Part shown: positions 1-64,000 of the stretch, one piece after another
Layout of the letters: each line of letters starts with the position of its first letter
How positions within the stretch are numbered: the stretch's first letter is position 1
Origin: Minisyncoccota bacterium
Lineage (GTDB): Bacteria > Patescibacteriota > Minisyncoccia > UBA6257 > UBA9933
Direction of reading: 5' to 3'
Assembly (NCBI GenBank): GCA_041650415.1
Contig: JBAZLC010000002.1
Coordinates: 6,896 to 70,895 of the forward strand
DNA: 64,000 nucleotides
Position numbers and translations under genes: made by a program
Notes under the pieces: generated by a model
What the model saw: only the letters and a program-made list of their open reading frames with translations
Databases searched by the model: none
What the model was told of the DNA's origin: nothing

Positions 1-252
1 TTCAACGCCAATCCGGAAACAATTGTTTTACCGCAAACGTCAACGTTATCATGGAGTTGTAATTATGCCACCGCTTGCTCGATCGACAACGCGATTGGCA
101 GCGTAAGCGCAAGCTCGGGTTCGGTTGAAGTAGCGCCCGCCGAAACAACAACTTACACATTACACTGCGACGGCTATGACGGATCAAAATCTCTGCAAGT
201 AACCGTCGGCAATGGATATTCTTCAAGTATCCACGAAGTAATCCCGCGCTAA
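1..252 (+). CDS. C-terminal fragment of a secreted Ig-like/repeat-domain surface protein; the N-terminus lies outside the window
   Basis: Frame 1 is open for 83 codons from base 1 to TAA at 250-252. The peptide FNANPETIVLPQTSTLSWSCNYATACSIDNAIGSV...TTTYTLHCDGYDGSKSLQVTV looks like Ig-like surface-protein repeats (TxTYTLxC ... TVxV). The antisense ORF 2..271 is Arg/Cys-rich and looks noncoding. Confidence 0.45.
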   Translation, partial: FNANPETIVLPQTSTLSWSCNYATACSIDNAIGSVSASSGSVEVAPAETTTYTLHCDGYDGSKSLQVTVGNGYSSSIHEVIPR

Positions 253-290
253 AAATTAGAAATGGTCGCATTTAAAAACCACTAAAAACA

Positions 291-488
291 ATGAAAAATA
301 AAATCTCAAAATCATTAATAATCGCCGTTATAGGCGTTTTCGCCGTTGTTTCGGCTTTCGTCTGGCAAAAAATCCAAACCTTCGTCAATAAAGGATTAAC
401 CGACAGCCAAAAAATAAGAATCGCCGACAATAGCAATCAATCAGAATTAAATTCTCCAAAATTTAACGGCTGTAATTCCATAATTTAA
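291..488 (+). CDS. hypothetical small membrane-anchored protein
   Basis: 65-aa ORF with a hydrophobic N-terminal helix (LIIAVIGVFAVVSAFVW). No recognisable domain. Confidence 0.3.
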   Translation: MKNKISKSLIIAVIGVFAVVSAFVWQKIQTFVNKGLTDSQKIRIADNSNQSELNSPKFNGCNSII

Positions 489-490
489 CC

Positions 491-1090
491 ATGTTTCCGG
501 AAGCCGACTTGGCTGTTAACGCGACATGGACTCTTTATTTGTTGGCTTTTTTAATAATAAGCGCGAAAAAAGGCCATTTTCAAAAAACCGATACTGATTA
601 TTCTTCCAATCCAAAAAGTAAGAAACCGCTTATTTTGTTTTTTTCCCTTCATTTTTTAGTTTATCCCCTTTTAAGCGCCGGCGTTGGCTCTCTGCGTGAA
701 TTTTATTTTTTTAACGAATTTTATTTTTCCTTTTTCATCGCGGGAATTGTTTTTTTAACCATCGGATTAATATTCTCGATAATTTCAAGGTACTATCTTT
801 CCTCGCGGTGGAGCTTTTTGGCGGTGGCTTCAAATAAAAGACCGTTCATAAAAGACGGCCCTTATAAAATAGTCCGACATCCCATTTGTCTCGGGCTTTT
901 TATTATTTGGCTTGGAGCTTCTTTTGTGTACGTCAATTGGCTGGGAATTGCCGCCGCGATATTCGCACTTCTCCCCCTGCTTTATTGGCGCGTAAAAATA
1001 GAAGAAAAAAAATTAACGGAAATTTTTAGTGAAGACTATTTAAATTATTCCCAAAACACCGGAATGATTTTCCCTAAAATTTTAAACTAA
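491..1090 (+). CDS. isoprenylcysteine carboxyl methyltransferase (ICMT)/phospholipid methyltransferase-family membrane protein
   Basis: Multi-TM protein with the C-terminal family signature RPFIKDGPYKIVRHPICLGLF...EEKKLTEIFSEDYLNYSQNTGMIFP (RHPxYxG ... EExxL..FG..Y..Y). Confidence 0.6.
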   Translation: MFPEADLAVNATWTLYLLAFLIISAKKGHFQKTDTDYSSNPKSKKPLILFFSLHFLVYPLLSAGVGSLREFYFFNEFYFSFFIAGIVFLTIGLIFSIISRYYLSSRWSFLAVASNKRPFIKDGPYKIVRHPICLGLFIIWLGASFVYVNWLGIAAAIFALLPLLYWRVKIEEKKLTEIFSEDYLNYSQNTGMIFPKILN

Positions 1091-1095
1091 ATTTC

Positions 1096-2391
1096 TTAAG
1101 TCAAATGGCTGACTAATTTTCTCGCCTTAACTCCCGTACAAGATAATTCTTTAACCAGTTTTATTTCCGGAATTTCAAAAAAATTCTTTTCAATCGCGTC
1201 TTTAAGAGTTGAAGTTCCCGATAACCGCCAATTCGCCATTAAATAATTCAAAATTTCATGTTTCAAGTTTTCCGCCGGAATAAATTTTGCCTTAACGCTT
1301 TCTTCTTTTATTTCGATTATTATTTTTGTTTTCGCGCCGGATTGACCGCGTTCTTCATAAAAATGAAGTTGGTAGCCGTTCCCTATTAAATGGTTCAAAC
1401 CGCTAAATGTTTTTTCAACATCGCCAATTTTTATCTCGACTCCGCCGGCTCTGATTTTATCCACTCCTTCCCTGCCCATCCAAGTTAAAACCGGGCCCGA
1501 AAGGCCGCACCCGCACTTTTCTTTGGCTATTTCAAAGAAATCTCCGGTTTTATAACGTATTAACGGCATTGCCCTGTTATTCGCGCAGGTAATCGTTAAT
1601 TCACCGTCAATAAGCTCCGCCTTTGTAATAAGCGGTTGAAGTACATGAAAAAGATCTTTATTTTCTTTAAGGATTTTAGAACAAGGATAAAGGATAAAAT
1701 TCCCCGTTTCGGACGAACCGTAAACATTGGCTATTTTAGCCTTAGGGTAAAGTTCTTTAAGTTTTTGGCGCCGGCTCGCCGTAAGAGTTTCCGAGCATAA
1801 AACCAAAAGTTTTATTTTGCTCGTATCGTAATATTTCTTTAAAATTTCATAAAAAATTTCCGCCAATGTCGGAGTGGCATAAAGAGCGTCGGCTTTTGTC
1901 TCGGCCATAATCACTGCGTTATTTGGGAGATTTTGCAGATCGCCGAAAATCGGAAACGATTTATTCCGCGTACTTGAACAATTTTGAATAAAAATATGGT
2001 GAAAAGACTTATTTAACGGCGGAAGAAGACTATATAATCTTTTGGCGCCCGTTCCGAAAGTCGGGTCTATCCCCAAATAAAAAGTCTGATCTTTCCGCTT
2101 ACCTTCAACAATATCGCTAAAATAAACCACTAATGGTTTTTGGGAAGTCGTGCCCGAAGTGTAAACGGCGAAACGGACATCTTCCGGGCCGACAAAAGTT
2201 CTGTCTCCGGGCAGAACCGCTTCCAGTTCGGTACGGGTCAAAAACGGCAATTTAGAAAAATTTTTCGGGTCTAAAACCTCTTTCTTACTAAGCCCGACGC
2301 TAACGTATTTTTTTCTATAAAAATCCGAATATTTATTTTCCCAAACAAACGAAAGAATTTCTTTTAACGTTAAAATTCCGCCTTTTTTCAT
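1096..2391 (-). CDS. adenylate-forming enzyme, phenylacetate-CoA ligase (PaaK)/F390 synthetase-like family
   Basis: AMP-binding P-loop-like motif YTSGTTSQKPLVVYFS, YGSSETG motif, ~430 aa; this is the typical architecture of PaaK/CapK-like ligases. Confidence 0.6.
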   Translation of the reverse strand: MKKGGILTLKEILSFVWENKYSDFYRKKYVSVGLSKKEVLDPKNFSKLPFLTRTELEAVLPGDRTFVGPEDVRFAVYTSGTTSQKPLVVYFSDIVEGKRKDQTFYLGIDPTFGTGAKRLYSLLPPLNKSFHHIFIQNCSSTRNKSFPIFGDLQNLPNNAVIMAETKADALYATPTLAEIFYEILKKYYDTSKIKLLVLCSETLTASRRQKLKELYPKAKIANVYGSSETGNFILYPCSKILKENKDLFHVLQPLITKAELIDGELTITCANNRAMPLIRYKTGDFFEIAKEKCGCGLSGPVLTWMGREGVDKIRAGGVEIKIGDVEKTFSGLNHLIGNGYQLHFYEERGQSGAKTKIIIEIKEESVKAKFIPAENLKHEILNYLMANWRLSGTSTLKDAIEKNFFEIPEIKLVKELSCTGVKARKLVSHLT

Positions 2392-2444
2392 AAATTTGTT
2401 AATACGCTAATTATATACTACAATTAATAATATCAACTTATTAA

Positions 2445-4028
2445 ATGGGGTCAATACGCGATTTTCAATTTAAAAAACACTGGATCGCCTTGCCTTTGCT
2501 TTCCGGATTTTTGTTACTGCTTTCTTTTTACCCTTTTGAATTGCAGTTTTTAAGTTTTATCGCCCTTGTCCCGATTTTTCTGTTTCTTAACGCGAAAGAC
2601 GAAATCCCCGGCAAAAAAATTTTTTGGGGAGGCTTTATTTTCGGCGCCTTTTTCTCGCTGATTCTTTCTTTGTTTATCTTTTTTAAATTTATATGGCTTG
2701 AAGAGACATACCTCTTTGTTTGGATTGTAAGACTACTGCCCTTATTCATCGCCGCAATTACCGGAACAATTTTTGGCTTCTCTTTTTTGGCGTATAAAAG
2801 ATTTTCTTCCGGCAAACCAACCGATATTTTTGTTTTGGCCGCTATTTATACGCTTGCCGAAATAGTGCAATTTAAAATTTTTTTCGGGCTAAACAGCGGA
2901 TTATTAGCCTATACTGTCTATAAATTTCTCTTTTTTTTAAAGTTTTCTTCAATCACCGGCGTTTTTGGAATTTCTTTCATTATTGCCCTTATTAATTCAT
3001 TTATCGCTTATTTTGTTCTGCGTCCCGAACATAGAAAACAAGTTGCCTCTTTGGCGCTCGCGAGTTTTGCCGTAATTTTCACCATTAACGCCGCGAATAA
3101 TCTTTATCTTAAAAACGACGAAGATTATAAAACGGCCAAATTTTCCATTATTCAAAATTCCGACAGAAAAAATGTTTTCGGGAATATAATAGACGGAAAA
3201 TTCCATCTTCCCTATCAAGGATTGATTTCCGAGGCGAAATATCAAAACCCCGATTTTATAATTTATCCATTTAGCCCTTTTAACGGTTATCTATCATCCA
3301 TTAAAATAGATGAAATACAAAATTCCGGACTTAAAAAAGAAGCCGTTATTGATTCCGAAAACTTCGACAAGTGGATTGGAAAACTTACCGGCACCGATAC
3401 GTTTTTCATAAATTGGGTTAATGTGATAAAAGACGAAAAAGTTTACCCGGAAATGATTTTTTGGCAAAATGGAAAACAGATAGCCGAATATCAAAAACGG
3501 ATAACCTTTCCTTTCTTTGATTACACTCCCGAATTTTTCAAAAAAATCGGATTATTCACCACGCCGATAGACGCTCTCCAATCTTTAAAAAACAATTTAC
3601 CCATCCAAATAAATGATATTAAATTTGAACCGCTTATTTGTTCGGAATTATTTGAATCAAAATTAATACGCAAGGGCTCTCTTAATTCCAATATATTGCT
3701 TTCTATAGGCTCCGACGCCTCTTTTTCTAACGAAGTGCCGGATAAATGGCATCTTACCATTTTACAATTTGAAGCGGCTGGCAATAACAGACCGATCGTA
3801 AAAGCGAATCTTTTTGGAAGCTCTGTTCTTATTGATGAAAACGGCAAAATCATAAAAGAAATGAAATTTAATAAAACCGGAGTTTTAACCGGCGAATTAC
3901 AATATAAAAAATCTCCAAAAAACACTTTTTACGGCTATTTTGGAGATTTACCTTTTATAATCGCGATCGTTCTGTTTTTAACCGTATATATGGCCTCTGA
4001 AAAATTTAACTATCGAAGGGAAAAATAA
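2445..4028 (+). CDS. lnt: apolipoprotein N-acyltransferase-like protein (N-terminal polytopic membrane domain plus C-terminal carbon-nitrogen hydrolase domain)
   Basis: 6-7 N-terminal TM helices followed by a soluble domain whose catalytic-Cys context PLICSELFES resembles the CN-hydrolase/Lnt ICYE motif. The length (527 aa) fits Lnt. Confidence 0.5.
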   Translation: MGSIRDFQFKKHWIALPLLSGFLLLLSFYPFELQFLSFIALVPIFLFLNAKDEIPGKKIFWGGFIFGAFFSLILSLFIFFKFIWLEETYLFVWIVRLLPLFIAAITGTIFGFSFLAYKRFSSGKPTDIFVLAAIYTLAEIVQFKIFFGLNSGLLAYTVYKFLFFLKFSSITGVFGISFIIALINSFIAYFVLRPEHRKQVASLALASFAVIFTINAANNLYLKNDEDYKTAKFSIIQNSDRKNVFGNIIDGKFHLPYQGLISEAKYQNPDFIIYPFSPFNGYLSSIKIDEIQNSGLKKEAVIDSENFDKWIGKLTGTDTFFINWVNVIKDEKVYPEMIFWQNGKQIAEYQKRITFPFFDYTPEFFKKIGLFTTPIDALQSLKNNLPIQINDIKFEPLICSELFESKLIRKGSLNSNILLSIGSDASFSNEVPDKWHLTILQFEAAGNNRPIVKANLFGSSVLIDENGKIIKEMKFNKTGVLTGELQYKKSPKNTFYGYFGDLPFIIAIVLFLTVYMASEKFNYRREK

Positions 4029-4586
4029 ACCGGTATTTTTTAAATAATTTTTGTAGTCTTCTCCCCTTCCGTTTGCCTCAAATATTTTAAACAAACTTTT
4101 TTCTTCCAACCGTGATTGAATTATCAATAACGGCAGAAAGACAACCAAACACACCGATAACCCAAACGAATTATTGAAGACTAAAGCCTCACCAAATAAA
4201 ATCAATATAAATCCCGTAAAAATCGGCCATCTTATTTTATTAAAAATTCCGAATTTCAACTGATTTAACCCGTTAACGGTAAAATCCATTTTACGCAATT
4301 CATAATAAGACATTAACGAAAAAACCACTCCCGCTAAAATCAAAATTACTCCAACCAAAAACAAAAACGGGAAAATTAAAACATTGTTTTCAAAAACGCC
4401 GAATTTTCCAATATAAGTCATGCTCATTACCGATTGGAGAATTACAAAAATAAAGAAAAAGACTTTAAATCTCCCGCTTAAATAAAAAGACATACGCGAA
4501 GCGGAAACTTGAGTAAGGGCTCTTATTGCGCCAAAACACAAAAAATAAATTATTGAGCTTGAAATAACAAATAAAGATATTGCCAT
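3978..4586 (-). CDS. second ICMT/PEMT-family membrane methyltransferase
   Basis: Multi-TM protein; C-terminal IRWPIFTGFILILFGEAL...LEEKSLFKIFEANGRGEDYKNYLKNTGLFFP matches the same family signature as 491..1090. Confidence 0.5.
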   Translation of the reverse strand: MAISLFVISSSIIYFLCFGAIRALTQVSASRMSFYLSGRFKVFFFIFVILQSVMSMTYIGKFGVFENNVLIFPFLFLVGVILILAGVVFSLMSYYELRKMDFTVNGLNQLKFGIFNKIRWPIFTGFILILFGEALVFNNSFGLSVCLVVFLPLLIIQSRLEEKSLFKIFEANGRGEDYKNYLKNTGLFFPSIVKFFRGHIYG

Positions 4587-4623
4587 ATTTTTATAATTTT
4601 AATTATTTTTAACTTTTTAATAT

Positions 4624-4992
4624 TTACTCGGGAACTGTCGATGATGCGCCTTGAAATTCGACTTCGAACGCCCTAAAAGAATTACCAGAATGACCTATTG
4701 ATTTTTTTATGTCTCCGGTCCCCGAAGTCTCAAAATCGGCGCCGTTGGAAAAAATCGGCTTGTCGGCCTGCCCGCCGAATTTTTTATACAATTCCCATTC
4801 TATTCCGGCATCAGCGGCAAAAATGGCTTTAGTGGAGTTTGCCACGTCTGAAGATTGCCTTATTTTTTGGACGGTAATATATCCGGCAATGGTTGAAACG
4901 CTCAAAATCACTCCTCCCAGAATAAGAACCGTTAAAAGCATGACTTGTCCGCCGTTGGAATTTTTAAGTTTTTTTACTTTTATTTTTTTCAT
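4624..4992 (-). CDS. PilX-like pilus-associated protein (N-terminal hydrophobic segment)
   Basis: N-terminal NGGQVMLLTVLILGGVILSV resembles PilX N-termini. Sits at the distal end of the pilin gene run. Confidence 0.35.
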   Translation of the reverse strand: MKKIKVKKLKNSNGGQVMLLTVLILGGVILSVSTIAGYITVQKIRQSSDVANSTKAIFAADAGIEWELYKKFGGQADKPIFSNGADFETSGTGDIKKSIGHSGNSFRAFEVEFQGASSTVPE

Positions 4993-4993
4993 T

Positions 4994-5527
4994 TTAGCTG
5001 TCTAATGTTCTCGGACTTACGGTCATTTGTATGTCTACGGGAACACTCTTAAGATATTTTCCCGTTCCGACTACTGAAATCCCTATTGTTATTCTTGGCT
5101 GATAGCCGTCGCCGGCATCGCCTCCCGCAATATTAACGTTAAAATTCTTAATCTCAACGTTATCGGCGGTTATTTTCCTATAAGTCGTAACGGCCAATTC
5201 GCTTGTCTCCCCTCTTTCAATGGCGCCGTTCACGGCTTTATAATAAATTATTTTATTTTCCGCATTTACGAATTGAAACTCATTTTGAGAAACTTTGGAA
5301 AAATTATATCCCGTCCTTAATTCTCTCATTATTTGTTCCAAGGTTAAATTGGCATTATCGTTTATCGACATTAACCCAACCAATTCCTTTTGAGTACGCA
5401 ACGTTCTAATAAAACTTCCCGAGACTATGCTTATTAAAATTAAAAAAATTCCCATCGACACCAAAAGCTCAATCATCGTAAAGCCGTTTTCAAAGCCGGA
5501 AAAAATTTTTAGCTTTTTTGTCTTCAT
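4994..5527 (-). CDS. prepilin-type N-terminal cleavage/methylation domain protein (minor pilin)
   Basis: N-terminal GFTMIELLVSMGIFLIL class-III signal peptide motif. Confidence 0.6.
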   Translation of the reverse strand: MKTKKLKIFSGFENGFTMIELLVSMGIFLILISIVSGSFIRTLRTQKELVGLMSINDNANLTLEQIMRELRTGYNFSKVSQNEFQFVNAENKIIYYKAVNGAIERGETSELAVTTYRKITADNVEIKNFNVNIAGGDAGDGYQPRITIGISVVGTGKYLKSVPVDIQMTVSPRTLDS

Positions 5528-5533
5528 AATATT

Positions 5534-6037
5534 TTACCGCCAATTGAAAAAATAATCTTCCATGGTTACTTGAAGTTTCGCGCTGCCGCGATCCGTCCAA
5601 CTTACCGTCGAATCAATTTTGACTTCATCTGGACTTACCGGATAAACCGATATTATTCGCGTAAACGGCGATTGGCTTCCGTTTGTGTAGCCGTAAAAAT
5701 TGGATATATCATCGAATAAAAGCTTCCTGTTTTGGCTGGGTTCCAAGTTCACCGAAGAATAATCGGCCTCGAATTTTCCGTCCATATCAAGCCCCTGATT
5801 CCACGGATTACCCTGTATTGTATTTGAATCTATGATATTTTTTGAAATCTCAATGCCTTCGGCAGCCAAATAATTGGCGATTAACTGATTTCCTATAACC
5901 CTGTTTAAACCAATGGAATGCGAAAGTAAGGCAAGGACTCCTAAAAGCCCGACCACTGCGATGCTAATGCCTATCATCGACTCGATAAGTAAATACCCGC
6001 CAGCTTCTTTTTTATTGTGTTGTAATTTGTCCGGCAT
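5534..6037 (-). CDS. minor pilin/pseudopilin (PilV-like)
   Basis: GGYLLIESMIGISIAVVGLLG prepilin-like N-terminus. Confidence 0.5.
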   Translation of the reverse strand: MPDKLQHNKKEAGGYLLIESMIGISIAVVGLLGVLALLSHSIGLNRVIGNQLIANYLAAEGIEISKNIIDSNTIQGNPWNQGLDMDGKFEADYSSVNLEPSQNRKLLFDDISNFYGYTNGSQSPFTRIISVYPVSPDEVKIDSTVSWTDRGSAKLQVTMEDYFFNWR

Positions 6038-6554
6038 TTGTTATTTTTATAGCTTTTTCACTTAATCCGCCAGCTACTTTGATTTTTATTGTTGCTTCAA
6101 GCTTGGTTTCATCATTATCTATCACTACTCGCGGATCGGGCGGAATGAAAACCACATCCGCCAAACCCAATTCACTGAATGTAATCGCTTGGCCGAGATA
6201 TAATTCTTCCAGCTTTTCATCTCCCGAATTATATACCCTGTTGGCATCCGAGCATTTAGGATCGTTACTCGGAGAATATTCCCTGAAAAGTATTACCCTT
6301 CCCAATGGGCTAAAATTAACTCCGTAATCGCAAGGAGCGACCGCCTCGCCCAACGTTCCAACACTCAAAGACCTCGCCCGTATCAATAACTCAACCAAAA
6401 TGGTTTGTTCTTTGAATAAAATTATTTGATTCTGTCCTGTCCGGCTATATGTTATCACAAGAGAAGAAAGCAAAACTATTATGCCTATCGTTACCAACAG
6501 TTCAATCATTGTAAAACCCGCCAAAAGCAAAGAGTTATTTATTTTCTTTCTCAT
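6012..6554 (-). CDS. minor pilin with prepilin-type N-terminal domain
   Basis: GFTMIELLVTIGIIVLLSSLV motif. Confidence 0.6.
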   Translation of the reverse strand: MRKKINNSLLLAGFTMIELLVTIGIIVLLSSLVITYSRTGQNQIILFKEQTILVELLIRARSLSVGTLGEAVAPCDYGVNFSPLGRVILFREYSPSNDPKCSDANRVYNSGDEKLEELYLGQAITFSELGLADVVFIPPDPRVVIDNDETKLEATIKIKVAGGLSEKAIKITNAGQITTQ

Positions 6555-6560
6555 TATTGT

Positions 6561-7469
6561 TTAAAAACCGGACAATAATTTAAAATACCAATCCATTATT
6601 TGCCCGCCGAAGAAAAACACCAAAGACGCTCCCAAGACCAAAAAAGGGCCAAATGGAATGATGTCTTTCATCCCCTTCTTTTTACGGCAGACAAAAACCA
6701 AGCTGACTAAAGCGCCAATTATAAATGCCAAAAAAACGGCCGCCAAAATATCCGGCCAACCGAAAATAAGTCCCAGAGCACCAACCAATTTAAAGTCGCC
6801 CCACCCCATTCCTTTTCCTTTTGTTATAAAAATAATCAAACCGAAAAATACCATCATAACCGCAGCGGCAAAAATATAATTTATGAATATATTGTCCGTC
6901 AAACTTAAAAAAGCCGCCGAACTCCCCAAAAAAGAACCGTTAAAAAAAGTGATTTTTTTAAAATAAAAATTCGCCCCCAGCAAAATCGCTCCCAGAACAG
7001 CCAAAGTTAAATTTACCGAATCGGGAATTATGAAATGCTTTAAATCTATCGCCGATAAAACTATAAATATCAAAAAAACCGATATCCAAATAAAAGAAAT
7101 AATCGCGAACATCGAAATATAAGAAGGGAGAAGCAGTAAAGGAAGAGCGGCCGCCCAAAACATCGGCACAAAAACAAAAATCAATCCCGATAACAATTCA
7201 ACCAAAAAATATTGAAATGATATCGCGGCTCCGCATCCGCGGCACTTTCCATTTTGAATAATGAAGCTAAAAAGAGGGATTAATTCATACCAATTCAACT
7301 TTTTCTCGCAGCTTAAACATTGAGAGCGTTTTTTTGAGCTTCCCGGTCCGCCAATTGTTTTTAAAGAAAGAAGCCTTTCCCCGGGCCGATAACGAAAAAT
7401 GACAACGTTTAAAAAACTCCCAACCGCCAAGCCGAAAATAAAAAGTAAAAAATACGAAAGATAGCTCAT
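6561..7469 (-). CDS. pilD: prepilin peptidase (A24 family)
   Basis: N-terminal CxxC...CxxC zinc motif (CLSCEKK...CRGCGAAIS), polytopic membrane protein, and the conserved GMGWGDFKLVGALGLIFGW segment. Confidence 0.85.
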   Translation of the reverse strand: MSYLSYFLLFIFGLAVGSFLNVVIFRYRPGERLLSLKTIGGPGSSKKRSQCLSCEKKLNWYELIPLFSFIIQNGKCRGCGAAISFQYFLVELLSGLIFVFVPMFWAAALPLLLLPSYISMFAIISFIWISVFLIFIVLSAIDLKHFIIPDSVNLTLAVLGAILLGANFYFKKITFFNGSFLGSSAAFLSLTDNIFINYIFAAAVMMVFFGLIIFITKGKGMGWGDFKLVGALGLIFGWPDILAAVFLAFIIGALVSLVFVCRKKKGMKDIIPFGPFLVLGASLVFFFGGQIMDWYFKLLSGF

Positions 7470-7481
7470 ATTAAACTCTTG

Positions 7482-7922
7482 TTAAAACTGTACGCAGTAG
7501 ACCGAATCCATACAACCCACTCCATAAACCGTACCGTCAATATCGTCTTTCAAAGCGGAATTATTAACATCTTCAAGTGTGGCTCCTAAAACATAACCTT
7601 GTTTGTCCGCGGAATAACCATAAAGGTAAGTCGCGCTCGACGAATCACTAAGAGGATCGTTCGGTATATTGGTAATTCCTATCGCGTCATTCACTAAAAC
7701 GCTCTTTAAATCAGCCCAATCATTAGACGCCGGATAATTGCCGTTTTTCAAGTAATAAAGCTCTAACGAATTTTGAACTTCTCTTAAATCCGCCACTCTT
7801 CTGGCATCGCGCCCCCGGGATCTAAAAGAACCCAAACCCACTAGAACAACCGAGGCTAAAAGCCCGATAATAGCAACAACTATAAGAATTTCTATTAATG
7901 TAAAGCCTTTCTCTTTTTTCAT
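7482..7922 (-). CDS. type IV major pilin (PilA-like)
   Basis: MKKEKGFTLIEILIVVAIIGLLASVV N-terminus. 146 aa. Immediately downstream of pilC. Confidence 0.7.
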   Translation of the reverse strand: MKKEKGFTLIEILIVVAIIGLLASVVLVGLGSFRSRGRDARRVADLREVQNSLELYYLKNGNYPASNDWADLKSVLVNDAIGITNIPNDPLSDSSSATYLYGYSADKQGYVLGATLEDVNNSALKDDIDGTVYGVGCMDSVYCVQF

Positions 7923-7957
7923 AATTATAAATTCATAACAATGATTTTGTTCGACTT

Positions 7958-9166
7958 TTAGAATGCTTGAGCTAAATTATATATCGGAATCAAGATTGAA
8001 GCAAACAGTAAACCGATTAAAACGCCTACTCCGGCTATTAAAAGCGGCTGGATAAGTTCAACCAGATTGTTTAACGCGTCATTTACCTCGCGGGTGTAAA
8101 AATCGGACACTTTGGATAAAATTGAATCTAATCGCCCCGTTCCTTCTCCAATAGCAACCATCTGACTTACTAAAATCGGGAAATAATATTCATTTTTCGC
8201 CAAAAGATCGGATAATAATTCTCCCCCTCTTACTCCTTCGGCAATTTCAAGTAAAATATCCCTGTAAACGACATTTCCCATCGTATTGGCGGCTATCCCA
8301 ATCGCTTGAGTAATTGGAATGCCTCCCTTAATCAAAATGTTCGTCGACTCGGCAAAACGGCTGATATAAATCTTTTTAAAAAGATTTCCCAATATCGGAA
8401 ATTTTATGCTTATTTCGTCAAAAACGGCTTCGCCCTCCGGCGTATGGAAATAATCAACAATAACAAAAATGAAAATTATCAATATCAAGAAAATCGCCCA
8501 CCACCACTGAAGTATAAAATCTCCGGAACTTAAAAGAATTTTTGTCAGTATCGGCAAATCCATCCCCGTCTCCTGAAATACCGGCGCTATTTGCGGAAAA
8601 ACTACCACAACCATTATTCCCGCCACCGCCAAAAACATAATAACGACTATTATCGGATAAATCATCGCGCTGCGAATTTTGCTTTTCCAAATCGATTCCT
8701 TTTCCAAATAATCGGCCAAGAATTTCGCCGCTTCTTCCAACCGTCCGGTTATTTCCGCCGAACGAATCATGTTTAAATAAAATTCCGAAAAAATTCCATT
8801 ACGGCGCTCCAAAGCCTGAGACAAAGAAAGACCAGCGCCGATATCGGAAGACACTTCAAAAACCGCTTCTTTTAAAATTAAATTGTTTGTTTGTTTGTAA
8901 AGAGTTTTTAAAACCGTGTTCAAGGGAACCTTTGATTCCATAAGGGTCGCGAATTGGCGGGTAAAAATCATTAAATCAACAGATTTTACCCTGTTAAAAA
9001 AGTTTAAAACAAAATCGTACCAGCGCCGCCTTTCGACGCTTTCCAAACTTAAAACAAAAAGGTCGTGGCCCGTCAAAATATTGGCAGCTGCCTCGCGAGT
9101 GGCGGCATCCACGAATCCGGTTTGTAATTCCCCTTGTTGAGTTCTGGCATTATATTTAAATTTCAT
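7958..9166 (-). CDS. pilC: type IV pilus platform protein PilC (GspF family)
   Basis: ~400 aa with two repeated GspF-like halves and TM segments. Follows the pilB-pilT-pilC order. Confidence 0.85.
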   Translation of the reverse strand: MKFKYNARTQQGELQTGFVDAATREAAANILTGHDLFVLSLESVERRRWYDFVLNFFNRVKSVDLMIFTRQFATLMESKVPLNTVLKTLYKQTNNLILKEAVFEVSSDIGAGLSLSQALERRNGIFSEFYLNMIRSAEITGRLEEAAKFLADYLEKESIWKSKIRSAMIYPIIVVIMFLAVAGIMVVVVFPQIAPVFQETGMDLPILTKILLSSGDFILQWWWAIFLILIIFIFVIVDYFHTPEGEAVFDEISIKFPILGNLFKKIYISRFAESTNILIKGGIPITQAIGIAANTMGNVVYRDILLEIAEGVRGGELLSDLLAKNEYYFPILVSQMVAIGEGTGRLDSILSKVSDFYTREVNDALNNLVELIQPLLIAGVGVLIGLLFASILIPIYNLAQAF

Positions 9167-9170
9167 AACT

Positions 9171-10241
9171 TTAGCTTCTCTCCAATAATATTCTCAGTTC
9201 GCTCGGACTCAAAGAGTATAATTCGGCGTTTTCCAAAGAAATTTCTTTTTTCTTCAACAACGAAACTAAAGAACGGTTAAGCGTAGTCATTCCTTCCTGA
9301 ACCGAAGTTTCGATAACCAAGTCAATTTGATAAGCTTTCCTTTCACGGATAAGATTCCGGACGGCCGGATTGGTAAGCATGATTTCGCAGGCCGGAACTC
9401 TGCCGCCGTCTATTTTCGGAATCAACCTCTCGGAAACAATACCCACAAGAGTCGCCGCAAGCTGCGAAGAAATCTGACCTTGTTGTTCAACCGGGAAACT
9501 GTCTATTATTCTGTCTATTGTCTGTGAAGCGGAATTCGTATGAAGAGTCGAAAAAACGAGATGTCCGGTTTCGGCTGCCGTCATGGCGGTAGCCATTGAT
9601 TCTCTATCGCGCATTTCACCGATCATTATGACGTCCGGGTCTTGGCGCAAAAGCGATTTCAATCCCCTGTGAAAACTCAAAGTGTCAGCTTTGACCTCTC
9701 TTTGAGAAATTATGCTTTTATCTTGAGTAAAAATGTATTCTATCGGATCTTCAATGGTAATTATGTGATCCGTTCTCGCGTGATTAACTTCATCTACCAT
9801 CGCCGCCAAAGTTGTCGATTTTCCGTGTCCGGCCGGACCGACAACCAAAACAAATCCCTGAGATAATTTGCAGAAATCATGGAGAATCGGCGGCAAGCCC
9901 AACTCTTCAACGGTTTTAATTTGCGCCGGAATAAGCCTTAAAGCGGCAGCCAAATATCCGCGTTGATAAAAAATGTTTACCCTGAAGCGCGCTTTATCTT
10001 CATAACTATATGAAAAATCTATTTCCTTTTCCGACAAAAGCGTTTGTTTTTGCTCCGGTGTAAGCATCGAAAAAACCAATTCTTCGCTTAATTCCGAAGT
10101 AATTAAAGGTTCTTTTTGTAAAGGAATTAAAACTCCGTCTATCCTTAAGGTCGGGTGGCGTCCGGCCGCCAAATGCAAATCCGAAGCGTTTTGCCGCGCC
10201 GTTGCCAATAACAAATCGTTTAATTTTTGTTTGTAATCCAT
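9171..10241 (-). CDS. pilT: twitching motility retraction ATPase PilT
   Basis: Walker A GPAGHGKSTTLAAMVDEVN; 356 aa; PilT-type sequence throughout. Confidence 0.9.
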   Translation of the reverse strand: MDYKQKLNDLLLATARQNASDLHLAAGRHPTLRIDGVLIPLQKEPLITSELSEELVFSMLTPEQKQTLLSEKEIDFSYSYEDKARFRVNIFYQRGYLAAALRLIPAQIKTVEELGLPPILHDFCKLSQGFVLVVGPAGHGKSTTLAAMVDEVNHARTDHIITIEDPIEYIFTQDKSIISQREVKADTLSFHRGLKSLLRQDPDVIMIGEMRDRESMATAMTAAETGHLVFSTLHTNSASQTIDRIIDSFPVEQQGQISSQLAATLVGIVSERLIPKIDGGRVPACEIMLTNPAVRNLIRERKAYQIDLVIETSVQEGMTTLNRSLVSLLKKKEISLENAELYSLSPSELRILLERS

Positions 10242-10255
10242 ATGCTTATATTATA

Positions 10256-11986
10256 TCACATTTCCGTGGTTTCTCTCAAAACCGTCTCCATAGAAACCAT
10301 ACCGTTTAAAGCTTTCAAAATTCCGTCCTGCCTTAATGTTATCATTTCCTGATGTTTTGCTTCTTCAAGAATTTTTCGTTCGGTCGGACTGCTGTTTATT
10401 ATATCTTGGAGTTCCGGGGTCATTTTCAAAATTTCAAATAATGCCACCCTGCCGCTGAAACCCTTGCCGTTACAAGCCGGGCAGCCGACGGGCTGATAAA
10501 TTTCGTACGGTTGTTTGAATTCTTTCATTTCTTTCGGCATATTTTCCGCTTCTTTTTTTATTATGGATTGAATTTTTTCCGGAGCGATTTCCGGCTTGCG
10601 GCATTTCTCACAAAGCCGCGGAACCAACCTTTGTGCTACGACCAAATTCAAAGCTGCCGGCAAAAGGAACGGCTCGACTCCCATGTTTATTAAACGCGGT
10701 ACTGCACCTAAAGAATTATTCGTGTGAAGAGTTGAAAGCACGATATGGCCTGTTAAAGCGGCGTGAACGGCGAGACCCGCGGTTTCGTTATCCCTGATTT
10801 CTCCAACCATGATAATGTCGGGGTCCTGGCGAAGAATTTGCCGCAAACCCGAAGCGAAGTCATAACCGATTTCCGGCTTAACTTGTGATTGGTTTAATCC
10901 ATCAATAAAATATTCAACCGGGTCTTCCAAACTTACGATATTAACCGCTTCTTTGTTTAAAATTTGCATCAAAGAGTAAAGAGTCGTTGTTTTTCCGGAA
11001 CCCGTCGGACCGGTAATCAAAATCATTCCGTAGGGTTTTTCTATTCCTTCTTCAACTATTTGAAAATTTCGGTCAACTAAACCCAAATCTCCCAATCCTT
11101 TCAAACCGACTGTCGGATCCAAAACGCGGATGGCGACTTTTTCGCCTATCGGCGTAGGAAAAGTGGAAACCCTGAAATCGATGTCGCGGTTAAAAAGAAC
11201 CGTTCTAAACCTGCCGTCTTGAGGCGCGCGCGTTTCATCTATTTTCAAGTTTGAAAGAACTTTAACACGCGAAACAATCGGTTGGTGAAGTTCTATTGGC
11301 AAAGACGAAACTTCCGATAAAGCTCCATCAAGCCTGAATCTTATTCGCAGCCTGTCTCTTTGCGGTTCTATGTGAATATCCGAAACTTTTTGCCAAACCG
11401 CTTCTTTAAGAGTTGAAGCCACTATTCTGATAATCGGCGCTTCTTCCGAAACGGAAGCTCCTTCTTCCAAAGTAACTATTTTTTGAGAGCTCCCCTTTTC
11501 TCTGACCGAATGCAAATTTAAAGATCTTACGGCCGTTTCAACCTCGCTGCTGTAAGGAGAATAACGTCTTAATATTTCTTCCCAAAGAGAATAACTAATA
11601 AGATAAATTCCCAAATTCAATCTTGATTGCTTGGCGATGAATTTCAAGGCTTCCTGAGCCTTGATGTCATCGGGATTTATCATTCCAACAACCAAAACAT
11701 CAGCCGACCGGCTGATGGGAACGACTCTGTAATTTCTGACCGTTTCTTCGGGAATAAACTTTAAAATTTCATCGGGAATTTCTTCGGATTTTATCTTTTT
11801 ATAAGGGACGTTTAAAATCCTACTTTTTATTTCATTTAGCTTGTCTTCGTCTATCAGCCGCCTTTCGTAAAATAATTCGTCAACTTTCTTTCCCGATAGA
11901 GACGCGTCTTGAAAAACTTTTTTTAACGAGTCCTCGTCTAAAACGCCGGCTTTTGTTAACTCTTGAATTAAGATTTTATTTTCCAC
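10256..11986 (-). CDS. pilB: type IV pilus assembly ATPase PilB (GspE family)
   Basis: Walker A ITGPTGSGKTTTLYS; C-terminal tetracysteine motif (CEKC...CPAC); 576 aa. Confidence 0.9.
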   Translation of the reverse strand: MENKILIQELTKAGVLDEDSLKKVFQDASLSGKKVDELFYERRLIDEDKLNEIKSRILNVPYKKIKSEEIPDEILKFIPEETVRNYRVVPISRSADVLVVGMINPDDIKAQEALKFIAKQSRLNLGIYLISYSLWEEILRRYSPYSSEVETAVRSLNLHSVREKGSSQKIVTLEEGASVSEEAPIIRIVASTLKEAVWQKVSDIHIEPQRDRLRIRFRLDGALSEVSSLPIELHQPIVSRVKVLSNLKIDETRAPQDGRFRTVLFNRDIDFRVSTFPTPIGEKVAIRVLDPTVGLKGLGDLGLVDRNFQIVEEGIEKPYGMILITGPTGSGKTTTLYSLMQILNKEAVNIVSLEDPVEYFIDGLNQSQVKPEIGYDFASGLRQILRQDPDIIMVGEIRDNETAGLAVHAALTGHIVLSTLHTNNSLGAVPRLINMGVEPFLLPAALNLVVAQRLVPRLCEKCRKPEIAPEKIQSIIKKEAENMPKEMKEFKQPYEIYQPVGCPACNGKGFSGRVALFEILKMTPELQDIINSSPTERKILEEAKHQEMITLRQDGILKALNGMVSMETVLRETTEM

Positions 11987-11997
11987 GATTTTTTATT

Positions 11998-12285
11998 TTA
12001 CTTTAAAAATGGATTGCTCTTTCCGGGCATTCCGGCTTCAACCGGATTGATATACTGCCTAAGAATTTGGAATTTAGGATTATTAACTACTTCTTCGGGA
12101 TTCAATTTAATGCCCGAAAGATCTTTTAATGTCTGCGTATTTTGAGAAATAACTTTTTCTATTAATGGTGTTGGCGCGAAAAATAAATAATAAGCCAAAG
12201 CTATTATTATTCCTGACAATGAAATCCACAAAATAAGCGGAAACCAATTTATTCTTCTTTTTTCTTCTTCAACAATTATAGCCAT
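11998..12285 (-). CDS. hypothetical bitopic protein in the pilus operon (possible PilP-like accessory)
   Basis: Single N-terminal TM; placed between pilO and pilB. No domain recognised. Confidence 0.3.
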   Translation of the reverse strand: MAIIVEEEKRRINWFPLILWISLSGIIIALAYYLFFAPTPLIEKVISQNTQTLKDLSGIKLNPEEVVNNPKFQILRQYINPVEAGMPGKSNPFLK

Positions 12286-12290
12286 AAATT

Positions 12291-12863
12291 TTAATCAGTT
12301 TGATAATACGTTTCCATGTTAGCCGTAAAGGAAAAATTCCCACCGCCAGTCTTTAAAATTTGAACGGGTTCTATTTTTAAATCAACCAAATCCATCAACG
12401 CGATATTCGTTTCAATTGCCTTAAGAAAAGCTTTAAAATTTTCATAGGTTCCGCTTACTTGAAAACTAAACCTTAAAACTCCGATGCTTTTTACCAATTT
12501 CTGGTTGCTTGAAGGCTTATTTGCCCTCTTTGTCACAGTCAGCGATTCAAGCTTTAAATTATTGATCGCCGCCAAGCTTGAAATCTGACTCAAACTCAGA
12601 CCGACGTTCTGAGACAAAGGCAAAATAGTTCCAATGACATTTTCAATGCTTGAAATATTTTCCTGTTCTTTTAAAAGATTTTGTATTTGAGCTATTGCCG
12701 ATTGCTGTTCGTTCGCCGCTTGCGAATTACTCAATAATTCCGCCCTTAAATCTTTTATTTCGGAATAAGCCGGCGAAACAAAATTACTATAAACGAAAAT
12801 CGCCGCGATAAACATTAATGCCGATAATAAAATACTTATGAATCTTTTTGATGAAGAACGCAT
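12291..12863 (-). CDS. pilO: PilO-like pilus assembly protein
   Basis: N-terminal TM plus coiled-coil plus C-terminal domain; position after pilN. Confidence 0.5.
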   Translation of the reverse strand: MRSSSKRFISILLSALMFIAAIFVYSNFVSPAYSEIKDLRAELLSNSQAANEQQSAIAQIQNLLKEQENISSIENVIGTILPLSQNVGLSLSQISSLAAINNLKLESLTVTKRANKPSSNQKLVKSIGVLRFSFQVSGTYENFKAFLKAIETNIALMDLVDLKIEPVQILKTGGGNFSFTANMETYYQTD

Positions 12864-12866
12864 GTT

Positions 12867-13415
12867 TTATTTAAAATTATCCGGCGATAAATTAATTCTT
12901 ATTGAAAAACTTATTCCGTCCGCTGTTGATTTCGCGTTATTTAAAACGGCATCGCCAAATAACTGATTGCTCCTGAAATAATCCAACTGCTTAATCAGCG
13001 TAGTGTAATCTTGCGACACGCCCTGTAAATCCAATCTCTTTTCAACCAACGAAAAACTTAAACTTGTGTAATAAATTTGCGGATAAGTGCCTTTTTCCAA
13101 TTCATCAAATAAATTAGAAGCTATAACATGAGAATCCAATAAATCCCTGATATTTGTCAATTGTGAATAAATGTTGGTTAAATTTGTTCGCTGTTCGCTG
13201 TTAACGGTTTTTTCCGATTCTTTTATTTGGGCGTTAACCGCGCTGATTTGAGAATTCAAATAAGGCTGGTATCCAAAAATCATTCCGAAATAACTTGCCA
13301 ATATCAAACCCAAAATGGCGAAAGAAAAAATTAAAAGCTGCCAAGGCAATTCTACTGGCACTTTGTTTCCGGTTTTTCTTAATTGTTCTTCAAGAACGTT
13401 TCTTGTGTCTGCCAT
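12867..13415 (-). CDS. pilN: PilN-like pilus assembly protein
   Basis: Bitopic, coiled-coil, immediately after pilM. Confidence 0.5.
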   Translation of the reverse strand: MADTRNVLEEQLRKTGNKVPVELPWQLLIFSFAILGLILASYFGMIFGYQPYLNSQISAVNAQIKESEKTVNSEQRTNLTNIYSQLTNIRDLLDSHVIASNLFDELEKGTYPQIYYTSLSFSLVEKRLDLQGVSQDYTTLIKQLDYFRSNQLFGDAVLNNAKSTADGISFSIRINLSPDNFK

Positions 13416-13422
13416 TTTTTTA

Positions 13423-14499
13423 TTATACGAATTCTCTTAATCCTAAACCTATCGCTACGCTAAACGACGGCCCCAGTTCATTGACAAACGGTTCAGCCGC
13501 CGGAGGATAATCTATTTTTGAAAACGGATTTCCAATGGCTGTAGGCAAATTTATCTGTTTTTCAAAATATTTATCGATTCCCAACAGGCTGGCGCCTCCG
13601 CCGGACAAAACGACTCTTTCTATTTTACGTTCGTTGTTTTTATTATAATTGTCGCAAGCCCTTTTCGCTTCATTAATTATAGCATCCAAAAAGGGAAAGA
13701 TTAATGTGGATAACTCATAATCACCCCTGCCTCCTAAAAGCCCTCTTTGCCTTTTTAATTCTTCGGCTCTGCGAGGATTAATGCTTAAACCGCTCGCTAT
13801 CGCCTGAGTCAAAGAACCGCCGGAAAAATCAGTTTGGTAATTGTATCTTAATAAGCCGTTTTCCGAAACCGCCATATTTGTGGAACGGGCGCCAATATCA
13901 ACCAAAAGCGTCGGCGTCGGATCTTTGCCGACAACCGATCTTATTAAGCTCAAGCTTTCAACTTCCAAAGATTTCAACCGCAAACCCGCCAATTTAAAAA
14001 CGTTTTGATATCTTTTTATCTGTTCGTTTGGAATGGAAATTATCAATATCTCCTGCTTGTCAAAACCCTTATCATCGGATTTCTCGCCTACCTTAAACCA
14101 TTCAATCGTTACTTCAGAGACGGGCAAAGGAATATATTGATCTAATTGAAAAGAGACCGTTTTCGCGGTGTCGGAATCCGACATTTTCGGTAAATCTATT
14201 AAAGTTATAAACGCGGAAAACGACGGGATTGAAGCGCTGACGGAATCCGTCCCGGGTCTTAATTTAGCAAGAAGCAATTTCAAAAGTTCGGCTGTTTCTT
14301 TTTCGGCTATTTTTAAAGAGTTCGTCTGAATGGCGTCGTTTAAACGTTCTAAATGCCCGTGGCTTTCCAAAAAACCGTAATTTTTAAGTCTGGGTCTCAC
14401 CTTACCGGTTGAGATCTCGGCTATTTTTATTGAAGTCGTGCCTATATCGACACCAAGATGCGACTCGCCGCCGACTAAAGATTTTATAAAATTAAACAT
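13423..14499 (-). CDS. pilM: type IV pilus assembly protein PilM (actin-like ATPase fold)
   Basis: LGVDIGTTSIKIAEI phosphate-1 motif; 358 aa. Confidence 0.8.
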   Translation of the reverse strand: MFNFIKSLVGGESHLGVDIGTTSIKIAEISTGKVRPRLKNYGFLESHGHLERLNDAIQTNSLKIAEKETAELLKLLLAKLRPGTDSVSASIPSFSAFITLIDLPKMSDSDTAKTVSFQLDQYIPLPVSEVTIEWFKVGEKSDDKGFDKQEILIISIPNEQIKRYQNVFKLAGLRLKSLEVESLSLIRSVVGKDPTPTLLVDIGARSTNMAVSENGLLRYNYQTDFSGGSLTQAIASGLSINPRRAEELKRQRGLLGGRGDYELSTLIFPFLDAIINEAKRACDNYNKNNERKIERVVLSGGGASLLGIDKYFEKQINLPTAIGNPFSKIDYPPAAEPFVNELGPSFSVAIGLGLREFV

Positions 14500-14516
14500 T
14501 GCAATATAATTATACT

Positions 14517-15233
14517 ATGTTTTTTACTTTAATCAAAGCAAAAGAAATCGCGCTCGATATTATCTTCCCCCGTATTTGCATCGGTTGCGAAAAACGCCTG
14601 AATGACAAGACTGATCCTGTCTGTAATGCCTGCCTTGAATCAATAAAAATAAATTCCGCTTTTTTCTGTCCTATTTGCAAAGGACGATTGCCCGACGTGG
14701 AAAAAACCTGCCATCCAGGATCACGTTTTATTCTTGCTTCGGCCGGAAATTATGACGACCCGGTTCTTCAAAAAATAATCAAATCTTTTAAATATCAAGG
14801 AATTGAAAACTTGGCGCCGGTTTTAGGAAAATTAATCATCAAATACGTTAAAAATTGCGAGTCTAAAATTCCCCAATTATCTAATTATCAAATTACCTTT
14901 ATCCCCCTGCACAAAAGCCGTGAAAGACAAAGAGGTTTTAATCAGGCAGAACTTATAGCAAAGTCCATCGCCGAATATTTTAATCTGCCGCTGATTAAAA
15001 CCATTAAAAGATCAAAAAAGACCGAACCTCAGGCAAAAATGAAAAATAAAGAAAAAAGGCTTAAAAACATTTCCGGGTGTTTCAGTATTCCAAATCCAGA
15101 TTCCGTAAAAAATAAAAACGTCATCTTGATTGACGACGTTTTTACCACGGGCGACACAATAAACGAAGCCGTAAAAATCCTGAAAGAAAATGGTGTGAAA
15201 AAGATAATTGCCCTGGTGGCAGCAAAAGCCTGA
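14517..15233 (+). CDS. comFC: ComF family protein (competence; phosphoribosyltransferase fold)
   Basis: N-terminal four-Cys zinc motif (CIGC...CNAC); C-terminal PRTase motif VILIDDVFTTGDTINE. The track start at 14499 is TTG; the ATG at 14517 is more likely. Confidence 0.75.
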   Translation: MFFTLIKAKEIALDIIFPRICIGCEKRLNDKTDPVCNACLESIKINSAFFCPICKGRLPDVEKTCHPGSRFILASAGNYDDPVLQKIIKSFKYQGIENLAPVLGKLIIKYVKNCESKIPQLSNYQITFIPLHKSRERQRGFNQAELIAKSIAEYFNLPLIKTIKRSKKTEPQAKMKNKEKRLKNISGCFSIPNPDSVKNKNVILIDDVFTTGDTINEAVKILKENGVKKIIALVAAKA

Positions 15234-15608
15234 TTATTTTTGCCGCTTTTCAAGCAATTCCAATTTTTTTAAAATCATTTCTATCTCTTTTTCAGCTTTA
15301 AGATTTGTTTCAAAATCGTTTTCCGCCCTTAATTCAGAGTGTCTATTTTGCAAATTTTGTCCGGTTAAAATAAGAGGAAGGAAAAAAAGTTGTATCATAT
15401 TTGCAATAAAAGCCCAAAGCGCAAAAGCCGGGTACGCATCAAATCTTAATTCCTCGAAAGCGAAAACATTCCAAGCCAACCATGCTAATGTCCAAATAAA
15501 CACAATCAAGAAAAATCCCATTGTACCAACACGATTTGTTATCCAAACGGCAAATTTTTCCATCCTTGTCAGACTTTCGAAATGTTGAATATTTACGTTT
15601 TTAGCCAT
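15234..15608 (-). CDS. DUF1003-like membrane protein
   Basis: 124 aa, two TM helices plus a C-terminal coiled-coil; the pattern YPFALWAFIANMIQLF...QNLQNRHSELRAE resembles DUF1003. Confidence 0.45.
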   Translation of the reverse strand: MAKNVNIQHFESLTRMEKFAVWITNRVGTMGFFLIVFIWTLAWLAWNVFAFEELRFDAYPAFALWAFIANMIQLFFLPLILTGQNLQNRHSELRAENDFETNLKAEKEIEMILKKLELLEKRQK

Positions 15609-15621
15609 AATATTTATTTAT

Positions 15622-16800
15622 TTAATTCCGGCCCTTTAAATAATTATAATATTTTTTCTCAAGTTTTTCCATTTTCCCGGCGGACTCGCGGATTTCGGCG
15701 AAAAGATTTTTATAAAATTGGATATTGTGCAACATTGCCAATTTTTGGCCGCGCATTTTATCATTTTTAAAAAGTTCCCTGAGCTCACGCCTTGAAATCT
15801 TGTTTTTACAAACCCAGCAATCGCAATTTTTATCTATCAATTTTTTGTCTTTGGAAAAAATCTCTTTTTCAATAGCAAGTTTTCCGCCCGGAACGTAAAT
15901 TCTGCCGTGCCTCGCCTCACGCGTGGGAATAACGCAGTCAAATAAATCGATCCCCTGTTTCACCGCGATAAAAATATCGTTTAATTTGCCTATCCCCAAA
16001 AGGTGCCGCGGCTTATCGCCCGGCAAACCACTTAAAGCCCAGCCTAAAACCTCTTTCATTTGTTTTTCGCCAAAAGATCCCCCTATGCCGAATCCGCCAA
16101 AAGGCAAAGAACCGATAATTTTTGAAGACTTTTCCCTTAAATCTTTATAAATTCCACCCTGAACTATTCCAAATAGCATTTGTTTGTTGTTTGTAGTTTG
16201 TCGTTTACTATTAAACTCTTCCAAACAACGAACCGCCCATCTGTGCGTGCGTTCCACAGCCTTTTTGTTATAAGCATGATCATGAAGCGGCGAAGTACAT
16301 TCATCAAAAGCGAAAATAATATCCGCGCCGATGTCTTTTTGAAGCTTTATCGATTTTTCCGGAGTAAGTTCGTATTTTTTATCGCTATATTCAAAAACTA
16401 CCCCATTCTCGGAAATTTTTACCTGGCTATTTCCTTTTATATGTAAAGAGTTTACACCTTCGCTTTTTAAAACTTTCCCAATCGCATGAGTCTTCCCCCA
16501 ACCAAGCGAAAAAACCTGGAATCCGCCGGAATCCGTCATTATCGGGTTTTTCAATCCACTCCAGTTATGAATGCCTCCGGCTTTTTTTATTTCCGGTATT
16601 TTTTTATTAACGAAAAGGTGAAAAGTGTTTGAAATCGTTAATTTGAGCTTTGCCTTTTCATGGTCTTGTTTGTCAAAAAATTTCACTCCTCCGTTGGTGG
16701 CGACAATCGCCAGATTGGGCGTTTCTATTTTGCCGTGTGGAGTTTTTAAAATCCCCGTCCGAAATTTCCCGCGGCTGTTTTTAATTTCAAATTCAAACAT
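15622..16800 (-). CDS. tgt: queuine tRNA-ribosyltransferase
   Basis: TDSGGFQVFSL, LFGIVQGG, zinc motif CDCWVCK. Confidence 0.9.
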   Translation of the reverse strand: MFEFEIKNSRGKFRTGILKTPHGKIETPNLAIVATNGGVKFFDKQDHEKAKLKLTISNTFHLFVNKKIPEIKKAGGIHNWSGLKNPIMTDSGGFQVFSLGWGKTHAIGKVLKSEGVNSLHIKGNSQVKISENGVVFEYSDKKYELTPEKSIKLQKDIGADIIFAFDECTSPLHDHAYNKKAVERTHRWAVRCLEEFNSKRQTTNNKQMLFGIVQGGIYKDLREKSSKIIGSLPFGGFGIGGSFGEKQMKEVLGWALSGLPGDKPRHLLGIGKLNDIFIAVKQGIDLFDCVIPTREARHGRIYVPGGKLAIEKEIFSKDKKLIDKNCDCWVCKNKISRRELRELFKNDKMRGQKLAMLHNIQFYKNLFAEIRESAGKMEKLEKKYYNYLKGRN

Positions 16801-16809
16801 TTTAAAATT

Positions 16810-17439
16810 TTAAAATCCGAAAGACTGTCCGACTATTAATTTAAATACGAACTCCGCTAAAGGAGAAAGAAACAAAAAAGAAATCGCCAAAGCTAAAAAT
16901 ATTCCGACAAAACCCAGAGCCGCGACGGCATAGCTGGTTTTCGGGAATAAATCCATTAACGCTTTTGAGCCATCAAGCGGCGGGATCGGAATAAGATTAA
17001 AAATCCCTAAAAAGATATTAATATAAACTATCAATGCCAAAGCGGACAAAAATATTCCTGAAAAAATCGTTGTCCCAAAAACACCGACAAAAGCCAACCT
17101 GATAAAAATTCCCAGAATCAAAGCTATTAAAAAGTTAGCTGCCGGCCCGGCAATTCCAACTTTAAGTGAACCATATTTTTTGTCGCGTAAATTATAAGGA
17201 TTATAAGGCACCGGCTTAGCCCAACCGATGAATATCCCGCCAAAAAAAAGAAGAAATAAAGGAACGATAACCGTTCCCGTTAAATCAACGTGTTTTAAAG
17301 GATTTAAAGTAAGCCTGCCTTCGTCTTTAGCCGTTGAATCGCCGAGCCTAAAAGCGACAAAAGCGTGGGCAAATTCATGAAAACTCGCCGAAAGTACGAT
17401 TATGATATAAAGAAAAAATTTAGTATAAAAATCTTCCAT
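16810..17439 (-). CDS. site-2 protease-family (M50) zinc metalloprotease
   Basis: HEFAHAFVA (HExxH) within a TM helix; polytopic; 209 aa. Confidence 0.7.
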   Translation of the reverse strand: MEDFYTKFFLYIIIVLSASFHEFAHAFVAFRLGDSTAKDEGRLTLNPLKHVDLTGTVIVPLFLLFFGGIFIGWAKPVPYNPYNLRDKKYGSLKVGIAGPAANFLIALILGIFIRLAFVGVFGTTIFSGIFLSALALIVYINIFLGIFNLIPIPPLDGSKALMDLFPKTSYAVAALGFVGIFLALAISFLFLSPLAEFVFKLIVGQSFGF

Positions 17440-17479
17440 ACTTTACTTTTTATAATTTATTTAGTAGTATTTAACGACT

Positions 17480-17659
17480 ATGAAACAATGCGCAATATGC
17501 GGCAAGGGTTCAATTATCCGCGGAGCCAGAAAGAAGCTTCGCAGCAATTATAACCCGACGCCTAAAAAAAAGAAACAGCCTAATCTCCAATGGATGAAAT
17601 CCGCTGACGGCGGACGAGTTTTGGCCTGCGCCAAATGCCTTAAAAGCAAAAGGACCTAA
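17480..17659 (+). CDS. rpmB: 50S ribosomal protein L28
   Basis: Translation MKQCAICGKGSIIRGARKKLRSNYNPTPKKKKQPNLQWMKSADGGRVLACAKCLKSKRT matches the L28 pattern (CxICGKG ... CxxC). Not in the ORF track (below 60 aa). Confidence 0.85.
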   Translation: MKQCAICGKGSIIRGARKKLRSNYNPTPKKKKQPNLQWMKSADGGRVLACAKCLKSKRT

Positions 17660-17666
17660 AAGCGTA

Positions 17667-17740
17667 CGGGGTGTAGTATACCGGCAGTACGCATGCATGG
17701 GGTGCATGTAGACCGGGTTCAATTCCCGGCACCCCGACCA
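17667..17740 (+). tRNA. tRNA-Pro (anticodon GGG), CCA encoded
   Basis: Manual cloverleaf: acceptor CGGGGTG/CACCCCG; anticodon stem CATGC/GCATG with loop ATGGGGT; T-arm CCGGG-TTCAATT-CCCGG; 3' ACCA. Confidence 0.85.
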
Positions 17741-17784
17741 AGCTAAGCTTGGTCAAAGACCAGCTAAGCTGGCCTACCAACAAA

Positions 17785-17812
17785 AAAATCCCGCTTAATG
17801 CGGGATTTTTAT
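17785..17812 (+). terminator. rho-independent terminator after rpmB-tRNA-Pro
   Basis: Hairpin AATCCCGC-TTAA-TGCGGGATT followed by TTTTATTT. Confidence 0.6.
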
Positions 17813-18415
17813 TTAGCTATTATCGAAGTTTTTCATAACATCGTTAAACTTTCTGTTTAACTCGTTAATTACTTTAATGTCATCATTTATTTTCGCTACC
17901 AATTCGGAAATTTTATCTCCGCTGTATTTCCCCAAAAATTTATTTTGCAAAATTTCAAGCAATTTAGTAAGATCGTCGTTATAATCAATAAGCTTGCTTA
18001 TTAAAGAGGTTTCTGAAGCTATCGCCTCAAGCGCGGTCCGGCTTGCGGAATCCGGAGAAATCGCCGATAAATTTTTCGTCATTGTTTCCAATTGGACGGA
18101 AAGATTTATGGCTTTATCTCTCGATTCTTTATTCCGTTCAAGCTCTTGAGAAACCAAAATAAGAGCTTCCGTGTATTTGCCGTCTTTATCAAGCTGGGAA
18201 ATTTGGCTAAGAGTGTTTGTTGATTGGCCGGATATTCCCACTATTTCCGAAGCGATGATAGAAGCCTGCTGCCGAGCCTGCAAAAAATCACTGGGAACTT
18301 TTTTAGCATCCGCGAACCAAAACTGGAAAGCGAGAAAAGCCGCTGAAATAATGATTATAAAAAGGATTAACATCTTAATCCTTTTGGGAATTTTTGAATA
18401 AATTTCAGAAAACAT
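17813..18415 (-). CDS. hypothetical membrane-anchored coiled-coil protein
   Basis: 200 aa, N-terminal TM, helical remainder; no motif recognised. Confidence 0.4.
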   Translation of the reverse strand: MFSEIYSKIPKRIKMLILFIIIISAAFLAFQFWFADAKKVPSDFLQARQQASIIASEIVGISGQSTNTLSQISQLDKDGKYTEALILVSQELERNKESRDKAINLSVQLETMTKNLSAISPDSASRTALEAIASETSLISKLIDYNDDLTKLLEILQNKFLGKYSGDKISELVAKINDDIKVINELNRKFNDVMKNFDNS

Positions 18416-18436
18416 TTTAAACTATAATACCACCAC

Positions 18437-18465
18437 TTGCCTCAAAAGGCAAGAATGAATATAAT
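18437..18465 (+). promoter_or_regulatory. sigma70-like promoter upstream of tRNA-Gly
   Basis: TTGCCT (18437-18442), a 17-nt spacer, then TATAAT (18460-18465), about 40 nt upstream of the tRNA. Confidence 0.35.
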
Positions 18466-18504
18466 AGAAAAAACGCGGATTTGCTCCGCTAAAACGAAGC
18501 GAAG

Positions 18505-18575
18505 GCGGGTATCGTATAACGGCATTACCTCAGCTTTCCAAGCTGATGACAGGGGTCCGACTCCCCTTACCCGCT
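18505..18575 (+). tRNA. tRNA-Gly (anticodon UCC), no encoded CCA, atypical T-loop
   Basis: Acceptor GCGGGTA/TACCCGC; discriminator U; anticodon stem TCAGC/GCTGA with loop TTTCCAA; T-arm AGGGG-TCCGACT-CCCCT (C at position 55 instead of U). Confidence 0.6.
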
Positions 18576-18577
18576 CA

Positions 18578-18625
18578 TAAATAAATTGCCTCACGCCTTT
18601 ATGGCGTGGGGCAATTTATTTATTG
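18578..18625 (+). terminator. long perfect hairpin after tRNA-Gly (probable terminator)
   Basis: ATAAATAAATTGCC-TCACGCCTTTATGGCGTG-GGGCAATTTATTTAT: nested inverted repeats followed by T-rich sequence. Confidence 0.4.
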
Positions 18626-18639
18626 TGTTAAGAGGAGTC

Positions 18640-18730
18640 GGACGCCGGAGTCCCGCCTTAGCGGGACGAGGCGGTGCCCAGACCGAATCCCGCAAATGCG
18701 GGACGAGAGTCGCGGGCGGCTCCCCGTAAT
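18640..18730. ncRNA. GC-rich structured island (candidate small structured RNA or repeat element), strand undetermined
   Basis: ~90 nt of roughly twice the local GC content, with two hairpins GTCCCGC-CTTA-GCGGGAC and ATCCCGC-AAAT-GCGGGAC inside closing helix GGAGTCG...CGGCTCC. Sits in a convergent gap between tRNA-Gly and the trxB stop. Confidence 0.3.
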
Positions 18731-18731
18731 T

Positions 18732-19655
18732 TTAATTTTTATTCTCTATTCTCAAATAAGAGTAAATATTCAATGCGGCTTTCATGCCATCACCCATGGC
18801 AATATTCCCTTGTTTGTAAAGCACGTCTGTAACGTCACCGGCAGCCCAAATTCCGTCGACAGAAGTTCTTTGGGTTTTAGGGTCAACAATGATTTCGCCA
18901 ACCTGATTGGTTTCAACCAAACCACTCACAATTTCATTATTCGCCATGCGGCTGATTGAAATGAAAATTCCCTCAACCGCCAATTCTTTCATTTCACCGC
19001 CTTCACAACTTTGATATTTCAATCCGGAGACCGCTTTATCGCCCAAAATTTCCGTTATTGATATTCCAGTGATTATTTCCGCCTTACCTGAATTCCTTAC
19101 CTTTTCCTGATTAACCTCGTCCGCTTTCAAAATTTTCGAGCGGTCCAAAATGTAAACCTTTGAAGCGTATTCTAAAAGACTTATTGCCGACTCAAAAGCC
19201 GAATTTCCGCCTCCGACAACCGCCACAGCCTTATTTTTCATTAATGGCGCATCACAAGTGGCGCAATAAAAGACTCCTCTGCCCTCTAATTCTTTTTCAC
19301 CAGGAACATTTAATTTCCGGTGACCGGAACCGGAAGCCACCAAAACCGTTTTTGAACCAAAAACTTCTCCCTTATCAGTTTCAACGGAAAAACCGCCGTC
19401 TTTTTTCGTTATTTTTGAAACCGCGATTTGTTTTATTTCAAGCTCTTCCTGATCTCTTAAATGCGATTCCAAATTTTTCGCCAAATTAAAACCGGAGACC
19501 GATTTGGTTCCGATAAAATTTTGGATGTCGCCCGCCATAATCCACTGCCCGCCGAAAGAATCGGCGATAACCAAGGTCTTTATTTTTTTTCTGGCAGCGA
19601 CTATCCCCGCCGAAATTGCCGCGGGACCGCCGCCGACTATTATCAATTCGTACAT
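18732..19655 (-). CDS. trxB: thioredoxin-disulfide reductase
   Basis: N-terminal FAD motif IIVGGGPAAISAG; redox-active CATC; NADPH GxGxxA motif (VVGGGNSA). Confidence 0.9.
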   Translation of the reverse strand: MYELIIVGGGPAAISAGIVAARKKIKTLVIADSFGGQWIMAGDIQNFIGTKSVSGFNLAKNLESHLRDQEELEIKQIAVSKITKKDGGFSVETDKGEVFGSKTVLVASGSGHRKLNVPGEKELEGRGVFYCATCDAPLMKNKAVAVVGGGNSAFESAISLLEYASKVYILDRSKILKADEVNQEKVRNSGKAEIITGISITEILGDKAVSGLKYQSCEGGEMKELAVEGIFISISRMANNEIVSGLVETNQVGEIIVDPKTQRTSVDGIWAAGDVTDVLYKQGNIAMGDGMKAALNIYSYLRIENKN

Positions 19656-19658
19656 GTT

Positions 19659-19913
19659 TTATTTATTAAGATTCAAAGCTTTTTCTATTTCCGGCTTATT
19701 AAAGCCGACTATTATTTTGCCGTCTATGTCTATTACCGGAACGCCCATTTGGCCGGATTTTTCGACCATCTCTTTTCGAGCGGTTTCATCGCTCGCCACG
19801 TCGTAATTTTTATATTCAATCCCCTGTTCGTTTAAATATTCCTTTGCCATTTCGCAATACGGACAGGTTTGCGTGCTGTAAATTTTAACCATTTTTATAT
19901 TTTGATAAAACAC
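19659..19913 (-). CDS. glutaredoxin-like protein (NrdH/YruB-like)
   Basis: CPYC active site near the N-terminus; 84 aa; cotranscribed with trxB. Confidence 0.7.
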   Translation of the reverse strand: MFYQNIKMVKIYSTQTCPYCEMAKEYLNEQGIEYKNYDVASDETARKEMVEKSGQMGVPVIDIDGKIIVGFNKPEIEKALNLNK

Positions 19914-20084
19914 CTATTGGGACGAGCTCTTCCCAAAAATTTCCCACAAAGAAACTATCAACATTAGCGCGCCGGCGATAATATTCCCCCATAAGGCTAC
20001 GTTTATTTCCGAGAAACCCAGAACCCAGGGCGAAACAAAAATCCAAACGCCCAATACCAGCTGAATCCAATTAAGATGTTTCAT
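19914..20084 (-). CDS. SPW-repeat small membrane protein
   Basis: Manual translation MKHLNWIQLVLGVWIFVSPWVLGFSEINVALWGNIIAGALMLIVSLWEIFGKSSSQ shows the SPW motif and two TM helices. The track ORF 19885..20070 is in another frame and is rejected. Confidence 0.5.
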   Translation of the reverse strand: MKHLNWIQLVLGVWIFVSPWVLGFSEINVALWGNIIAGALMLIVSLWEIFGKSSSQ

Positions 20085-20156
20085 TTTTATTTTAATTTAA
20101 CCAAACGACCTTTAATTACTGATTGCCGAATAAATATTACAACTCAACGGGAAAAA

Positions 20157-20942
20157 TTACAACAAGGCATTTTTTATCTGCGGTAAATCTTCCGGATTTA
20201 TTTTAGCCAATGAATTTCCTTTAAAGCTCTGAATTATTTTTATGCCTTCTATGTCTATCGCCACCCTGTCTTCGGAGGCCAGAATCAAATCCGGCTCGCG
20301 GACAACGCCGCTCATCGGCCCGCCGGAAATAAAACATTTTCTCGCGTCCATAATAACCAAATCGGGATGGATTATTTTATTCAAATCGGCGATTTTTTCC
20401 TGAAGATTCATTAAGTGTAAAGGCACGCGCTGAGCCGGCTTCATAAAGCCAACCGAAATTTTTAAAGCTCCGGTAAATTGCGCCTGTTTATGAGTTTTAA
20501 GACATGGCAAAAGAATTAATTTGTCCGCTCTTCCTAAAATTTCCGGAATAGACACGCTTTTTAAATATTTAGCACCGGGAATTTCTTTTTTCACCCAAAC
20601 CTCGTCTTCAAAAACGTATATCCGTGGCGGAGTTTCCATTTTCAATAATTCAAAAACTCCGGCTTTCTCCATTATTTTTCTGGTATTAAACGTGACTGTT
20701 GAAGATTCCCCTATCATCGCCAGCTTGGCGCCAAAATCATAAACCAATTCAACGACGGCTTTCAAAAAATCAACGCTCGTCGAGGCGGGAGACGGGTCGG
20801 CGGTATTGTAATTCGGTTTCAAAAAAACCACGTCGCCCGTTTTAACGAATTTTTTAAACCCACCGATTTCATCAACCGATTTTAGAATTGCATCTTTGAG
20901 ATTAACGCTATCTTTTAAATTTATTTTTGAAACACTATTCAT
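20157..20942 (-). CDS. DUF362 domain protein
   Basis: VVFLKPNYNTADPSPASTSVDFLKAVVELV pattern typical of DUF362; 8-nt overlap with the upstream ABC permease suggests cotranscription. Confidence 0.55.
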   Translation of the reverse strand: MNSVSKINLKDSVNLKDAILKSVDEIGGFKKFVKTGDVVFLKPNYNTADPSPASTSVDFLKAVVELVYDFGAKLAMIGESSTVTFNTRKIMEKAGVFELLKMETPPRIYVFEDEVWVKKEIPGAKYLKSVSIPEILGRADKLILLPCLKTHKQAQFTGALKISVGFMKPAQRVPLHLMNLQEKIADLNKIIHPDLVIMDARKCFISGGPMSGVVREPDLILASEDRVAIDIEGIKIIQSFKGNSLAKINPEDLPQIKNALL

Positions 20943-22176
20943 ATCTCAACGCCTCTATTGGGCTTTTCTTTGAAGCCTGGCGGGCCGGATAAAGCCCGAA
21001 AACCAAACCTATTAAAGCCGCTACTCCAAAACCCAATAATGCTCCGCTTAAAGGAAAAGCGAACTGCCAGTTTAAAGAAAGAACTTTTCCCAGAACAAAC
21101 GCCATAAGCGCCGCAAGCGATGAACCCAAAATTATACCTATTAAACCGCCGGCTCCCGTCAAAATAACAGCCTCTAAAAGAAACTGAAATAAGATATTTT
21201 TTTCCGTGGCGCCGATGGCCTTTCTCAAACCGATTTCCCGAGTTCTTTCGGTAACCGAAACGAGCATTATATTCATAATGCCCACTCCGCCGACCAAAAG
21301 AGAAATCGCGGCAACGGCAACCAAAAACAAAGTTATTATACTCATAACCGTTCCCACCATCTCCAATGCGTCGGCTTGGCTTGAAACGTTAAAATCGTCT
21401 TCTTCCGAACCGGTTATATCGTGAGAATTTCTTAGTGTCCTCTCAATATCTCCGACCGTCTGTTCAACATGAGCATCGGTATCCGCTTCTATTATAATGT
21501 GGTTAAAATATTTTATTCCCAAAATATATTGCTGAGCGGTCGTGTAAGGAACTACTATTGCCTCGTCAAAACTTATCAAACTGGCGCCTTTTTTCTCCAA
21601 GACCCCGATTACCCGAAAATTTTTTCCTTTTATTTTTACTTTTTCGCCAAGAACGTTTTCATTATTGACAAAAAGCTTTTCTTTTACTTTTGCCCCGATG
21701 ACAACGACATCGGCATAACTTTTCGCATCATCTTCCATTAAAAATCTGCCCTCACCAACCGTAAGATTATACATACTGCCGGCGGCATCCGTCATGCCAT
21801 AAAGAGTCGCCTGATATGTTTCGCTGCCGTAGGCCACGCTCTCACTGCCAAAAACCATAGGCATAAGCTTGTTTAAGTAAGGCACGTTGCCTTTTTGATT
21901 AAGCGCGTCAACGTCTTTTTGTTTTAACGAATCGGAAAACATGGACATAAAATCGGACGGTCCTTTCGGTTGCCTGCCGGGAGCTATTTCTATTACTCTT
22001 GAACTGACTTGCCCTTGTATTTGTCCCAGTATCAAATTCTGCATCCCTTCGCCAAGCGACATAACCAAAATAATCGACGTGATACCGATAACAATTCCAA
22101 GAATCGTCAGAGCCGAACGGGATTTATGCGTTTTAAGGCCAATGACGGCCGTTTTAAACGTATATCGCAATGTCAT
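20935..22176 (-). CDS. ABC transporter permease, FtsX/MacB-like
   Basis: N-terminal TM, large periplasmic domain, C-terminal 3-TM FtsX domain (REIGLRKAIGA...). Confidence 0.8.
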   Translation of the reverse strand: MTLRYTFKTAVIGLKTHKSRSALTILGIVIGITSIILVMSLGEGMQNLILGQIQGQVSSRVIEIAPGRQPKGPSDFMSMFSDSLKQKDVDALNQKGNVPYLNKLMPMVFGSESVAYGSETYQATLYGMTDAAGSMYNLTVGEGRFLMEDDAKSYADVVVIGAKVKEKLFVNNENVLGEKVKIKGKNFRVIGVLEKKGASLISFDEAIVVPYTTAQQYILGIKYFNHIIIEADTDAHVEQTVGDIERTLRNSHDITGSEEDDFNVSSQADALEMVGTVMSIITLFLVAVAAISLLVGGVGIMNIMLVSVTERTREIGLRKAIGATEKNILFQFLLEAVILTGAGGLIGIILGSSLAALMAFVLGKVLSLNWQFAFPLSGALLGFGVAALIGLVFGLYPARQASKKSPIEALRYE

Positions 22177-22180
22177 AAAA

Positions 22181-22903
22181 TTATTTCATAAAATGATCTT
22201 TGCCGCTCCTTCTATGGTCGTGGTCAACCGCTTTATCACTTTCAATTTTACCGTCTTTCAAATGAATAATCCTTTGGCTGTATTCGGCGGTATAAGTTTC
22301 GTGAGTAATTAGAATTACCGTGTGTCCCATGGAATTAAGTTTTTCCAGAAATTCCATAATTTGCCCGCCGGATTTCGAATCCAAATTTCCCGTCGGCTCA
22401 TCGGCAAAAATAACTTGCGGTGAATTAACCAAAGCGCGTGCTATTGCCGTTCTTTGTTTTTCGCCGCCCGAAAGCTGGGAAGAAAGATGGTTGGCTCGAT
22501 GAGCCAGACCCACCATTTCAATCGCGTCCATGGCGATTCTGTCCCATGAATGCTCCTTAATTTTCGAATAAAAAAGCGGCAATTTCACGTTCTCGAGAAC
22601 CGTTGTTCTGGGAAGCAAATTGAACGACTGAAAAATAAATCCCATTTCTTTATTGCGGACATGAGCGAGTTCTTCTTTTGAATAATCATCCATTTTTTTT
22701 CCGCCAAAAAAATACTCTCCGCTTGTTTGGCTGTCTAAAAAGCCAAGTATATGAAGAAGTGTTGATTTACCCGAACCGCTCGGACCCATAATCGCCACAA
22801 ATTCTCCCTGCTCTATACCAAAAGAAATATCGCAAAGCGCAGGCGTTTCAACATCGTCGTCAGAGTACGATTTATTTATATTTTTTAATTCTATTAAAGG
22901 CAT
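22181..22903 (-). CDS. ABC transporter ATP-binding protein (MacB/LolD-like)
   Basis: Walker A GPSGSGKSTLL; signature LSGGEKQRTAIARAL; Walker B IFADEPTGNLD. Confidence 0.9.
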   Translation of the reverse strand: MPLIELKNINKSYSDDDVETPALCDISFGIEQGEFVAIMGPSGSGKSTLLHILGFLDSQTSGEYFFGGKKMDDYSKEELAHVRNKEMGFIFQSFNLLPRTTVLENVKLPLFYSKIKEHSWDRIAMDAIEMVGLAHRANHLSSQLSGGEKQRTAIARALVNSPQVIFADEPTGNLDSKSGGQIMEFLEKLNSMGHTVILITHETYTAEYSQRIIHLKDGKIESDKAVDHDHRRSGKDHFMK

Positions 22904-22915
22904 CTTTAGGTATAA

Positions 22916-24475
22916 CTATTTAACCGAGCCGGAAGCGGATATTTTTTCACCTTCATTAAGGCCGGAAACAACTTCAATATTGCCGTCAATTCCCCGAAGC
23001 CCGGTTTCTATTTTCCGTTTTTCAAGATTTGGAGTTCCATTATCTACCATTACGAATCTTTCCGTTCCTTCGGAAATAACGGCTCTTTGTGGAATAACCA
23101 AAACATTTTCACGCCTATCCGTTGAAATATCTATATTCGCCGTCATGCCCGATTTTATCCTATCGTCGTTTTTATCAAACTGGAAAGTCGTCTTGTAAGT
23201 CGCCACTCCCTCGACAATTGTTTCCGACGGGTCTATTTTAACCACTTTCGCTCCAAAAACAACGTCATCACCGTAAGCGTCGAGAGTAACCTTAGCTGAA
23301 TCACCGATTTTAACTTTGGCAATATCGGCTTCGGGAATTTTTGATTCTATCTCAAATTGGTTCCCGCTCATTACCGAGACTATTATCACGTTAGCCGAAA
23401 CAATTTCGCCTATTTTGGCTTCTTGCGCCGTTACCGTTCCGCTTATCGGCGAACGAAGAATTGTTTTATCCATTTGAACCTGATAATTCAAAATGTCCGC
23501 CCGGGCTTTTTCAACCTGAGCCTCTTGAGCGTTTATTTCTTCAACCGTTGAACCGGCTATTTCCAAATTTAATTCTTGTTGAGCCAAAGACAAAGCCGAT
23601 TGGGCATTTTTATAACTCGTTTCAGCAGTTGAAATGCTGTCTATCGCGGTGTTAATATTTGTTCTCGCCGCCGAAACTCCCGCTTTCCAGCTATCTATTG
23701 TAGTCTGCGAAATACTGGCGCCGGCGTTAAGCCCGTTCAAAGCCGAATTTGCTTTGTCTAAAAACACGCTTGCCTTATTAAGATTATTTCTGGCTTCCGT
23801 GATGTACGACGCTAAATTAGAATCAACCGTTATTTTTATCAGAGACAAATTCCAAGAAATCAACGCTTCTTCCATGGCCAACCTTTGATTTTCGATATCT
23901 ATTTTAAGCTGGCTGTCTGAAACGTAAAAATTAAGCTGAGGCGCGGGAATAGCCGGCGTCTTAAAGAAGCTATCCGCCTTATTACGAATAGCATCATCGC
24001 AAGTGGTATAAGAATTCTTTATTTTTTCGACGAGAGTTTTTTTGGATTCATCCAAAACCGTTTTGGCGTTATCAACCTTCGTCTGGCTAATTATTAATTC
24101 CTCTTCTCTGGTACCGCGAATTAATTCATTAAGCTCAGCCTCCTGGGTTTTTAAAGTCGCCTTTGCACCGGCAAGTTTAGCGTAAACTTCGGAATCATCA
24201 AGTTGAATAAGTGCCTGACCCGAGACAACCATATCGCCGACTTCGGTGTAAATTTTTGAAACTTTTCCTCCGGTTTCAAAAGCCAAGTCGACGTTTTCCG
24301 AAGACTTAACGCTTCCGGTAACGCTTACTTCTTGAAATATATTTCCAAGCTTGGCTTCAACCGTTTCGATTCCCGAACCAGTTTTGCGGTTAAGATAAAA
24401 ATAACCGCTTATCGCCAAAACCACGACTAAGATTACTATAATTAAAGTTTTTCGTTTTTTGATAAAATTTTTCAT
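22916..24475 (-). CDS. HlyD/MacA-family periplasmic adaptor (membrane fusion protein)
   Basis: N-terminal TM anchor, long coiled-coil, C-terminal beta-barrel/lipoyl-like segments. First gene of the ABC operon. Confidence 0.75.
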   Translation of the reverse strand: MKNFIKKRKTLIIVILVVVLAISGYFYLNRKTGSGIETVEAKLGNIFQEVSVTGSVKSSENVDLAFETGGKVSKIYTEVGDMVVSGQALIQLDDSEVYAKLAGAKATLKTQEAELNELIRGTREEELIISQTKVDNAKTVLDESKKTLVEKIKNSYTTCDDAIRNKADSFFKTPAIPAPQLNFYVSDSQLKIDIENQRLAMEEALISWNLSLIKITVDSNLASYITEARNNLNKASVFLDKANSALNGLNAGASISQTTIDSWKAGVSAARTNINTAIDSISTAETSYKNAQSALSLAQQELNLEIAGSTVEEINAQEAQVEKARADILNYQVQMDKTILRSPISGTVTAQEAKIGEIVSANVIIVSVMSGNQFEIESKIPEADIAKVKIGDSAKVTLDAYGDDVVFGAKVVKIDPSETIVEGVATYKTTFQFDKNDDRIKSGMTANIDISTDRRENVLVIPQRAVISEGTERFVMVDNGTPNLEKRKIETGLRGIDGNIEVVSGLNEGEKISASGSVK

Positions 24476-24870
24476 TCGCTTGTTACTCCGTCAAATTCAG
24501 GCGAATCGGCCTCCGCCTCTTGTTTAGTCGATCGCACAACGCCATCTTTATGATGAGCCGGCGAATAAATCGTGTAGAGCTTTAAATCATCCGTATCGGA
24601 AATATTAATAATGTTATGTTCAGCTCCAGCAGGAACGATAATCACCGTACCGTCGCTTAATTCGTATTCGTTGCCGTCAATAATACATTTTCCCAAACCT
24701 TTTTCAAAGCGGAAAAATTGGTCGTTGTCCGCATGCACCTCCATGCCAATCTCTTCCTTGGGTTTTAAACTCATTAACACCAACTGGCTGTGCTTTCCCG
24801 TATATAATACCTTGCGAAAATTATTATTTCCCAATGTATCTTTTTCTATATTTGTAAAAAATCCTTTCAT
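24472..24870 (-). CDS. cupin-domain protein
   Basis: GMEVHADNDQFFRFEKGLG...VIIVPAGAEHNIIN two-motif cupin pattern. Confidence 0.6.
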   Translation of the reverse strand: MKGFFTNIEKDTLGNNNFRKVLYTGKHSQLVLMSLKPKEEIGMEVHADNDQFFRFEKGLGKCIIDGNEYELSDGTVIIVPAGAEHNIINISDTDDLKLYTIYSPAHHKDGVVRSTKQEAEADSPEFDGVTSE

Positions 24871-24895
24871 GTTTTTATATTAAATTAATCTATTT

Positions 24896-25387
24896 TTATT
24901 TCGACTTTTTTAATTTTTTATTGTTTATTTTATCAATATATTTAGCCAAAAGCCAAGAACTGGACTGAACTTTTCCTCCGCGACCCATATTATTGACTAT
25001 CTTGCAACCGATTTTTTCACAGACCGCCGATTCTATCGTTGGAATATTTTTCGCATTCCTGTCTCCGCCTTTGGCGAAAATGTCGGGTTTTACTTCCATC
25101 AACGCTTTGCCTATGCTGATATCCTTTGTCCCCGGCTTATGTTTTGTTAATACAACTTTATCAACGGCTCTAAATGCTTCCAATATTTCTTTTCTTTCTT
25201 TTTGAGGCATAAAAAAATATCCCTTTTTTAACTTCAACCAATTATCGTTGTTTAAAATAACAACTAATTTATCGCCAAGTTTTTTTGCCTCTTTAAACAT
25301 TCTCACATGGCCGACATGAACCGGGTCAAATCCCCCGCTAACGGCAACCACTTTCGGCTTTTTGGTCGATTTTATTTTTTTTACCAT
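24896..25387 (-). CDS. cytidylyl/adenylyltransferase-like nucleotidyltransferase (HxGH family)
   Basis: VVAVSGGFDPVHVGHVRMF (HxGH motif), 163 aa; resembles HldE-C/TagD-like enzymes. Confidence 0.65.
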   Translation of the reverse strand: MVKKIKSTKKPKVVAVSGGFDPVHVGHVRMFKEAKKLGDKLVVILNNDNWLKLKKGYFFMPQKERKEILEAFRAVDKVVLTKHKPGTKDISIGKALMEVKPDIFAKGGDRNAKNIPTIESAVCEKIGCKIVNNMGRGGKVQSSSWLLAKYIDKINNKKLKKSK

Positions 25388-25397
25388 TACTTTGAAT

Positions 25398-25817
25398 TTA
25401 ATTTAATCCGTGCTCGTTGAAAAACTTCGTGTATAATTTATCAACTACCATAATGTGCGCCAAAAGCCAGTTGCCGGAATACGCGGCCATTTCTTCCGCC
25501 AATTTTTTAATATCGATGAGCGGATCGGCCATCTTTCTGAAGTATTCTCCCACGGCTTCGCGATATTCATTGTGTGCGTTTATGTGAAGAGGCGCGTCCT
25601 GATATTTAAATTTGTCAAAATAACTTTCTTCGGTACTTAAATGGTAAAAAGCATAATCGCCAAGCTCTTGCAAGCTTTTAACAGCCTCTTCTTTCGCTAA
25701 ATTTTCTTTCGCCGTCAAATCGATAATCCCATTCGCGATTTCAAAGAAATGCTTGTGTTGTTCATCTATTTCTTTTATCCCGACGCTGTATTTTTCTTCC
25801 CAAATAAATTTTTCCAT
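25398..25817 (-). CDS. hemerythrin-like metal-binding protein
   Basis: W..EKYSVGIKEIDEQHKHFF motif and His/Glu ligand spacing typical of bacteriohemerythrin. Confidence 0.75.
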   Translation of the reverse strand: MEKFIWEEKYSVGIKEIDEQHKHFFEIANGIIDLTAKENLAKEEAVKSLQELGDYAFYHLSTEESYFDKFKYQDAPLHINAHNEYREAVGEYFRKMADPLIDIKKLAEEMAAYSGNWLLAHIMVVDKLYTKFFNEHGLN

Positions 25818-25818
25818 T

Positions 25819-25962
25819 TTACTTTTTAATTAATTCATAAACTCCCAAGCCGACCAAAAAAACAAGGGCTATTATTGTTGAAACTATCGGCTCAAGCATG
25901 GCGGTAAATAAAACCAAAAGCGCCGCCAAAATCGAAACTACGCCTTCTATTTTATTAGCCAT
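25819..25962 (-). CDS. possible 47-aa small membrane protein (unannotated)
   Basis: Manual translation MANKIEGVVSILAALLVLFTAMLEPIVSTIIALVFLVGLGVYELIKK. Ends 1 nt before the hemerythrin start; two TM helices. Confidence 0.25.
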   Translation of the reverse strand: MANKIEGVVSILAALLVLFTAMLEPIVSTIIALVFLVGLGVYELIKK

Positions 25963-25987
25963 GACCTAATTATACAGCTCTGGAAAT

Positions 25988-26557
25988 TTACCGCAACTCA
26001 AAATCCGCCTTATCGCCTATTTTTACGCCAATTTCATCAGCCTTTCCGCCATTTACCTCCAAAACGTACTTCGCCGCCTTGTCGGGAGAAATGGACGGAC
26101 AATAAAGAGTTTCGCACGGCTGGACGTTTTTAGCGATATAAACGGCTTCTTTGCCGCCGCTCAGCCAAATTATATCAAGCGGAATAAGCGTATTTTTCAT
26201 CCAAAAAGAGTGCTTATTCTCGTCCAAAAACACAAATAGCATTCCTCCATTTTCTTCCAAAGCTTTTCTAAACATTAAGCCCCTCATCAACACTGGAAAA
26301 GAAGAAGCTATTTCCGCGTTAAAACAATTTTTACCAAAGCAAACCGGAGCGAATTTTGCCTCACCGGAAATCTGTTTGTTATCCGAAAAATACGCAAAAA
26401 CAGACACAAACACAAGAGCAATAAAAACAAAAATAATAATGGATAAAATCATTAATAAAAAATGTTTAATTTTCATAAACAAAAATAATCGTCCACCCGC
26501 CGCTCCGAAAATCAGTTCGGCGCGGCGAGTGGATGCCCGAAATTTTCGGTAATCCAC
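25988..26557 (-). CDS. DUF192 domain protein with N-terminal TM anchor
   Basis: GGMLFVFLDENKHSFWMKNTLIPLDIIWL matches the DUF192 core. Confidence 0.65.
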   Translation of the reverse strand: MDYRKFRASTRRAELIFGAAGGRLFLFMKIKHFLLMILSIIIFVFIALVFVSVFAYFSDNKQISGEAKFAPVCFGKNCFNAEIASSFPVLMRGLMFRKALEENGGMLFVFLDENKHSFWMKNTLIPLDIIWLSGGKEAVYIAKNVQPCETLYCPSISPDKAAKYVLEVNGGKADEIGVKIGDKADFELR

Positions 26558-26566
26558 TTTCTAAAA

Positions 26567-26776
26567 CTATTTTCGCGCCAATTTGCCGCAAATAATTAAA
26601 AGATAAATCGCGGCCAAACCGACCAAAGCGTAAACAACACGCGAAACCACCGACATATCGCCAAACAAAGCCGCTACTAAATCAAACTTCAAAATTCCCA
26701 CCAATCCCCAATTCAATCCGCCGACAATCGCCAAAACCAAAGCGGTCCAATCAAGAGCGTTTAAATTTTTTATCAT
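26567..26776 (-). CDS. DUF378 small membrane protein
   Basis: LDWTALVLAIVGGLNWGLVGI...VYALVGLAAIYLL pattern. Confidence 0.65.
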   Translation of the reverse strand: MIKNLNALDWTALVLAIVGGLNWGLVGILKFDLVAALFGDMSVVSRVVYALVGLAAIYLLIICGKLARK

Positions 26777-26820
26777 GTTTTAATTGGCAATCCGATGTTA
26801 ATAATTTCGACCTTTAAAAT

Positions 26821-27300
26821 TTAATAATTTAATTGCCAGATGGAAAAATTTAAAACCGAAGCGAATGAAACCCAAAAAAGATATGGTAACAAAAGCCAAC
26901 CGGCCGATTTTTTAATTTTCCAAAAAAGAATCAGATTTGCCAAAATTAAAACCCAAAGCAAAACAATTTCGGCAAAGGCCCAGAATGGGTTTTTTAACCC
27001 GAAAAACAAAACTGACCACAAAACATTTAACGCAAGCTGCGCCGCAAAAACCGAAATCGCGATTTTCTTTTTTTTATTTTCAATTTCGCTCTGCCAAACC
27101 AGATACAGAGCCAACCCCATAAAAATATAAAGCAATGTCCAAACAGGGCCGAAAATCCAGCCCGGCGGATTAAAAGACGGCTTTATTAATTCCTGATACC
27201 AGGAACTTACCGTAGACGCCGTAAAAAATGAACCAATAAAACCAGCCAATAAAGGCAAAAGAATCGAAACTCCGAATTTAACTTTTTTTAGAAGAACCAT
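26821..27300 (-). CDS. tspO: TspO/MBR family tryptophan-rich sensory protein
   Basis: 5 TM, Trp-rich; GWIFGPVWTLLYIFMGLALYLVW. Confidence 0.8.
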   Translation of the reverse strand: MVLLKKVKFGVSILLPLLAGFIGSFFTASTVSSWYQELIKPSFNPPGWIFGPVWTLLYIFMGLALYLVWQSEIENKKKKIAISVFAAQLALNVLWSVLFFGLKNPFWAFAEIVLLWVLILANLILFWKIKKSAGWLLLPYLFWVSFASVLNFSIWQLNY

Positions 27301-27322
27301 TTATTTCCTAAATTATAGCAGT

Positions 27323-28153
27323 TTAACTATCCAACGCCAAATCCAAGAAAACGTCTTCGTAATCAAACTTACCTGACTTTACCAAAACATCGCAATCAGC
27401 CAGTTTTTTCACTAAATCCCTGGATAAATACCTTGAAGCGGCCATAAAATTGAAGACTTTTGCCGGCTCTTCCTGCCCCAGTAATAATTTTTCCAAATTC
27501 ACGATTTTTTGACTGGGAGATGAATTTCTGGCAATGGAATTTATAAAATCGAAAATATTCGGCGCCTCATAAGAATAATCTCCCATATTTTTAACGTCTG
27601 AAGCGCTGATTTCCGTTTTATTTCCTGCTCGCCACAAAATCAGTTTTTCCAATTCATTCATAAAGCCCCAGGTATCGCCTTTGAAATTTCTGACCAATAA
27701 ATTCAGAGCTGGGTCGGAAATTAAAACTCCCCTATTTTGAATTTCTTTTTGCGCGAAAAATTTCAACTTTTCCGCGTTAAGTTCGTCGAATTTTTCGGTC
27801 AAAAACGCTTTTTTAAGCAAATTTTCAAATTCATCGGGAACCGAATTTTCGGAAATTAAAATCGTCAGATTTTCCGAATTCAAATAATTTTTAAGAAACT
27901 CTTTTATTTTATCCGAATCGGCTTCGGAGATATTTTTTAAAACCGCCAATTTCTTAGTATCGAAAATCGACATTTGGCCGGCAAAATCTTTTAATCTTTC
28001 AAATTCTCCTTCTTCTTCCAAATCAAAATTCTCCAAGGACATGCCTGAATGTTTTTGTTTGTATTCTTCAACTATCTTATTAAGTTTTCTCTGCCTCCGG
28101 TATGAATCGGGGCCGTATAATAAAATAATCATAATTTTTGGCATTTCGGACAA
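27323..28153 (-). CDS. holA: DNA polymerase III delta subunit-like
   Basis: N-terminal IMIILLYGPDSY and overall length/pattern of HolA; weak. Confidence 0.5.
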   Translation of the reverse strand: MSEMPKIMIILLYGPDSYRRQRKLNKIVEEYKQKHSGMSLENFDLEEEGEFERLKDFAGQMSIFDTKKLAVLKNISEADSDKIKEFLKNYLNSENLTILISENSVPDEFENLLKKAFLTEKFDELNAEKLKFFAQKEIQNRGVLISDPALNLLVRNFKGDTWGFMNELEKLILWRAGNKTEISASDVKNMGDYSYEAPNIFDFINSIARNSSPSQKIVNLEKLLLGQEEPAKVFNFMAASRYLSRDLVKKLADCDVLVKSGKFDYEDVFLDLALDS

Positions 28154-29040
28154 AAATGCGCGCTTCTTCCACCCATCTTAACTCTTTTCACTAATCCACC
28201 GCAACGGCTCGGACACTTCTCGCCTTCTTTCCTATAAACCAAAAGTTTTTTCCCGTATTTTCCGGCAACACCCGAGATATCGCGGAAATCGCTGGTTGAA
28301 GTCCCGCGCAAGCTAATCGCTTTTTTTAATATTTTTTTCATCGCGAGATAAATTCTTTTTATCTCCCCATCTTTTAATTTATCCGCCGGCTTGACTGGAT
28401 GAATTTTTGCCGCATAAAGAATTTCATCGGCATAGATATTCCCGATACCGACAATAACTTTTTGGTCCATTAAAACCTGCTTTATCTTGCGCCTTTCCGG
28501 TCTTATTAACTCTAAAAACTTTCCAAAATTGAAACTTTTATCCAATGGTTCGGGTCCAAGCTCGGCCAAATCCGGCAATTTTTCAATATCCTCTTTTTTG
28601 CCGAATAAAACTTTGGCGAATTTCCGCAAATCCGAAAGCGCCAATTGCCAGCCATTATCAAGATAAAAAATCAGGTGGATATAACCATTAACTTTCTCGG
28701 CTAATGGCCCACCGACAATACTTGAAACCCGGAACCTGGAACTTGAAACTTTATGGATTTTCCATTTTCCAATCATCAAATGACCTGTCATTTTTTGATG
28801 AATAAGGAGTAAATATTTTTGTGTTTGTAGTTTATTGTTTGTAGTTAAGTATATAAGTATATTCTTGCCGCGGCGGGAAACTTTTTCTATTTTTAATCCT
28901 TTTATCTGCTTTTCAAAATCCGCCGATTTAAGCTTTTTTATTATTTTAGGAGAATCAAACCAAACGCCGGTAATTTTCCTGCCGACGATTTTTTTATTTA
29001 AGCCGTTTACTACTGTTTGAACCTCGGGAAGTTCAGGCAT
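28129..29040 (-). CDS. fpg: formamidopyrimidine-DNA glycosylase / Nei family
   Basis: MPELPEVQTV N-terminus, H2TH region, C-terminal zinc finger CPKCQ. Confidence 0.85.
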   Translation of the reverse strand: MPELPEVQTVVNGLNKKIVGRKITGVWFDSPKIIKKLKSADFEKQIKGLKIEKVSRRGKNILIYLTTNNKLQTQKYLLLIHQKMTGHLMIGKWKIHKVSSSRFRVSSIVGGPLAEKVNGYIHLIFYLDNGWQLALSDLRKFAKVLFGKKEDIEKLPDLAELGPEPLDKSFNFGKFLELIRPERRKIKQVLMDQKVIVGIGNIYADEILYAAKIHPVKPADKLKDGEIKRIYLAMKKILKKAISLRGTSTSDFRDISGVAGKYGKKLLVYRKEGEKCPSRCGGLVKRVKMGGRSAHFCPKCQKL

Positions 29041-29044
29041 ATTT

Positions 29045-30373
29045 TTATTCTTCGCCGTAAACGATTTCTTTTGAAGGAATAAGTTTGGGGTCCGTAGGTA
29101 AAGTGAAATGAAAAGTTGAGCCGCGGTTTATTTCCGATTCCGCCCAAATTTTTCCGCCGTGGCGGTTTATGATGTTTTTGGCGATATAAAGTCCGAGGCC
29201 CGAACCTTCGGTGGCAAATTTAACCGCGTTATCGGAACGGAAAAATTTAGTAAACAATTTTTTGACGTCTTCTTCTGGAACTCCCACGCCCGTATCTTTA
29301 ACGCTGACCTCCAAATACGGCTCGTCTTTCAATCGTTCGATTTTAACTATTACTTCGCCGTTGGCGACGTTATATTTAACGGCATTATCCAAAAGATTCG
29401 AAAGTACCATTGATATTTTTTGACGATCGATAGATAAAGCGATTGACTGATCTGCCGGCTTTTCAAGATAAATTTTTACGTTAAATTGTTTCGATAAAGG
29501 TTCCATGCCGCGGATAATGTCTTCCACAAAACTTATAAACTCGACGTTTTCGAATTGATATCCGAATTCCCCTTCTTCTATTTTTGAAACGTCGAGCATA
29601 TCGTTGATTGTTTTCATCAACTTCGTCACTGCGCCCAAGGCCGTCTCAATTATCGGTTTTTGCTCTTCGGACATTTTTTGTTTTGAAAGCTCCTCTATCG
29701 CCCAGTGAGTTGCCGTCGCCGGAGTTCTCAATTGATGAGAAGCCGTGGCAATAAATTCGGTCTTTGATTTTAAAAGTTTTATTTCGCGGGTCCTGTCACG
29801 AACGATTTTGACAAACCCCAAAAGCTGGCCGTTTAAATCGCTTATTTTGTCCGTCGCGACCCGCAAACTCAAATCGGATTCGTTAAACGAAATATCTATT
29901 ATTTGCGGATATTCTCCGGGTTCCGAACGCCTGACAACCAATGGAGCCAATGACGGGAAAATCGCCTGGCTTAATAACTTGAATTTCGGTTCACGGGCGG
30001 TCTCAGGAGCAAAATATTTATACAACACTTCATTCGCCTTAAGACCGAAAATTTCTTCCGCCGCTCTGTTAAAAATAAGAATTTTAAAATTGGGATCGTA
30101 AGCGATAACGCCGTCTTTTAAATTCGCGATAATGCTTCGTAATTCATTCCTTTCAATTTTCACTTCCAAATTGGAGCGTGCCAGCCTTAAATTATTTACC
30201 AATATTACCGCCCCCAAAACCAATAAAATCGCCAGTACCGCAAAAACCAGAAGTTGAGGCAAATAAATAAAATCAATTACAAAAAGAGCCACAAGAAACG
30301 GCAAGAAAAACCAAAATAGCCGCATTTCCGGCAATTTTGAATAAAGAGCTATTTTTTGGAAAAAACGCTTCAT
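29045..30373 (-). CDS. sensor histidine kinase (TM plus PAS plus HisKA plus HATPase)
   Basis: H-box ATASHQLRTPAT; G-box GSGLGLYIAKNIINRHGG; two N-terminal TM helices; no adjacent response regulator. Confidence 0.85.
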   Translation of the reverse strand: MKRFFQKIALYSKLPEMRLFWFFLPFLVALFVIDFIYLPQLLVFAVLAILLVLGAVILVNNLRLARSNLEVKIERNELRSIIANLKDGVIAYDPNFKILIFNRAAEEIFGLKANEVLYKYFAPETAREPKFKLLSQAIFPSLAPLVVRRSEPGEYPQIIDISFNESDLSLRVATDKISDLNGQLLGFVKIVRDRTREIKLLKSKTEFIATASHQLRTPATATHWAIEELSKQKMSEEQKPIIETALGAVTKLMKTINDMLDVSKIEEGEFGYQFENVEFISFVEDIIRGMEPLSKQFNVKIYLEKPADQSIALSIDRQKISMVLSNLLDNAVKYNVANGEVIVKIERLKDEPYLEVSVKDTGVGVPEEDVKKLFTKFFRSDNAVKFATEGSGLGLYIAKNIINRHGGKIWAESEINRGSTFHFTLPTDPKLIPSKEIVYGEE

Positions 30374-31572
30374 TGTAATTCCAGAACGTACAACTTATTG
30401 TCGTATCTATTCATGAAAAATAATTTCCCGTCGGTAAATTTAAGATTAACCGCGTCTATTGCCGCAGCGCTGCCATCCAAAATTCTCTCAAAAGCATTTT
30501 GCATTATGTCTATTTGATAAATCGAATCAATGAAGTAAACCGCTTTTTTAAAATAGTCGTCGGGCAAAGCCGATTTATCGGGAATACTCTGAGGAATAGC
30601 GCAATAAATTTTCGGATCGGAAACAAAACATTTTTCCGGCAAAGTGGTAAATTCTAAACTTGCCTTAACTTCTCCTTGCTCACCTATTAAATTCAAAATT
30701 CTGTTTCTTCCTTCAAGAGTAGTTGAAAATTGCAAACCCATTTTACCGTCAGAAGACCAATTTACCGCCAATCCTTCTTTTTCCCCCGTGAGCAGACTTA
30801 AAGTCTTTTTGGCGACGTCAACCGCCCAAATTGAAGCTGAATAAAAAGCCGACGCCTTAGGGACTAATGTTATTTTATTTTGAGAAACCCAATTTAAATC
30901 AAAATCTTGTTGATAAATTGAAAGTAAGGTCGCCGGTTTTTGTTTTAAATCAACCAAACTTTTTGTTATTAAATCGCTCTTATTTAAATCTTTGGCATTT
31001 GCCAGAAAATAAGCGATTTTTTTGCCGTCCGGAGAAAAATCGGCAGCAGTTATTTTATCGGGTAAAGATTCAAAAATATTATTTTCGGAATTATAAACGG
31101 CGAATTTAAACGTGCCGGAATCATTGCTTTTAATAATCACTCTTTTGCCGTCGAACGACGACTTTAATGATTGAAAATTATCTATCGGAGCCGAAGTAAG
31201 CGCTTCATCCGCGCCATCGGCTTTTACTTTATAAATTAATCCATCGCTGCCAATATAAAATACGCCGCTCCCCTGAACCATTTGAGTTGAAGACGCGGTC
31301 TGCGTTGAAGTTGAAATTGCGGAATTAAAAACCCAATAACCGTAAATTGTCTTATCGCTTATAATACTCAATTTTGAAGCGGCAGGCACGCCCGAAACCG
31401 AACTCGCGGAACCATTTACCGAAACTGATTGGCCGTTAACCGGATTTTCCGAAGAAATATTCGCGGGCGGATTCAAAATGGCGCCTGTTTTTTGCCAAGC
31501 GAAATAAATTCCCACCCCTAGAGCAATAACGGACAAAACCACCGCTATAATAATTATTGTTTTCTTACTCAT
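30370..31572 (-). CDS. membrane-anchored beta-propeller-like protein (TolB/WD40-like), hypothetical
   Basis: N-terminal TM; repeated SPDGKKIAYF/SSDGKM-like blades; 4-nt overlap with the HK gene. Confidence 0.4.
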   Translation of the reverse strand: MSKKTIIIIAVVLSVIALGVGIYFAWQKTGAILNPPANISSENPVNGQSVSVNGSASSVSGVPAASKLSIISDKTIYGYWVFNSAISTSTQTASSTQMVQGSGVFYIGSDGLIYKVKADGADEALTSAPIDNFQSLKSSFDGKRVIIKSNDSGTFKFAVYNSENNIFESLPDKITAADFSPDGKKIAYFLANAKDLNKSDLITKSLVDLKQKPATLLSIYQQDFDLNWVSQNKITLVPKASAFYSASIWAVDVAKKTLSLLTGEKEGLAVNWSSDGKMGLQFSTTLEGRNRILNLIGEQGEVKASLEFTTLPEKCFVSDPKIYCAIPQSIPDKSALPDDYFKKAVYFIDSIYQIDIMQNAFERILDGSAAAIDAVNLKFTDGKLFFMNRYDNKLYVLELQ

Positions 31573-31576
31573 AAAA

Positions 31577-32425
31577 TTATGATTTTACTAAAATATCCCA
31601 GTGATCGCTTTCCAGAGCATAAACCGCGCCGGAAGGCGAAACGTATTGCGCCGCTCCATCACTGGTTCTATCCGCTATTTTTGAAAAATTTTTCGTTATG
31701 TAATTATTAAGATTGGCGTTTAATCTCAAATCAACTTTATAGCCGTTACAATGGCTGTAAATTCCCCCCGCGTGAACGGTACCGCATCCTTCAGTACCGG
31801 CCGTAACAAAAACATTGCCGCTTCCAACATTTGGAGCCAAAGACAAAACTTCATTTATTGTTGTTTGTTGGACACCGTTTAAATCAACGCAATTTTGCGC
31901 CGTACCTGCCGGACAAATTGATTTGACGCCTATCCCGGATGAAGCGAGTTCTTGCCTGGATTCTTCTTCTGATAATCCTCCGGCTGCGTAAGCCGAAGAA
32001 GTTAAATTAACCGACGTTGGAACTAATAATTTATTGGGATTTTGAAGTTTTATTAAATCCGGATTAATGGTATTAAGAATAAGATAAGCTCCTAAAAGCA
32101 AAATTACTCCCCAAATTGCCGCCCAAATCCATTCCATGGCATCTTGCTTTGTCGAAATCGCACCCGAAACCGTCCATAAAACCGCGCCGTAAACCAAAAC
32201 TCCCAAGGCTGCTCCACCAACCACGCCCAAAGCGATTCTATAGAATCGCGAAACGAAATCCGCGGGGCTGGTTGCTCCAGCCCAAGGATATTTATATTGC
32301 AAATCTATTTGTGAAGGCGTAAGCACTTTAAGAGAGGAAGACTCCTGGGCGAAAGAATAAATTGGCGCGGAAAAAACAATCAAAACCGCGAATATTAAAA
32401 TAGAAATATTTAAAGTTTTTTTCAT
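31577..32425 (-). CDS. VirB2/TrbC-like double-TM module fused to a peptidase-M15 (VanY/LAS)-like cell-wall hydrolase domain
   Basis: Signal peptide, then two hydrophobic helices (ALGVVGGAALGVLVYGAVLWTVSG ... WAAIWGVILLLGAYLIL) in a T-pilin-like arrangement. C-terminal SHCNGYKVDLR (SxHxxGxAxD-like) and ESDHW (ExxH) are LAS-family metallopeptidase motifs. Confidence 0.45.
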   Translation of the reverse strand: MKKTLNISILIFAVLIVFSAPIYSFAQESSSLKVLTPSQIDLQYKYPWAGATSPADFVSRFYRIALGVVGGAALGVLVYGAVLWTVSGAISTKQDAMEWIWAAIWGVILLLGAYLILNTINPDLIKLQNPNKLLVPTSVNLTSSAYAAGGLSEEESRQELASSGIGVKSICPAGTAQNCVDLNGVQQTTINEVLSLAPNVGSGNVFVTAGTEGCGTVHAGGIYSHCNGYKVDLRLNANLNNYITKNFSKIADRTSDGAAQYVSPSGAVYALESDHWDILVKS

Positions 32426-32430
32426 TTTAT

Positions 32431-33141
32431 TTATTTTATCGTTAAATTAATTACTTGACTCGCCGACTCAAGTGTTTTTGTAATATTATTCATAATAACC
32501 GACAAATCTATATTCGAGCCAACCGGCATTTGAGGATCGATCTTCAAATTAAGGGTAAAGGGATCACCTTTTTGCGATTCCGGCTCCTGGCCTAAAACCG
32601 ACCACTGAACGGAAAAATTTCCACCATTATTACTATTAAAGAAAAACGGATATGTTTTAAAAATTGATTCTCCGGTTTGAATTTTTCCATCCGCATAAGG
32701 AGCATCTATCACGGCTTCCGGCCGGACAAGCGGAATAGCAATCATTTTATCTATTATCCCCTGCCCCAAGAAATCTACTATGGCGACCCTGACGCTTGTC
32801 GTTTGATCAAAATAATTCGGAGTGATAAAACTTATTTTTTTTATTCCCAAACCGTTATTTTCGTTTTTTACCAATTCATCGTCGACATACCAGCGAACTT
32901 TGGCCGTTGAAAGATCGACTAATTTGCCACTGGCCATCAATTCGAAACTGACGTTTATTGGAGTCGCCGCAGTCGGAAAAATTTTACCTTCGTACCAATT
33001 TGGAACGTAATTCTGCGCTTTCCAAGAAATTAAAAACTGCGGAGAAGTTTGAGCTTGGGCGAAATTAAAACATAGAACAAAAAACATAAAACATAAGACT
33101 ACCGTGACGGAAATTTTAAATTTTAAATTTAAATTTTTCAT
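32431..33141 (-). CDS. secreted hypothetical protein (signal peptide, beta-rich)
   Basis: Cleavable signal MKNLNLKFKISVTVVLCFMFFVLCFNFAQA. Confidence 0.35.
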   Translation of the reverse strand: MKNLNLKFKISVTVVLCFMFFVLCFNFAQAQTSPQFLISWKAQNYVPNWYEGKIFPTAATPINVSFELMASGKLVDLSTAKVRWYVDDELVKNENNGLGIKKISFITPNYFDQTTSVRVAIVDFLGQGIIDKMIAIPLVRPEAVIDAPYADGKIQTGESIFKTYPFFFNSNNGGNFSVQWSVLGQEPESQKGDPFTLNLKIDPQMPVGSNIDLSVIMNNITKTLESASQVINLTIK

Positions 33142-33145
33142 GTAT

Positions 33146-33535
33146 TTATTCCGCTGCAGCCGCGGTTTTTAAAGGTATTTTTCCCGTTGCCATAGAAGCC
33201 ACTTTGCCAATTTCAGGATGATTAATCATGTATATTGCTATTAACACGCCCGCTGTCTTAATCGGCAAAAAGCTTAAAAGTGGAATTACATCCAATATAT
33301 TTCCGGCAATAATTGAAATTTGTTTTCTAAAACCCATTCCCCCTTTCATTATAAGCCAAAATTCCGTAATGGCAAAAACCGAAAAACTTATAATTGGAGC
33401 CATTAGAAACATGACCACGCCAATAGCCGGAATTAGAGCCAAAAAATTAAATACAATATCAACAATATCGGCGAATAAATTCAGTAAAACCATTAAAAGC
33501 GCTTCCACTAATGAAATTTTCTTTTGATTATTCAT
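33146..33535 (-). CDS. small polytopic membrane protein, hypothetical
   Basis: 129 aa, 3-4 TM helices; overlaps the virB4 stop by 8 nt. Confidence 0.35.
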   Translation of the reverse strand: MNNQKKISLVEALLMVLLNLFADIVDIVFNFLALIPAIGVVMFLMAPIISFSVFAITEFWLIMKGGMGFRKQISIIAGNILDVIPLLSFLPIKTAGVLIAIYMINHPEIGKVASMATGKIPLKTAAAAE

Positions 33536-35288
33536 TTTCTTCTTTTAATAATTCCTCGGGATTTGTCGTAATTACTTTGTTTTCAAAATAAGAAGCGATT
33601 ATTTGAATCGCCACGTGTTTTAAACCGGCGAAAAACAATCCTTCGCCGACATTGGCTTCAAGTAATAATTGTTTTTCCGATTGGGAAAGATTGAAAGTCT
33701 TGGCAATAGTGTCTATGCCGACGGGCGCCTGCTTGAGTAAAAGCTGAAGTGCCGAATTGGAAATAATTGGCCGGCCCTGGGGCGATTCCAAAAAGTCTTC
33801 CACGTTCTGGGTAATCGTGGTAAGACCGAGATAATATTTCCGGCAACGCTTCGCCATAAAAGAAAGGAAGTTTGCGCTATCGGGATATTTCATCAGCCAC
33901 CATGCCTCGTCTATAAGCATTATTCTCTTCTTTAAGTCGGCTCTGATAAGATTCCAGATAAAATTCAAAACAATATACATCGCGATAGGCCGAAGCCCCT
34001 CTTCCAAATCGCGGACCGAGAAAACGATTAAACGGTTTTTTATGTCGACGTTAGTCGGCTTATTCGTAAAACCCGCGTAACTTCCTTTGGTAAATCTTTC
34101 AAGGCGTTTCGCTAAAGTTCTTCCTCCTTCTGTGCTTTCCAAAACAATTTGAAAATCTTCAAGTAGAGGCGCTTCAAGTTCCATAAAATTCGGCTGGTCG
34201 GGAGTAATATTACGCGATTCGTAAGTGGCGATTATGGCGCTGTCTAAAAGTGCTTCTTCTTCCGGGGTAACGGCGCCAAGCATTAATTTAATTAAACCGG
34301 CAAGATTAAGAATATGCGATTTAAAAATATCTGCCGGATCTTCGCCCGGAGGAACTATGGGAATGTCAAACGGATTTATCTGGCTTTCCGACGTCAGAGA
34401 AATTTTGAAAAAGCTTCCCCCAACCGACTCCGCCAATTTTTGGTATTCGTTTTCCGGATCTATTATTAGAACGTCTATCCCCATCATTAAATAACGCAAA
34501 ACTTCAAGCTTGCAAGCGTAAGATTTTCCGGAACCGGACTTGGCAAAAACCACCGAATTAGCGTTTTCCAAAGAAAATCTGTCGAAAATAACCAAAGTAT
34601 TATTGTGGCGGTTCAAACCATAAAGAATTCCATCATCGGAAGTAAGATCCACGGAAACAAACGGAAACATCGAAGAAGCGGGCCCGGAATTCATTGGAGA
34701 ATGTATTAAAAGCTTATCGGTGTTTAAAGGCAAAGTAGAAGCAAAACCGTCAGTCTGTTGAAACATCGCCGGCTTGATATAGACAAGCTGCGATTCAAAT
34801 AAAGAGTTTATTTTTTCTTCAAGTTTGTTTAGGGCGTCCAAATTATCCGCGTAAAAAGTGGCATAAACTCCAACGTTAAATAATTTCTCCCGCGCCTGCT
34901 GAAGCTGGTCTCTTAATCCTTCGATGTCCTGATAAGCCGTTTCAATAACCGGATCCCGGACCAAGCCTTTTTCCTGGCGCTCCATTAATTGAGCTTCAAC
35001 TTGAGCGGTTTTCTTGCGTAAGTTTCTCAAAGCGATGGCAGTATCAACCGGATGAACGAAAATAGAAATATCTATAAGCTCGGGTAAATTAATAATCGAA
35101 TTAAACCAGCCACTTGAAAGATAGCGCGGATAATTGAAAATAAAAACCGTTTTGACATATTTATCTCCCAATTTCAAATAGCCCGGCTCCACTTGCATGC
35201 CCGCCGGAGCAATAACATTTTGAATTTCACTTTCTCCTTTATTGTTTTGTAAATCTCTGGGAATCATGTTTATTTTATTTTTTTTCAA
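33528..35288 (-). CDS. virB4: VirB4/TrbE/TraE-family conjugative ATPase, C-terminal (ATPase) portion
   Basis: Walker A VFAKSGSGKSYACK; Walker B MLIDEAWWLM (the DEAW motif diagnostic of VirB4/CagE); C-terminal pattern. Track start at 35288 is TTG; an in-frame ATG lies at 35266-35268. Confidence 0.7.
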   Translation of the reverse strand: MKKNKINMIPRDLQNNKGESEIQNVIAPAGMQVEPGYLKLGDKYVKTVFIFNYPRYLSSGWFNSIINLPELIDISIFVHPVDTAIALRNLRKKTAQVEAQLMERQEKGLVRDPVIETAYQDIEGLRDQLQQAREKLFNVGVYATFYADNLDALNKLEEKINSLFESQLVYIKPAMFQQTDGFASTLPLNTDKLLIHSPMNSGPASSMFPFVSVDLTSDDGILYGLNRHNNTLVIFDRFSLENANSVVFAKSGSGKSYACKLEVLRYLMMGIDVLIIDPENEYQKLAESVGGSFFKISLTSESQINPFDIPIVPPGEDPADIFKSHILNLAGLIKLMLGAVTPEEEALLDSAIIATYESRNITPDQPNFMELEAPLLEDFQIVLESTEGGRTLAKRLERFTKGSYAGFTNKPTNVDIKNRLIVFSVRDLEEGLRPIAMYIVLNFIWNLIRADLKKRIMLIDEAWWLMKYPDSANFLSFMAKRCRKYYLGLTTITQNVEDFLESPQGRPIISNSALQLLLKQAPVGIDTIAKTFNLSQSEKQLLLEANVGEGLFFAGLKHVAIQIIASYFENKVITTNPEELLKEENE

Positions 35289-35898
35289 CCGTTGATGGAT
35301 TATATAAATTGTAAAATAATTCCGTAAGCTCTTCTTCTGTCAACGCCACCGCTCTTAAGCCTATCTGAGTCAAACCGCTGATTACCTGGTCCGTTCTCTG
35401 ATTTAATTGCGTCATTTTTTGCTCAAAACTTTCTTCTATGCCCGCTTTCTTGTTCTTGCCGCCAAAACCAAAAACATCCAATAGTTTTTTCCCTCCGCCG
35501 GGAATTATTATCGGATCATAAGGCACAACGGCGAAAAAATTTTTTGCCATAACGGCGTTTGATTCTATAAAAGAACGGATAAATTCCGAATATTCCGATA
35601 TTTGATTTTTAAGAAGTTCATTTTGTTCCGCGGAATGCCGCTCTCCGAGTTTATTTAAATAACTTTCTATATTCATTTTGCGCGAGCGGATTACCACCTG
35701 AATCGAAAAATCCAGAGTATTTAAAAAATTCTGATAAGCGTAAATTATGATATTCTGCTCTTCTTCCGATTTAAGTTCGAAATTTATTCCCGAAACCATA
35801 AGCACGCGCCGCAACGAACCGTTCTTTAAAACCACCGCGTCGCCGCGAATATCCTTAATATCGACAAATTGTTGCGTCGGTTGAGCTTCTTTCGCCAT
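35275..35898 (-). CDS. virB4: VirB4 N-terminal domain ORF (split from the ATPase portion)
   Basis: DIKDIRGDAVVLKNGSLRRVLMVSGINFELKSEEEQNIIIYAYQNFLNTLDFSIQV matches the N-terminal domain pattern of Gram-positive-type VirB4. Stops inside an A8 run; 207 + 586 aa equals the length of an intact VirB4. Confidence 0.55.
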   Translation of the reverse strand: MAKEAQPTQQFVDIKDIRGDAVVLKNGSLRRVLMVSGINFELKSEEEQNIIIYAYQNFLNTLDFSIQVVIRSRKMNIESYLNKLGERHSAEQNELLKNQISEYSEFIRSFIESNAVMAKNFFAVVPYDPIIIPGGGKKLLDVFGFGGKNKKAGIEESFEQKMTQLNQRTDQVISGLTQIGLRAVALTEEELTELFYNLYNPSTVEKK

Positions 35899-35938
35899 AT
35901 GATTAATTATATCTTTTTTAACCCTTGATTACTAATAT

Positions 35939-36445
35939 TTATTTGTAATCAACGCGTCTTGCCGCTTCTTTTTCTCCGGTTAATTTTCTGAAAACCTGAA
36001 TTTTTTCTTTTGTTCCGCCATTTAAGGAAGTTTGCGGGCTTTTTTCTCTTTTTGGAATCGGATTTTTAGTAGTCATTAAATCCTGCCATAATCTTTTAAT
36101 TGAAGGCGCTCCGGCAAGAAAATCTTTCAAAGTTTCTCTTTTTTCCATTGTTAAAGATTGGCTTTCCGTTGTTTTTTGCCAAAGGTAAAATTTCGGTCCC
36201 CAAAAAAAACCAAAAGCATAAAGCAATATTTTTGGCAACGGCTGACCGTTGTATTTAACAAATGCCAAAGAAACGGAAACCGCCGTTAAAATCGCCGTTA
36301 CCATAATCCAAAGCCAGAGCGCCAAAACAAAATAAAGTGCGAAGCTCATGCCCGCGGCAACGGCCAAATAAAGAAATTGCTTCAATGTTAACGGCCCAAC
36401 TATTTTATTTTCAATTTCTATAAATTGAGGAATTTGAAACTGCAT
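35939..36445 (-). CDS. VirB3/PrgI-like small two-TM membrane protein (candidate)
   Basis: 168 aa, two adjacent TM helices, located immediately upstream of virB4 as VirB3-like genes usually are. Confidence 0.35.
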   Translation of the reverse strand: MQFQIPQFIEIENKIVGPLTLKQFLYLAVAAGMSFALYFVLALWLWIMVTAILTAVSVSLAFVKYNGQPLPKILLYAFGFFWGPKFYLWQKTTESQSLTMEKRETLKDFLAGAPSIKRLWQDLMTTKNPIPKREKSPQTSLNGGTKEKIQVFRKLTGEKEAARRVDYK

Positions 36446-36454
36446 GTTTATATT

Positions 36455-37684
36455 TTATTTAAACATCCCAAGGTCAACCATTTCTTCCGATTCTTCTTTT
36501 TTCCCGGTTTCCGGATTATTTTCTTCGATTTTTTCTTCTGTTTTCGCTTCCGGCTCCGCTTCAATCTTTATTTCTTTAACGTCTTCTTTTACCTCTTGCA
36601 AATTTTCGGGCACGACTTCACTTACCGGTTCAGCCGGCATTTTAACGACTTCAAATTTTTCAAATCCCGCAGTTTTTTCTTCCGCTAATTGACTAATATT
36701 TACTTTTTCTTGCACCGGTTGTTCCGGAACCTCGGAATAATTAACCACTTTCACGGCTTCAAAAACCTTATTTTCAGCCGGCGTCTCTTCAACAACGGCT
36801 TCCTTTTCCGTTGAAACAAGTTCTTCTTTTTTAATTTCCGGTTTATATTCCTCTTTTTTAGCGGGAGCGGGCTGATCTTCCATTATTTTAAATTCTTCGC
36901 CGATTTCCAATTCCGCTTTTACGGGCGCTTCTTCTTTTTTAAATTCATCTTTGCTCCGCAAAAAATTAAACATCCCGCCCAATGATTTTAATTTTCCGGA
37001 AAGCGGTTTAAAACCGACTTCTTGGTGGATAATCAACGGACCTTCGTTTTTAGGCGTTTCAACCGCGGCTTCCGCTGGCATGGCCGGAGCTGACGCCGGA
37101 GTTTCAAATGAAATCGTCGTCGGTTCTTCTATTTTTTTCTCTTCTTTCTCCATTAAAACGGGCTCTTCGATTTTTTTAACGGTAAAGGCCACGTTTTCAA
37201 CGGGAACAACTTTTTCAACAACGGGTTCCATTCCTTTTTTTACCGAAAGATCTATTTTATTTTCATCTTCAACGATTTTAAAAGACGATTCTTCCGTTTT
37301 ATTCCTTAAATCAAGGGTTGGAGACGTCTGACCTTCTTCGGTTTCCTCTTTTTCAGACGGAGAAGGCTGATAAATTTTTTCCAAATCATTTTTAAATTGA
37401 GAAAATATTTTTCTGTTTATTTCAACCGCTATCGCATCGGCGATTTCGGCGTTTATATTTAACGCCTCGCGGATTTCCGAAGCGAAATCCTCGGGATGAA
37501 TAAAACCCATTAATACTTCTCCTGCCAACTCGGCAATTTTTTGAATTTTATCTTCGGCCAAATGTTGATTCTCGCAAACACGCCATAATATTTCGGCGTT
37601 ATAATCGGAAAAAATAGCCGTTTTTAGATTATCCGGCAAAGTGTCCCATCTTGTTAACGCTTGTTGTTGAGAAATTTTAATCAT
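36455..37684 (-). CDS. acidic E/K/P-rich low-complexity protein with a ~100-aa globular N-terminal domain
   Basis: 409 aa; composition-biased repeats (EEPV..., KKEE...). Confidence 0.4.
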   Translation of the reverse strand: MIKISQQQALTRWDTLPDNLKTAIFSDYNAEILWRVCENQHLAEDKIQKIAELAGEVLMGFIHPEDFASEIREALNINAEIADAIAVEINRKIFSQFKNDLEKIYQPSPSEKEETEEGQTSPTLDLRNKTEESSFKIVEDENKIDLSVKKGMEPVVEKVVPVENVAFTVKKIEEPVLMEKEEKKIEEPTTISFETPASAPAMPAEAAVETPKNEGPLIIHQEVGFKPLSGKLKSLGGMFNFLRSKDEFKKEEAPVKAELEIGEEFKIMEDQPAPAKKEEYKPEIKKEELVSTEKEAVVEETPAENKVFEAVKVVNYSEVPEQPVQEKVNISQLAEEKTAGFEKFEVVKMPAEPVSEVVPENLQEVKEDVKEIKIEAEPEAKTEEKIEENNPETGKKEESEEMVDLGMFK

Positions 37685-37689
37685 AATTT

Positions 37690-39693
37690 TTATTGTTTTT
37701 CAGCTTCATGTTCTTCCGAAGTCCCGCTATAACCACTGCCAAACAAACTGCCGCCAAAATTTTTACGGCTGCCATAAAGCCCGCGCGCCCAATTTCTGAA
37801 AGAAGGATTTAAATTCTTATCAATATATTCCAATTTTTCTTTAACGCCCTTTTTCCTGACTTCTTCATCTCTTATATTTGCTTTCTCAAACGTATCAATA
37901 TAATTATCGACTTCGTCTTGGAAATTAACGACGTCTTCGCCTTTTAGTGAAGACCTAGCTTTTGATATCGCGCCGGGATGAGCATCAAATATTGATTTGA
38001 CAACTTCGCTTCTGATATTTTCATGTTCTGTGTCAGTTAAGCCATACGAGGCTTTTTTACCCAAAATATTCCCTTGAAGCTTATCGTAATCTTTAATTGA
38101 ATGACTCATTCTGAATTTCTTTGTCGCTGCTTGAATGGAAATCGCTTTACCATCTTCATCTTTTCCTGTTAACATCGCAGTATTAAAGCCCATGGTTTTC
38201 TCCATATCGCCATATTCCTTACCCTTACCATAACTCGCGAAAATCTTTTTCATCTTCGGGTCTTTAATGTATTTCGCCGCGTCAGGAACCATATCCAAAT
38301 TTTTATTCTTGGTTAATCTGGACAAAGCCGCAACTCTTTCATCGTTTGTCATGGTAGATACTCTTAATGCCAGCTGCTTATCGGAAAGATTTTTTTGTCT
38401 GGCTTCCGCTTGGCTGGTTAATTTCTCTCCTTGTTGAACGCCGACGCTTCCCAATCTATTACCCAGCCTACCCAAAGTATTTCTTGCAAGAAATCCTCCC
38501 TCGGCGCCGATTTTCTGCATTCCTTCAATCGCTCTTTGTCCGATAGCCGAACGCGCCGGCAAAGTTCCAAGCCGTATCCCCTTTCTTCCCGCCCAACCGC
38601 CAAACGCCTTGCCCGTGCCTTGCGCCCAACCCATAGCGGTTGAAGCAAAAGTAATTCCCATTTTATTCGCCGCGAACAAACCTCCAAGAAGCAGTCCCGT
38701 CGTAATTATAATTTGAAGAACATGATCAAAAAAACCTTTGTTTAAAATCATTGAATCGCTGAAAGCTTTTTGAATTGCCGCGTTTTCTTGCTGTCCAATA
38801 TTAGAAATGCCATTTAATTGATTGCCGCTTGATATAACCAAAACTATAAAGAATAAAACTATGGGCGCAAAAAACGTCCAACGGAGAAAATTACTCCACC
38901 ACTCCGACCAATATTTTGAAGTTCCCGGGAAAATCCACAAAAGCCATACTATCGGCATAATAATCAGCAAAATGCCGAGAGTAACCGCCCGAATCAAAAG
39001 CATTATTGTTAAAGCAAAAAAAGTTAAAATTATTATAAATATAAAAACAATCGCGAATAAAAGACTTGCCATGTATTGAAAAATATAACTGAAAAGACCG
39101 GTTGCAATCTTCCACAATGACGCATCTTTTACCTGAACAAGTCCCTGTGGATTAAGAATTCCCATTAAGCCGTCGGATATGCTTTTACCGTTTAATCCCT
39201 GGAGGAAAAAGTCCGTGAAAATATTTGAAACCGAAATAAAAGCTCCGGCAATAGTTAAGCTGAAATTAACCAACAACGCGGCAACGATTAATTTCCAAAG
39301 AGTTTGCTTCATCGCGTAGCTTTGGACTCTGAAAATCGTGGCAAACGCCATTACTATAATCGCGAAAACAAATCCCAAATTCGCAAAACTTATCATAACA
39401 TTGGAACCGGTTTGCACGATCGGGAGACTTATTACGCTTTTTCCTATGTTAATTGAAAAATTAAGAACTGCCGCCAGCATTGCTAAAATTCCGGAAGAAA
39501 CGGTTAATAAAAAATTTAACAAAACTGGCCCTGAATCAACGGAGCCATCCGTTACTTTAGTCAAAGCCACATCGTTTGTATGGTTATAGTCAGCTGGAGA
39601 AACAGGCTGGGCAAAAACACAATTGGCGGTCAAAAACATCGCACCGAAAACCAAAAGCGTTAAAATTATTTTATTTTTGTTTTTTATTTTCAT
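37690..39693 (-). CDS. VirB6/TrbL-like polytopic membrane protein with a C-terminal soluble domain (candidate)
   Basis: Signal peptide, 6 or more TM helices, Gly-rich segment, ~250-aa hydrophilic C-terminus; size and topology resemble PrgH/TcpH-type VirB6 homologues. Confidence 0.4.
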   Translation of the reverse strand: MKIKNKNKIILTLLVFGAMFLTANCVFAQPVSPADYNHTNDVALTKVTDGSVDSGPVLLNFLLTVSSGILAMLAAVLNFSINIGKSVISLPIVQTGSNVMISFANLGFVFAIIVMAFATIFRVQSYAMKQTLWKLIVAALLVNFSLTIAGAFISVSNIFTDFFLQGLNGKSISDGLMGILNPQGLVQVKDASLWKIATGLFSYIFQYMASLLFAIVFIFIIILTFFALTIMLLIRAVTLGILLIIMPIVWLLWIFPGTSKYWSEWWSNFLRWTFFAPIVLFFIVLVISSGNQLNGISNIGQQENAAIQKAFSDSMILNKGFFDHVLQIIITTGLLLGGLFAANKMGITFASTAMGWAQGTGKAFGGWAGRKGIRLGTLPARSAIGQRAIEGMQKIGAEGGFLARNTLGRLGNRLGSVGVQQGEKLTSQAEARQKNLSDKQLALRVSTMTNDERVAALSRLTKNKNLDMVPDAAKYIKDPKMKKIFASYGKGKEYGDMEKTMGFNTAMLTGKDEDGKAISIQAATKKFRMSHSIKDYDKLQGNILGKKASYGLTDTEHENIRSEVVKSIFDAHPGAISKARSSLKGEDVVNFQDEVDNYIDTFEKANIRDEEVRKKGVKEKLEYIDKNLNPSFRNWARGLYGSRKNFGGSLFGSGYSGTSEEHEAEKQ

Positions 39694-39718
39694 TAGAATA
39701 AATTAAATAATGCCGGTA

Positions 39719-41293
39719 TTACGGATTAGTCGATGTCGCGCTTGTCGATGTCGCGCTTGTCGCCCTGCACGAGCTAAGCGCCGCCAAAGCAAGTCTTTCC
39801 TTATTTGCTTTATCGGTAACCTCAAGAGCAGCAGCGGATCTATCAGAACCGGTAGTAAGCGGCTCCAAATATTGTTGATTAGAATATATGCCTATAAATT
39901 GAGAATAAACTCCTTGGGCCTGCGATATTTCAACGGAATCCACGGTAATTGAAGTTGCCGAATTTGTATATTTCGAATAAATGGTATCGATTTTATCAAG
40001 CGCGTTATTGGATTGCTGAACTCTTAATGCGAAATCATCCACCTTCCCTTTTAAAATTGATTGGGCGGCATTGGATTTGGCAATGGCGCTATCAGTACTG
40101 GTTGCGTTTAAAACGCTCAATATGTCATTGCCGTTCTCGGTATCAATGGCTATCCCGCAAGATCTTGATTTTATTTCCTGAAGCGCGCTTATTACCTGGG
40201 AATTAGAATCAAATGCTTTGCTGTATTGTGATACCAAGAAACTCCATTCACTGAGAAACGGATTTATTCCATCTATCATCATTTTTTGATCGGATTTAAG
40301 ATTTTGAATTATGGCGTCTTGATACTGCCCGGTATAGCCCGCCGCGGAATTCTCATTGGAAGAATTTGAATTCGCTATCAAACTAAGTCCTTCTTTGGTT
40401 AAACGGGTAATAAGAGCGTTTATTATCGCTGACATATACGATTGAACGTTAGCCGCCCATTGGGAATCGGAATTAATCGCCGTTTTAACCGCTTCACCGA
40501 CCACGGCGCCCGGAGTGACATTTTCCATGTCTTTAGCAAGACAATAATTACCCTTAGAATCTTTTTGATACATTGACGGCGGCGTATTATCTTCAAAAGC
40601 ATCAAGTCCATACCCGCCGCCTTTACACCTTTTAACCGACAAAAATCCACTTCCGGCTTGAACTTCTTTTGACGCGGCATCCACCGCTTTAGCGGCTTCA
40701 GCGTTAAGATTGGCGCTAACTTGCAAAGCTACTCCAAAATAATTACCCTGCGACTGCATTGTTTCGGTATAACCTACCCAGCCGCCTTTGTTAAAATCTT
40801 TATAAAAATCGTCTATGTTTTTCACAATGCCGTCTAAAGTGCATTTTACTTGCTGACCGAATTTCGGTGCCGGCGTAAGCCCCAATAAAATCTGCGCTTT
40901 AAAAGGCGAACAAATAAAAGAAGCATTTGTTTTAAGCACCACGTCTCCAATTGCCGCGTTGGCGGAACTCCTTAAAAACCCGCTAAAATCAGTGACAAAT
41001 TGAGGCTTACCGCCGCCCTGAATCCAGGCAATCGTCTGATCTGTCATATAATCCATAATGCGCTTGACTATCGCGTCACGGAGAGCTTTCAAAGCTTCAT
41101 CTTTCGCCCATTGTGCAACTTGTACTGCCCAATTACCAAGTGCCAAACCAAAAGCTTGAGGATCAAATACAACATCCTCAATTCCCCAAACCGCTAAAGC
41201 TTTTTTTGGAGATTGAAAAATATTAGAAACACCAAAAATAAGTGTAAAAATTATTAGAAAAAGTATTGTTTTTTTTATAAAACTGTTTTTCAT
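39719..41293 (-). CDS. secreted hypothetical protein with a C-terminal (ATSTS)n repeat
   Basis: Signal peptide MKNSFIKKTILFLIIFTLIFGVSNIFQSPKKALA; 524 aa; C-terminus encoded by a 15-bp tandem repeat. Confidence 0.4.
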   Translation of the reverse strand: MKNSFIKKTILFLIIFTLIFGVSNIFQSPKKALAVWGIEDVVFDPQAFGLALGNWAVQVAQWAKDEALKALRDAIVKRIMDYMTDQTIAWIQGGGKPQFVTDFSGFLRSSANAAIGDVVLKTNASFICSPFKAQILLGLTPAPKFGQQVKCTLDGIVKNIDDFYKDFNKGGWVGYTETMQSQGNYFGVALQVSANLNAEAAKAVDAASKEVQAGSGFLSVKRCKGGGYGLDAFEDNTPPSMYQKDSKGNYCLAKDMENVTPGAVVGEAVKTAINSDSQWAANVQSYMSAIINALITRLTKEGLSLIANSNSSNENSAAGYTGQYQDAIIQNLKSDQKMMIDGINPFLSEWSFLVSQYSKAFDSNSQVISALQEIKSRSCGIAIDTENGNDILSVLNATSTDSAIAKSNAAQSILKGKVDDFALRVQQSNNALDKIDTIYSKYTNSATSITVDSVEISQAQGVYSQFIGIYSNQQYLEPLTTGSDRSAAALEVTDKANKERLALAALSSCRATSATSTSATSTNP

Positions 41294-42120
41294 AAATCAA
41301 TTCCTGTTGCTAATTTATAATATTCTTTTCCTATTTCAATTTCTTCATTTATCAGACCCGATACCATTTCAAAAAATAAACCCGCTTTTACCGGATCGTT
41401 CTGGATGTCGCCTATGCCCGAATAAATTATTCCCGCCTTCTTAAAAAATCTCAGATATCTTTTATGAAGCTCTAACTGATCCGTGGGAACGGACACGATC
41501 ATAAATCTGTTATAAAGATTTTGATATGTTTTTACTAATTGGTTTAATCCCGAAAAATCGCTTAATAATATCGCTTTATCAACGGCGCTTGTCGGGTTTT
41601 TATAAGCATCCGTTTCGTTTTGGGAAAAAACAATAAACACTCCCTCCAAATAATTTTTCTTTGCTTCTTTTGAATTATCCTGTAAAACTTTTATGGCTTT
41701 TTCGTCTATTGATAAATCATAATAAGATAAAGGATCTTTAATTCCGCTTATCGCGCTCTGAATTGCCTCTTTGTTATTGGGGTCTTCGGGATCAAAAACG
41801 GTCGAACTGTCTCCACTTTGAAACATATTTTCCATATCGCCAAACATTTGACTGGCAACCAATTCGGAAAAATTGATCTGCTTTGAAGAATTTAAAAAAT
41901 TCGATGATTCGTTCCCGACCGAGTCTCCCGTTAATATCTGTTCTTTTGCTTTTTCAATCCATTTAATCGGACTATTTTCCAATATTTGCTTGCTTAATTC
42001 CGAAATTCCGCCGTTTTCGCTCGAAGCCGCCGCGGGACCGGAATTTTTAAAAATAAAATAGGAGCTTACTATGCCTGCTAAAATTACCAAAACTACCGCC
42101 GTGTTTTTGATAGGATTCAT
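41290..42120 (-). CDS. bitopic membrane protein (VirB8-like topology, hypothetical)
   Basis: N-terminal TM then ~250 aa extracytoplasmic; 4-nt overlap with the downstream gene. Confidence 0.35.
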   Translation of the reverse strand: MNPIKNTAVVLVILAGIVSSYFIFKNSGPAAASSENGGISELSKQILENSPIKWIEKAKEQILTGDSVGNESSNFLNSSKQINFSELVASQMFGDMENMFQSGDSSTVFDPEDPNNKEAIQSAISGIKDPLSYYDLSIDEKAIKVLQDNSKEAKKNYLEGVFIVFSQNETDAYKNPTSAVDKAILLSDFSGLNQLVKTYQNLYNRFMIVSVPTDQLELHKRYLRFFKKAGIIYSGIGDIQNDPVKAGLFFEMVSGLINEEIEIGKEYYKLATGIDL

Positions 42121-42168
42121 TAATATTATTATATCAACATAACGGGCCCAAGAAAAGTGGATAGAGGG

Positions 42169-44583
42169 CTATTCCTGAAACGGACAGATTCCCGAATGCT
42201 TCGCGAGCGTCCAAATCGACAATGTCGTTGTGTGTGGATTTCCAACGCCCTCGACGGAGTTAATCCAGGCGCCCGATTTTAATTGGTTATCCATTATATT
42301 TTTAATCCAACTCTCTTTCACTAAGTTTTTAAACCCGTAATTTTCAAGAAAAGCCGCCCGCTCCACGTACAAATCGTCGACTTTTCCGCTTTTTTCTTCA
42401 TCAGACGCCATTTTTTGCGCGGCAGTTAAAATAATTTTATCAAGATCGTATCCCTCCGCAACGCATCCGTTTTCTTTAAAAAGAACCGCCGACCAAAATT
42501 TATGAGTAAGGTCGTAACCGGTTTCGGTTTCTATATTATCAAAAGCCTTAGCGGTAAAATCTTCCCGGACCGGATACAAATCACAATAAAGCGCCTGAGG
42601 TAAAACATCATTGTAAAAAGTTTGGGGGGTTTTTAAAATCGTCAAAGCTTTATCGCTAATTTTTTTGTAATCCGCTCTATTGGAAAAAAATCTTTCGAAT
42701 ACGGGCAAATAAGAATGATTTTCAAATTCCTTTAAAATGCCTTTCCAAAAAACTTCCGCTTTCGGCGAATGGCAATATTTATCGTTTATCATTTTAATCA
42801 TCATCGGAATTCCGGGATCTGCAAAATTCTTATCGTATTGATAAAGCCAACGCCATCCCGCGACGGCCGCTTGGTTTGACCGCGCGTCAAATGAATTTGC
42901 CAAAGAAAACATCGCCGCTTCGACCGCGAAAACCGCGATAAAAATCAAATAAACGATTACTACGTATTTTTCTTTAAATTTTTCCTTATTGATGACAAAA
43001 AACAATATTATTCCGAAAACCGCCGCGGTAATCAAAGTAATTACGTTTAAATAAAAAGTCACGGGTATCAACAGTAATCCGAAAAAAGCGAGCACGCCCA
43101 CAATCGCTTTCCCGTTTTTCGGTCCAAAAAAAGCCGGCAATGTTTTAACTCCCTCTTTCGCATCACCCTCGATATCTTTTAAATTCTTTATTTCAGCCAA
43201 AAGAAAAATTATCAGAAATATTCCCAGAGCGTATTTCACCGGAAAATTTCTTAAATTTTCCGTTCCCGCAACCATAAAAAATCCCATTAATACCGCGATT
43301 AATCCGTTAATGGCCGTAATAAAAGAAGAAGCGCCTAAAAATCTTTTGAGTCTGAGCGGCGGCGCGGAATACAAATGATAAACGATTAAAAATAAAACCG
43401 TAAAAGTAAACAAGTAAAATCCTCCCAAAAATGCGGAGCTTAATGCCAGAAAAAGAAACAGATATTTCAAATTTCTCCATTCTTCGTTGGTGAAAGATCC
43501 TCTTATCAACGGCCTGTCGGAATTGGAAATTTTATCGGTTTCCAAATCCGCTTCGTCATTTTCCCAAACCGAAAAGGCCCATGAAAAAATCAGACATAAA
43601 AACAAGCAAGCCAAAGATGTAAAATCAAACAAGGAGCCTATCGGATTGTAACCGGCAAATTTCATCCCCAGATAAATTCCCACCGAAGCCATCAGAGAAT
43701 AATGAATTATTCTTGATAGCCGGAAATTTTTTATTACGGCAATAAATTTTTTCGCATCGTACAGCCACAGCCACCATCCAAGAAGCAGAATGTCCGTTAT
43801 TAGAAAAATTATCGAAAGAGTCGCGGAATATTGGTTATTTATTTTTTGGGACTCGGTTAAACCGTTAATTCCGTTTTCAACGACAAAAGTCCGGTCTTTG
43901 GTAATTGCGTCCGCCGGCTCTTGCCGGTAATAAAAATAATTAGTTGTCTGATAATTAATTTCCCGATAGTCATTTGTAATTGCATTATCCGCCGCAAAGA
44001 TATAAACCGGCATGCTTATAAAAAAGAACGTAACGGCATAAATTGCCAGAACGCAAAAGAAGGAACGCCAAATGTTTTTTGTTTTATAAAAAACGTAATA
44101 ACCCAACCCCAGCAAACCCAAAGCAAGTTCTATCTTCATGCCAAGTGTGGCGCCGGTAGTTCTTCCGGCGATGCCGCCGAAAAAAGAAAGGAATGAATGC
44201 ACTAAATCGGAAAAATCGCCGACTATGAAAACATAACGAACCTGATTTCCTTTTTGAATAATAATGTCTAAAATCGGCGATAAAATTACCAACCATGAAA
44301 ATATTGCTCCCAGCCGGCTCACTTTTTCAATTTTCTCTCCCGTGAATAATCTTAAAAAGATAAATACCGAAATAAAACCCATAAAAAACCACAGCGGATA
44401 ATGAAAATACGTATCAATCACGCCCATTATGCGGTTCCCGTTGTCAAAATTGGCGTAATTTTCCAAAAACCCCCTTAAAAAAGAAACAATATATATAAGT
44501 AAAAATACCACCCCAAAAGATATCTGCTTATTATTTTCTATTTTTTCTATAAGCGCTTTTAACGGATTTAACGTCATTTTCAA
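42169..44583 (-). CDS. large polytopic membrane protein containing a UbiA-family prenyltransferase domain, with extra N-terminal TM region and C-terminal soluble domain
   Basis: NDEADLETD (NDxxDxxxD) plus SDRPLIRG (NRPLxSG-like), and second motif KDIEGDAKEGVKTLP (DxExDxxxGxKT), in mid-protein. ~14 TM helices. C-terminal domain has a QLKSGAW (QxxxGxW-like) motif. Confidence 0.55.
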   Translation of the reverse strand: MKMTLNPLKALIEKIENNKQISFGVVFLLIYIVSFLRGFLENYANFDNGNRIMGVIDTYFHYPLWFFMGFISVFIFLRLFTGEKIEKVSRLGAIFSWLVILSPILDIIIQKGNQVRYVFIVGDFSDLVHSFLSFFGGIAGRTTGATLGMKIELALGLLGLGYYVFYKTKNIWRSFFCVLAIYAVTFFFISMPVYIFAADNAITNDYREINYQTTNYFYYRQEPADAITKDRTFVVENGINGLTESQKINNQYSATLSIIFLITDILLLGWWLWLYDAKKFIAVIKNFRLSRIIHYSLMASVGIYLGMKFAGYNPIGSLFDFTSLACLFLCLIFSWAFSVWENDEADLETDKISNSDRPLIRGSFTNEEWRNLKYLFLFLALSSAFLGGFYLFTFTVLFLIVYHLYSAPPLRLKRFLGASSFITAINGLIAVLMGFFMVAGTENLRNFPVKYALGIFLIIFLLAEIKNLKDIEGDAKEGVKTLPAFFGPKNGKAIVGVLAFFGLLLIPVTFYLNVITLITAAVFGIILFFVINKEKFKEKYVVIVYLIFIAVFAVEAAMFSLANSFDARSNQAAVAGWRWLYQYDKNFADPGIPMMIKMINDKYCHSPKAEVFWKGILKEFENHSYLPVFERFFSNRADYKKISDKALTILKTPQTFYNDVLPQALYCDLYPVREDFTAKAFDNIETETGYDLTHKFWSAVLFKENGCVAEGYDLDKIILTAAQKMASDEEKSGKVDDLYVERAAFLENYGFKNLVKESWIKNIMDNQLKSGAWINSVEGVGNPHTTTLSIWTLAKHSGICPFQE

Positions 44584-44614
44584 AAAGTATAGCTTAAAAA
44601 ATCAGCTCTAGCAA

Positions 44615-45388
44615 TTAAATCAATTTTTTAATTTGTTCAATATTTAAATTTTGCGGTCTGTCCCCCGGCTTAATTCCGGTCTTCAGCAAAGTTTTTAAAA
44701 TTTCCTCTTTTTTACCCGATGGCGACAAATTATTAATAATCGTTTTCCTCGGCTGCTTGAATAAAACTTTAATAAATGCGTAGTAATCACTATCCTTAAT
44801 TTTTATTTCTTTATTTTTAATTCTTAATCTTATTATCGCGCTATCCACTTTCGGCACGGGCACAAAATCTTTCTTGGAAATATAACTTATTATTTTCGGG
44901 TCCGCCCAAAATTGAACGCTTGCCGCCAATAAATTCATATCGGGCGCTTGAGCGCAAATTCTTTGGGCCACTTCTTTTTGAATCGTTAAAACCGTTAGAT
45001 CGGGCTTTGTTTTTAATTCGCTTATAATTCTCAACAAATATCCGGTAATGTAATAAGGAATATTACCGGCAATTTTATAGGATTTAAGATCTAAGACATA
45101 AGATTTAAGAACTTTTAAGGCGTCTCCTTCAACTATTTCGATTTTTTTGTCTTCGGAAAATTCTTTCCTTAGAAATTCCGCCAGTTTTACGTCTTTTTCA
45201 ATCGCTATAATTCTTATTTCTTTACTCTTATTTCTTATTTCTCTTGTAAGCTCTCCATGACCCGGGCCGATTTCAATTACAGTATCGCCTTTTTTTAATT
45301 CCAAAACCTCCGCGATTTTCCGCAGCTTGGATTTATTTTTTAAAAAGTTTTGCCCCAGGCTCTTCTTGGCACGGATTCTTTTAAACAT
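44615..45388 (-). CDS. rsmA: 16S rRNA (adenine1518/1519-N6)-dimethyltransferase
   Basis: SLGQNFLKN and VIEIGPGHGELT motifs. Confidence 0.9.
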   Translation of the reverse strand: MFKRIRAKKSLGQNFLKNKSKLRKIAEVLELKKGDTVIEIGPGHGELTREIRNKSKEIRIIAIEKDVKLAEFLRKEFSEDKKIEIVEGDALKVLKSYVLDLKSYKIAGNIPYYITGYLLRIISELKTKPDLTVLTIQKEVAQRICAQAPDMNLLAASVQFWADPKIISYISKKDFVPVPKVDSAIIRLRIKNKEIKIKDSDYYAFIKVLFKQPRKTIINNLSPSGKKEEILKTLLKTGIKPGDRPQNLNIEQIKKLI

Positions 45389-46928
45389 TTTGAGTTTTCT
45401 CCCTTAATCTGTACTGAAACGCCTCGGCTAAATGATTGGCGAAAATTTTCGGCGATTTTTCGATATCGGCTATTGTCTGGGCGATTTTTATTATCCGGTA
45501 ATAGCCGCGCGCCGAAACAAAAGATTTTTCTAAAATATTTTTCAAAAAGTTTTCCGCGTCAGCCGCGAAATTCACCAAATCATCCACCTGTTTGGAACTC
45601 ATTTCTGAATTAAGCCTGATTTTCGTTTTTGCCCCGGTAAATCTTTGTTTTTGTATTTCTCTGGCTTTTTGAACGCTATTTCTCATCTTTTCCGCCGACT
45701 TTTCATCGCGAGTTTTTGCTCTTAAATCGGTTACTTTAACTCTTGGCACTTCTATTTGAATGTCTATTCTATCCAACAACGGCCCGGAAATTTTCTTTTG
45801 ATACCGGAAAACTTCATTAGCGGTGCAGCGGCATTCTTTTTCGGTATCACCGAAATATCCGCAAGGACACGGATTCATCGCCGCTACCAGCGAAAATTTC
45901 GCCGGAAAATTCAAAACACTTTTTGCGCGGGAAACCGAAATCTGTCCGCTTTCAATCGGCTGGCGTAATGACTCGAGTAAATCTCTTCTGAATTCCGGAA
46001 TCTCGTCCAAAAATAAAATTCCGAAATGCGCCAAACTTATTTCTCCCGGCCTGGGATTGGTTCCGCCGCCGACAACAGAAACCGGCGAAGCGGTATGATG
46101 CGGAGCGCGGAACGGCCGGAAATTCAAAAAATTATTTTCTTTCAGCATTCCGGCAGCGCTGTAAATTTGAGTAATTTCAATCGCCTCTTCAAGCGAAGGC
46201 GGAGGCAAAATTGAAGCGAGCGCCTGAGCCATCATGGTTTTTCCGGCGCCCGGAGTCCCAGACATCAAAATGTGATGTCCGCCCGCAGCCGCGACCGTCA
46301 ACGCCCGCTTGGCATTTTCCTGTCCTTTGATTTCCGAAATATCTACCAATGATTGATTATATGCCGGAATGAATTCAACTTCTTTTTGCTCTTTGATTAT
46401 TTTCCTATCTTCAAGATGATTTATAAGTTCCTCAAGGCTTGAAACCGGAATAATTTTTATTCCCCTTATCACAGCCGCTTCTATGGCATTACCCTTAGGT
46501 AAAAATAAAAATTTAAATCCGAGCTTTTTCGCCAGCCGGCTGATATTTAAGGCGCCGCTTATTGGCCGCAAGCCGCCTTCCAAAGAAAGCTCGCCGATAA
46601 AAATTTTATCTCCCGTTTCGAATTGCCTGATTTGTTTTGTCGCCAGAAGATACCCGAGAGCAAGCGCCAAATCGTATTGCGAACCGGCTTTTTTTACGTC
46701 CGCCGGCGCAAGATTAATTGTTATTTTCCTGTTTTCTTTATTTGGCGGTTTTACTCCACTGTTTTTCAAAGCCGAACTCACTCTTTCCTTGGCTTCATTT
46801 AAAGCTTTGTCTGCCAACCCGACTATATTAAAAGAATGGAGGCCAACGTTTATGTCGGTCTCCACCTCTATTAATTTCGCGTCAATTCCTTCAAGCTCGG
46901 CTGAATAAACCTTGGAAAAGTTTTTCAT
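45381..46928 (-). CDS. comM: YifB/ComM family Mg-chelatase-like ATPase
   Basis: Lon-like N-terminal domain; Walker A MSGTPGAGKTMMA; Walker B LFLDEIPEF; 515 aa. Confidence 0.85.
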   Translation of the reverse strand: MKNFSKVYSAELEGIDAKLIEVETDINVGLHSFNIVGLADKALNEAKERVSSALKNSGVKPPNKENRKITINLAPADVKKAGSQYDLALALGYLLATKQIRQFETGDKIFIGELSLEGGLRPISGALNISRLAKKLGFKFLFLPKGNAIEAAVIRGIKIIPVSSLEELINHLEDRKIIKEQKEVEFIPAYNQSLVDISEIKGQENAKRALTVAAAGGHHILMSGTPGAGKTMMAQALASILPPPSLEEAIEITQIYSAAGMLKENNFLNFRPFRAPHHTASPVSVVGGGTNPRPGEISLAHFGILFLDEIPEFRRDLLESLRQPIESGQISVSRAKSVLNFPAKFSLVAAMNPCPCGYFGDTEKECRCTANEVFRYQKKISGPLLDRIDIQIEVPRVKVTDLRAKTRDEKSAEKMRNSVQKAREIQKQRFTGAKTKIRLNSEMSSKQVDDLVNFAADAENFLKNILEKSFVSARGYYRIIKIAQTIADIEKSPKIFANHLAEAFQYRLREKTQNV

Positions 46929-46941
46929 TTCTCAATAAAAT

Positions 46942-47277
46942 TTACTGCATAAGTTTTTTGCACGCCTTGCAAAATCTTGATTCCGGCGCCGCTTCAAGAA
47001 CGTCAGCTGAAATTTTCCTCCCGCATCTTTCGCAAACCCCATATTTATGTTTTTTCATTTTATCCAAAGCCGTATCAACGTCCGCCAATTTTTCTTTGTA
47101 ATCTTGAGATATTGCCATTTGAGTTCCAAACTCCTCCGTTTCATCCGTTTCTTCGTCGCCCGAATCGATGTCATTGCCGAATTCCGGGACTTTCTGAAGT
47201 TTTTTTATCCTCTCTTCAAGAAAACTTCTTAAACGCGTAAGTTGATTTTTAAATTTTATTAAAAGTTGAATATCCAT
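46942..47277 (-). CDS. DksA/TraR family C4-type zinc-finger protein
   Basis: C-terminal CERCGRKIS...CKACK; coiled-coil N-terminal part; 111 aa. Confidence 0.7.
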   Translation of the reverse strand: MDIQLLIKFKNQLTRLRSFLEERIKKLQKVPEFGNDIDSGDEETDETEEFGTQMAISQDYKEKLADVDTALDKMKKHKYGVCERCGRKISADVLEAAPESRFCKACKKLMQ

Positions 47278-47285
47278 ATTTTAAT

Positions 47286-47672
47286 TTATACTGCCGGCAT
47301 TTGCGCCGGGAAAATCCAGTTTGAAAAAACGAAATATCCGAAAAATCCGACAGTAACTACTCCAGCAACAATCGCTATTATTATTAATACTGATTTTATC
47401 CAGCTTGATTTTTCAACGGCTGGCGCGTTTGAATCTTCTTTCGGCAGAATTCCGGACATCGACGAAAAAATCGGTTTTTCCGGCCCAGCGTATCCTGCAA
47501 CTTCAAATTTATTTTCTTGATTCTCTTGAGGCTGCACGAAAGTTTGAGGCGCGGCCATTTCTCCCCCGCCTTGCTCCAATGCTTTAATATCCGAATCCAT
47601 TGTCCTGATGCTTATTTCTGGAGCCGGAGGCGCCGGCACTTCTTTTTTTTGTTCATCAAAATTTCCGTCCAT
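47286..47672 (-). CDS. hypothetical protein with C-terminal TM anchor
   Basis: ORF only; hydrophobic C-terminus. Confidence 0.35.
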   Translation of the reverse strand: MDGNFDEQKKEVPAPPAPEISIRTMDSDIKALEQGGGEMAAPQTFVQPQENQENKFEVAGYAGPEKPIFSSMSGILPKEDSNAPAVEKSSWIKSVLIIIAIVAGVVTVGFFGYFVFSNWIFPAQMPAV

Positions 47673-47722
47673 TAATATATTTTACAATGGCGGGAAATTA
47701 AAGCAAGGGGAAATAAATAAGA

Positions 47723-47989
47723 TTAATTTTTGGAACTGATTTTTGTCAGCATTCCCAAGGCCGTGCCTGTTCCGATTCCCAGCGAATAAACCAAAATCGC
47801 CACAAGACTCCTTTCGGAATCAAGCTTGGTAATTATATTATAGAGTACCAACATTGAAACAACGTTAACCGCGAAAGAATAAAAAGTCGCCGGAATAATC
47901 CGTTCTTTTTGCATAAACCGCCAATTAAGAGTAAGTAAAAAATCCTGCAAAGTTCCGGCTAAAAAATAAATAATTAAATAATAATCCAT
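47723..47989 (-). CDS. hypothetical small membrane protein
   Basis: 88 aa, 2-3 TM helices. Confidence 0.35.
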   Translation of the reverse strand: MDYYLIIYFLAGTLQDFLLTLNWRFMQKERIIPATFYSFAVNVVSMLVLYNIITKLDSERSLVAILVYSLGIGTGTALGMLTKISSKN

Positions 47990-48025
47990 GTTTTAAATTG
48001 AATAAGATTAATAAATTATACCTTG

Positions 48026-48043
48026 TGCGCGGGAGAGGATTCG
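48026..48043 (-). repeat. 18-nt direct duplicate of the tRNA-Leu(GAG) 3' end (T-stem half plus acceptor strand)
   Basis: TGCGCGGGAGAGGATTCG at 48026-48043 is identical to 48173-48190 inside the tRNA gene. Confidence 0.6.
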
Positions 48044-48172
48044 CCTACAAGTAAAATTCCTGACGGAATTTTCTCGCAGGCCGCCCCTCGCCCCGCTTCG
48101 CGGGGCTGCGGTCTTCGAATCCTCCACTAATTCATCAATTTTTGGCATACAAATATGCCAAAAATTTATGAG

Positions 48173-48255
48173 TGCGCGGGAGAGGATTCGAACCTCCACG
48201 ACCTTGCGGTCACTACCACCTCAAAGTAGCGCGTCTGCCATTTCGCCACCCGCGC
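48173..48255 (-). tRNA. tRNA-Leu (anticodon GAG), class II, no encoded CCA
   Basis: Reverse complement GCGCGGGTGGCGAAATGGCAGACGCG-CTACT-TTGAGGT-GGTAG-TGACCGCAAGGTCGT-GGAGGTTCGAATCCTCT-CCCGCGC-A. Confidence 0.85.
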
Positions 48256-48266
48256 ATTTTAAAAAA

Positions 48267-48569
48267 TTAGGACGCCAAACCAATTCTCTTCCGAGTCTTC
48301 TTCTTGGAAAAATCTCTAAGGAAATAAAGTTTTGCTTTGTGGACTTTTTTGGGAGAGCTGACTATTTTTACTTTAACGATATTAGGAGAATTTATCGGAT
48401 AAACTTTTTCCACTCCGACTTCCTGCAAGGTCGCGCGCACCGTAAAAGTCGCACCGCTTTCCTTGCCATGTTTCCTTGCCAAAACCACGCCTTTAAAAGT
48501 CCCAAGCTTATCTTGGACCGCTATTGTGGCGCCTGGTTTTATTTGTTTTAAAATTTGTTCTGGAATCAT
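48267..48569 (-). CDS. rplS: 50S ribosomal protein L19
   Basis: ATFTVRATLQEVGVEKVYPINSPNIVKVKIV...KAKLYFLRD aligns to the conserved L19 core (FTVRKIS.G.GVERVF..SP ... AKLYYLR). Confidence 0.8.
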   Translation of the reverse strand: MIPEQILKQIKPGATIAVQDKLGTFKGVVLARKHGKESGATFTVRATLQEVGVEKVYPINSPNIVKVKIVSSPKKVHKAKLYFLRDFSKKKTRKRIGLAS

Positions 48570-48618
48570 ATAAATAATTTAGTATGGATATACTAATGCC
48601 TTTTTAGAAAAAGGTCAA

Positions 48619-48668
48619 GAATGGCCAATAAAATAAAAAATCGGGAGGAAATCATCGGAACGTCCGAC
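48619..48668 (-). terminator. hairpin plus U-tract terminator downstream of the zinc-ribbon gene
   Basis: Minus-strand hairpin AATCGGGAGAAAGTC...GATTTCCTCCCGATT followed by TTTTTTATTTTATT. Confidence 0.45.
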
Positions 48669-48679
48669 TTTCTCCCGAT

Positions 48680-48964
48680 TCAGGCTGTTGTCGTTTGGAA
48701 CGAAGGAGTGGCGATACGACTCTTATCGCATAATTCGCAGACCTCGATATGAGTATGCACCGGTTTTCCATTTACTCCTTCATTTCTTACGTAGAGATTA
48801 CCGCATCCACGACATTCGACAATTCCATTAGTGTCCCATTTTTTGGCGCAACTTAAACAGGAATAAAACATTTTCTTGCCAACCGATACGCCACTTTTTA
48901 TTATGGAGATTTCAATTACACATTCTACTTCATTATCACAAAATCTGCATTTCACGTTGCGCAC
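48680..48964 (-). CDS. Cys-rich double zinc-ribbon small protein, hypothetical
   Basis: Four CxxC pairs (CRFC, CLSC, CRGC, CELC) in 94 aa; good RBS (GAAGGGGGG) upstream. Confidence 0.4.
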   Translation of the reverse strand: MRNVKCRFCDNEVECVIEISIIKSGVSVGKKMFYSCLSCAKKWDTNGIVECRGCGNLYVRNEGVNGKPVHTHIEVCELCDKSRIATPSFQTTTA

Positions 48965-49050
48965 CCCCCTTCATCACAAAATAAGATTATGAAAAGTTTG
49001 TAAAGACCAAACTTTTAATATTTATATAATAACAAACTTTTTATCCGATG

Positions 49051-49764
49051 TCAAGCCAAAATTTCTCCACTTTTCAGTAAAATCTCCAATTCTTCAGGTA
49101 ATTCGGCTTCCAGCTTGATTCTTCCGCCTTCTTCAGGGCTAAATTCAAGCGATTTAGCATGTAAAAATATCCTTTTTAAGTCGAACGGGTTGGTTTTCTT
49201 GCCATAAAGCGTATCGCCGACAATCGGATGGCCTATTGAAGCCAAATGAATTCTTATTTGATGCGTCCGCCCGGTTTTTGGCGATACTTCAACCAAAGAA
49301 AAATCTTGTCCGTCTAAATTCAAATATTTTAAAACTCTATATTCGGTAACTGCGGCTTTCTCGTCTTTGCCCTGATGAACAGTTCTTTTTATCGTCCCTG
49401 ATTTTATGGAAATCGGCTTATCTATTATTCCCGTTTTTTCTTTTATTTTTCCGTAAACCAAAGCCAGATAATTTTTCTTTATTTGCCGGATTTGAAAAAG
49501 ATTTTTCAAATATTGAAAATATTCCTGATTCCGGGGAACTAATAATATTCCCGAGACATCTTTATCTAATCTATGAACAATCCCCGGCCGGATTTCCGGC
49601 TCATCGCCCACGTTTTTTACCTCGGGATAATTTTCAACCAGCCAGCCGGTTAACGCTGGTTCATTATTCTCTAATTTTACCGGATGAACCAATAATCCTG
49701 CCGGCTTAAAAACTGCCAAAAAATTTTTGCCTTTATAAATAACATAAGGTTCGTTTTGAGACAT
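49051..49764 (-). CDS. RluA-family pseudouridine synthase
   Basis: HRLDKDVSGILLV catalytic-Asp motif. The track ORF extends to 49842 through a tRNA; the real start is most likely the ATG at 49762-49764 (MSQNEPYVIYKG...). Confidence 0.8.
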   Translation of the reverse strand: MSQNEPYVIYKGKNFLAVFKPAGLLVHPVKLENNEPALTGWLVENYPEVKNVGDEPEIRPGIVHRLDKDVSGILLVPRNQEYFQYLKNLFQIRQIKKNYLALVYGKIKEKTGIIDKPISIKSGTIKRTVHQGKDEKAAVTEYRVLKYLNLDGQDFSLVEVSPKTGRTHQIRIHLASIGHPIVGDTLYGKKTNPFDLKRIFLHAKSLEFSPEEGGRIKLEAELPEELEILLKSGEILA

Positions 49765-49848
<84 letters not shown>

Positions 49849-49872
49849 TTATTGGTAATTTTAAACATATTT

Positions 49873-49906
49873 TCTTGATAAAATCAAGAAAAAAACTTAG
49901 AATACA
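49873..49906 (+). promoter_or_regulatory. putative parA promoter with an overlapping palindrome
   Basis: TTGATA, a 17-nt spacer, then TAGAAT. The -35 lies inside the palindrome CTTGATAAAATCAAG. Confidence 0.35.
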
Positions 49907-49909
49907 ATT

Positions 49910-50732
49910 AATGGCTAAAGTAATTTCCATTTGTAATCAGAAAGGGGGCGTTGGGAAAACTACAACGTCCGTCAATTTAAGTTCTTATCTCGCGGCTCTT
50001 GGAAAAAGAGTTCTATTGATTGATTTCGACCCGCAGGCAAATGCCACTTCAGGCCTAGGTATAGACCCCAAAAGCGTCGCCGACAACATTTATCACGGAA
50101 TGATAGGTTATACCGAAGCCGACAAACTTATAAAAAACACGGTTATTTATAATCACCACTTAATTCCAGCCAATCAAAGCTTAAGCGGCGCGCTTATTGA
50201 GCTTGTCAGCCTGGAAGACCGCGAATTTTTACTGCGTAAATTCATTAATCGCCTTCGCCATCAATACGATTATATTTTTATAGACCTGCCGCCGAGCTTA
50301 AACTTGCTCACTCTTAACGGCCTTGTGGCATCCGACGAAGTTTTAATTCCGATTCAATGCGAATATTATAGCCTTGAAGGGCTTAGCCAAATCTTGGAAA
50401 TAGTTGATTTGATAAACAACAACCTCGGACGGCAAATAAAAGTTGCCGGCGGACTCCTGACAATGTATGATAAGAGGGAAAAACTTTCCCGTGAAGTCGC
50501 CAAAGAGGTTCGGACGCATTTCCCGCATAAAGTATTCGATACCGAAATTCCCCGCTCCGTTTCTTTGGCCGAAGCGCCAAGTTTCGGCAAACCGATTATT
50601 CTGCACGACCCGAATTCCCAAGGCGCCAAAGCGTATGAAAGATTAGCAAAAGAAATAATGGAAATGGAATTGGGAATTCTAAACAACGAATTGGGCCGAA
50701 ATCCATTTTATCCGAATAATTTTAATTCTTAA
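49910..50732 (+). CDS. parA: chromosome partitioning ATPase ParA/Soj
   Basis: MAKVISICNQKGGVGKTTTSVNLSSYLA deviant Walker A; track start 49875 trimmed to the ATG at 49910. Confidence 0.9.
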
Positions 50733-50743
50733 TTTATAAATTT

Positions 50744-51823
50744 ATGTTAGGCAAAGGACTGGAATCTTTAATTCCAAAAAAAAACGTTCCCGACGAACAA
50801 CAAACCGGACAACAAACCGAACCGGCAATTTTTCAGCCTCAGCCAACCACCCCAAAAGACTTAGGAGAAAGTTTTTCTTCTCCGAGACCTGCGCAGGCGA
50901 GCGGGCATGGTGTCCCGAGCGAAGCGAAGGACGAGCGAGCCGAGGAACAAGCGAGTCCCGCACGCTGGGAGGGACGAAGCGGGTCGAGGGAAGGAAAAAT
51001 TTCTCATAAATCCACCGACGCCATCTTCCACATTGAGGTCGAAAAAATCAAATCCAATCCCCTTCAACCCAGAAAAGAATTCGACCAAGAAGCCCTAAAA
51101 GAACTGGCGTCTTCAATCCGCGAATTCGGCATTCTCCAGCCGATCGTGGTTTCAAAAACAGAAATAGAAAAAGAATTCGGCGCCGACGTGGAATACCAGC
51201 TTATTGCCGGCGAACGGCGTTTAATGGCGGTTAAATTATTGGGCTGGGAAAGAGTGCCGGCGATAATAAGAAAGGTTGATACGAAAGCCAACCAATTGGA
51301 ACTGGCAATAATTGAAAACCTTCAAAGAGAAAATCTTAATTCTATTGAGACCGCCCGCGCCTATGCCAAACTGCAAGACGAATTCGGTCTGACTCAAAGA
51401 GAAGTCGCCGCCCGAATGGGTAAAAGCAGAGAAACAATTGCCAATGCTTTGCGGCTTTTAAGCTTGCCCATGGAAATCCAGGATGCCATCGCCAAAAATC
51501 AAATAAATGAAAGTCAGGCTCGCCTGCTTATGACAATCGAGGATCAATCCCAACAACAGCAATTATTCAAAGAACTCATTGAAAAAAGCCTGAGCGTCCG
51601 CAAACTCAAACAAAGAATCGGCAAGGCCAATATACAAACCACAAACAATATACAACAAACAACCGTTGACCCGGAAATGCTCGGACTTCAAGAAAAATTA
51701 ACCGAACTTTTGGGCGCCAAAGTAAGAATAGAAAAAGGCCAAAAAGAAGGAAAAATTATAATCTCTTTTTATTCTCCGGAAGAAATCCAGGGAATCATTC
51801 AAAAAATTCAGACCGATTTGTAA
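50744..51823 (+). CDS. parB: chromosome partitioning protein ParB/Spo0J with a low-complexity N-terminal insertion
   Basis: N-terminal LGKGLESLIP; ParB box GERRLMAVKLLGWERVPAII; HTH region. ~85-aa insertion, part of it GC-rich. Confidence 0.85.
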   Translation: MLGKGLESLIPKKNVPDEQQTGQQTEPAIFQPQPTTPKDLGESFSSPRPAQASGHGVPSEAKDERAEEQASPARWEGRSGSREGKISHKSTDAIFHIEVEKIKSNPLQPRKEFDQEALKELASSIREFGILQPIVVSKTEIEKEFGADVEYQLIAGERRLMAVKLLGWERVPAIIRKVDTKANQLELAIIENLQRENLNSIETARAYAKLQDEFGLTQREVAARMGKSRETIANALRLLSLPMEIQDAIAKNQINESQARLLMTIEDQSQQQQLFKELIEKSLSVRKLKQRIGKANIQTTNNIQQTTVDPEMLGLQEKLTELLGAKVRIEKGQKEGKIIISFYSPEEIQGIIQKIQTDL

Positions 51824-53526
51824 CTTATCTCTTTCACTCCCTCCACTTTTTTAAGCTTAAAAACCAAGCCCTCTATTTTTCTTTTATCGCTTATATCGCA
51901 GACCAATTTTATATTTGGAAAACCGCCCGTTTTTATAAAATTAGCGTTCACTATGTTAATGCGCGAACGGGAAACAACCGCAGTAATGTCTTTTAAAATT
52001 CCTATCCTGTCCAAAATTACGATTCTGAATTCCGTACGCGTGTTTTTCTTTTGAGTAAAACTGCTCGATGTTTTAAGTCCGGATTTTATTTTTCTTCTGG
52101 CCTGGTCTGTTTTGGCAAACCGCAGCCACGACTCCGAAGGCTTTTTGCTTTTTTGCATTAAAATCTCCACCATATCGCCAGATTGAAGCTGATAATCAAG
52201 CGGGCTTATTCTGCCGTTTATTTTTACTCCAACGCATTCATCTCCAACCGAACTATGAATGGAATAAGCGAAATCAACCGGTGTCGCTCCAGCCGGCAAA
52301 TCAATAACTTCTCCTTTTGGGGTAATGGCAAAAATCCTGTCTTTGAAAAAATCTATTTTAAGCGATTTTAAAAAGTCTTCCGGATTGGAAAAATCTTTTT
52401 GCCAGTTTTTTAATTGCTGAACCCAAATTAATTCATTTCTATCGGCGAAAGAAATTTTTTTGTCCAAATAATCTTTTGTTCCCTTTTTTTGTTCGTACGC
52501 CCAGTGGGCGGCAATTCCGTTTTCGGATTCTTCATGCATTTCCAAAGTTCTAATCTGAATTTCCGTCGGCTTATTGTCAAGACAAAAAACCGTGGTATGT
52601 ATACTCCGATAACCGTTCGGTTTTGGTAAAGCGATATAATCTTTTATTCTTCCCGGAAGCGGCGGCCAAAGATTATGGACTATTCCTAAAGCCGCATAAC
52701 ACTCTTCTATTGATTTAACAACAACTCGCAAAGCGACCAGGTCGTAAATTTGGTCCAAATTCATATCATGGCGGAGAAGTTTTTTATAAAGCGAACTGTA
52801 ATGTTTCGCCCTAAAATCTATTTTTAAAGGCTCTATGGAATTTTCTTTTAAAGCCTTTCTTAAAACCGGCTCAACTTTTTCCAAATATTTTTGGCGTTCT
52901 TCAAAGCGTTCCTGAACGCTTTCCAAAAGCCACTGATATTCTTTGGGATAAAGATAATGAAACGCCAAGTCTTCAAGTTCACCGGCGAAACCCGTCATTC
53001 CCAAACGATACGCCAGTGGAGCGTAAATCTCGTAAGTCTCAAGGGCTATTCTCTTCTGCTTTGGAAGCGGAAGAAAACGCAATGTTCTCATATTATGATA
53101 CCGGTCCGCCAATTTTATGATTATAACTCTGATGTCATGACTGATCGCCAAAAGCATTTTCCTGATATTTTCCGCCTGTTTTTCTTCTTGGTTACGATAT
53201 TTCAACCGGCCAAGCTTTGTCACACCGTCCACTAAAAAAGCCACTTCCGCGCCGAATTCATTTTTTATCTTTTCCAAATCTATTCCCTTGCCGTCTTCAA
53301 TTACATCATGAAGCAAAGCCGCGGCGATTGTTTGATAATCCAATTGCCATTGAGCAACTTTTAAGGCCGTCTCAAAAGAATGGTTAAAATAAGGTTCTCC
53401 TGATTTTCTTTTTTGTCCGGCATGAGCGGCTTCGGCAAATTTAAAAGCGCGCCTGATAAACTCAATTTCTTTTTCGGATTTAGGAGACTTTTTTTGAAAT
53501 TCGCTTAATAAATCCTTTAAATCCAT
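51808..53526 (-). CDS. rel: bifunctional (p)ppGpp synthetase/hydrolase, RelA/SpoT family
   Basis: HD motif AALLHDVIEDG; synthetase domain; TGS and ACT C-terminal regions; 572 aa. Confidence 0.9.
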   Translation of the reverse strand: MDLKDLLSEFQKKSPKSEKEIEFIRRAFKFAEAAHAGQKRKSGEPYFNHSFETALKVAQWQLDYQTIAAALLHDVIEDGKGIDLEKIKNEFGAEVAFLVDGVTKLGRLKYRNQEEKQAENIRKMLLAISHDIRVIIIKLADRYHNMRTLRFLPLPKQKRIALETYEIYAPLAYRLGMTGFAGELEDLAFHYLYPKEYQWLLESVQERFEERQKYLEKVEPVLRKALKENSIEPLKIDFRAKHYSSLYKKLLRHDMNLDQIYDLVALRVVVKSIEECYAALGIVHNLWPPLPGRIKDYIALPKPNGYRSIHTTVFCLDNKPTEIQIRTLEMHEESENGIAAHWAYEQKKGTKDYLDKKISFADRNELIWVQQLKNWQKDFSNPEDFLKSLKIDFFKDRIFAITPKGEVIDLPAGATPVDFAYSIHSSVGDECVGVKINGRISPLDYQLQSGDMVEILMQKSKKPSESWLRFAKTDQARRKIKSGLKTSSSFTQKKNTRTEFRIVILDRIGILKDITAVVSRSRINIVNANFIKTGGFPNIKLVCDISDKRKIEGLVFKLKKVEGVKEISYKSV

Positions 53527-53540
53527 GCCATCAGTATATC

Positions 53541-55742
53541 TTATTTCTTATGCGGATTGTAGTTTGAGCAAGATTTGTCCGAACATCTTTCCGGAATGGT
53601 TTTTGTTCCTTGCATCATCAAAGAACCGCAAAGCTTGCAGATATTTCCCGTTGGTTTAGCCTTCATTATAAAATCACACTTCGGATAGTTCGAGCAAGAA
53701 TAAAACAGCCCAAATCTGCCGCGGCGCTCAACGATTTCGCCTCCGCCAGCCGGCGGACACTTCGGACAGTTAACTCCGGTTTTTGCCTTGGCTTCTTCTT
53801 CGGCACTCTTTTTAATAAATTTGCACTTTGGATAATTGGAACAAGCGACAAATCTGCCGAACCTTCCTTCACGTTCAATTAATTTCCCTTCGCATTTAGG
53901 ACATGCCTCTCCAGTTTCTTTGGGTCCTTCCATTACTGAACCGTCTATCTTTCTCGCTCCGGAACATTCCGGAAATTTCTTACAGCTCAAAAATTTTCCG
54001 GTTCGGGAAAGTTTGATTACCATCGGCCCGCCGCAAACCGGACACTTAATTTCCTTATCCGCTTCGCCTAAATCGGTTATTTTTCCGGCAGTTTTTTCTT
54101 TTTCTTTAACATCTTTCGAAAAAGGCTTATAAAAGTCGCTTAGCATTTTCTCATACTTTCTTTTTCCTTCGGCGATTTCATCCAATTCATTTTCCATTTC
54201 CGCGGTAAAAGAATCACTTATATATTTCGCGAAGTTTTTTTCAAGAAAATCACTTACCACTTCCCCCGTATCGGTGGGCTTTAACGCCTTACCCTCTTTT
54301 ATCACATAACCTCTGTCTTGAATTGTCTTTATAATGGCGGCGTAAGTGCTCGGCCTGCCTATTTCCCGCTTTTCAAGCTCTTTAATAAGGCCCGCTTCGG
54401 TATAACGGCCTGGCGGCTCGGTTTGTTTGCCTTCGCTTGAAATATCCAAAAGCTTTAAAGAATCTCCCTTGGAAACTTGCGGAAGCTCAATATCTTCTCC
54501 ACGGCTTCCGGCATCGGCTGCCAACCAACCCGGAAAAACTATAACACTGCCATTTGCCGAAAAATTCGGAATTATTTGTTGTTTGTCATTTGTGGTTTGT
54601 AGTATATTGGCCGATATTTTCGTTCTTAAAATTTTGGCGTCTGCCATTTGCGAAGAAATTGTCCTTTCCCAAATCAATCTATAAAGTCTTTTTTGCTCTT
54701 CATTCATTCCGGCGGATTTTTTCGCCGCGCTTGCCGGCCTTATGGCCTCGTGCGCTTCCTGGGCATTTTTACTCTTTGAAGAATAAATTCTCGGCATCAA
54801 ATAATTTTTTCCGAATTCCTTTTCTATTGCCTGATAAATCTGCGGCAGCGCTTCTTTACTTAAATTGACGCTGTCCGTCCTCATGTAAGTTATCAGCCCT
54901 TGTTCGTATAATTTTTGAGCAATACCCATTGTCCGGGAAGGCGAAAAGCCCAAACGCGAACTCGCCGCTTGCTGCAAAGTGGCGGTAATGAAAGGCGGCC
55001 GCGGAGAACGTTTAATTTCCGTTTGACCGACTCCGGTTATTTCCCAATTGTTTTTTTGAGCGATTTCAACAATGCGGTTTGTCGCTTTCTCGCTTTTAGG
55101 CTCCTCATCGCAGACAAGAATTATTTTTTTACCGCTTTTCGTTTTGAATTCTCCGGTTATAACCCAAAAATCTTCCGGGACAAAAGCGCGGATTTCCCTT
55201 TCTTTTTCCATTATTATTCGCAAGGCCGGAGATTGAACTCTGCCCGCAGACAACCCGTAACGCACCTTTTTCCAGATAAGACCCGAAAGGTCATAACCCA
55301 CAAGCCTGTCTAAAACCCGACGCGCTTCCTGCGCTTTTACCAAATCGAAATCTATTTCCCTGGGATGCTTAATCGCTTCATTAATCGCCGGTTCGGTTAT
55401 CTCGTTAAAAGTTATTCTTTTTACTTTTGAATTTTTCTCACCGTTTAAATCGAGTGCTTCAACCAAATGCCAGGCTATCGCTTCACCTTCCCTGTCCGGG
55501 TCGGTGGCAAGAATCACTTGTTCGGCTTTTTGAGAATCGCTTTTTATATCAGCGATTATTTTTTCCTTTCCTTTTATATTTTCGTAATGTGGCAAAAAAC
55601 CGGCCTCGATATCTATGGCCTTTTTATTGCTTTTCGGCAAATCACGGACGTGTCCGATACTCGCTTTAACCACGTATCCATCAGGCAAATATTTTGAAAT
55701 TGTTTTTGTTTTCGCCGGAGACTCGACTATTAAAAGCTTCAT
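53541..55742 (-). CDS. topA: DNA topoisomerase I
   Basis: MKLLIVESPAKTKTISKYL Toprim N-terminus; active-site region; multiple C-terminal C4 zinc ribbons. Confidence 0.9.
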   Translation of the reverse strand: MKLLIVESPAKTKTISKYLPDGYVVKASIGHVRDLPKSNKKAIDIEAGFLPHYENIKGKEKIIADIKSDSQKAEQVILATDPDREGEAIAWHLVEALDLNGEKNSKVKRITFNEITEPAINEAIKHPREIDFDLVKAQEARRVLDRLVGYDLSGLIWKKVRYGLSAGRVQSPALRIIMEKEREIRAFVPEDFWVITGEFKTKSGKKIILVCDEEPKSEKATNRIVEIAQKNNWEITGVGQTEIKRSPRPPFITATLQQAASSRLGFSPSRTMGIAQKLYEQGLITYMRTDSVNLSKEALPQIYQAIEKEFGKNYLMPRIYSSKSKNAQEAHEAIRPASAAKKSAGMNEEQKRLYRLIWERTISSQMADAKILRTKISANILQTTNDKQQIIPNFSANGSVIVFPGWLAADAGSRGEDIELPQVSKGDSLKLLDISSEGKQTEPPGRYTEAGLIKELEKREIGRPSTYAAIIKTIQDRGYVIKEGKALKPTDTGEVVSDFLEKNFAKYISDSFTAEMENELDEIAEGKRKYEKMLSDFYKPFSKDVKEKEKTAGKITDLGEADKEIKCPVCGGPMVIKLSRTGKFLSCKKFPECSGARKIDGSVMEGPKETGEACPKCEGKLIEREGRFGRFVACSNYPKCKFIKKSAEEEAKAKTGVNCPKCPPAGGGEIVERRGRFGLFYSCSNYPKCDFIMKAKPTGNICKLCGSLMMQGTKTIPERCSDKSCSNYNPHKK

Positions 55743-56617
55743 TTTATTGTATATCCTTGGCTTGTTTCCGTTAATATTCCCCTTATCACAAGCAAGGCGA
55801 TAATTTGATTAACCTTTTGCGGTTCAAGTCTAGTAATTTCGACTACTTTGTCAACCCCAACAGGAAAACCCGCTTGCTTCACGACTTCAAAAATATTTCT
55901 TTCTTCTTCTTTTAATTCACTCGCAATTTCCGTTTTTTCCGCTTTGAAATCCAAACCTAAATCTTCAAAAACATCTTCTATTGAACTTATAAGCATCGCT
56001 CCATCCCTGATAAGTTTATGAGAACCTAAATAATTTGAATGATTCATCGGTCCGGGCGCCACAAAAACTTCTCGGCCTTGTTCAGCCGCCAAACGCGCCG
56101 TTACAAGCGCTCCCGACCGTTCCGGCGCCTCGATGACAATAGTGGCATTACTTAATCCACTAACTATGCGGTTGCGTTCAAGAAAATTATTTTTAAAAGC
56201 TTCCGTTCCTGATGGATATTCGGAAATAACCGCTCCGCCGGTTTTAATTATTTTTTTTGCCAAATTCTCATTTTGCCGAGGATAAACCATATTCAGGCCG
56301 CAAGCCAAAACGGCGATTGTCCTTCCTTCTCCCAAAAGCGCGCCTTCATGCGCCGCCGTGTCTATTCCCATGGCCAGACCGCTTACCACGATAATTCCTT
56401 TTTTGGCGAAATTTTCCGCCATTTCTTTGGCTATTGCCCGGCCATAAGCCGTTGCCTTGCGCGTACCAACAATGGCGATTTTCGGCCGCTTAGCCAACGA
56501 CTCATCCAAAAAATTCCCCAAATAAAAAATTTCTTTGGGCGGATTCGAAATTTCCTTAAGTAAATCCGGATAATCAGTACCACCAAAAGAAACCTGATTG
56601 ATTTTTAAAGCATTCAT
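55739..56617 (-). CDS. dprA: DNA processing protein DprA/Smf
   Basis: IVSGLAMGIDTAAHEGALLG Rossmann-fold motif; the conserved dprA-topA arrangement. Confidence 0.85.
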   Translation of the reverse strand: MNALKINQVSFGGTDYPDLLKEISNPPKEIFYLGNFLDESLAKRPKIAIVGTRKATAYGRAIAKEMAENFAKKGIIVVSGLAMGIDTAAHEGALLGEGRTIAVLACGLNMVYPRQNENLAKKIIKTGGAVISEYPSGTEAFKNNFLERNRIVSGLSNATIVIEAPERSGALVTARLAAEQGREVFVAPGPMNHSNYLGSHKLIRDGAMLISSIEDVFEDLGLDFKAEKTEIASELKEEERNIFEVVKQAGFPVGVDKVVEITRLEPQKVNQIIALLVIRGILTETSQGYTIK

Positions 56618-56650
56618 CTTATAATTATAATGTAGGTTAACAAAAAAGAT

Positions 56651-57166
56651 ATGGATTTTAAGAAACGTTTATTGATAACAATCGGCATCCCTCTGGGAAT
56701 TTGTGCGCTTTTAATCGGAGCGACAATTTTTATCGGCTTTGATATCGGCGATCGGGCGACAAACGCAAATGAAAAAAGACTTACTTTTATTTCCCGGCTG
56801 GCGATTGCCGATTCTTTGGCATCTTTAAAAAAAGATTCCGAACAAATCAAAAGCTATTATACTGTTATTGAAAATATATTGCCGAAAAGGGACCGTCTTG
56901 TTCTTTTTCCAAGAGATATAAATACTATCGGAGCACAAAATAATTTGGATATAAATATTACCTTGGGACAAGGAGCTGTCGGCGGCGAAGGCGGATACTG
57001 GGACACAAAATTCAAAATAAACGGGAAAGGAACTATTGAAAATTTTATCAATTTCATTAAAAAACTGGAAAACGGCCAATATTTAATCGGTCTCGAAAGT
57101 ATTGACTTTACGAGAGAGGGTGATAACTTTAAAGCGCTATTAAGCGGTGATGTTTTCTCAATGTAG
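56651..57166 (+). CDS. hypothetical bitopic protein, weakly PilO-like
   Basis: N-terminal TM; the C-terminal pattern (ENFINFIKKLENGQYLIGLESIDFT...NFKALLSGDV) loosely resembles the C-terminal domain of the pilO-like gene at 12291..12863. Confidence 0.3.
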   Translation: MDFKKRLLITIGIPLGICALLIGATIFIGFDIGDRATNANEKRLTFISRLAIADSLASLKKDSEQIKSYYTVIENILPKRDRLVLFPRDINTIGAQNNLDINITLGQGAVGGEGGYWDTKFKINGKGTIENFINFIKKLENGQYLIGLESIDFTREGDNFKALLSGDVFSM

Positions 57167-57168
57167 CC

Positions 57169-57369
57169 ATGTTTAAAAACAAACAGGAATTGATATTTAT
57201 AGCGACTAGTATTTTACTTATTTTGTTTTTAGGGTTTTTTATTTTTAATTCTGTCAATTTCTTGTTTGATAATACGACAAAAGCTCTAAGCCAAGACATT
57301 TCCCAAACGCAAAAAGACGCCAAATTCAACATAGACGGATTGAAAAAATTAGGCATTATACCGCAATAA
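57169..57369 (+). CDS. hypothetical small membrane protein
   Basis: 66 aa, one TM; adjacent to the previous ORF. Confidence 0.25.
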   Translation: MFKNKQELIFIATSILLILFLGFFIFNSVNFLFDNTTKALSQDISQTQKDAKFNIDGLKKLGIIPQ

Positions 57370-57379
57370 ACCAAATTTT

Positions 57380-57500
57380 GGGTGTGTAGTTCAATGGATT
57401 GACCGAAGGAATTTTACGAAGTAAAATTCTTAATCGGTCAATGGGCGATTACATTAATAAAAATTGAAAATCGCCCTGGAAGAATGCTGTCCTGACCCGC
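57380..57500 (+). pseudogene. tRNA-Ile-like 5'-half remnant interrupted by nested palindromes
   Basis: GGGTGTGTAGTTCAATGG (14/18 identities to the tRNA-Ile 5' end) ... GAATGCTGTCCTGA (13/14 identities to the tRNA-Ile D/anticodon region). The two are separated by palindromes ATTGACCGAAGGAATTTTACGAAGTAAAATTCTTAATCGGTCAAT and GGGCGATT...AATCGCCC. No 3' half follows. Confidence 0.35.
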
Positions 57501-57523
57501 CCGCCGAATATAACGAAATTTTT

Positions 57524-57595
57524 GGGCACATAGTTCAGTGGTAGAACGCTGTCCTGATAAGACAGAGGTCCCAGGTTCGATCCCTGGTGTGCCCA
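57524..57595 (+). tRNA. tRNA-Ile (anticodon GAU), no encoded CCA
   Basis: GGGCACA-TA-GTTC-AGTGGTAGAAC-G-CTGTC-CTGATAA-GACAG-AGGTC-CCAGG-TTCGATC-CCTGG-TGTGCCC-A. Confidence 0.85.
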
Positions 57596-57597
57596 CA

Positions 57598-57634
57598 ATA
57601 AACCCCCGCCATGGCGAGGGTTATTTTTTTCTTC
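57598..57634 (+). terminator. terminator after tRNA-Ile
   Basis: GC hairpin ACCCCCGCC-ATGG-CGAGGGTT followed by ATTTTTTTCTTC. Confidence 0.45.
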
Positions 57635-58613
57635 TAATAGCTTTCTTTACAGCGCTTATGATATCTTTAGGCTCAAGGCCGTATTTTTTCCATAAATCCT
57701 TCGGCAGCGCGCTTTCTCCAAAAACGTCTTTTGTACCGACAAATTCCATCGGTACTGGATAGCTTCTTGCTAAAAGTTCCGCCACTGCTCCGCCCAATCC
57801 CCCTAAAATGGTATGTTCTTCCACGCTTACAACCGCGCCGCATTTTTTTACCAATTCAATTATTTTGGTTTCATCAAGTGGTTTTATCGTGTGGCTATTT
57901 AAAACAACCGCTGATATTTTTTCTTTTTCAAGTTCCTTGGCTGCCAAAAGCGCGTTATACAAAACCGGTCCGCAACCAATAATCAAAATGTCCGGCTTTT
58001 TGCCGCCAACCGCGGACTGCCAAAAAATTTCCGCTTTGCCTATCGTAAATGACGTTTCTTCCGACGTAAAAACCGGAGTTTTCTCACGGGCGAATCTTAA
58101 GTAAACCGGACCGGATATTTTAGCGGAAAAAATCGTCGCCTTTCTCGCCTCAATCGCGTCTACCGGAACAACCACTTTCATATTCGGAATTGTCCGCATT
58201 ATGGCAATATCCTCAAGAGCCTGATGCGTCGCGCCGTCAAATCCGGTCAATAAACCCGTGTGATGGCCGGCAATTTTAACATTGGCATCATTATAAGCGA
58301 TTGCCGTCCTAATTTGCTCCAATGTTCTGCCTGGAGAAAAAACCGCATAAGTCGCCATAAAAGGAATTTTTCCGGAAACCGCCAAACCCGCGGAAACTCC
58401 AACTAAGTTTTGTTCCGCCACGCCAACCTGAAAAAATCTTTTTGGAAATTTTTCGGCGAAAAAATTCATCCGGCAAGAATTTGAAACGTCTGCCGAAACT
58501 CCGACTACATTTTCGTTTTCTTCGCCCAATTTAAGCAATCCCTCGCCAAATCCATCGCGGGTCGCCTTTTGTTCTATTTTTTCCGTAAAAATTTTATCCG
58601 ATAAATTTTCCAT
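57621..58613 (-). CDS. transketolase, C-terminal subunit
   Basis: Pyrimidine-binding and C-terminal domains (GVAEQNLVGVSAGLA...); split-subunit transketolase. Confidence 0.9.
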   Translation of the reverse strand: MENLSDKIFTEKIEQKATRDGFGEGLLKLGEENENVVGVSADVSNSCRMNFFAEKFPKRFFQVGVAEQNLVGVSAGLAVSGKIPFMATYAVFSPGRTLEQIRTAIAYNDANVKIAGHHTGLLTGFDGATHQALEDIAIMRTIPNMKVVVPVDAIEARKATIFSAKISGPVYLRFAREKTPVFTSEETSFTIGKAEIFWQSAVGGKKPDILIIGCGPVLYNALLAAKELEKEKISAVVLNSHTIKPLDETKIIELVKKCGAVVSVEEHTILGGLGGAVAELLARSYPVPMEFVGTKDVFGESALPKDLWKKYGLEPKDIISAVKKAIRRKK

Positions 58614-58614
58614 A

Positions 58615-59487
58615 TTAATCGGTTTCTTCTATTTTTCCTTTTAATGTTTTTATTTCTCTTAGAGCTTCTTCGGCTTGTTTTTTATTTAAAGGCGAAGCGT
58701 GCCAGTGATAATCGAATTCCATAAAATCCACTCCCTTGCCGGCAATCGTATGGGCGATTATAACGGTCGGCTTTTCAAAAACCGCCCGAGATTCATTTAC
58801 CGCGGAAACAAAATTTCCGATATTATGACCGTCGACTTCCAAAACATGCCAGTTAAAAGCTTCGTATTTCTCCCGCAGAGATTCAAGCGGCATTACATCT
58901 TCCGTAAAACCGTCGCTTTGAATATTGTTCCGGTCTATTATCGCCGTTAAATTGCCTAGTTTATATTTTCCCGCAAGCATTATCGCTTCCCAGGTATTTC
59001 CGCAATTATGCTCGGCATCAGACATTAAACAGTAAACTTGATATTTTGACCGTAATGAATTTGCCGCATCAAGTTTAGCCGCCAGAGCCATACCCGCGGC
59101 CTGTGAAAGCCCCTCGCCTAAAGGACCGGAAGAAGTTTCAATCCCCGGCAGCGCCTTTCTATGAGGATGACCTTGAAGTCGGCTATTTAATCTTCTTAAA
59201 GTTTTTAATTCTTCAACCGGAAAATAGCCCGCTCTCGCCAAAGCGGCGTATAAAACCGGACAAATATGGCCGTTTGATAAAACCACTCTGTCCCTTTCCT
59301 CCCAATTCGGCTTTTTAGGATTGTGTTTTAAAACGTGAAAATAAAGCGCTGAAAATATATCAGCCATTGCCAAAGAACCGGCTGGATGACCCGAACCGGC
59401 GTTTAAAATCATTTCAATAACGTCTTGCCTCAACAAACAGGCCGTGCTCTCAAGAAATCTATTTTTTTTATCGTTTAAAATTTCCAC
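58615..59487 (-). CDS. transketolase, N-terminal (TPP-binding) subunit
   Basis: GHPAGSLAMADIFSALYF; TPP motif region GDA...N. Confidence 0.9.
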   Translation of the reverse strand: MEILNDKKNRFLESTACLLRQDVIEMILNAGSGHPAGSLAMADIFSALYFHVLKHNPKKPNWEERDRVVLSNGHICPVLYAALARAGYFPVEELKTLRRLNSRLQGHPHRKALPGIETSSGPLGEGLSQAAGMALAAKLDAANSLRSKYQVYCLMSDAEHNCGNTWEAIMLAGKYKLGNLTAIIDRNNIQSDGFTEDVMPLESLREKYEAFNWHVLEVDGHNIGNFVSAVNESRAVFEKPTVIIAHTIAGKGVDFMEFDYHWHASPLNKKQAEEALREIKTLKGKIEETD

Positions 59488-59499
59488 TATTTTGATTTA

Positions 59500-59952
59500 T
59501 TAAACTTCGTTTTCAATTTCGCCGATTTTTCTAATTCTTCTTTTGTGCGGCTCTTTTCCCGAAAAAGCGGTCGCCAGCCAAGTGCCCAAAACTTTTTCCG
59601 CGTCTTCCTCGCTTAAAAAATCTGCCGGCAAAGACAAAACATTGGCGTCATCGTCATTGCGCGCCGCAAACGCCTGGTCCGGACTAAAAGCCAAAGAAGA
59701 ACGGACTCTTTTAAATTTATTCGCCACTATATCCACGCCCACGCCCGAACCGCAAATTAAAATTCCTTTCCGAGCATCCGGATCTTGACTCACGGCATAA
59801 CCGACAAGCTTGGCGAAATCGGAATAATCGTCATCCTCGTCAAGTTTGGCGTTTCCAACATCAATCAATTCATAACCTCTATTTATCAAAAATTTTTTTA
59901 GGGACTCTTTAAGATTGAATCCCCTATGGTCGGCACCAATGTAAATAAGCAT
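59500..59952 (-). CDS. rpiB: ribose-5-phosphate isomerase B
   Basis: MLIYIGADHRGFNLKESL and active-site Cys in ILICGSGVG. Confidence 0.85.
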   Translation of the reverse strand: MLIYIGADHRGFNLKESLKKFLINRGYELIDVGNAKLDEDDDYSDFAKLVGYAVSQDPDARKGILICGSGVGVDIVANKFKRVRSSLAFSPDQAFAARNDDDANVLSLPADFLSEEDAEKVLGTWLATAFSGKEPHKRRIRKIGEIENEV

Positions 59953-59955
59953 ATT

Positions 59956-60969
59956 TTATATTGCCTTTAATATGTGCCTCAAAAGCATCGAGGCATAACC
60001 CCACTCATTATCGTACCAACTTAAAACCTTAACCAAATCGCCGTCTACAACCTTGGTAAATTTCAAATCGACTATCGCGCCGTAAGGCTCGGCAACGATA
60101 TCCGAAGAAACAATTTGCTCTTCAACTGTTTTCAAAATTCCCTGCCAGCGCGGCTCTTTTTCGGCTTTTCTGAAAATTTCGTTTATTTCCTCGACTGAAG
60201 TTTTGCGCTTCGCCACAAAAGTAATATCCGCTATTGAACCGACAACCACCGGCACTCTTAAAGAAATGCCGTCGAACTTCCCTTCCAACTCTTTAAACGC
60301 CCGCGTTACGGCGATTGCCGCGCCCGTTGTCGAAGGAATAATGTTTTGCGCTCCGGCTCTGCCCCGCCTGAAATCACTACCCTTTACCGGTGAATCAACC
60401 ATGGTCTGCGTATTGGTATAAGCATGAACCGTATTTAAAATCGCTTTTTGAATGCCGATACTTTCAGCCATTATCGCGATAACGGGATACGCGGCATTGG
60501 TCGTGCAGGAAGCGTTTGAAGAAAGATTGCAAGTTTTCAAATCGGCATCGTTTAAACCGACAAGAATTGTTTTGCCTCCACAAACTCCGTCCGCATCTTT
60601 AGCCGGCGCGGTCAAAACGACTCTTTTGGCGCCCGCGTCCAAATGCACTTTGGCTTTTTCAAATGATTCAAAAACTCCGGTCGATTCAATAACCAAATCA
60701 ATTCCTAAATCTTTCCATGGAAGCTTTAACGGGTCTTTTTCTTGAACAAATTTGATTTTCTTCCCATCAATAATCAAATATCCATTCGCCTTGTCGCATT
60801 CAACACTCCCCTTATAAACCCTATAAACCGAATCGTATTTAAAAAGATAGGCAAGATTTTCCAAATCGCCCAAATCATTTATAGCAACAACTTCGATTTT
60901 CGGCTCGGAAAGAACCTGGCGCAAAAACAATCTACCAATTCTTCCAAAACCATTTATAGCTATTTTCAT
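59956..60969 (-). CDS. gap: glyceraldehyde-3-phosphate dehydrogenase
   Basis: MKIAINGFGRIGR; active site ASCTTNA. Confidence 0.9.
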   Translation of the reverse strand: MKIAINGFGRIGRLFLRQVLSEPKIEVVAINDLGDLENLAYLFKYDSVYRVYKGSVECDKANGYLIIDGKKIKFVQEKDPLKLPWKDLGIDLVIESTGVFESFEKAKVHLDAGAKRVVLTAPAKDADGVCGGKTILVGLNDADLKTCNLSSNASCTTNAAYPVIAIMAESIGIQKAILNTVHAYTNTQTMVDSPVKGSDFRRGRAGAQNIIPSTTGAAIAVTRAFKELEGKFDGISLRVPVVVGSIADITFVAKRKTSVEEINEIFRKAEKEPRWQGILKTVEEQIVSSDIVAEPYGAIVDLKFTKVVDGDLVKVLSWYDNEWGYASMLLRHILKAI

Positions 60970-60973
60970 ATCG

Positions 60974-61456
60974 CTAATTATACAATTCCCTTAGTTTAAA
61001 AACAACAATACCAAAAGCCACCGCGACATTTAACGATTCTTTCTTCCCAAACATTGGAATTTCCAAGATTTTGTCTGTGTGTTTTAAAATTGAAGGCGGC
61101 AAACCCTTAACCTCATTTCCTAAAATTAGTGCTAATTTGGCCCGCTGTTTGTTGTTTGTAGTATGTAGTTTATAGTACGGCACAGATTTTTTGCTTTGTT
61201 CAACCGCGAAAATTTTATATTTTTCTTTTTTAAATTTATCTATCAATTTACTTGTCGATTTCACCTTTTCCCATTCAATATATTTTTCCGCGCCTAAAGA
61301 AACCTTGGTCAATTGCTGCCGCGGCCTGCCAAAAGAATCTATCGGCGCTGGCGTAATGCCGCATAGATATATTTTTTCAACTCCGGCCGCGTCCGCGGTG
61401 CGAAAAATAGAACCGACATTATGCAGACTTCGGATATTATGAAGAATAATAATCAT
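60974..61456 (-). CDS. SpoU/TrmH-family RNA 2'-O-methyltransferase (TrmL-sized)
   Basis: 160 aa; SPOUT motifs (LILGNEVKGLP..., EIPMFGKKESLNVAVAFGIV). Confidence 0.7.
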   Translation of the reverse strand: MIIILHNIRSLHNVGSIFRTADAAGVEKIYLCGITPAPIDSFGRPRQQLTKVSLGAEKYIEWEKVKSTSKLIDKFKKEKYKIFAVEQSKKSVPYYKLHTTNNKQRAKLALILGNEVKGLPPSILKHTDKILEIPMFGKKESLNVAVAFGIVVFKLRELYN

Positions 61457-61461
61457 ACTGT

Positions 61462-62694
61462 TTATTTTGTCGCATTATATATCGCTTGAATTTCGACAGC
61501 TGAAAGGGCGCGGTTATAAATACGAACATCGTCTATTTTGCCGTTAAAATAGTAAGAGTCTTTGCCCACAGTAACGTTATAATTAGATATATAAATATTG
61601 GAAAAACCTAAATTCGTTCTCTCGTGGTCAAGATTTCCATTGCGATAAGTAGCTCCATAGGTTCTACTACCATCAAAAATATGAACCATATGCATCCATG
61701 TCCCTAATGGTATTATCGTCCACCCAAGGTCGTCGGGATAGGAATAAGTTGAATCATCTCCTTTTCTTATAAAGAAATATCCCGACCCGGTACTTGTCAT
61801 CCCCGACATCCAAGACCTACCAGCAATGGGAGCATAGCCCTTTTCTACGACGGAAGTATAATTACCTGCCGGATATGAATTTATATAAACCCAATATGCA
61901 ATAGTAATTTTATTTGTAATATTTTTTAAGCTGTTTGCATTTCCGCAATCCACATAATCATTATTTCCGTCAAACGATAAAGCATTACCTACTTTGCCTT
62001 GCGCTTCATACGTAACACCTCCGGATTGAGTTCCATTGTTCCCATGACCACTTGAGTCATAGAGAGTTCCGGATGCTTCATCAAACTTCCAGTAGCCGAC
62101 AAGACCATGAGTAAAAGGTGAAAGGGTAAGGTTGCTGCCTATCTCATATTGCGCAAAATCAGCTCCGCCGTCTGTAGCGGCGTTTGTTGCGTATTTAGAA
62201 GATTCGAATATTGTAGTTAATTCCCAGCTGCCTCCTGTGACGTACGTATAGTAATTACCCGTAGAAGTAGTATTGATAGGGTCTGCAGGCAAAGAACTCA
62301 AAGGATTGGTAAATGAAATATCGGAGAAATGAACCGGTATCCATCCCGTGCCATCGGTTTTTCTGTAGTTTGTCGTATTGGAACAAGCATAACTCCAGCC
62401 TGTAGGTAGAATAGGAAGTCCTAAATTGGCGCAGGTAGCCGAAGAATCGGGAATAGAGACGTATACTGTGTTTATAGAACCTATACTTGTGCCTCCATCG
62501 GCTTGATACAATCCTATAGCGCTATGAATTGTCTGCAGGTCCGACATTCTCGTTGAATCTCTGGCAGATTTCATATATTCACCTGGATTCAGAGTTATGA
62601 CTACGACTGCGGCAAGAATTGCCAAGATGGCGATGACTATAACAAGTTCGATTAAGGTGAAGGAGTTGGGCTTCATAAGAAAATTATAGCACAA
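61462..62694 (-). CDS. type IV pilin-like protein with a C-terminal LamG/concanavalin-A-like domain (putative pilus adhesin)
   Basis: N-terminal FTLIELVIVIAILAILAAVVV prepilin motif; C-terminal LVGYWKFDEASGTLYDSSGHGNNGT...ALSFDGNNDYVDCGN...GKIDDVRIYNRALSAVEI is the classic LamG signature. Confidence 0.7.
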   Translation of the reverse strand: MCYNFLMKPNSFTLIELVIVIAILAILAAVVVITLNPGEYMKSARDSTRMSDLQTIHSAIGLYQADGGTSIGSINTVYVSIPDSSATCANLGLPILPTGWSYACSNTTNYRKTDGTGWIPVHFSDISFTNPLSSLPADPINTTSTGNYYTYVTGGSWELTTIFESSKYATNAATDGGADFAQYEIGSNLTLSPFTHGLVGYWKFDEASGTLYDSSGHGNNGTQSGGVTYEAQGKVGNALSFDGNNDYVDCGNANSLKNITNKITIAYWVYINSYPAGNYTSVVEKGYAPIAGRSWMSGMTSTGSGYFFIRKGDDSTYSYPDDLGWTIIPLGTWMHMVHIFDGSRTYGATYRNGNLDHERTNLGFSNIYISNYNVTVGKDSYYFNGKIDDVRIYNRALSAVEIQAIYNATK

Positions 62695-62730
62695 AGAGAT
62701 GAAGTGCTTAAGATTAAAAAATGATATATC

Positions 62731-63714
62731 TTAAATCAGCCCTACTTTTTTCTTAACTTCCAAGATTTTTTTATTGGCGATTGCCTCGGCTTTTTTAGAG
62801 CCGGACTCCAAAGCCAAGCGAAGTTTTGCCGGATTTTTAAGCAAAGCCAATTTCTTTTTTCTAAAATCCGCGAAATAATCAGTAATGAGTTCCGCCAAAT
62901 CGTTTTTTAAAGCCGAATAATTATTGCCCGCGAATTTATTCTCCAATTTTTCAATTTTATCTCCGCTTAAAGCCGAATAGATTTCCAGCAAATTGCTTAT
63001 CGCCGGCTTGTTTTTTTTGTCGTATTTTATTTCCGAGCCGGAATCGGTTACCGCTCTTTTGATTTTATTTTTTATTTCTTCCGGAGAATCATCTATAAAA
63101 AGGCAGCCTTCGGGCTGAGATTTTGACATTTTCTTTTCAGGATTTTGTAAACTCATTACCCGAGGAGTTTTGGTGTGTAGCCCGTGTGGCTCAACAAAAA
63201 TTTTTCCGAATTTAGAATTAAATTTACGGACAAGTGTTCTTGTAAGCTCTAGGTGTTGTAGCTGATCGTCACCGACAGGAACAACTTTCGCGTCGTAAAG
63301 AATAATGTCAGCAGCCATAAGTACCGGATAATCAAAAAGGCCAATATTAATATTTTCTTTTTGGTTACCGCTTTTATCCTTAAACTGCGTCATTCGTTCT
63401 AATTCCCCCATTGGTATTACAGTATTTAATATCCACATTAACTCGCTATGCGCGGAAATTTGAGATTGCTGAAAAATTACCGATTTTTTCGGGTCTAACC
63501 CAGCCGCCAAAAAATCAGCGGTCAAATTTAAAATCTGCTTTTGTTTTTCTTTAGGATTAAACTCGCCCGTCAAAGAGTGCAAATCGGCGATAAAAAAGTA
63601 GCACTGATATTTCCCCGAATTTTGCAAAGCGACGAAGTTTTTCAACGCTCCCAAATAATTTCCGATATGAAGTTTTCCTGTCGGCTGAATGCCTGAAACT
63701 AAAATCGGTTTCAT
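62731..63714 (-). CDS. trpS: tryptophan-tRNA ligase
   Basis: HIGH-type motif TGKLHIGNYLGA; KMSKS present. Confidence 0.9.
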   Translation of the reverse strand: MKPILVSGIQPTGKLHIGNYLGALKNFVALQNSGKYQCYFFIADLHSLTGEFNPKEKQKQILNLTADFLAAGLDPKKSVIFQQSQISAHSELMWILNTVIPMGELERMTQFKDKSGNQKENINIGLFDYPVLMAADIILYDAKVVPVGDDQLQHLELTRTLVRKFNSKFGKIFVEPHGLHTKTPRVMSLQNPEKKMSKSQPEGCLFIDDSPEEIKNKIKRAVTDSGSEIKYDKKNKPAISNLLEIYSALSGDKIEKLENKFAGNNYSALKNDLAELITDYFADFRKKKLALLKNPAKLRLALESGSKKAEAIANKKILEVKKKVGLI

Positions 63715-63718
63715 AAAT

Positions 63719-64000
63719 TTAAACTATGATAACGACCGGTAAAATCATCGGCCTTCTCTTAGTTTTATTATACAAGAATTGTCCGATTTGGTCTCTAATC
63801 AGAGATTTTAAGTAATCGGTGTCTATTTGCTGGTGTCTGGGAATCCTGCCAACCAAAGCCCTGATGTATTTTCTCAAGTCCTCAACAAAATCTTTGCTCT
63901 CGCGCAAATGAATGAATCCGCGGGAAATAATATCGGGGTTCTTAAGGAATTGGCCGGTTCTACGGTCAAGTGTGGTGATTACCACCACCATTCCCTCTTC
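63719..64000 (-). CDS. rnj: ribonuclease J, C-terminal fragment (gene continues beyond the window end)
   Basis: C-terminal domain pattern IISRGFIHLRESKDFVED...KTKRRPMILPVVIIV, as in RNase J1 (...RRPMILPIIME). No in-window start. Confidence 0.7.
   Translation of the reverse strand, partial: EEGMVVVITTLDRRTGQFLKNPDIISRGFIHLRESKDFVEDLRKYIRALVGRIPRHQQIDTDYLKSLIRDQIGQFLYNKTKRRPMILPVVIIV

Follow-up and report, generated by a model that had tools for sequence, protein, structure and literature searches.

A probable Patescibacteria-type type IV secretion system, with a pilin-like protein fused to a putative peptidase domain, on the chromosome of a relative of Wolfebacteria

Ten ORFs form an unbroken minus-strand run with tiny junctions at positions 31577–42120 of the 64-kb stretch of DNA analyzed here (the window), which comes from a Candidatus Paceibacterota MAG whose nearest relatives are Wolfebacteria. 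They are listed below in gene order, with the two genes that follow them and the letters used in the text.

41290–42120, minus strand: F, bitopic acidic protein of 276 aa with one N-terminal TM helix (from topology), pI 4.8
39719–41293, minus strand: G, N-terminally anchored protein of 524 aa with a conserved domain that contains Cys and, at the C terminus, a bundle of long helices
37690–39693, minus strand: H, VirB6/TrbL-like polytopic membrane protein of 667 aa (“extended VirB6”; from topology and family-level hits)
36455–37684, minus strand: I, acidic protein of 409 aa (23% D+E) with no TM helix, predicted from topology to be cytoplasmic
35939–36445, minus strand: J, small membrane protein of the PrgI/VirB3 family (Pfam PF12666)
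35275–35898, minus strand: K, TrsD-like detached N-terminal domain of VirB4, 207 aa (NCBIfam)
33528–35288, minus strand: L, VirB4 ATPase without N-terminal domain, 586 aa (NCBIfam NF045971, Pfam P-loop_TraG)
33146–33535, minus strand: M, small polytopic membrane protein of 129 aa with 3–4 hydrophobic segments and no signal peptide
32431–33141, minus strand: N, secreted protein of 236 aa with a signal peptide (from topology)
31577–32425, minus strand: O, signal peptide, candidate VirB2-like pilin hairpin, linker and predicted LAS-fold domain
30370–31572, minus strand: P, membrane-anchored TolB-like beta-propeller of 400 aa (N-terminal TM helix, weak PD40/DPPIV_N hits)
29045–30373, minus strand: Q, PAS-HisKA-HATPase histidine kinase (Pfam)

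The first-pass annotation had counted twelve genes in this block; there are ten, and twelve is reached only with the propeller and the histidine kinase, both of which lie outside it. Its description of a co-oriented operon is accurate as to the unbroken run. Co-orientation is nevertheless weak evidence of linkage, because the minus strand carries about 58 of the window's 65 non-nested ORFs that reach 100 aa, and promoter and terminator scans gave no difference from shuffles. The “many” overlaps of 4–8 nt reduce to three overlaps in all (4, 14 and 8 nt), the other junctions being gaps of 4–9, 25 and 40 nt.

The real evidence of linkage is conserved synteny. The order ksgA-F-G-VirB6-I-PrgI-TrsD-VirB4-M-N-pilin-propeller (ksgA, then F through P) is kept in dozens of species-level genomes, among them Wolfe-, Harrison-, Jorgensen- and Giovannonibacteria and other MAGs. 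Counted over 80 related loci, K is syntenic in 78, J in 71, H in 53, N in 35, I in 31 and M in 19; F occupies the same position in only 13. F, G, I, M, N and P, whether membrane, secreted or cytoplasmic, hold a fixed order across many lineages. In 36 loci the gene for the propeller comes immediately after O, which makes it as frequent as O and N, and it is a conserved cluster member even though it lies outside 31577–42120; its best matches in the PDB (phmmer) were the WD40 protein PkwA (9.5e-4) and TolB (0.012). The first-pass annotation had tied both distal genes to the cluster, and for the kinase this fares less well. Q (HATPase_c 2.3e-30, HisKA 4e-12, PAS 6e-8 in Pfam) adjoins P with a 4-nt overlap and is followed by the housekeeping gene fpg, but only 11 of the 80 loci, all close relatives, have it here; it is probably a neighbor, not a component. 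Housekeeping genes (ksgA, comM, parAB, topA, relA, fpg) surround the cluster, supporting a housekeeping chromosomal context in a reduced Patescibacteria genome.

Profile searches matched T4SS parts far beyond chance, with VirB4 and PrgI both above their cut-offs. L aligns with positions 184–732 of the CD1110-family VirB4 profile NF045971 (E = 5.5e-113; 378.7 bits, cut-off 325) and with Pfam P-loop_TraG (1.1e-27), and it carries the Walker A (GSGKS) and Walker B (DEAW) motifs on which the VirB4 call had originally been made; DEAW is present in 75 of 78 VirB4 relatives. Its TTG start is uncertain, an alternative ATG lying seven codons downstream. K covers the N-terminal part: it matches positions 100–220 of NCBIfam VirB4_plasma (8.7e-12), positions 2–106 of the CD1110 VirB4 profile (1e-5) and, under the family cut-off, TrsD (6e-10). 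The split is native: K and L match successive stretches of the VirB4 profile, and of 78 related loci 74 encode them as separate ORFs and four as a fusion. The break coincides with eight consecutive A residues. J matches PF12666 (E = 6.1e-11; 43.2 bits, cut-off 27); its hydrophobic stretch spans approximately residues 22–63 by sequence reading, and a hydropathy script flags one window, 35–53. The VirB3/PrgI assignment therefore holds, whereas the position claimed for it, directly upstream of the ATPase gene, does not: the 207-aa TrsD-like ORF lies between.

The topology of H, with a signal peptide, six TM helices and a basic C-terminal extension of about 320 aa, is VirB6-like, as had been proposed. 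Its probable VirB6 identity draws on family-level and precomputed hits. PF19590 (TrbL_3) is a precomputed hit on a database protein identical to H and on about half of the listed homologues; Pfam TrbL (PF04610) is matched by 11 of 33 H homologues (best E = 2.2e-5), H itself being under the Pfam threshold. Five proteins (F, G, I, M and N) matched no family in Pfam or NCBIfam; F and N also lacked a PDB sequence match, and M showed no similarity to the system's pilins. The acidic protein I consists of an N-terminal domain of about 100 aa and a long E/K/P-rich tail. No VirB8-like component was recognized in the cluster, and a structure model of G gave generic matches only.

The fusion protein O had been described as a pilin module joined to an M15 hydrolase. 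Its signal peptide, pilin-like hairpin (approximately residues 54–120) and separate C-terminal domain (148–282, after a disordered linker at about 121–150) bear this out in part. The pilin module scores under the Pfam cut-off (19.3 vs. 26.6 bits), and its likely pilin identity again comes from family-level and precomputed hits. The C-terminal domain, which topology places outside the cell, is predicted to adopt the Hedgehog/DD-peptidase (LAS) fold shared by MepA (M74), VanX/VanY and phage endolysins (M15) and the Hedgehog N-domain. It matched no Pfam M15 or M74 model and no PDB sequence, and hhalign comparisons with E. coli MepK, MepA and DdpX were not significant; “M15” denotes a resemblance of fold, not family membership, and the putative peptidase assignment reflects fold and motif. 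Eight residues of the domain are invariant across 101 proteins; the invariant positions include H218, H225-x6-D232 and E272-x2-H275-W-D277. Unlike LAS zinc peptidases, the domain has an invariant H-W-D as its last motif, in place of H-x-H, and follows a T4SS pilin hairpin in the same protein. With 2599 clusters the fusion family is a large one, and we found no description of it in the literature. The 135-aa globular domain may prevent VirB2-type filament packing, in which case O would serve only as a membrane anchor. Short pilins are encoded by a five-gene T4SS_pilin array just past the window, about 29 kb from the cluster.

We scanned nearly all window ORFs of at least about 180 aa, together with the predicted genes of the 10-kb flanks on either side, for DNA-transfer genes. 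Over these approximately 84 kb there was no coupling protein, relaxase or FtsK-like protein, in agreement with the first-pass report of no coupling ATPase or relaxase in or beside the cluster; nor did the flanks hold the adjacent relaxase or VirD4 that it had allowed for outside the window.

The cluster is a T4SS, as originally called, with a split VirB4 (K and L), PrgI/VirB3 (J), a VirB6/TrbL-like protein (H) and a VirB2-like pilin fusion (O) as its family-matched parts. In pGO1 and pIP501, a VirB3-like gene is followed by TrsD/TraD, VirB4/TraE and, further downstream, a cell-wall-enzyme-like gene, and the order here agrees. We assign the system to the MPF-FATA type because VirB4 passes the curated CD1110 cut-off, PrgI is present and the VirB3-TrsD-VirB4 order is that of pGO1/pIP501. 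It shares the CD1110-family VirB4, PrgI, a monoderm envelope and the lack of a VirB7/9/10 core with Gram-positive systems (pGO1 Trs, pIP501 Tra, pCF10 Prg/Pcf, CTn2). Unlike them, it is a vertically inherited chromosomal system with VirB2-like pilins, and it lacks a relaxase, a T4CP, a PrgB-type surface adhesin and a recognized VirB8-like (PrgL/TraM) protein; its hydrolase is not of the SLT/CHAP VirB1 type. The best explanation of its origin is monoderm conjugation machinery uncoupled from DNA-transfer functions.

The closest counterpart is the Patescibacteria T4SS, typified by SEML1_0006-0019 of Southlakia epibionticum: a chromosomal cluster adjoining ksgA, with an MPF-FATA VirB4 after a separate TrsD-like protein and PrgI/VirB3, a VirB6-like protein, VirB2-like pilins and no nearby relaxase or T4CP. 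A survey of 3035 Patescibacteria genomes describes this system in 2417: virB4 has TrsD, PrgI, VirB6 and VirB2 close by and ksgA in the neighborhood, and relaxases are rare. Wolfebacteria (class Paceibacteria), the closest relatives here, are in its dataset (PMC12102498). The layout here is Paceibacteria-type and differs from that counterpart in its single operon pilin, fused to a LAS-fold domain, in the multi-pilin array, which is about 29 kb off instead of within the cluster, and in the anchored propeller as a conserved member. We found no mention of pilin-enzyme fusions or the propeller in published accounts of Patescibacteria T4SSs.

Could the cluster still belong to a mobile element, or be the debris of one? 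An ordinary ICE (or its conjugation module), with relaxase, coupling protein and oriT elsewhere on the chromosome, is very improbable. VirB4, TrsD and PrgI are indeed homologous to those of Firmicutes conjugative plasmids and ICEs, T4CP genes often lie far from virB4, and VirD4-like genes occur elsewhere in many Patescibacteria genomes; relaxases, however, number only 109 in 3035 genomes (PMC12102498), and none turned up in the 84 kb scanned, nor did a T4CP or FtsK-like protein. The tyrosine-recombinase gene about 4 kb past the window end (L081 4496–5386) has XerC/XerD architecture and lies 26 kb from the cluster. GC is flat across the window (0.36–0.43), with no island signal, and dozens of distinct species have the cluster between the same housekeeping genes, with ksgA upstream, indicating vertical inheritance, not a mobile island. 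That the genes are a functionless, decaying remnant of an ancient conjugation system is scarcely credible. VirB8, VirB1, T4CP and relaxase are missing and VirB4 is in two pieces, split at the A run, but this split is common to 74 of 78 relatives; the ORFs are all intact and tightly packed, the Walker motifs and peptidase residues are invariant (DEAW in 75 of 78), gene order is held across lineages whose VirB4 is only 50–60% identical, and in S. epibionticum the homologous system has proved essential (PMC10633639).

The cluster is thus very probably a chromosomal Patescibacteria-type T4SS with a non-conjugative, host-interaction role, a judgment that covers identity and role jointly and stops short of detailed mechanism. 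The first-pass annotation had favored such a role, and the housekeeping context and missing relaxase and T4CP support it; that the system serves host interaction instead of conjugation is something we infer, as others have in print (PMC10633639; PMC12102498; PMC12857230). How might it work? A VirB4 hexamer, held at the membrane by VirB3 and VirB6, would pull VirB2-like pilins, including the five short ones encoded about 29 kb away, out of the membrane to form a tube or short pilus through the cell’s own wall towards the host cell that it lives on. The LAS domain of O, displayed on the outer face by its flexible linker, would most likely cleave peptide links of peptidoglycan, in its own wall or the host’s, and we propose that it thereby replaces the missing VirB1 hydrolase. 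The anchored proteins F, G and P (the propeller), together with the secreted N, would supply extracellular scaffold or contact parts.

The direction of transport is a separate matter. Export of proteins to the host has, in our estimate, slightly less than an even chance. A dedicated uptake machine, a reverse T4SS (cf. H. pylori ComB and archaeal Ced) that takes in DNA, RNA or other macromolecules of the host for their nucleotides and nutrients, is a serious minority possibility; roles other than these two take the remainder. The uptake idea has been raised before (PMC11665869; PMC12857230), and host RNA serves as food for a cultivated relative (bioRxiv 10.64898/2026.06.21.733656). Like ComB, the cluster combines VirB2, VirB3, VirB4 and VirB6 parts with no T4CP or relaxase. 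VirB4 weakly matches the archaeal DNA-import ATPases CedB (8.5e-8) and CedD (3.9e-4) in NCBIfam, but the scores, which stem from the common P-loop domain, are tiny against their cut-offs (31 vs. 700 bits). The competence-related genes comM (45381–46928) and dprA (55739–56617) and a type IV pilus cluster share the window; comM and dprA, however, are common housekeeping neighbors that are not kept beside the cluster in its relatives (comM is there in 5 of 80 loci). No nucleic-acid-binding part was recognized in the cluster, and natural transformation in S. epibionticum needs comEC and is itself dispensable, whereas the T4SS is essential (PMC10633639). H. pylori ComB (DNA uptake) and Bordetella Ptl and Brucella VirB (protein export) likewise have no coupling protein or relaxase, and illustrate that import and export are both possible with a reduced part list. 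Unlike the cluster, they belong to diderms and have an outer-membrane core of VirB7-10; they share only VirB2/3/4/6 with it, and their functions were shown by experiment.

Much of this picture is already in print: the Patescibacteria T4SS, its missing relaxase and the host-interaction reading (Wang 2023, PMC10633639; Quinonero-Coronel 2025, PMC12102498). Southlakia epibionticum cannot grow as an epibiont without its T4SS and pilin genes (PMC10633639), and tubes, possibly T4SS pili, have been observed at a parasite-host interface (bioRxiv 10.64898/2026.06.21.733656). The less ordinary part of the present cluster is its pilin fused to a zinc-peptidase-like domain.

The gene block at 31577-42120 on the minus strand is a member of the Patescibacteria type IV secretion systems (T4SSs), which are nested within the monoderm MPF-FATA class and were found in 2417 of 3035 genomes (PMC12102498). 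Its 586-aa ATPase matched the NCBIfam profile NF045971 (CD1110-family VirB4-like conjugal transfer ATPase) with an E-value of 5.5e-113 and 378.7 bits, the curated cut-off being 325, and Pfam P-loop_TraG at 1.1e-27. The Walker A motif GSGKS and the Walker B motif DEAW, on which the first-pass annotation had based its assignment to the VirB4 family, are both in the sequence. That assignment holds, and the ATPase is of the MPF-FATA type described for the Patescibacteria clade (PMC12102498).

The match to NF045971 spans profile positions 184-732 only. Positions 2-106 are matched by a 207-aa protein encoded just upstream, which also matches TrsD/TraD (6e-10, under the TrsD family cut-off) and the N-terminal parts of other VirB4 models. 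The two ORFs join at a run of eight A residues, and we considered a sequencing error or a programmed frameshift within one VirB4 gene. This explanation was rejected: of 78 related loci, 74 have separate TrsD-like and VirB4 ORFs, often in other frames or with gaps, and the remaining four (L018, L024 and L025 among them) have them fused. The split is thus native and agrees with the published TrsD-plus-VirB4 arrangement, in which a separate TrsD-like protein adjoins virB4 and which is the commonest T4SS feature of Patescibacteria (PMC12102498). At four related loci (L005, L007, L012 and L013), about 460-500 nt lie between the TrsD-like stop codon and the VirB4 match, leaving room for an extra small gene.

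Two further membrane components accompany the ATPase. The 168-aa protein is PrgI/VirB3 (Pfam, 6.1e-11; 43.2 bits vs. a cut-off of 27); it had been placed directly upstream of the ATPase gene, but its position is upstream of the TrsD-like gene. Behind the signal peptide of the 667-aa protein come six further hydrophobic helices and then a basic tail of some 320 aa. The window protein itself gave no direct Pfam match, and a VirB6 profile searched against PDB sequences returned nothing relevant. TrbL/VirB6 (PF04610) matches 11 of 33 homologues of the protein (best 2.2e-5), and an identical database protein carries a precomputed match to PF19590, which we take to be TrbL_3. On this family-level evidence, we accept the protein as a divergent and extended VirB6. 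PrgI/VirB3 and VirB6 homologues near virB4 are likewise a published property of the clade (PMC12102498).

The last gene of the block encodes a 282-aa protein with an unusual combination of modules:

31577-32425, minus strand: signal peptide, hydrophobic two-helix hairpin (residues about 54-120), disordered linker, compact C-terminal domain (residues 148-282)

In the window protein, the hairpin matches Pfam T4SS_pilin weakly (E 1.2e-3, under the cut-off). Among 101 proteins that share the C-terminal domain, T4SS_pilin is matched in 72 (best 1.5e-14) and TrbC/VirB2 in 12; two of the proteins have an SLT transglycosylase domain in addition. At the level of family sequences, the predicted link of the hairpin to VirB2-type pilins is secure, and the clade's association of VirB2-like pilin genes with virB4 (PMC12102498) is found here as well.

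The C-terminal domain should face outwards, because the signal peptide is cleaved and two membrane passes follow. Eight residues (H218, H225, G228, D232, E272, H275, W276 and D277) are invariant in the 101 family members. We take the spacing of H225-x6-D232 and E272-x2-H275 to be that of the VanX-type SxHxxGxAxD and ExxH motifs. Both the fold, that of the LAS (Hedgehog/DD-peptidase) zinc peptidases, and the zinc ligands, H-x(3-6)-D and a later His, agree with such an enzyme. The first-pass annotation had named the domain a peptidase of family M15. The name is right as to the type of fold and the probable chemistry; membership of M15 is not borne out. Pfam M15 matched neither the window protein, nor 21 domain sequences, nor the 101 full-length relatives, nor 10 variant C-terminal extensions from related loci. 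The domain had no match among PDB sequences in a profile search, and hhalign against E. coli MepK, MepA and DdpX gave nothing significant (probability below 1% for MepK and DdpX). Alignment of the motifs on MepA and DdpX is suggestive.

The family is large. A profile of the C-terminal domain found 2599 representatives of 50% identity clusters at E <= 1e-3, and 1591 when the threshold was E <= 1e-10; among the 150 matches listed, most are proteins of about 200-350 aa that end in the domain. The fusion was traced in related loci by tblastn with the two halves of the protein and by an ORF-by-ORF table. A pilin-module gene follows virB4 in 41 of 80 loci, and 35 pilin-module ORFs are extended at the C-terminus by 95 aa or more. 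This added part may be the window's own domain (5 loci by tblastn), a type with an H-x2-G-x3-D...H-x-H motif, or Cys-rich; other pilin modules have none. In one database relative (P0030), the same pilin module is joined to a YkuD L,D-transpeptidase domain. The C-terminal domain appears exchangeable, with L,D-transpeptidase, SLT or Cys-rich domains taking its place elsewhere. In other lineages (L002, at 12789-13652, and L020, L048, L051, L058, L061 and L070), the pilin-module ORFs downstream of virB4 have quite different extensions of up to 461 aa, often very Cys-rich (10-24 Cys).

To place the locus among its relatives, we scanned a genome collection with VirB4, which confirmed at least 583 loci. 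The best 80 (48-83% identity) were kept, and all are from Patescibacteria MAGs; the closest (83-62%) are from Wolfebacteria, Harrisonbacteria, Jorgensenbacteria and other Patescibacteria MAGs. By tblastn of the window proteins, the genes in these loci follow a fixed order: ksgA, 276-aa, 524-aa, VirB6, 409-aa, PrgI, TrsD, VirB4, 129-aa, 236-aa, pilin, propeller.

Table. Loci, out of the 80 kept, with a tblastn match to each window protein.
VirB4: 80/80
TrsD: 78/80
PrgI: 71/80
VirB6: 53/80
Propeller: 36/80
Pilin: 35/80
236-aa: 35/80
524-aa: 31/80
409-aa: 31/80
ksgA (window 44615-45388): 30/80
129-aa: 19/80
276-aa: 13/80
Histidine kinase: 11/80

The remaining proteins are less readily classified. 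The model of the 524-aa protein suggests a helical bundle, its N-terminal half being of low confidence, and showed no NTF2-like (VirB8/PrgL/TraM) match. The 276-aa protein is bitopic and acidic and was found in close relatives only (13 loci); PDB sequence searches with it and with the secreted 236-aa protein returned nothing useful. The 409-aa protein is acidic and has no membrane helix, and the 129-aa protein is small and polytopic. Beyond the pilin gene lie a 400-aa membrane-anchored TolB-like beta-propeller and a histidine kinase, followed by fpg. Both had been proposed as distal members of the block. The propeller is as conserved a member as the pilin, with 36 and 35 loci of 80, respectively, but the kinase is a neighbour in the closest relatives only. 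Between ksgA and the T4SS genes, an 804-aa protein (window 42169-44583) that carries a UbiA prenyltransferase domain at residues 317-530 looks like a lineage-specific insertion, since just one of the 80 loci has it.

How far the operon extends is a separate matter. Twelve genes had been counted at 31577-42120; we found ten back-to-back minus-strand ORFs there, of 276, 524, 667, 409, 168, 207, 586, 129, 236 and 282 aa. A count of twelve is reached by adding the downstream genes for the 400-aa protein (30370-31572) and the 442-aa histidine kinase (29045-30373). The cluster proteins are identical to database entries of Candidatus Paceibacterota bacterium with locus tags WC461_01120 to WC461_01160, carried by a contig of 88 kb, and the spacing of these GenBank tags fits ten called genes. 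Junctions are very short, with overlaps of 4, 14 and 8 nt and otherwise gaps of 4-9 nt, apart from two of 25 and 40 nt. Co-orientation is weak evidence, because, of the 65 non-nested ORFs in the whole window that reach 100 aa, about 58 are minus-strand genes by orientation, and the window's GC skew is negative over its full length. Promoter-like and terminator-like sites were no more frequent than in shuffled sequence, so the scans do not set operon limits, and the sequence alone leaves the operon undefined.

A rival reading is that these genes serve conjugation. We used Pfam to scan almost every window ORF from about 180 aa upwards, together with the genes in the 10 kb beyond each end. Within these approximately 84 kb, there was no Pfam match to a relaxase, VirD4/TraG, T4SS-DNA_transf or TcpA/FtsK-like protein, and no plasmid or phage module. 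The earlier observation that the cluster and its surroundings carry neither VirD4 nor a relaxase is thus upheld for this span, and the pairing of relaxase and coupling protein (T4CP) with mating-pair genes that marks a conjugative element is not seen within it. Nor did we find the marks of a mobile element (a border integrase, a composition shift or a variable insertion site): GC content is flat, and the flanks are alike across species, with ksgA upstream and propeller, histidine kinase and fpg downstream. The sole recombinase is XerC/D-like and lies 26 kb from the cluster. The absence of relaxase and T4CP near virB4, in a housekeeping chromosomal setting with ksgA, is what has been described for Patescibacteria (PMC12102498), whose T4SSs are associated with TrsD, PrgI, VirB6 and VirB2-like pilins and have ksgA and replication genes nearby (PMC12102498); relaxases occur in only 103 of 3035 genomes (PMC12102498). 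The T4SS cluster of Southlakia epibionticum also has no recognisable coupling protein or relaxase (PMC10633639). We consider a conjugative system unlikely here, to the extent of leaving it only a very slim chance. That the block is instead a decaying remnant is very unlikely.

The window ORFs scanned have housekeeping and envelope functions: a type IV pilus cluster, MacB/HlyD efflux, tgt, fpg, ksgA and comM, as well as parA, parB, relA/spoT, topA, dprA and glycolysis genes. Outside the window, the 10 kb on either side contributes RNase J, SecG, an XerC/D-type recombinase, DNA ligase and others. Two competence-associated genes, comM (Mg-chelatase-like, 45381-46928) and dprA (55739-56617), and the partition genes parA/parB (49875-51823) are 4-14 kb from the cluster. 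The replication origin is absent from the window, as cumulative GC skew is monotonic. Two ORF calls deserve correction. A pseudouridine synthase ORF (49051-49842) probably starts further downstream, because its listed GTG start overlaps a same-strand tRNA-Leu(CAA) at 49765-49848; the ORF at 48168-48551 (plus strand) overlaps tRNA-Leu(GAG) and is therefore probably not a gene. The type IV pilus cluster (4624-14499) includes several small ORFs that are likely pseudopilins, one with a weak N_methyl motif. Its identified genes, and one distant pilin gene, are:

6561-7469: prepilin peptidase PilD
7482-7922: N_methyl pilin
7958-9166: PilC
9171-10241: PilT-like ATPase
10256-11986: PilB
12291-14499: PilO, PilN and PilM
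61462-62694: N_methyl pilin with a LamG domain

Sequence past the window end (L081, identical to the window tail where they overlap) holds five short T4SS_pilin genes (135, 112, 143, 126 and 96 aa) that lack extra domains, at L081 408-2438 (window-equivalent about 71.3-73.3 kb). This array, about 29 kb from the virB4 cluster, matches the "VirB2 arrays" of the literature on Patescibacteria T4SSs; its pilins share at best 31% identity over 49 aa with the pilin module of the fusion protein. Before the window start (by about 8-10 kb; L082 217-2072), a bAvd-family gene adjoins that of a 482-aa protein combining an FGE-sulfatase domain with an N_methyl motif. As bAvd is an accessory protein of diversity-generating retroelements, the pair hints at such an element diversifying a pilin-like surface protein.

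The first-pass annotation's observation is therefore largely confirmed, with corrections, and its interpretation is supported, yet it repeats published conclusions. Tn-seq showed that S. epibionticum cannot do without the homologous cluster and pilins when growing on its host (PMC10633639), and it is in this species only that a need of the T4SS for epibiotic growth has been demonstrated (PMC10633639). The role of the system has been called "completely unknown", and the literature offers two ideas, effector delivery and uptake (PMC11665869, PMC12857230); at a parasite-host interface, tubes have been seen that may be T4SS pili (preprint 10.64898/2026.06.21.733656). We envisage that VirB3 and VirB6 would keep VirB4 and TrsD at the membrane, and that VirB4 with TrsD would assemble a conduit by polymerising VirB2-like pilins. 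To this site, the fusion pilin would carry a wall-cutting zinc peptidase, in place of VirB1, and the propeller and the anchored or secreted proteins would make up the extracellular part.

We did not find pilin-enzyme fusions described in the literature on Patescibacteria T4SSs. Tentatively, and as a proposal we hold to be somewhat doubtful, the fusion protein could be a "catalytic pilin": a VirB2-type subunit, or a pilus-base anchor derived from one, that bears on the outside a LAS-fold zinc peptidase from an undescribed family with thousands of Patescibacteria protein clusters, stands in for the missing VirB1 equivalent and possibly opens the host wall at the contact site. This fusion family and the conserved propeller, which we likewise did not find described, are modest additions that leave the overall picture unchanged.

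The locus adds nothing on the existence of the Patescibacteria T4SS. It provides a clean list of parts of the Paceibacteria type, including conserved accessory genes, namely the anchored beta-propeller, the 524-aa Cys-containing helical protein and the small polytopic protein. The pilin-peptidase fusion family, large and with a peptidase domain that has no Pfam match, offers a testable handle on how a tube crosses one or two cell walls. The T4SS is among the few machines that this very large, mostly uncultured group is known to need for epibiotic life.
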